A DNA stretch of 20,000 bases from an uncultured virus (IMG/VR IMGVR_UViG_3300044642_001197) (lineage: Duplodnaviria; Heunggongvirae; Uroviricota; Caudoviricetes), in IMG/VR virus record IMGVR_UViG_3300044642_001197; one strand, 5' to 3'. Under the pieces are notes generated by a model. The model was not told the origin of the DNA, did no database searches, and saw only the letters and a list, made by a program, of their open reading frames with translations. Position numbers and translations under genes: made by a program. Positions 1 through 20,000 of this stretch are shown here, in pieces; within the stretch, counting starts at the first letter, position 1; every line of letters starts with the position of its first letter.

Positions 1-2
1 TG

Positions 3-986
3 CGGGGCATCGCGGCCGCGGCGGCCCACCGCCGGGAGGCCCATTTTATCTTCGCCACGGACGACAGCCCGGAGTCCCGCGACGCCGAGGAACTCGCCCG
101 CCGGGAACTGCCCGAGGGTTGGAAGATCACGACCCTGCGCCTGCCGATCGCCGATGACACGAGCCAGAGTTACAAGGAGGCGGCCCAGATGCGGATCGCC
201 GCGCTCCAAGGAGCCGCGTTCGCCTTCGCCAAATCCAAGGTGCGGGCGGATCTGTGTTGGTCGGTGGAGAGCGACACCATCCCCACCGCCGAATCCCTGC
301 GGGTGCTGGAATGGACCTTGGCCATGCCCACGGCGGACGGTTCGCCCTACTACGATGTGGCGGCGGCGACTTACCCCAACGGGCTTTTCCTCGGAGGCTT
401 CGGAACGCCGCAGAACCCGATTGCCGAGGATTTCCTGCCCGCCGAACGCAAGCTGCGCCCCCGGCTCAAGCTGTGCCTCGAACGGTGCGAGGAACGGCTC
501 AAAACGGCGACGGATTTCAAGACGGGGGAGAAGGAGGGGAAACGGTTGGCCCGGTTGCGGGACCGGGTGAAGAAATCGCCGCCCGACGGGAATGTCTGGG
601 AGGTGACGGCCAAACACGGCTGGCGGCGCCGGGGATGGATGGAGTTCGCGTATCCTGGGATCGGGCGCGGTGCGATTGTCCCGTCCGATTGGTGCGGACT
701 GGGCTGCACGCTTTTGAGCAAACGGGCCTTGGCCCTGGCGGATTTCAATGGCTACGACGGGCGGGGGACTCAGGATTTGTTCCTGTGCTGGAAACGCTGG
801 TATCCGGCGGGGCTGCGGATCTCCTGCGTGCCGCATGTGGCGTGTGACCACATCAAACGCCGGGGGGACCAGATCGAACACATGATCGCCGGGCACGCGA
901 CCGACGGGGAGTTTCGCGGGCATTTGCGGATGGAAACCCGGGTCTTGCCTCTGTTGCCGGGTGTAAGTAACCTGCCCAAACCATGA
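3..986 (+). CDS. Glycosyltransferase-like protein (GT-A fold, GT2-like), 5'-partial
   Basis: The frame of ORF 189..986 is open back to base 3 (RGIAAAAAHRREAHFIFATDDS...). GT-A-like motifs appear in the expected order: FIFATD strand, RIAALQ..AF helix, DLCWSVESDTIP (DxD-like ESD), DWCGLGCTLLSKRAL, QDLFLCW and CVPHVACDH. Confidence 0.65.
   Translation, partial: RGIAAAAAHRREAHFIFATDDSPESRDAEELARRELPEGWKITTLRLPIADDTSQSYKEAAQMRIAALQGAAFAFAKSKVRADLCWSVESDTIPTAESLRVLEWTLAMPTADGSPYYDVAAATYPNGLFLGGFGTPQNPIAEDFLPAERKLRPRLKLCLERCEERLKTATDFKTGEKEGKRLARLRDRVKKSPPDGNVWEVTAKHGWRRRGWMEFAYPGIGRGAIVPSDWCGLGCTLLSKRALALADFNGYDGRGTQDLFLCWKRWYPAGLRISCVPHVACDHIKRRGDQIEHMIAGHATDGEFRGHLRMETRVLPLLPGVSNLPKP
945..973 (+). 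promoter_or_regulatory. Candidate sigma70-like promoter TTGCCT-N17-TAACCT containing the shared GGTGTAAGTA motif
   Basis: Hexamers at 945-950 and 968-973 with a 17-nt spacer; ATG at 983. Same architecture as the site at 4603-4631. Lies inside the 3' end of the upstream CDS. Confidence 0.4.
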
Positions 987-1906
987 ACCGACTCCTACTC
1001 TCCGAGGCCCGCGACGCGCTGATGACCGTGGTCTCGTATGGAGGGGTCTCCGAACAGTTCTTTGTGCCGCAGCTAAACCAAGTGCAGGAGCGGCTCTTCA
1101 CGTTGGGGCGCTGGCCGGGGATGCAGGAGGTGCTCGATTTCCCGACTCAGAACGGTTACATCACTTTGCCGCGCCGGTGCGAGTCGGTGCTCGGGGCGCA
1201 GGTGGCGGAAGCGCCCGCGCATATCTTCGGCAGGCACCACGAGTTTACGGTGGGTGGGCCGGGGCCTTACCCGGAGGGGATGTTGCACAGGCTCCTTGCC
1301 GACATGGGCGGCGGGTATTGCACGGCGTTGGATCTACCGCAGCCCTCCAGGCTCAAGGTTTTGTCCACATCAGTGGAGGACACGGCACCGATTGACTTGA
1401 GCGACGCGGACCTATCGGGGGCGATTTTTTCGCCCGATGCCCGGGAGGCCGTGGCGCCGGGGAGCACTTCGGTGCGGACGTTCAACTCGGTGAGTTTTGT
1501 CGTCAAGCCCGTGACGGTTGGGATCGTGTCGCTTTACGCCGTACACCCGAGCACGTTGGCGGAGACGTTGGTGGCGGTGTATGAACCGGGGGAGACGACC
1601 CCTTCCTACCGGCGCTACAAGGTTACGGGTGCGGAGACCTCGGATTCAGTGCGAGTCCTGTGCAAACGGCAGTTTGTGCCCGTGGCCGCTGCGAACGACG
1701 AGGTGTTCCCCGGCAACATTGGCGCCCTGAAACACGGGCTCCTGGCGCTCAACTACGAGGACCAGGGCGACGTGGAACGTGCCCGGGCAAGCTGGGCGAT
1801 GGCTTTGGAGCTGCTCCAGGGGGCGCTCAAACAGGAGCGCGGCGGCGAGGTGACCGTGGCGCGCAGGAGCGGGTTCGGCGTGGGGAAGATCCGGATGCGG
1901 CTCTAG
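983..1906 (+). CDS. Phage structural protein, probable head-tail adaptor / tail tubular protein A-like
   Basis: 307 aa with an ATGA overlap with the upstream gene. N-terminal helices (LNQVQERLFTLGRW), a YITLP..CESVL strand and C-terminal helices (GALKHGLLALNYEDQGD...A...WAMALELL) match the layout of podovirus adaptor proteins. Inferred from pattern and context. Confidence 0.6.
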   Translation: MNRLLLSEARDALMTVVSYGGVSEQFFVPQLNQVQERLFTLGRWPGMQEVLDFPTQNGYITLPRRCESVLGAQVAEAPAHIFGRHHEFTVGGPGPYPEGMLHRLLADMGGGYCTALDLPQPSRLKVLSTSVEDTAPIDLSDADLSGAIFSPDAREAVAPGSTSVRTFNSVSFVVKPVTVGIVSLYAVHPSTLAETLVAVYEPGETTPSYRRYKVTGAETSDSVRVLCKRQFVPVAAANDEVFPGNIGALKHGLLALNYEDQGDVERARASWAMALELLQGALKQERGGEVTVARRSGFGVGKIRMRL

Positions 1907-1949
1907 TGACTGGGTCCGACTAAACAGGGGGGTTACCCTTGCGCTGGTG

Positions 1950-2333
1950 CTAAGGCATCATCCTAAGCAAGGCGGACCTAGCGATTTCTTGGGCTTTTGC
2001 TAATTGAACAGCCTTGTCCTCGCGCCAGCCCTTGATGTTTGCGTGGTATAAAGGATTGTCGTCCCGATCAATGGACAGTTCTTGGCCGTAAACGACTTGC
2101 GCTTTCACGTCGGCTCTGCCGTAGAGCTTTGGCTCACCGAATCGTTTGGACATGGCGATGCGGCCGGACTCCCATATCTCGTTTTCTGGAACCCCTTCAA
2201 TACACGTCACGGAGAGCGCCACATGAGGGTGCGGAACAAAAGCCGCCGCGCCGACTCGTTTAGTTGATTCGGTGAACCACTTCGAGAAACACAACATCCT
2301 CGCTATGCTTTCGTCGGGGGAAACATTGGCCAT
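1950..2333 (-). CDS. Small putative toxin, ADP-ribosyltransferase/RES-like fold
   Basis: 127 aa with motif order DESIAR ... AAAF ... LSV ... HANIKGW, an R / S-x / H pattern seen in small ART/RES-like proteins. Last gene of a tightly coupled trio (9-nt gap). Confidence 0.55.
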   Translation of the reverse strand: MANVSPDESIARMLCFSKWFTESTKRVGAAAFVPHPHVALSVTCIEGVPENEIWESGRIAMSKRFGEPKLYGRADVKAQVVYGQELSIDRDDNPLYHANIKGWREDKAVQLAKAQEIARSALLRMMP

Positions 2334-2342
2334 AGCGCGGGG

Positions 2343-2816
2343 CTACCCCAAAACCGATGCGATCAGGCTGAATATTGGCGAGCCAAGGACATCCACCAAA
2401 GGGAAAGAGCCAAAAGCCTTTGCGTTGCCGTTGATTGCCGCGTAGTGGACCTTACCGTGCTCGTCTACAGCGACGGTGACGGTTCGATAATGAGACTGCG
2501 CCCACTCGAATGTGATGTCCCCTGCTACGGTAGCGGACACTTGGGGGGCAGGAAACTGGGGCGGTAGCGCCTCTGCAAATTGCCGAGCATTTCTTGCGGT
2601 TTGGTGGTGCAAAGGAATCGCATGATAACCGTCCCAGTCTGGGTGGGAGCATTCACGAAGTATTTCATCTATGGCTATTCGGCTTTTGTTCCACACATCC
2701 CCCTGACTGTAAGAACTTCTAAGCCCCTCCCGCACGCGTTCGAGTTGCAGGTAAATAGCTTGTCCTTGGGGGCTTGCGGAAGAATCCAAGTAGGACGATG
2801 GATGTGCTGGAATCAT
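2343..2816 (-). CDS. Conserved hypothetical protein (WDGY motif) of the type found next to TIGR04255 genes; putative antitoxin/partner
   Basis: 157 aa, DWDGYHAIPL...A..FAEALP...PAPQVSATVAGDITFEW...VTVAVD..G.VHY. ATGA overlap with the TIGR04255 gene at 2813-2816. Confidence 0.7.
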   Translation of the reverse strand: MIPAHPSSYLDSSASPQGQAIYLQLERVREGLRSSYSQGDVWNKSRIAIDEILRECSHPDWDGYHAIPLHHQTARNARQFAEALPPQFPAPQVSATVAGDITFEWAQSHYRTVTVAVDEHGKVHYAAINGNAKAFGSFPLVDVLGSPIFSLIASVLG

Positions 2817-3556
2817 TGGAAAAGTTCAATGGCTTTGTTTGTTAAGCTAGCGAAAAAAAGACGATTCTTCAAACTTCGCATTTTTTCCCACAGGTGGGGC
2901 ACATCGTTTTCCAACGCAGGCTCCCCAAGCGCAAACACGTCGATGTCCAGCAAGATCGGAAAGCTATTTGAGTTTAGGATCGGCTGTGTTGCCAAAACCC
3001 ATTTGGCTTCGAGTTGCGTGTCTTTGCAGCGGATCACGCTTTGGGCGATAAATGCCCCTCGTTCGATCTCTCCTATTGGAGGAGCCGGTAAAGTGGCGGT
3101 CAAGTAATCTTCCAATTTGACCATGCCTCCGGAATACGGGAGCAAAATTTGATTGATGTAGCGCAGCGCGACTCGCGTTCGCCGAGGCTTGAACAACTGG
3201 TCGTAAACTCCCCATGCGGTATTGGCGGTGTTTGAGGCGTTCCCCCATTTCCGATACGGGCTTAAACAATTGTATGTGAAGCCGTCATTCCGAAACTGGA
3301 GCAATTCTGTGCGATCGTGCGTCAAAAAACGACACCCGACGGCCTGTTGCTTGGTTCGGGTGGTTTTAGGACCATCCTCCGTTGCGCCAACAACGATCTC
3401 GAACTCTTCCATCGGCTCAATAATCGGAAAACGCTCCTTAAAATGCTGGTGGGCGGCAGCTAGCGCGTCGACCGGCACAGGCTTAGGGAACACCACGCGC
3501 ACATCAAAAATAGCCTCCACGATGGGGGAGCTTCGCAACTCGGGAAATTCACTCAT
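2813..3556 (-). CDS. TIGR04255 family protein
   Basis: 247 aa with family hallmarks: PIVEAIFDVR, GFTYNCLSPYRKW, RVALRYINQI, ILLDIDVF and KNRLFFASLT. Confidence 0.85.
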   Translation of the reverse strand: MSEFPELRSSPIVEAIFDVRVVFPKPVPVDALAAAHQHFKERFPIIEPMEEFEIVVGATEDGPKTTRTKQQAVGCRFLTHDRTELLQFRNDGFTYNCLSPYRKWGNASNTANTAWGVYDQLFKPRRTRVALRYINQILLPYSGGMVKLEDYLTATLPAPPIGEIERGAFIAQSVIRCKDTQLEAKWVLATQPILNSNSFPILLDIDVFALGEPALENDVPHLWEKMRSLKNRLFFASLTNKAIELFQ

Positions 3557-3656
3557 ATCGAGTCCGGATACAAATACGTTCGCCCTGTGGTAGGCAACCC
3601 GGTTGTGGCCCTAGCGGGCTCGGGGGTGCCTGCATTCAACGGCATCGGATGCGGCT

Positions 3657-4562
3657 CTAGGGGCCGAAGCTGGACCGACCGGGTTGAATCCCGGCGTCCC
3701 GGAACGTTTGGTTCACGGAGTTGAGGCGGCTCCTCTGGTATTCCACCTCCCGTTGTGTGGCGTTGAGGCGGCGTTCTAGTGTCTGCGCTCTCTGCTCAGA
3801 GGCCACTACTTGCTGCCGCATGGCGCGAATCTCGTTCACTACTTCTTGGGTGCGCGCGGCTTCTGCGCGGCGGGCTTCTTCTTCCAAGATTCGTTTTTTC
3901 CGCTGGTCAAGGTCAGCTCGTTGTTTTTCTGTCTCCGCGTTAATGCCGTCGAAGTAATCTCCGGCCAACTTAATCGACTCCGCGCTCACTTTCGCACTAC
4001 TCAAGCGGGCCAAGTAAATTTTCTGAAAAGAACTGTCCCTTTTGGCCTCCGGGAAATCGCGGTTGATTTTTTCGATTGCAGCGTTCAGCTCTCTGGCGTC
4101 AGTAGCCGGAACTCCATCAAGTATCTTTATGGCAGCATCAGTATGGACACCTTGTTCCTGCATTCGTAGGACCGCTTTGGCGAAGGCCAGCTCGTCGTCC
4201 TCTGCCAATGTCCTGGTTTCTCCGAGTTGTTCCAGACGAGCCACTCTTTCCAGCCGGAATCGTTTTGATTCGGCGTCAGCCTTCTGTGGGTCGACCTCAC
4301 TTAGGCGGGCGACGTAGAACGATTGGACGCTTGGGTAGCTCCAAGCGTTCGGGCAGACTGTTGCAATTCTGCGGAGCGTTCCGGCGAGCGACGTAGCGGC
4401 TTTGAAGTTTACTTGCCCGAGTAAATAGAGGGCTTTCTGCTCGTCTGTCCATTTTACGTCGGGGGACTGACTGAGGGACCCCGCATAAGGCGTCTGTGCG
4501 TACCCCAAAGGAGTGCCGCATAAACACAAAGCCAGCAGCATGACAGCGAATCGCGTTTTCAT
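3657..4562 (-). CDS. Exported hypothetical protein with Sec signal peptide, internal 45-aa duplication and C-terminal coiled coil
   Basis: 301 aa. N-terminus MKTR-FAVMLLALCLCG-TPLGYA|Q. Residues 44-88 and 144-188 align ungapped with 15/45 identities. The C-terminus is rich in E/R/Q/A. Confidence 0.75.
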   Translation of the reverse strand: MKTRFAVMLLALCLCGTPLGYAQTPYAGSLSQSPDVKWTDEQKALYLLGQVNFKAATSLAGTLRRIATVCPNAWSYPSVQSFYVARLSEVDPQKADAESKRFRLERVARLEQLGETRTLAEDDELAFAKAVLRMQEQGVHTDAAIKILDGVPATDARELNAAIEKINRDFPEAKRDSSFQKIYLARLSSAKVSAESIKLAGDYFDGINAETEKQRADLDQRKKRILEEEARRAEAARTQEVVNEIRAMRQQVVASEQRAQTLERRLNATQREVEYQRSRLNSVNQTFRDAGIQPGRSSFGP

Positions 4563-4602
4563 GTGGTGCTACGTCAACACAGGTGCGCGCTGGATTCAAG
4601 CA

Positions 4603-4631
4603 TTGCTGTTTTTCTGGGGTTTATGTAGGTT
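4603..4631 (+). promoter_or_regulatory. Candidate sigma70-like promoter TTGCTG-N17-TAGGTT containing the shared GGTTTATGTA motif
   Basis: In the 81-bp divergent intergenic region. Hexamers at 4603-4608 and 4626-4631 with a 17-nt spacer; ATG at 4644. Confidence 0.45.
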
Positions 4632-4643
4632 GATGCGATCCGT

Positions 4644-5639
4644 ATGGCGAACAACCCAAACGCAGCCCTAGAGTTGGAGGAAGATGACGAGCTGAATGGG
4701 GGGTGGCCCCGCGCAATAGCCGAGTCGATGGGGGTTCCGCCCGGTGCTAGTAACTCCTCAGCAACGAACATTGCGGCACCTGCAGTGGTGAGTTCTTCGC
4801 CTTCGCCTTCGCCTTCGCCTTCGCCTTCGCCTTCGCCTTCGCCTTCGCCTTCGCCTTCGCCTTCGCCATCGCTTTCCGGCGCAAAATTTATTGAGAGCTA
4901 CGTAAAAACTCCGTTCGACCATCGCGGGTTTCGTCAGGCCGGTGCGGCGACTGAATACGACCCGAGCAAGGACCAGATGGCCCGCAGCGTGGTGGGCGGA
5001 TTGGTTGTTCCGCGGCAAGTGGGGCCCCCTATTCAGATCGACCCGAAATACGGGGGTGGTGTGGGCACGGTTACGAATCCTTTTCCGAGCACGATGGGGG
5101 CCGGGGCTCCCTCTTCTACTTTTGCCACCCCGCCGATTAGGCAACCTTTCGCCGCTGCTCCTGCAACCGCTGCTCCTGCGACCCCGGCGGCCCCACCCAA
5201 GGACAGAGCGGAGGCTTTTTTGGAATACGCACGGCGTCCGATTGGGTCCAACATGGGAACGTCAGGGGGGACACTCAGTCGTCCAGACCAAGAGGTTCAG
5301 CGAGAAGCGGATCGGCTACGCGCCACGGAACGCGCCCAGTTACGTTTCACCCAAGCCGATGCTCGACAAGCAGGGGTGCGAGGGGGCATCTCCCGCAAGG
5401 CGTTCGGGATTGGGGGCGGCAGCCCTCAGGATTATGTGGTCGAAGCCGGGAGAAGTCTTCGCAGGCGCGCCATGGAACAAGACTTGACCAAAAGCAACCG
5501 CGACGACGTGCTGGGGTTGTTGGCTCAGCGCGATCAACTCGACGCGCGCATTCGGGATGAAGACGCTAGGAATATTCGGGAGCGTGAAGAGTTTGTAGGC
5601 AAATCGAAAGGGGCCCGGCCGGGCTCGGTCAGAAAGTAA
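4644..5639 (+). CDS. Hypothetical phage protein, low-complexity (Ser-Pro and Ala-Pro rich); possible internal virion protein
   Basis: 331 aa, stop codon 2 nt before the next ATG. Mostly disordered with a helical, charged C-terminus. Position upstream of the helical 624-aa gene supports the call. Confidence 0.6.
   Translation: MANNPNAALELEEDDELNGGWPRAIAESMGVPPGASNSSATNIAAPAVVSSSPSPSPSPSPSPSPSPSPSPSPSPSLSGAKFIESYVKTPFDHRGFRQAGAATEYDPSKDQMARSVVGGLVVPRQVGPPIQIDPKYGGGVGTVTNPFPSTMGAGAPSSTFATPPIRQPFAAAPATAAPATPAAPPKDRAEAFLEYARRPIGSNMGTSGGTLSRPDQEVQREADRLRATERAQLRFTQADARQAGVRGGISRKAFGIGGGSPQDYVVEAGRSLRRRAMEQDLTKSNRDDVLGLLAQRDQLDARIRDEDARNIREREEFVGKSKGARPGSVRK
4795..4866 (+). repeat. Perfect hexamer microsatellite (CTTCGC)x12 encoding a Ser-Pro tract
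   Basis: Counted directly; followed by one degenerate unit CATCGC. Confidence 0.95.
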
Positions 5640-5641
5640 AT

Positions 5642-7516
5642 ATGTCCACCCTGGAAGATTCATTTAGCGAGCTGGGCGGGAACTTTCAGCAGCCCAGGCG
5701 GGCCTATCGTTTCCCAGATAACAACTCCCACCCGCTTTCTTCTTTCACCCGGAGAGGCGTGGCGCCCAGAGAGCCGGAGGGGGAGATTTCCGATCGTTAC
5801 ATGGACTTGTTGGCCCAGAAAGTGAAGATCGCTGAGGCGCGCACCGCCGGACTAGCGAAGATGCGGGATTTGAGCGCCGCAGAACTGGAATCCGTGCAGA
5901 GGAACCAGACCCTTGAGGATTCGACCAACGCATTCGAGCTGTTGCGTGCGGCGAACCCGAAAGACCCGAGCTTCGAAGCCACGGCTGTAGAGATCCACAA
6001 GAACTACCCCCGGGCGATGCTCGACCAGGAGTTCAAGAACGCGTTCGACTACATGCAAGGCGTATTCACTGGCACAGTGAAGGCCGATCAGCAGTTGAAA
6101 CGGAACGAACAAACCCAACAGAACATGTTGGACCGGCAGGAGATTTCCTCCCAGACGCAGGCGGTGGATAAGCTGGGGCCGCAGTATACGGACCTGCTCC
6201 GGCAGGAGATGGATCAGCTTGGGCCCGACGCGTCGGCGGCGAACAAACGCCAAGTGATCCAAAAGATTCAGCAAAAGGCGGCGATCGACGACACGGACCG
6301 CAAATTGGCGGCGGCAGGGTTGGAGTGGGAGGCTCGCCGCTCTGGCGACAGAGGCCGGGACCAGTTGTTCGACCAGAACACCGGGGCCTACGATTTCAAA
6401 AAAGCGCAGCAGTGGCTGGACGACGAGGCCATCACAAAAAACCAGCTCAACGCGGCGAATGAGATTTTGAAGGAAGCGGCGAAGAACAAAGATGACCCGA
6501 ACTGGCTCGCGCAAAACGCCGAAGCGTTCCAGGCCGCGACAGACATTCGCAATCGCGTGATGAGCAAACGGAGCCGGGAATCCGTGGACCCCGCGTTTGA
6601 GGCCGTGGCGGGGCCGACACGGCTACTGGAACGGTTGAACGCTGAATACGAAGAGTTGAAGAAGGCTGGGAACGAAAAAGGCATGGAGTTGAAGCTGGCG
6701 GAGATCAAGGAGGCGGCGGCCATTCGTCGGCAGGCGGCTGAGGCGCATCCCGGGTTTAACATTAGCACCGTGCCTGTGGGTAATGAGACCCCGACGCAGG
6801 CTCAAAACCGAGCGAAAGACACGCTGCGGGCAATGGCCCTGTGGCCCGTTGACGAACCCATCATTCTCAACGGAAAGCTGGAAACATGGACGAAAGGAAA
6901 GCTAAAAGCACTTTTGGCCGGTCCTCAAACAGCTTCGACCAAAGAGCCGGTGGCCGGGTCGACATCTGCCAATCAGTTGCCAAACAACTCCACGCCTTTG
7001 CCGGGCGCCGCCCCCAAGGGGCAAGCGTCCGAAACGACGGTGCCCCAAACTGAGGCGCAACCGGTGGAGCCACTTGGCGAGGACGCTCAACGTATCCTGG
7101 AACAGACGAGTGTTCCTAGTGATGGTGTGTGGGCGAAAATGGTAGAAAAGGTGGAAGGCGGGGAGAAAGGATCTCCCGCTCAAGAAGCTGTGTGGGGGTG
7201 GATGCGGAGCAACGCCAAATACGCGGAGGCTCAAGAGCGGAACACCAAGCTAGTTGAACTCTACCAAGCAGAAAAAGCCGCAAACGGCGGGTCTTTGCCA
7301 CCTGAAAAGGAGAAAGCCTACGAACAAGCGCAGCTTGAAATTATGGCTGATTTCGACCCGGCAACAAACCACTGGGGCCGCGACGGGGTCCTTGGGTTCC
7401 GCCCGGCATTCAGCCCAAAAGAGCGGGAGCAGTTCGTAAAAATGCGTGAACGCGGGCTGGCGTTGCGCCGCGCTCGGCAAGAGGCGATATCCAACAAACT
7501 TACGGCCCAGCAGTAA
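5642..7516 (+). CDS. Alpha-helical phage protein, probable internal virion (DNA ejection) protein
   Basis: 624 aa, rich in Q/E/K/A with no Cys and a Pro/Thr/Ser linker. Composition and position fit podovirus ejection proteins (inference). Confidence 0.55.
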   Translation: MSTLEDSFSELGGNFQQPRRAYRFPDNNSHPLSSFTRRGVAPREPEGEISDRYMDLLAQKVKIAEARTAGLAKMRDLSAAELESVQRNQTLEDSTNAFELLRAANPKDPSFEATAVEIHKNYPRAMLDQEFKNAFDYMQGVFTGTVKADQQLKRNEQTQQNMLDRQEISSQTQAVDKLGPQYTDLLRQEMDQLGPDASAANKRQVIQKIQQKAAIDDTDRKLAAAGLEWEARRSGDRGRDQLFDQNTGAYDFKKAQQWLDDEAITKNQLNAANEILKEAAKNKDDPNWLAQNAEAFQAATDIRNRVMSKRSRESVDPAFEAVAGPTRLLERLNAEYEELKKAGNEKGMELKLAEIKEAAAIRRQAAEAHPGFNISTVPVGNETPTQAQNRAKDTLRAMALWPVDEPIILNGKLETWTKGKLKALLAGPQTASTKEPVAGSTSANQLPNNSTPLPGAAPKGQASETTVPQTEAQPVEPLGEDAQRILEQTSVPSDGVWAKMVEKVEGGEKGSPAQEAVWGWMRSNAKYAEAQERNTKLVELYQAEKAANGGSLPPEKEKAYEQAQLEIMADFDPATNHWGRDGVLGFRPAFSPKEREQFVKMRERGLALRRARQEAISNKLTAQQ

Positions 7517-7549
7517 GGACAAAAAGGCTGTCAATAAAACCTTTCCTGT

Positions 7550-7565
7550 GGTTTAAGTAACCCGC
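7550..7565 (+). promoter_or_regulatory. Third copy of the shared upstream motif (GGTTTAAGTAACCCGC)
   Basis: 14/16 identical to 960-975 (GGTGTAAGTAACCTGC). In the intergenic gap 18 nt before the ATG at 7583. No TTG -35 element at the equivalent position. Confidence 0.45.
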
Positions 7566-7582
7566 ATCAACCTTCTTCGCCG

Positions 7583-10012
7583 ATGCCCACCTATTTTCTT
7601 GAGAACAACACCCCCGTCCAAGGGGATTCAGACAACCGGTTGCTCCACAAAATCGCGGGGGCTCTTGAGGACGGGGTCACAACCACGAACATCACGACCA
7701 AATATCGTGAGAGCTTCGAGACCTACAACCCCAACACACCCGGCTCGCCCTGGATCCAAGTCCTCGGAAACGGCGACATCGTGCAGGCCGAAGGCAACGC
7801 GCTGGCGTGCAGCCACCTGACCATTTCCAAAAGCCCGCTTTTTGCGGGGACCGAGACGGTCATTGAAAACCTGGAACGGTTTGCGATGCCGCTCGAGGTG
7901 TCGATCGGCGCGCATATGTCGCAGCGGACGATCGGGCAGGAGTTCGCGGTGGAGATCGTGTCGCTCGACGCGTTGCCCGCACAACCCGACATTGAAATCT
8001 CCAGCATTTCTCAGGCGATCAGCACGCTCACCGTTGTCACCACAACTCCGCACGGACTTGTTCCCGGGAAACGCATCGGAATCACGGGCTGCTCCAACCC
8101 GCTCGCCAATTATCCCGCGCTTGTAATCGCCACGATTCCGACGCCCACCAGTTTCACCGCCACGGCTGGCCCCGGCGGGACGATCCCTTCGCAAACAATC
8201 GCCAACCCGGCGGGCGCAAAAGGCTCGGTGTATTTCCGCCCCGCGCTGGGATACGCGAAGGACGGAACCAGCCTCATTTTCGAGAACACCACGGCGACCA
8301 ACGCCAGCGGTTACATCCGCAGCGATGCGGGAGACTCGCTGCCCAGCGGCACCGCAGCGGGCAACCACTCGGCAGCGATCCTGACCACCGCGAGCGTGCA
8401 GGCAATCAACGCGACCGGCGCCTACGCATTCCAACCGACCAACGAATACAGGCTCACCCTCATGGCCGACCGCGTCCAGTGGGCAGCCACGCCGGTGGAC
8501 TCCACCGCCGGGTGGACCTCGTTTGTCAACCGCACCCAGGTGGTGCCCAACAACTCGAAGCCCTACAAGTTCCGGCTCCGAGCGGCCAACAACAAGGCGT
8601 TGACGGTGCCGAGCGCGCAGATTGTTTCCGCAGTCAAGAGCGGCACCACCACGGCCACGATTACCACCGATGTTCCGCATAATCTGGTAACGGGCGACCC
8701 GGTGGTTCAATACGGCATTCGTGACCAAGCGGCGGCGAGTTTCCCGAATATCATTACGGCCACAGCAGTCACGGTAACTGGACCAAACACCTACACCATC
8801 ACTGTCGGCACGGCTTCCACCGTTACCAGCTACGGCGGTTATGTTGCCAAAGTTCAAGGCGGGAATCTCATGTCGGCGCTCGGCGCGCTAACGATGGCCG
8901 CGCAGTCCGCCACCATTGTTTCCGGCGTGTTGACGCTCGTAGGGAGCGCCGCGTGGTCCGGCATCCTCATCGGTGAGTTCGCCGAGCTTGTCGGCATTCG
9001 TGACGCGGCTACCGGCGCCAGCCTTGGCATTGACGGTGCGTGGCGTGTGCGCGACATCGCAACCACAAACCTTGTTCTTGAATACGTCGGCGGCGACACC
9101 GTTCCCGCCACGCTGAACACGACCAACTGCGGCGGCGGCATCATCAAGCGCACGGACCTCAGAATCTCTTTCCTCCGCGTGTTCGACTTCGAGCGCGAGC
9201 GCGTGGAGATGATGTCGCGGCCTTCTGGCGACATTGCCAACTCTGTGGGGGTCTCGGTCAACAACACGCCCTCCGTTGCGCAATCGGGCTCATGGACATT
9301 CGGTTTGTCGGCAGCGCAGACGCTCGCAAGCGTCACGGCGGCAAACCTCGGGATTCCCGGCACCAACGCCGACGTTTTTTCCTCGGCTCTCACCGCCACC
9401 GCGACAACGGCGGCTTTCACTCCCTCGTTTGGTTGCGCCTACGAGGTCAACATTCCTGTCACAGCGGTAACCGGCACAAACCCAACTCTAGACGTTACCA
9501 TTGAGGAATCCGACGACGGCGGCACCAATTGGTTCCGCGTTTACGATTTGCCCCGCATCACCGCGGCCGGCATCTATCGCAGCCCGAAACTCCCTCTGAC
9601 CGGGAACCGTGTGCGCTACGTGCAGACCGTGGGCGGAACGAATCCGAGTTTCACGCGAGCCATCAACCGCCTCCAATGCTCCGACATGGCTGACCCGGTG
9701 CGGCAGAACGTGGACCGCAGCGTTGTGTTGACCACGCTGAACAGCACCACCCCGAGCCTCAACGCGCAGAACTGCCGCAACGCGCAGATCATAGTGAATA
9801 TCGGGGCCGCCACCACGGCACCGGCGCTCCAGCTTGAGGGCTCGGACGACAACGGCGCGACATGGTATGCACTCGGCTCGCCGCTCACGGCGGTCGCAAG
9901 CTCCACGGTTCGGGCCACCGTCAACGACGTGCAGGCCCAGCTCCTCCGGGCTCGCGTGAGCACAGCGGGAAGCGCCGTCACCGCTGGCTACGTGACCGTG
10001 AAAGGATTCTAA
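7583..10012 (+). CDS. Tail fibre / tail appendage-like beta-rich virion protein
   Basis: 809 aa rich in Thr/Ala/Gly/Val. Two FCCH-like small beta repeats (TLTVVTTTPHGLVPGKRIGITG; TATITTDVPHNLVTGDPVVQYG) and two C-terminal repeats (VTIEESDDGGTNWF; LQLEGSDDNGATWY). Confidence 0.65.
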   Translation: MPTYFLENNTPVQGDSDNRLLHKIAGALEDGVTTTNITTKYRESFETYNPNTPGSPWIQVLGNGDIVQAEGNALACSHLTISKSPLFAGTETVIENLERFAMPLEVSIGAHMSQRTIGQEFAVEIVSLDALPAQPDIEISSISQAISTLTVVTTTPHGLVPGKRIGITGCSNPLANYPALVIATIPTPTSFTATAGPGGTIPSQTIANPAGAKGSVYFRPALGYAKDGTSLIFENTTATNASGYIRSDAGDSLPSGTAAGNHSAAILTTASVQAINATGAYAFQPTNEYRLTLMADRVQWAATPVDSTAGWTSFVNRTQVVPNNSKPYKFRLRAANNKALTVPSAQIVSAVKSGTTTATITTDVPHNLVTGDPVVQYGIRDQAAASFPNIITATAVTVTGPNTYTITVGTASTVTSYGGYVAKVQGGNLMSALGALTMAAQSATIVSGVLTLVGSAAWSGILIGEFAELVGIRDAATGASLGIDGAWRVRDIATTNLVLEYVGGDTVPATLNTTNCGGGIIKRTDLRISFLRVFDFERERVEMMSRPSGDIANSVGVSVNNTPSVAQSGSWTFGLSAAQTLASVTAANLGIPGTNADVFSSALTATATTAAFTPSFGCAYEVNIPVTAVTGTNPTLDVTIEESDDGGTNWFRVYDLPRITAAGIYRSPKLPLTGNRVRYVQTVGGTNPSFTRAINRLQCSDMADPVRQNVDRSVVLTTLNSTTPSLNAQNCRNAQIIVNIGAATTAPALQLEGSDDNGATWYALGSPLTAVASSTVRATVNDVQAQLLRARVSTAGSAVTAGYVTVKGF

Positions 10013-10015
10013 ACC

Positions 10016-10246
10016 ATGCCGCAACTCACGATTACCGACATCTTCGCCACCGACGCGGACGGAATGCGGACTGTGACCGGTTCGTGCAACGGCGTTGTCC
10101 GCAGAATCTCCGTCCCCATTTTGGAGTTGGAGCGGTTGACGTTTGAGGCAGCGCAGGCGCGGTTCATCGAAGAGTTCCGCAAGCTCCTGGCATTGGACCC
10201 CAAGCCTTACCCGCTCCCGTTCACCGAGATCACGGTGGAGTTATGA
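10016..10246 (+). CDS. Small hypothetical protein, possible tail fibre assembly partner
   Basis: 76 aa, starts 3 nt after the fibre gene stop and has an ATGA overlap with the next gene. Confidence 0.65.
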   Translation: MPQLTITDIFATDADGMRTVTGSCNGVVRRISVPILELERLTFEAAQARFIEEFRKLLALDPKPYPLPFTEITVEL

Positions 10247-10692
10247 ACTGGGTGGGCTTCGCATCGAGCGCGATTGTGCGGGAATTGCCGCGCCACGAGA
10301 TCGTTGGCCGAGGGTTGCCCCTGCGGTGGTGGGGCGAGTTCCAGCGGGACCTTACCTGCCGCTCCATCATTGCGGGCCGTTTTCTTGTGCCCGACGGATT
10401 TCTTACTGACGGCGCATCTGTGCCGCGCCCTGTCTGGGCGCTGCTCGACGCGTCCGACCCGGACATCCTGTACCCTGCGTTCGCCCACGACTACCTATAC
10501 GCCGTGCGGGGGGAGCTTCTGGACAGAACGCTTTCAAGGGAGGAGTGCGACGCGGTGCTCAAAGAGCAGATGGAAGCGGTGGGCGCGCCCCGGTGGAAGA
10601 TCGCCGCCGTGTATCGGGCGATCCGGATCGGTGGCGGGCCTGCATGGAACAACGCGGCGCATTCAGCCGCCAAATTGCAAACGACTTTATGA
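10243..10692 (+). CDS. DUF1353 family protein
   Basis: VPDGFLTDGASVPRPVW ... AFAHDYLY ... SREECDAVL.E.M..VG ... VYRAIRIGG matches the DUF1353 signature. Confidence 0.85.
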   Translation: MNWVGFASSAIVRELPRHEIVGRGLPLRWWGEFQRDLTCRSIIAGRFLVPDGFLTDGASVPRPVWALLDASDPDILYPAFAHDYLYAVRGELLDRTLSREECDAVLKEQMEAVGAPRWKIAAVYRAIRIGGGPAWNNAAHSAAKLQTTL

Positions 10693-11189
10693 GCAACCCG
10701 CGTTCTCTCATTGCCGACATCGCAGCGAAACACATCGGGCTGCGTGAGACCACGCCCAACCGTTTCGAGGGGATCGACAAGTTTTGGGCTGCCACCACCT
10801 ACCCCGACGGCGGCAAAAACCGCGAACCGTGGTGTTCTGCGTTCACAAGTTACTGCGTGCAGGAAGCCGACCGGCAAAGCGCCGCAATCCGTTTGCGCGT
10901 CCCGCCGCGTTTCGCCGCCGTGCGCGACTGGCTCCCGTGGGCGACGAAGGCCGGGTGCATCGTGTTCTCCGGCACATCGACGGCATACACTCCAGAGCGC
11001 GGGGACATCGTTGTCTTTCGCCTGCCGCTGTCACACATCGGCGTTGTCTCCGGTATCGCTGGGCGCGGCATCGTGGCAACCATCGAGGGCAACACCAACG
11101 CCGCAGGCTCCCGCGAGGGAGACGGCTGTTACGAGAAATTCCGCAGTCTCTCCATCTGCGGGTCGTTTATTCGAATCCCGACGCTCTAG
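10689..11189 (+). CDS. CHAP-domain peptidoglycan hydrolase (endolysin), 166 aa
   Basis: PWCSAF (catalytic Cys), GDIVVF, SHIGVV (catalytic His) and TIEGNT. Start reassigned to ATG 10689, which forms an ATGA overlap with the DUF1353 stop. Confidence 0.88.
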   Translation: MSNPRSLIADIAAKHIGLRETTPNRFEGIDKFWAATTYPDGGKNREPWCSAFTSYCVQEADRQSAAIRLRVPPRFAAVRDWLPWATKAGCIVFSGTSTAYTPERGDIVVFRLPLSHIGVVSGIAGRGIVATIEGNTNAAGSREGDGCYEKFRSLSICGSFIRIPTL

Positions 11190-11217
11190 GAGCGGCCGTG
11201 GGCTAATCCCGCCGCTC
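11190..11217 (+). terminator. GC-rich hairpin directly after the endolysin stop codon (terminator-like, no U-tract)
   Basis: GAGCGGC (11190-11196) pairs with GCCGCTC (11211-11217), with inner GGG/CCC. It is followed by AAAA rather than TTTT, so it is not a canonical intrinsic terminator. Confidence 0.3.
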
Positions 11218-11260
11218 AAAAGAGCTGACGTAAAGACGGCGTTCTGTCATTACTCGGGGC

Positions 11261-14200
11261 ATGTTCTCCGAAGTAGAAGAAGACCCGGAATTGCTGGAAA
11301 GCCTTCGTAACCTCAGGAAGTTCGTTGACGGGTTAGAGCCGGCGCCGAAACCAGCACCCTCTCTGGGGGATATACCGGAGTCCGAGCTTTCAGATGACCA
11401 GAAGCGTCTCGCGCATTTTAACGCGTGGTTGAAGGAACACGGGGATGAGGACGAAATCGCGCACGCGCGGGCAAAAGCCCCCGTGGACCGCTCGTATCTG
11501 AGCGCGGTTCGCCAGGGTTTGGATCAGCCGCTCGAAGGGATTGGGACCACGCTGCAACTTTTTGGCGCGGATACCTTGGGCGGGATGCTCAAGGGGATGG
11601 TGGACGCGCCGGTCAATTATGAATCGGCCAGCGACAGGTTCATCCACCCGCAACCCGGCGACACGACCGTGGGCGGGTTTGGTATCGGTTCGCTCCCCCG
11701 GGCTGTGGTGGAGCAGGCCGGACAGTTGGCGGGCTCGGTTTTGTCGCGGGTGGCGGGTGGAGCTGCGGGAGCTGCAATCGGCGGCGCGTTGGGCGCGCCT
11801 GCGGCCGGTGTTGGCGCGGCTCCGGGGGCGATTACCGGAGGCGCCGTCGGCGCGTTTGCCGGTCCGTTTTTGTTTGGCGCCATGCAGATCGCGGGGCCGA
11901 CGGCGCTGGAGCGTGCGAAAAAGAACGGCCGCTCCAAGGCGAATTTGGAGGACATTTCTTGGGGGCTCGCCACGGCGGCGGCGTCCGGAGCTTTGGACTC
12001 GTTGGGAACCAACTTGCCGGGCGGCAAGAGCGTGATTGGTTCGGTGCTCTCGAAGTATTTCCCGAAGGCGGGCGCGTTGCTGGAGTCGATGGCGAAGAAG
12101 CCTGTCCAGAACGCTGCGGTGGATATTTTGGGCGAAGGTCTCACCGAGACCTCGCAGTCAGGCATCGAGCAGTATGGTGCGTCGGCCAACACGCCGGAGG
12201 GCGCCCAAGTCGATTTCAAACAAGCGGTGGGCGAAGGGTTGATGGGGGCGGGCACCGGGCTCGCGCATACCCTGGGGCAATCCGCCTACGAAAAGTGGAA
12301 GAAGAACCAGGACGCGCTGCAGGGGGTTCAAGCGGATCTCGTTCAGAACGGGGCTGTGCAGACGGCTGAGGAATTGGCCAAGATCCAGGAGCAGCGATTG
12401 GCGGAAGCTCTTGCACAAGCAGACGCGTTGCTTGCCGAGGATGAGAAGGCACCCGGCGATCCGCCTTCCGGGGCTACGGATGTGTTCCCAGTGAACGCAC
12501 CCAAGCCTCCTGCACCGCCCACGGGGCCCGCCGCCACACCGGCACCTCCTACGGCTTCTGTAACGCCGCCGGAGACCGCACCGCCCGAGCCTGTGACTCC
12601 TGAGCCTGTGACTCCTGAGCCTGTGACTCCTGAGCCTGTGACTCCTGAGCCTGTGACTCCTGAGCCTGTGACTCCTGAGCCTGTGACTCCTGAGCCTGTG
12701 ACTCCTGAGCCTGTGACTCCCGAGGTTGTGACCCCTGAGCCTGTGGCCCCTGAGCCTGTGACCCCTGAGCCTGCACCCACCGAGGTTGCGCCCACCGAGG
12801 TTGCGCCCACCGATGTCGTGACTCCAGAGGTTGTAACTCCGCAACCTACGCCCCAGAAGCCTTTGAGCAAGAAGGCCCAGCTCGCGGCAGAGCGCGCGGC
12901 CAAAAAAGCGGAAGCTGAAAGGGAGAAAGAACTTATCGCGGCAGGGCGCGCTTACGCAAAAAAAGAGCTTATTGAAGAGGTATTGGACTCCGGGCGAATT
13001 CCCCATGTATCGGTAGTGCAGCGGAGGACTGGGGACAAGAATTTCAACGCCGAATTGAAACGACTGTTCGCGGAGACGTTCCCTGCAGAACAGCCCGGAC
13101 CGAACGAAGTGCTGACTTCCGGCGAAGGGGCCAAGACGGCGAAGCACCTGAAATGGGTGGACCGTGATACCAAGCTACCGGTCGTCAGGAACACGGAGAC
13201 GGGGCAAACGCGGAACCTGTTCACCAACGATCCGAACACAACCGCGATGCAGGTGGATAAGGGTTTGGACGTTTACGTGCCCAAGGGCGTTACCCCGCAT
13301 CGCCGGATCAAGATCAACAGCGAGAACAAGGTGGTTGCTGTGGACCACCCAAGATATGGGTGGGTATCCGGACGCGGGGCGATGGCCGACGCGCGCGCGG
13401 TTGACCCTGAGTTTCTTGAAAACCAAATAGCCGCAACGGGGGGAGAAGATATTGAGCTTAGGTATTTCAGCCCAGAAGCAAACGAGAAGGTGGCGGATTT
13501 GGATCAGCAGGTTCAAAAGTTGCCTTTGTCCGACGAAACGAGAAATGAACTCAAGGTCGCAGAAGAGGCTGCGCTGGCCTACATCAACAAAAAGAGACTT
13601 GATGGTTTTGAGGATGACCTGTCAGTCAAAGTGCGGGCGGCTGCCGGGACCAAATTTAGCATCGACATTCGTGCGGGGCTTATCGCTGAGGGGCGCCTCC
13701 CCAAAGGTTACGGAGGTTATGCGAACAAAGCACTGGCGGACACAATCAGTGAGGCCTACAAAAAACTAAAGAAGCGCCCGGGGCGTAAACTTGAGTCGTT
13801 TGATGCTCTGACCGAAGGGGATAGGGGAGTCGGGGACGTAGACTCGAATGAGCGAATCACGCAAGGAATCCAAGAGTATTCCAATGAAGACCTTGGCGAA
13901 GGCAGCGGCCCATCCGGTGGTGGGGCGGGTAGCTCGTCGGGGGTGCCCGGTAACAAGCCTGTGGCCGATCTTGACGAGACCTTGCGGGAAGCAGCCAGGA
14001 AAGGGGAAGAAGCCGCGAAAAAAGCGGCGCTTGAGAAAGTTCGTTCGTTGGCCAACTTGTCGGTGGAGGAGCAGCTTGCTTTAGATATACCGGAGGATCT
14101 GGTTGTTGACTCTGCGGAAGTTAGTGGGTGGAAGGAGCAGGATTTCTTCAAATGGGGAAGGCAGATCAACGACTACCTACCTGAACGGCTTTTCTCCAAG

Positions 14201-17200
14201 AAAACAGCCGAAGCCATACAGGAGCAAACGCCCGAAGTTGCCAAGGGCATCATCGGCAAGTTGACCGAAATGATGCGCCGGTTGGCTCCGGGGGTGAAGT
14301 TCCGCATCGTGCGCCCCGGGCAAGAAAACCTGAGAAACCGGCAGCAGCGGCTGGAAAGCCTCTCGGTGGACGGGGTGGAAGCCTACTACGACAAGGCCGC
14401 CGATGAGGTGGTGTTTGTGGTGGACAACATCGACGAGGAGCGCGCTGGGAAACTCGTCTACCACGAATTGTCGCACCGCAATCTCGCCCTTATGGAGCAG
14501 ACTTTGGCGGGCCGGTTGGAGCTGGGCCGGATCTTGGAAACCGCGCGCCCGCAGTTGATGGCGCATTTGCCGGAGCTTCTGGCATCAACCGGACACAAGG
14601 ATCTGCGCGCGCTGATGCAGGACTACGGCTACGGGCCGACCTTGGAAGGCCGCGCCGCTGTGTTGAGTGAACTCATGGCCCGGTATGCGGAGCGCCTAGA
14701 CGGGCGAACCAAACCGTCGTGGTGGAGAGAACTCCTGTCGAAGGTCCGGGTGTGGCTTGCGAAACACTTCGGTGTGGCCCTCGATGAGGACGCTCTGGAG
14801 TATTGGTTGGCCGGGAACATGGAGCGGTTTGCCAGCACCCCCAGCGGGGCGCGCAGCGAGGAGCGGGCGTATTCGAAGAGAGCGCCGGTGAACGGTAGAA
14901 CGCGGCAGCAGTCTATGGCGCGGCGGGCAGAGGCGAAGCTTCGTAGATACGGTGGCCCCGCGGAGTTCCAACGCGACCAATTCAAGCCCTCGGAGGCGTT
15001 GTCCCGGGCGTCGCTCGCCATGGACCCGAAGATGCGGGAAATCTTGAGGGAGGCCACGTATCTCCCGGGGAAAAAGGCGGACGATCTGGAGGCGGCCAAT
15101 CGGTTCATCTTTAGCCACAACACGCTGGAGGATGCGATCCTGGCACTCGACGCGGCGAACTCCCAGCCGTTCACGTCCGGGCGTCTCTCGGAGGAACAGG
15201 CGTGGTTGGCGCGGGGCATCATCGCCGGGAAGCTCAATAAAATGGCGCTGGCCATGGACGTGGCGCCCAACTCCATCGGCAAACGGCTGCTCTCCAAGCA
15301 TTACAAGGACTTGGCGGTCGACCAGTTCCGGAAGGTGCAGGAGGAACTCTCTCAAGCGGGCTCGTTCCTGAGCCGGGTGGGGCGCGGTTTGGCCGACCTG
15401 TATTTCCCCGAGGCTGTGATTCGGGATCTCGTTGACCCTGTAAGGAAAACCCAGGAGGAAGTGCTCTCCAAGGATGAGGACGCCCAGGCTGTGGTGGATG
15501 CAATTGACACCTCTTCCGAGCCCGCGGCTGAAAAAGCCGTGGCTGCGGCAAAACCCTTGTTTGACCGGTTGCGCCCGGCTGCCACCACAACCCCCGGCGT
15601 CGATGAGATGCAGCCCGTGTTCGACTTCTTTGAAGGGTTGATGGGCGAGGGGACGATGAAGGCGCACTGGAACCCGACGACCGGGGAATGGACCGAAGGC
15701 AAGCTTGTTGACGCGATCGCCGACCGGTTGGTCAAGCTCACCAAAGCTTCGATGGCTCAGGCCAAGGCGGCGAAAGTGCCACGCCCCGTTATCGAGCTTC
15801 TAGAAAAACAGATTCGCTCGGAAGTGGAGGCGCGGCTCAAACCGTTGTTCCGGAGCAAAGACTTCATCAGCCCGAAAGCGGGTCCGGTGCAGCAGTTGCT
15901 CAAAGAAATCGACAACGTGGATTTGGTGGAGCGGGCGTTCAACAGCTCCAAGGAGGCGTTGTTGGCGCGTGGGGATCTAAGCCCCGAGGAACGCCGGGCG
16001 ATCGAACAGGCGAAGTTTGAGGGGGCGGATCTCAAAGCCGCGCAAGCGGTGATCCGCAAAGCGATCAACCTGCGGGAGATTGTCCAAGGGCATCTGGCCG
16101 ACAGGAACGCGTCGTTGGAGACCCTGACCCAGACGATCCTGGAGAACGCCCAGATCAGCGAAGCCAAGGCGAGCGCCGTGGCCATGGCGCTCAAGACGGC
16201 GTTCGACATCGAGGCGGAGCGCGTGGTGCGGGCGCGGTTGGACGCGCTGCAGAAGGAGCGCAAGCCTTCCCGGACCAAACCCATCCACGCGTCGGAACGT
16301 CTTTTCGCCCTCAGCAACCTTGGGGCGTTCGACACGGCGGAGGTTTACAACGCGATCGCCCAGGCCAATCCGCACTACAAGCTGCCGGTGTATGACGAGC
16401 AGTTCGTCAAGTCGGTGAGGCAGGAGGCGGATCGAATCCAAACGATGCCTGCGGGATCGGACGCCAAAAACGCGGCCACGGTGAACCTTCTGTCGCGGGT
16501 GGCGCACGCACACGCAAGGAACCTGCGCGGGTTCAAGAAGATCATGTATTACATCGGGGATGTCGGGCCCGCCGTGTGGCAGGCCGGGGTTCTCTCGGGT
16601 CCGCCGACTGCGCTCGTCAACGCCATCGGCACGGCGATGATTGTGCAATACAAGGCGTATAGCCAAGCCTACGGCAACTACCGGGCTGCGAGGAAAATGG
16701 GTCGGAACAACGCGGAGGCTTCGCAGTTCTTCAAGGACGTGTCCAAGGGCTGGCTGGACTCGGTGGGGGTGACGAGGTCCGGGCCGTCGACTGCGTGGAT
16801 GGATGCGAAGCAGGCGCTCAAAACCGGGTCCACCCGGTTCAAAAACGCGACGCGCAGCGAGCTGTCTATTCTGGAGAACTACTCGTTGCCTCACAAATGG
16901 GTGGGGCGTCTGATGCTCGCCGCCGACGCCTACAACACGGCGACTGCCGATGAGATCAAGCAGCGGCAGGCGTTGCGGTTCGCCATGATGACGCAGGGGA
17001 AAAACGCGGCGGAGATTATGCAGGCGATGAATGAAGCGTTCCATCCGGAAGCCTCATCCATGGCGCAAATCGAGCAGCAGATCCTTGAGGAAACAAAAGC
17101 TGGGCATCTGGGTTCAGGCAAAGAACTCGAACTCAACACCCAGATCCGGCGCACGGAGTTGCTGGAACAGCGGCGGTTTACTGCAACCCCGGAGATCCGG

Positions 17201-18469
17201 GAGATCGCCCGCGAGGAATCCGAGAAATGGACGCTCAACGGCGACCCCAAAGGGTATGCGGGGCTGATCTTCGACGGGATGTTCGGGCGCCTGAATCGGG
17301 AAACCAAGGTCACCAAATACTTCCTGTCGTTCATGAAGACGAACGCGAACCTGCTGAACCTCGCCTTGGACTTCTCGCCCCTCGGGCTTCTGCACGCCTA
17401 CAACAAGTCCCCGGGGGTCAACCTGTCAAAGAAGTATCAGCTTGAACGGATCGACCGCAGCACGCCGCAAGGTGAGGCGAAGCATCAGGCGCTCTTTATT
17501 CAAGGGATGATGGGCACTTTGGCGTTGGGGGCCTTGGTTCTCAAAGGCTTGTTGGACGAGGAGGAAGGGGAAGACCCGTGGTTTGCTGTTTACGGCCCTG
17601 GGCCGAAGACGGCCATGGAGCGGCAGCAACTTCGGGACGGCTCGGACTGGGAGCCGAACACCGTGAAGATCGGCGACCTCAAGCTGCGCTACACGGATTT
17701 CCCTGTGCTGAACCTTTTGCTGGGGGCCTACGGCACGCTCTCCGATCAGGCGCGGTTCGATAAGAAAATCTCCGACAAAGACGTTGTTGAGCGCGCTTCG
17801 TTGTGGGCGCTCGGGATGGCGAACATCGTGTTTGAGCGGCAGATGTTGTCGGGCCTGAGCAACCTGTTCAAAATCATTCAGAACCCGGACAGTCGAGGAA
17901 TCCACGCCGTCAAGCAACTAACCTCCGGAATTGCTGGCGGGTTCACCAACCCCCAGGCGATGAAATGGATGCGCAACACTTTGTGGTTGGATGAGAATCT
18001 CAAAGCCCCGGTGTTGGATCAGGGGTCCACGGCGGGTTGGGCCGCCAGTATGGTGCCGTTCAGCGCGGGATACGATTCTCCGGCGCTCAATGTTCTGGGT
18101 GAACCGATCAAGGAATACTTCTGGTATCCCACGACCCGGAGGTTTTTCACCTTGTCCGAGCACGCCCACCCGATTCTTGGCCCGGTGGTCAGCAACGGGT
18201 TGATGCTGGAGCCCCCGAGCAAACAAACCCAGATTCAAGTGGGTGGGATTAAGCAGGCTGTGGGCCGGAGCGAAACGGCGTGGCGCCGGTTTGTGGAGTT
18301 GCGCGGAGAAGAAATCAAGAAGCGGGTGCCCGCAAGTTTCCTCTCCCGGCTCTCCACCATGAAGCGCGAACTCGCCCAGGATCAGCTCAACGAGGTCACC
18401 AAGACGGCGCGGATCGCGGCGGTGACCCGGCTGGAGAAGGAGCTGAAATCGGGGGCTACAGAGTTTTGA
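11261..18469 (+). CDS. Giant (2402 aa) internal virion / polyvalent-type protein with glycine-zipper N-terminus, EPVTP repeats, HExxH zincin-like domain and helical C-terminal region
   Basis: Gly/Ala hydrophobic segment GGAAGAAIGGALGAPAAGVGAAPGAITGGAVGAFAGPFLFG. VYHELSH (HELSH at 14462-14476) followed by SELMARYAE and WWRELLSKVRVWL. C-terminal hydrophobic helix and ALNVLGEPI motif typical of large phage ejection proteins (LPD38-like, tentative). Confidence 0.75.
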   Translation: MFSEVEEDPELLESLRNLRKFVDGLEPAPKPAPSLGDIPESELSDDQKRLAHFNAWLKEHGDEDEIAHARAKAPVDRSYLSAVRQGLDQPLEGIGTTLQLFGADTLGGMLKGMVDAPVNYESASDRFIHPQPGDTTVGGFGIGSLPRAVVEQAGQLAGSVLSRVAGGAAGAAIGGALGAPAAGVGAAPGAITGGAVGAFAGPFLFGAMQIAGPTALERAKKNGRSKANLEDISWGLATAAASGALDSLGTNLPGGKSVIGSVLSKYFPKAGALLESMAKKPVQNAAVDILGEGLTETSQSGIEQYGASANTPEGAQVDFKQAVGEGLMGAGTGLAHTLGQSAYEKWKKNQDALQGVQADLVQNGAVQTAEELAKIQEQRLAEALAQADALLAEDEKAPGDPPSGATDVFPVNAPKPPAPPTGPAATPAPPTASVTPPETAPPEPVTPEPVTPEPVTPEPVTPEPVTPEPVTPEPVTPEPVTPEPVTPEVVTPEPVAPEPVTPEPAPTEVAPTEVAPTDVVTPEVVTPQPTPQKPLSKKAQLAAERAAKKAEAEREKELIAAGRAYAKKELIEEVLDSGRIPHVSVVQRRTGDKNFNAELKRLFAETFPAEQPGPNEVLTSGEGAKTAKHLKWVDRDTKLPVVRNTETGQTRNLFTNDPNTTAMQVDKGLDVYVPKGVTPHRRIKINSENKVVAVDHPRYGWVSGRGAMADARAVDPEFLENQIAATGGEDIELRYFSPEANEKVADLDQQVQKLPLSDETRNELKVAEEAALAYINKKRLDGFEDDLSVKVRAAAGTKFSIDIRAGLIAEGRLPKGYGGYANKALADTISEAYKKLKKRPGRKLESFDALTEGDRGVGDVDSNERITQGIQEYSNEDLGEGSGPSGGGAGSSSGVPGNKPVADLDETLREAARKGEEAAKKAALEKVRSLANLSVEEQLALDIPEDLVVDSAEVSGWKEQDFFKWGRQINDYLPERLFSKKTAEAIQEQTPEVAKGIIGKLTEMMRRLAPGVKFRIVRPGQENLRNRQQRLESLSVDGVEAYYDKAADEVVFVVDNIDEERAGKLVYHELSHRNLALMEQTLAGRLELGRILETARPQLMAHLPELLASTGHKDLRALMQDYGYGPTLEGRAAVLSELMARYAERLDGRTKPSWWRELLSKVRVWLAKHFGVALDEDALEYWLAGNMERFASTPSGARSEERAYSKRAPVNGRTRQQSMARRAEAKLRRYGGPAEFQRDQFKPSEALSRASLAMDPKMREILREATYLPGKKADDLEAANRFIFSHNTLEDAILALDAANSQPFTSGRLSEEQAWLARGIIAGKLNKMALAMDVAPNSIGKRLLSKHYKDLAVDQFRKVQEELSQAGSFLSRVGRGLADLYFPEAVIRDLVDPVRKTQEEVLSKDEDAQAVVDAIDTSSEPAAEKAVAAAKPLFDRLRPAATTTPGVDEMQPVFDFFEGLMGEGTMKAHWNPTTGEWTEGKLVDAIADRLVKLTKASMAQAKAAKVPRPVIELLEKQIRSEVEARLKPLFRSKDFISPKAGPVQQLLKEIDNVDLVERAFNSSKEALLARGDLSPEERRAIEQAKFEGADLKAAQAVIRKAINLREIVQGHLADRNASLETLTQTILENAQISEAKASAVAMALKTAFDIEAERVVRARLDALQKERKPSRTKPIHASERLFALSNLGAFDTAEVYNAIAQANPHYKLPVYDEQFVKSVRQEADRIQTMPAGSDAKNAATVNLLSRVAHAHARNLRGFKKIMYYIGDVGPAVWQAGVLSGPPTALVNAIGTAMIVQYKAYSQAYGNYRAARKMGRNNAEASQFFKDVSKGWLDSVGVTRSGPSTAWMDAKQALKTGSTRFKNATRSELSILENYSLPHKWVGRLMLAADAYNTATADEIKQRQALRFAMMTQGKNAAEIMQAMNEAFHPEASSMAQIEQQILEETKAGHLGSGKELELNTQIRRTELLEQRRFTATPEIREIAREESEKWTLNGDPKGYAGLIFDGMFGRLNRETKVTKYFLSFMKTNANLLNLALDFSPLGLLHAYNKSPGVNLSKKYQLERIDRSTPQGEAKHQALFIQGMMGTLALGALVLKGLLDEEEGEDPWFAVYGPGPKTAMERQQLRDGSDWEPNTVKIGDLKLRYTDFPVLNLLLGAYGTLSDQARFDKKISDKDVVERASLWALGMANIVFERQMLSGLSNLFKIIQNPDSRGIHAVKQLTSGIAGGFTNPQAMKWMRNTLWLDENLKAPVLDQGSTAGWAASMVPFSAGYDSPALNVLGEPIKEYFWYPTTRRFFTLSEHAHPILGPVVSNGLMLEPPSKQTQIQVGGIKQAVGRSETAWRRFVELRGEEIKKRVPASFLSRLSTMKRELAQDQLNEVTKTARIAAVTRLEKELKSGATEF
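12587..12841 (+). repeat. 15-bp coding minisatellite GAGCCTGTGACTCCT: 9 near-perfect plus 8 degenerate units (EPVTP-type pentapeptides)
   Basis: Units read directly: 9 copies at 12587-12721, then EVVTP, EPVAP, EPVTP, EPAPT, EVAPT, EVAPT, DVVTP, EVVTP. Confidence 0.95.
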
Positions 18470-18473
18470 CCCC

Positions 18474-18632
18474 TCACCACATGCGACACTTACCGAACGT
18501 GATTACATATAGGATGCCCCCGACTAAGAGCGCGGGCAGCAGACAACCGGCAACCAAGACCGCGCTGAGTGTCAGTAGCCCGGCGATCAAGGAGAGAGCT
18601 GGTTCATACCAAGGGAGCTTATGAGACTTCAT
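18474..18632 (-). CDS. Putative 52-aa small membrane protein
   Basis: MKSHKLPWYEPALSLIAGLLTLSAVLVAGCLLPALLVGGILYVITFGKCRMW has about 35 consecutive uncharged, mostly hydrophobic residues flanked by basic residues. It fills the 18470-18620 gap. No Shine-Dalgarno, and it overlaps the opposite-strand start by 12 nt. Confidence 0.4.
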   Translation of the reverse strand: MKSHKLPWYEPALSLIAGLLTLSAVLVAGCLLPALLVGGILYVITFGKCRMW

Positions 18633-19253
18633 ATAGTGAATAAGGAGATTTGTGCCCCCGGCGGGTGGAGATACCGCCAGCCGGAGACGGGTTACGTGAT
18701 GCAGTCGATTGTGTGGGAGGAACTGGTTCGCAGGGTTGCGAGTCACAGGGTTGCAAACGGGATAGCGGTTGCGCCTGGATGGGAGGTGCAGCTTGAGCAT
18801 GATGTGTGTGAACAAGCGCAGCACGGCGGGCGCGTGTGTCAGTATACGACCGACGCGACCGCCGCGAACCGCCCGGTGAACCGTTCCGATGTGTTGAACT
18901 TTCTTCGGGTGGCGACGAAGTGGCTGCCTACCCGGGAATGGGTTTCCCAAGAGGAAGCCGATCGCCGTGCTGGGATCTGCGCCAAGTGCCCACGCAACAT
19001 CAAAGCGGATGGCTGCGCGAGTTGCCGCAACTTGGTGGGCGAAGTGGTCGAGTTCCTAGGCGCTCGCACCACCCCGCATGATAGAGAGCTTGAAGCTTGC
19101 GGGGTGTGCGGGTGTTCTAACAAGGCGCAGGTGCACATTCCGATGACTGCGTTGGCCAAAGGAGTGAGCGCGGACATGGCGTTTCCCGAATGGTGTTGGA
19201 AGCGTGGGGCGGAAAACGACTTGCTTGGGTCTGCCGTGCTTGATAGCGCCTGA
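18621..19253 (+). CDS. Cys-rich putative zinc-binding phage protein (C-terminal part DUF6171-like)
   Basis: 210 aa with an AAGGGAG RBS. RAGICAKCPRN, CASC, CGVCGCSNKAQVH and WCW give three CxxC pairs. Confidence 0.7.
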   Translation: MRLHIVNKEICAPGGWRYRQPETGYVMQSIVWEELVRRVASHRVANGIAVAPGWEVQLEHDVCEQAQHGGRVCQYTTDATAANRPVNRSDVLNFLRVATKWLPTREWVSQEEADRRAGICAKCPRNIKADGCASCRNLVGEVVEFLGARTTPHDRELEACGVCGCSNKAQVHIPMTALAKGVSADMAFPEWCWKRGAENDLLGSAVLDSA

Positions 19254-19255
19254 GT

Positions 19256-19891
19256 ATGCCAAGGCTCCACAAGTACGTCGGCGAAGACAGATGCTATGTA
19301 AAACATAGTTACCGTTCAGGAGGGCGAAATTTCATAGTCACGTATCAAGTTGACGAACACGCAGAATTGGTTTTCTCAGAGAAACGCATCCAAGATGGGG
19401 ATGCAATCCCTGACGGGGTATTCAGGGCGCTCCGCGGGAAGGGTCACCTCTTCACCCAAGGAGGAGGGGCCGAAGGGGAGGAAGTCGAAATTGACGAGGG
19501 CGACGACGATGTGGTTCGGAATTTCTCTTTCAGAGGGCTCTCGCCAGCCGCCGGATATTTTATCCTGCATCAACTACTGCATCATCCGGCGACAAAAGTA
19601 ACAATGGAGGACACAGATGTTTTTGCGAAGACCGGGGTGCTGAACATACAGGACACCGACAAACTGACCGACGACTACATGGGGCAGCTGTTCGAAATTG
19701 CGAGGCTGATCGACGGCACGGATTTTTTTAAGAACCTTATGGCGTCGTTGGAAAGGATGCCGCTGTACGGCGGGAAAGATCGGGCCTTTGAGGCGTTGCA
19801 AGACGCCCTACAGCCTTACGTCGCGTGGTTTACAAAAACCAATGAACTTGTTTACCAAGGGCGGGACAAGAACACACCCCGGGGCTCGTAG
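19256..19891 (+). CDS. Hypothetical protein
   Basis: 211 aa, starts 2 nt after the previous stop. Visibly AT-richer than the structural genes. Two apparent domains joined by an acidic linker (GGGAEGEEVEIDEGDDD). Confidence 0.65.
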   Translation: MPRLHKYVGEDRCYVKHSYRSGGRNFIVTYQVDEHAELVFSEKRIQDGDAIPDGVFRALRGKGHLFTQGGGAEGEEVEIDEGDDDVVRNFSFRGLSPAAGYFILHQLLHHPATKVTMEDTDVFAKTGVLNIQDTDKLTDDYMGQLFEIARLIDGTDFFKNLMASLERMPLYGGKDRAFEALQDALQPYVAWFTKTNELVYQGRDKNTPRGS

Positions 19892-19945
19892 GAGGTTTGC
19901 TTCACGAGGAGCCGCAGTCACAAGCCCTAAGGCGGGATGGTGGCC

Positions 19946-19964
19946 GGGGGGGGGGGGGGGGGGG
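19946..19964. repeat. Poly-G homopolymer (19 G)
   Basis: Counted directly; lies downstream of the last ORF stop at 19891. Confidence 0.9.
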
Positions 19965-20000
19965 CCCAAAACCAAGAGTTACGCATCGACCATTCCCTGG

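What the first reader, a model, noticed from the sequence alone, without database searches (positions are those of the whole stretch)
3657..6082. Exported antisense protein resembles part of the neighbouring putative ejection protein: possible decoy-type superinfection exclusion
Seen: residues 144-181 of the signal-peptide protein (AIKILDGVPATDARELNAAIEKINRDFPEAKRDSSFQK) align with residues 97-133 of the 624-aa protein (AFELLRAANPKDPS-FEATAVEIHKNYPRAMLDQEFKN, starting at nt 5930). This gives 9 identities and a shared I-x-x-[ND]-[YF]-P-x-A-x-x-D-x-x-F pattern. After an 18-aa insertion, AGDYFDGINAETEK matches AFDYMQGVFTGTVK (6/14). Known: podovirus ejection proteins assemble a trans-envelope DNA channel, and Sie proteins block DNA entry at the envelope. 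Inference: a periplasmic mimic derived from the ejection protein could poison channel assembly by related phages. The hand alignment is weak and between helical proteins, so chance similarity is possible.
Basis: partly seen in the sequence, partly recalled or inferred. Interest (0 to 1): 0.8.

Follow-up and report, generated by a model that had tools for sequence, protein, structure and literature searches.

The report
Exported copy of a phage virion-module domain
An uncultured lake phage carries, next to a large structural-module gene, an oppositely oriented gene for an exported protein that is a true but very diverged copy of that large protein's front end, which makes an entry-blocking "mimic" role plausible but unproven.

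Summary
On its own it is weak: BLASTP E 0.66, and 7 to 25 of 1000 shuffles score as high. Intermediates prove the homology. Four other members of the exported family each hit only the 624-aa protein among 14 window proteins, at residues 25-141 (E 6.5e-15 to 7e-4). Profile against profile gives E 6.2e-14. All five distinct exported members have signal peptides; none of the five large proteins does. Equal contig lengths suggest the exported and large genes co-occur in 4 of 5 lineages. The homology is mosaic. In segment A (624-aa protein residues 39-101) exported copies cluster with the large protein of their own lineage, up to 72% identity. In segment B (102-140) they form their own clade. This points to exchange between the two genes. 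The window's exported protein also carries a second copy of segment B.

Not shown:
- That the 624-aa protein is in the virion or is ejected; it has no family or fold match.
- That the exported protein blocks infection.
- That the host has a periplasm.

The window's own pair is the most diverged, about 17% identity. Decoy-type exclusion is the best reading, at roughly one in three.

The parts
3657..4562 (-). P0001, a 301-aa exported protein. Layout: signal peptide, extra copy of segment B, segment A, segment B, about 96-residue helix, conserved C-terminal tail.
   Evidence: ORF and translation. Family members found. AF2 model with pLDDT 70, all-helical.
4497..4562 (-). Signal peptide, residues 1-22 (MKTR, then a 12-residue hydrophobic core, then GYA|Q). 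It has no canonical lipobox.
   Evidence: Read from the sequence. No 19-residue TM-like window anywhere in the protein. Relatives end in ANA|G, ASA|G, AQA|Q and TQA|Q. No signal-peptide predictor was available.
4281..4436 (-). Residues 43-94, a second and degenerate copy of segment B. This is the 'insertion' that is specific to the window's protein.
   Evidence: hhalign against the family without P0001 (A8): P 3.2e-5, 52 columns, 35% identity. BLASTP of copy 1 against copy 2: E 1e-4, 15/45 identical. tblastn of P0021 hits 4254-4424 at 1.2e-5.
3996..4274 (-). Residues 97-189, segments A and B, homologous to P0002 residues about 39-140.
3696..3983 (-). Residues 194-289, a single long helix (probable coiled coil).
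   Evidence: AF2 helix H194-289 with pLDDT 79-91. Only generic coiled-coil matches.
3660..3773 (-). Residues 264-301, the C-terminal tail RRLNATQ...GRSSFGP. It is identical in P0001, P0006 and P0018, although the rest of these proteins is only about 30-40% identical.
5642..7516 (+). P0002, a 624-aa helical and partly disordered protein of the structural module. It is a putative internal or ejection protein, but this is not shown.
   Evidence: No family match. No significant fold match.
5705..6061 (+). P0002 residues 22-140, the region homologous to the exported family. Segment A is residues 39-101 (5756-5944) and segment B is residues 102-140 (5945-6061).
   Evidence: Identity matrix, trees. 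Residues 40-78 are a divergence hotspot against the 90%-identical P0008, holding 16 of the 60 differences.
4563..4643 (.). Divergent intergenic region between P0001 (minus strand) and the 331-aa gene (plus strand).
   Evidence: No sigma-70-like site was found there by the consensus scan.
1950..3556 (-). Three further minus-strand genes downstream of P0001 (247 aa of the TIGR04255 family, 157 aa, 127 aa). GC is 51-54%, against 56-66% for 10 of the other 12 genes (19256-19891 is 52.7%). Together with P0001 they form an antisense accessory cassette inside the structural module.
7583..10012 (+). 809-aa virion structural protein (fibre- or spike-like). It helps show that the surroundings are a virion module.
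   Evidence: 35-39% identity over 96-97% of its length to proteins of Arthrobacter phages (6 records); the protein of phage Sonali is annotated 'virion structural protein'.
11261..18469 (+). 2402-aa giant protein with an internal-virion-protein match. It helps show that the surroundings are a virion module.
   Evidence: phrog_6651 'internal virion protein', 8.3e-13, residues 1776-2224. 26% identity over residues 1976-2384 to the largest late protein of podovirus MW202801.1.

Best explanation
Shown:
- P0001 is a real, conserved gene.
- Its product has a Sec-type cleavable signal peptide.
- Its helical core duplicates the N-terminal module (segments A and B, about 120 residues) of the adjacent 624-aa protein P0002.
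- The core is followed by a long helix of about 96 residues and a strongly conserved C-terminal tail.
- The exported and large genes appear to travel together in related phages.
- Segment A has been exchanged between them within lineages.

Inferred: P0002 is an internal or ejected virion protein whose N-terminal module acts in the cell envelope during DNA delivery. P0001 is made from the antisense accessory cassette and exported to the periplasm. There it presents the same module and competes for the interface or envelope partner that the incoming protein needs. This would block DNA entry by the same or related phages, that is, superinfection exclusion by a self-derived mimic. The long helix and tail would oligomerise or anchor the mimic. 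Exchange of segment A with the virion gene would keep the mimic matched to its target.
For: Homology:
- Four of four other exported members hit only P0002 among 14 window proteins, all on residues 25-141.
- hhalign of family against family gives E 6.2e-14.
- Pairwise E-values are 7e-16, 5e-14, 6e-27 and 4e-8 for the pairs P0006-P0002, P0007-P0008, P0020-P0011 and P0021-P0010.

Export:
- Five of five distinct exported members have a positively charged start, a hydrophobic core and a small-x-small cleavage site. None of the five large proteins does.
- The large proteins' first 20 or so residues are replaced by the signal peptide.

Linkage: cluster members share identical longest-contig lengths for 4 pairs (70951, 27788, 15502, 5444 bases).

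Mosaic exchange:
- In segment A, P0012, P0019 and P0020 are 68-72% identical to large protein P0011 but 17-36% identical to exported members outside their own cluster.
- In segment B the same proteins are 23% identical to P0011, and the exported proteins group together.
- The segment A tree rejects monophyly of the exported proteins (p-AU 0.028) and has a starred split by lineage. The segment B tree has the exported proteins as one side of a branch (support 92/88).

Fast-evolving target region: 16 of the 60 differences between P0002 and its 90% relative P0008 lie in residues 39-80.

Context:
- An antisense cassette sits inside a virion module.
- The neighbours are a virion structural protein, a CHAP hydrolase and a 2402-aa internal-virion-protein homologue.

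Precedent: P22 SieA blocks injection and is escaped by changes in ejection proteins gp16 and gp20 (abstract of PMC10883804).
Against: - Nothing shows that P0002 is in the virion or is ejected. It has no family match. Its best fold matches are non-significant (E at least 0.011, TM about 0.1).
- The window's own pair is the most diverged: 17-18% identity in both segments and E 0.66. It is therefore a poor mimic of its own phage's protein.
- There is no nucleotide-level repeat between the two genes in the window, so no recent exchange here.
- The A/B partition was chosen after seeing the identities, the segments are short (61 and 40 columns), and long branches are present.
- P0008's changes in the hotspot do not lean toward its partner (6 against 5 positions).
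- Linkage rests on equal contig lengths. Adjacency and orientation in the other contigs were not seen.
- The host is unknown, so 'periplasm' assumes a diderm host.
- No integrase or repressor lies in the window, and no promoter-like site lies upstream of P0001.
Confidence: 0.35

Rival explanations
1. Same paralogy and export, but a different job. The A/B module binds a host envelope component or the ejected protein, and the exported copy serves the phage's own cycle rather than exclusion. Possible roles are a periplasmic sensor of superinfection that delays lysis (like T4 RI, recalled from memory), an envelope-remodelling factor, or an egress factor.
For: - The signal peptide, long coiled-coil-like helix and conserved tail fit a periplasmic structural or adaptor protein.
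- The best matches of the family profile to solved sequences, though non-significant, are Braun lipoprotein Lpp (E 0.11-0.13) and the P22 needle gp26 (E 0.65).
- P0006 and P0018 carry an LLAC motif that could be a lipobox.
- The window's P0001 is too diverged from P0002 to be an obvious mimic.
Against: - The gene is antisense to the late structural operon and sits with low-GC accessory genes rather than with lysis genes.
- It has no transmembrane segment and no spanin-like gene pair (by inspection).
- Segment A tracking the large protein is not predicted by a purely host-directed role.
Confidence: 0.25
2. True paralogues with no functional interplay. P0002 is an assembly protein (scaffold-like) or another non-ejected protein. 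A fragment of its gene was duplicated, gained a signal peptide and took on an unrelated function. The exchange in segment A is neutral gene conversion between nearby paralogues.
For: - P0002 is long, helical, charged and partly disordered, as scaffolds also are.
- It has no match to any known internal-virion family.
- Segment B is a repeatable unit. It is duplicated inside P0001, and the shared N-terminal module also matches twice in large protein P0010. This fits a generic helical building block.
- The family is tiny: 8 proteins at E no higher than 0.001 among 1.84 billion representatives.
Against: - The exported gene appears retained in 4 of 5 lineages despite deep divergence, and its 38-residue tail is identical between members that are 41% identical. 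The exported copy is therefore under selection and linked to the large gene.
- The divergence hotspot of P0002 coincides with the exchanged segment.
Confidence: 0.25
3. The resemblance is chance similarity between helical, charged proteins.
For: The direct comparison is weak: E 0.66, and 25 of 1000 window-preserving shuffles reach the observed score.
Against: Intermediate sequences and profiles give E-values from 6.5e-15 to 6e-27 in the same register. The secondary-structure order is also the same in both models: long helix, Pro/Asp loop, two short helices, long helix.
Confidence: 0.02

Closest known systems
P22 SieA superinfection exclusion (PMC10883804; abstract and outline read)
   Same: It is a phage-encoded envelope protein proposed to interfere with the ejection-protein conduit. 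Escape from it maps to ejection proteins gp16 and gp20, and several very diverged sequence types exist.
   Different: [quoted passage not shown] P0001 has only a cleavable-type signal peptide and no TM-like window. P0001 is itself homologous to the presumed target. There is no sequence relation to SieA (no Pfam or PHROG hit).
Lipoprotein exclusion proteins: T5 Llp, phi80/N15 Cor, and TP-J34 Ltp, which acts on the tape measure protein (recalled from memory, not checked here)
   Same: They are exported, envelope-located phage proteins that stop entry at or after adsorption. Ltp is thought to act on the DNA-delivery protein of the incoming phage.
   Different: They are not paralogues of the virion protein they act against. 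P0001 lacks a canonical lipobox, and only relatives P0006 and P0018 have LLAC. There is no family match.
Prophage-encoded FimU look-alikes that give anti-phage defence (PMC12952977; only the start of the abstract seen in search listings)
   Same: It is a phage-encoded copy of a structural component that interferes with infection by taking its place.
   Different: There the mimic copies a host pilus component and acts on the receptor. Here the copy is of the phage's own structural-module protein.
HXS system effector HxsA (PMC13128918; abstract read)
   Same: It is a periplasmic protein effector that arrests phage DNA entry.
   Different: HxsA is host-encoded, matured by rSAM enzymes, binds peptidoglycan, and is proposed to bind DNA electrostatically. 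It has no relation to phage virion proteins.
Virus-derived restriction factors of vertebrates: Fv1 (gag-derived), and Fv4 and enJSRV env (recalled from memory)
   Same: The logic is the same: a copy of a virion component, expressed in the cell, blocks entry of related viruses.
   Different: These belong to a different domain of life and use different mechanisms. They are host-domesticated genes, whereas this copy stays in the phage genome beside its parent gene.
Podophage ejection and internal core proteins: T7 gp14-16, P22 gp7/20/16, cyanophage A4 pre-ejectosome (PMC11784390 and PMC12002296; search listings only)
   Same: P0002 is a long helical protein encoded in a virion module close to a giant internal-virion-protein homologue and a CHAP hydrolase.
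   Different: P0002 has no sequence or significant fold similarity to any of them. The gene order is not T7- or P22-like.

Membership tests
Unnamed exported-paralogue family (P0001, P0006, P0007/P0018, P0012/19/20, P0013/21) | N-terminal cleavable-type signal peptide | tested here: met
   Five of five distinct members, by inspection of the sequences. No 19-residue TM-like window in P0001. No dedicated predictor was available.
Unnamed exported-paralogue family (P0001, P0006, P0007/P0018, P0012/19/20, P0013/21) | Core homologous to segments A and B of the large protein | tested here: met
Unnamed exported-paralogue family (P0001, P0006, P0007/P0018, P0012/19/20, P0013/21) | Long C-terminal helix ending in a conserved tail | tested here: met
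   AF2 helix H194-289. The tail is identical in P0001, P0006 and P0018, and a second tail type occurs in P0012 and P0021.
Podovirus internal / ejection proteins (for P0002) | Present in the virion and released into the envelope at infection | not testable with these tools
   The phage is an uncultured lake-metagenome phage. No proteomic or structural data exist.
Podovirus internal / ejection proteins (for P0002) | Encoded in the virion module beside other internal-virion genes | tested here: met
   Its neighbours are an 809-aa virion structural protein, a CHAP hydrolase, and a 2402-aa protein matching phrog_6651 'internal virion protein'.
Podovirus internal / ejection proteins (for P0002) | Sequence or profile match to a described internal-virion family | tested here: not met
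   Zero families in Pfam, PHROGs and NCBIfam. No tblastn match in 50,697 phage records. PDB sequence searches give E of 0.21 or higher.
Podovirus internal / ejection proteins (for P0002) | Fold similarity to solved or predicted ejection proteins | tested here: inconclusive
   The best BFVD match has E 0.011 and TM about 0.1. The list is made up of tape-measure, internal and lysozyme-domain proteins, none significant. The model has pLDDT 68.7.
P22 SieA-type exclusion proteins | Integral inner-membrane protein | tested here: not met
   P0001 has no TM-like 19-residue window beyond the short signal-peptide core. SieA's location is taken from the abstract of PMC10883804.
P22 SieA-type exclusion proteins | Blocks DNA injection of related phages | not testable with these tools
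   This needs the host and the phage.
Lipoprotein exclusion proteins (Llp, Cor, Ltp; definition recalled from memory) | Lipobox cysteine at the signal-peptide cleavage site | tested here: not met
   In P0001 the residue before each Cys is Leu (LALC, LCLC), which is not canonical. P0006 and P0018 do have LLAC (by inspection).
Spanins (definition recalled from memory) | Inner-membrane anchor or outer-membrane lipoprotein, encoded as a pair within the lysis cassette | tested here: not met
   P0001 has no C-terminal or N-terminal membrane anchor. The gene is antisense and lies among accessory genes, with no partner ORF seen.
Braun lipoprotein Lpp-like coiled coil | Sequence match to Lpp; C-terminal Lys for peptidoglycan linkage (recalled from memory) | tested here: inconclusive
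   The family profile matches Lpp at E 0.11-0.13 over the coiled-coil part only. P0001 ends in ...SSFGP, with no terminal Lys.

The most novel reading that the evidence does not exclude
A phage keeps, beside the gene for a protein it ejects into the host envelope, an exported copy of that protein's N-terminal module. It repeatedly refreshes part of the copy (segment A) from the virion gene. The copy works in the periplasm as a dominant-negative subunit or competitor that stops related phages from building their DNA-delivery channel. This would be superinfection exclusion by a self-derived mimic, the bacterial-virus counterpart of Fv1- or Fv4-type restriction, with a visible arms-race hotspot in the target.
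Probability: 0.3. Interest if true: 0.85.

Novelty: new variant of a known kind. Interest (0 to 1): 0.6.

Why it matters
Known exclusion proteins that act on DNA delivery, such as SieA, Ltp, Imm and Sp, are not relatives of the virion proteins they block. A periplasmic copy of the target itself would be a new and simple route to exclusion specificity. It would give a sequence-readable link between an exclusion gene and its target, because the matching segment names the interface. It would also give a case where gene conversion between a virion gene and its mimic can be followed in metagenomes.

Even if the function differs, the pair marks the first 140 or so residues of an unannotated large phage protein as a module that works outside the cytoplasm. 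That is a useful handle on an unknown class of podophage-like lake viruses.

Tried and rejected
- **Complex prediction.** P0002 residues 39-200 with P0001 residues 78-230 gave the verdict 'no answer' (score 0.01; controls not run). This is no evidence either way.
- **Expression.** No RNA holder was listed among 16 runs.
- **Laying contigs of runs X2-X5 on the window**. Only short low-depth pieces were laid (many identical to the window), together with parts of longer, diverged contigs. They show the phage or close strains in several lake and freshwater metagenomes. They do not bridge the P0001 and P0002 genes. Gaps in cover mean nothing. One run had 18 differences in 409 bases over 5671-6079 but 1 in 310 over 4038-4347. 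That is too thin to use.
- **Genomic context of relatives.** There were five scans of viral contigs, two of metagenome contigs and two of genome contigs. No locus was returned. One search counted 2 relatives but no distinct locus, probably the window's own record. No whole genome is held for the window.
- **Fold searches of the P0001 model.** Foldseek against PDB gave nothing at E 0.001 or lower. VIA-align wide gave only generic single-helix or coiled-coil matches at Z 7.6 or lower, on residues 189-293.
- **Protein atlas.** No usable hit for P0001. For P0002 there were only unnamed viral clusters at 0.86-0.87 and a crAss cargo-protein cluster at rank 25 with score 0.83, all below the level to be trusted.
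- **Defence and family libraries for P0001.** The only hits were weak coiled-coil-type ones: PADLOC PDC-S06 at E 0.0056 and 13 bits, and NCBIfam FlhF and SMC at E 0.012-0.07, far below their cut-offs.
- **Direction of change in the P0002/P0008 hotspot toward the partner.** Six against five positions, so no signal.
- **Nucleotide repeats between the two genes in the window.** None.
- **Earlier findings of this scan.** Nothing on this genome or these sequences.
- **Literature.** Four searches and a term search inside the exclusion review PMC11436027 ('paralog' 0, 'ejection' 0). None of the titles or abstract starts listed (up to 12 per search) describes an exclusion protein derived from the phage's own ejection protein. 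Only listed titles, abstract starts and those passages were seen, so this is not proof of absence.

Full report
**What is in the window**

The window is part of a phage virion module.

On the plus strand lie these genes:
- 4644-5639: 331 aa, with an (SP)n tract.
- 5642-7516: P0002, 624 aa.
- 7583-10012: 809 aa.
- 10016-10246.
- 10243-10692: DUF1353.
- About 10545-11189: CHAP peptidase.
- 11261-18469: 2402 aa.

Three results mark this as a virion module:
- The 2402-aa protein matches phrog_6651 'internal virion protein' (8.3e-13). It also matches the largest late protein of podovirus MW202801.1.
- The 809-aa protein is 35-39% identical over 96-97% of its length to proteins of five Arthrobacter phages; the protein of phage Sonali is annotated 'virion structural protein'.
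- The CHAP and DUF1353 proteins hit endolysin and tail PHROGs.

Four genes lie on the other strand inside this module: P0001 (3657-4562), then a TIGR04255-family protein (9.8e-34), then two small proteins. Those last three have 51-54% GC, against 56-66% for 10 of the other 12 genes (the gene at 19256-19891 has 52.7%).

No whole genome is held for the window. The DNA occurs in lake and freshwater metagenomes. The host is unknown.

**The observation**

BLASTP finds the same alignment, but at E 0.66. The Smith-Waterman score of 68 is reached by 7 of 1000 global shuffles and 25 of 1000 window-preserving shuffles. P0001 alone against a profile of the large family gives E 0.017 in the same register.

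**Homology through relatives**

Both families are very rare.
- A word-indexed search of 5.8 billion proteins found 2 relatives of P0001 beside its own record, and 2 hits for P0002: a 90%-identical full-length relative and a partial chimera.
- An exhaustive profile search of 1.84 billion representatives found 8 proteins at E 0.001 or lower.
- A second profile search found no further exported members: 5 clusters in all.

The proteins fall into two sets:
- Exported proteins of 240-301 aa: P0001, P0006, P0007/P0018, P0012/19/20, P0013/21.
- Large proteins of 519-839 aa: P0002, P0008, P0010, P0011, P0015.

The chain of evidence for homology:
- P0001 without its C-terminal tail matches P0006 at 1e-11 and P0012 at 3e-12.
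- The other four exported proteins match P0002 at 6.5e-15, 5e-13, 1.1e-4 and 7e-4, always on residues 25-141. They match no other of the 14 window proteins below E 0.9.
- hhalign of the exported family against the large family gives probability 98.2 and E 6.2e-14 over 114 columns.
- The two AF2 models share the same order of elements over the aligned part: long helix, Pro/Asp loop, two short helices, long helix.

The homology is therefore real.

**Anatomy of the exported protein**

All five distinct exported members begin with a basic start (MKTR or MNTR), a hydrophobic core of about 12-15 residues, and a small-x-small site (GYA|Q, ANA|G, ASA|G, AQA|Q, TQA|Q). The five large proteins begin with an acidic, non-hydrophobic N-terminus instead.

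P0001 has no other hydrophobic segment. It has no canonical lipobox, whereas P0006 and P0018 have LLAC. These are my readings of the sequence, because no signal-peptide predictor was at hand.

After the signal peptide the exported proteins start at about the position of residue 20 of the large proteins.

P0001 has about 50 extra residues there. These are a second, degenerate copy of segment B:
- hhalign against the family without P0001 gives P 3.2e-5 over 52 columns at 35% identity.
- Copy 1 against copy 2 gives E 1e-4.

The shared N-terminal module also matches twice in large protein P0010.

The C-terminal third is a single helix of about 96 residues with pLDDT 79-91. It ends in a 38-residue tail that is identical in P0001, P0006 and P0018, although these proteins are otherwise 28-41% identical. 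A second, related tail type occurs in P0012 and P0021.

**Linkage and mosaic history**

Cluster look-ups give identical longest-contig lengths for four pairs:

| Exported | Large | Contig length (bases) |
|---|---|---|
| P0001 | P0002 | 70,951 |
| P0018 | P0008 | 27,788 |
| P0020 | P0011 | 15,502 |
| P0021 | P0010 | 5,444 |

P0015 (66,260 bases) has no detected partner. This is indirect evidence that the pair travels together. I could not fetch those contigs.

Within-pair BLASTP E-values are 0.66, 5e-14 (measured with P0007, which differs from P0018 only in its first residue), 6e-27 and 4e-8.

The similarity is mosaic:
- In segment A (P0002 residues 39-101), exported P0012, P0019 and P0020 are 68-72% identical to large P0011. 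That is more than P0011 is to its orthologue P0010 (65%), and far more than these proteins are to exported members outside their own cluster (17-36%).
- In segment B (residues 102-140), the same proteins are 23% identical to P0011, and the exported proteins resemble each other most (28-35%).

Trees agree:
- Segment A gives a starred split by lineage and rejects a single exported clade (p-AU 0.028).
- Segment B puts all exported proteins on one side of a branch (support 92/88, in 90% of bootstrap trees).

The simplest history is one old duplication followed by later exchange of segment A between the two genes within lineages.

Caveats:
- I chose the partition after seeing the identities.
- The segments have 61 and 40 columns.
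- P0001, P0021 and P0015 are long branches.

Between P0002 and its 90%-identical relative P0008, 16 of 60 differences fall in residues 39-80 (post hoc binomial p about 1.5e-6). A second hotspot lies at residues 403-428. The changes do not lean toward the partner's sequence. In the window itself the two genes share no nucleotide repeat and only 17-18% identity in either segment.

**What the large protein is**

This is the weak link. P0002 has no Pfam, PHROG, NCBIfam, PADLOC or PDB-sequence match and no relative in 50,697 phage records.

Its model is helical with disordered stretches at residues 1-49 and 428-474 (pLDDT 68.7). The nearest predicted viral structures are tape-measure, 'internal' and lysozyme-domain proteins, but at E 0.011 or higher and TM about 0.1. 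That is not evidence.

Its place in the virion module is the only support for 'internal or ejected protein'.

**Mechanism**

The exported protein presents the same N-terminal module in the periplasm. There it competes with the incoming large protein for its assembly interface or its envelope partner, so that related phages cannot complete DNA delivery. The long helix and tail would oligomerise or anchor it.

Shown:
- Paralogy.
- Export signal.
- Conservation.
- Probable linkage.
- Mosaic exchange.

Inferred:
- Virion location of P0002.
- Periplasmic action.
- Exclusion.

I put this at about 0.35. The rivals are:
- A periplasmic role in the phage's own cycle, about 0.25.
- Paralogues without functional interplay, about 0.25.
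- Chance similarity, which is excluded.

**Comparison with known systems**

P22 SieA is the closest in function. [quoted passage not shown] P0001 is not a membrane protein and is unrelated in sequence.

HxsA is a host periplasmic effector that arrests DNA entry (abstract of PMC13128918). Prophage FimU look-alikes mimic a host component (listing only).

In four literature searches, and in a term search of one exclusion review, I saw no exclusion protein described as a copy of the phage's own delivery protein. I saw only listings and passages, so this is not proof of absence.

**Verdict**

- The homology claim is upgraded from 'possible' to 'established'.
- The functional claim is plausible and testable but unproven.
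- The window's own instance is the least mimic-like of the four pairs.
- Novelty: a new variant of a known kind. It is an envelope-acting phage accessory protein, here a paralogue of a structural-module protein.
- Interest: 0.6.

Noticed in passing
window 4281-4436 (minus strand): The stretch of about 50 extra residues near the N-terminus of P0001 is a second, degenerate copy of the roughly 45-residue segment B unit (I..xxP.A..x..FQ..Y). The shared N-terminal module also matches twice in large protein P0010, so it behaves as a repeatable helical unit.
   Followed up: yes
window 4795-4870: A perfect hexanucleotide tract (CCTTCG)n encodes about 16 Ser-Pro repeats in the 331-aa protein just upstream of P0002. 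Assemblies of other runs seem to break there, so it is a likely length-variable linker.
   Followed up: no
window 1950-3556 (minus strand): This is a low-GC (51-54%) three-gene island downstream of P0001. It holds a TIGR04255-family protein (9.8e-34), a 157-aa protein with a weak hit to PADLOC candidate PDC-M32A (7.2e-5), and a 127-aa protein. It may be a defence or accessory cassette. No paper in the library mentions TIGR04255.
   Followed up: partly
window 7583-10012: The 809-aa protein is 35-39% identical over nearly its full length to proteins of Arthrobacter siphophages (annotated 'virion structural protein' in phage Sonali). It is also 55% identical over 120 residues to a Caulobacter phage protein. 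A virion protein is thus shared between phages of very different hosts.
   Followed up: partly
window 3660-3773 (minus strand): The 38-residue C-terminal tail is identical in P0001, P0006 and P0018, while the rest of these proteins is only 28-41% identical. This reflects either very strong constraint (a binding motif) or recent recombination. The DNA of the relatives could not be fetched to decide.
   Followed up: partly
window 10243-11189: The DUF1353 gene and the listed CHAP ORF overlap by 148 bases. The CHAP family alignments start at residues 56-60 of the ORF, so its real start is probably near 10700.
   Followed up: no
protein P0009: This 345-aa metagenome protein joins a PF05524-type N-terminus to a stretch 57% identical to the middle of P0002 (about residues 350-440). 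It is either an assembly chimera or a case of domain shuffling.
   Followed up: no
window 6848-6925 (P0002 residues 403-428): This is a second divergence hotspot between P0002 and its 90% relative P0008, holding 18 of the 60 differences. It lies in the small beta-hairpin region after the conserved AHPGFN and LWP motifs.
   Followed up: no
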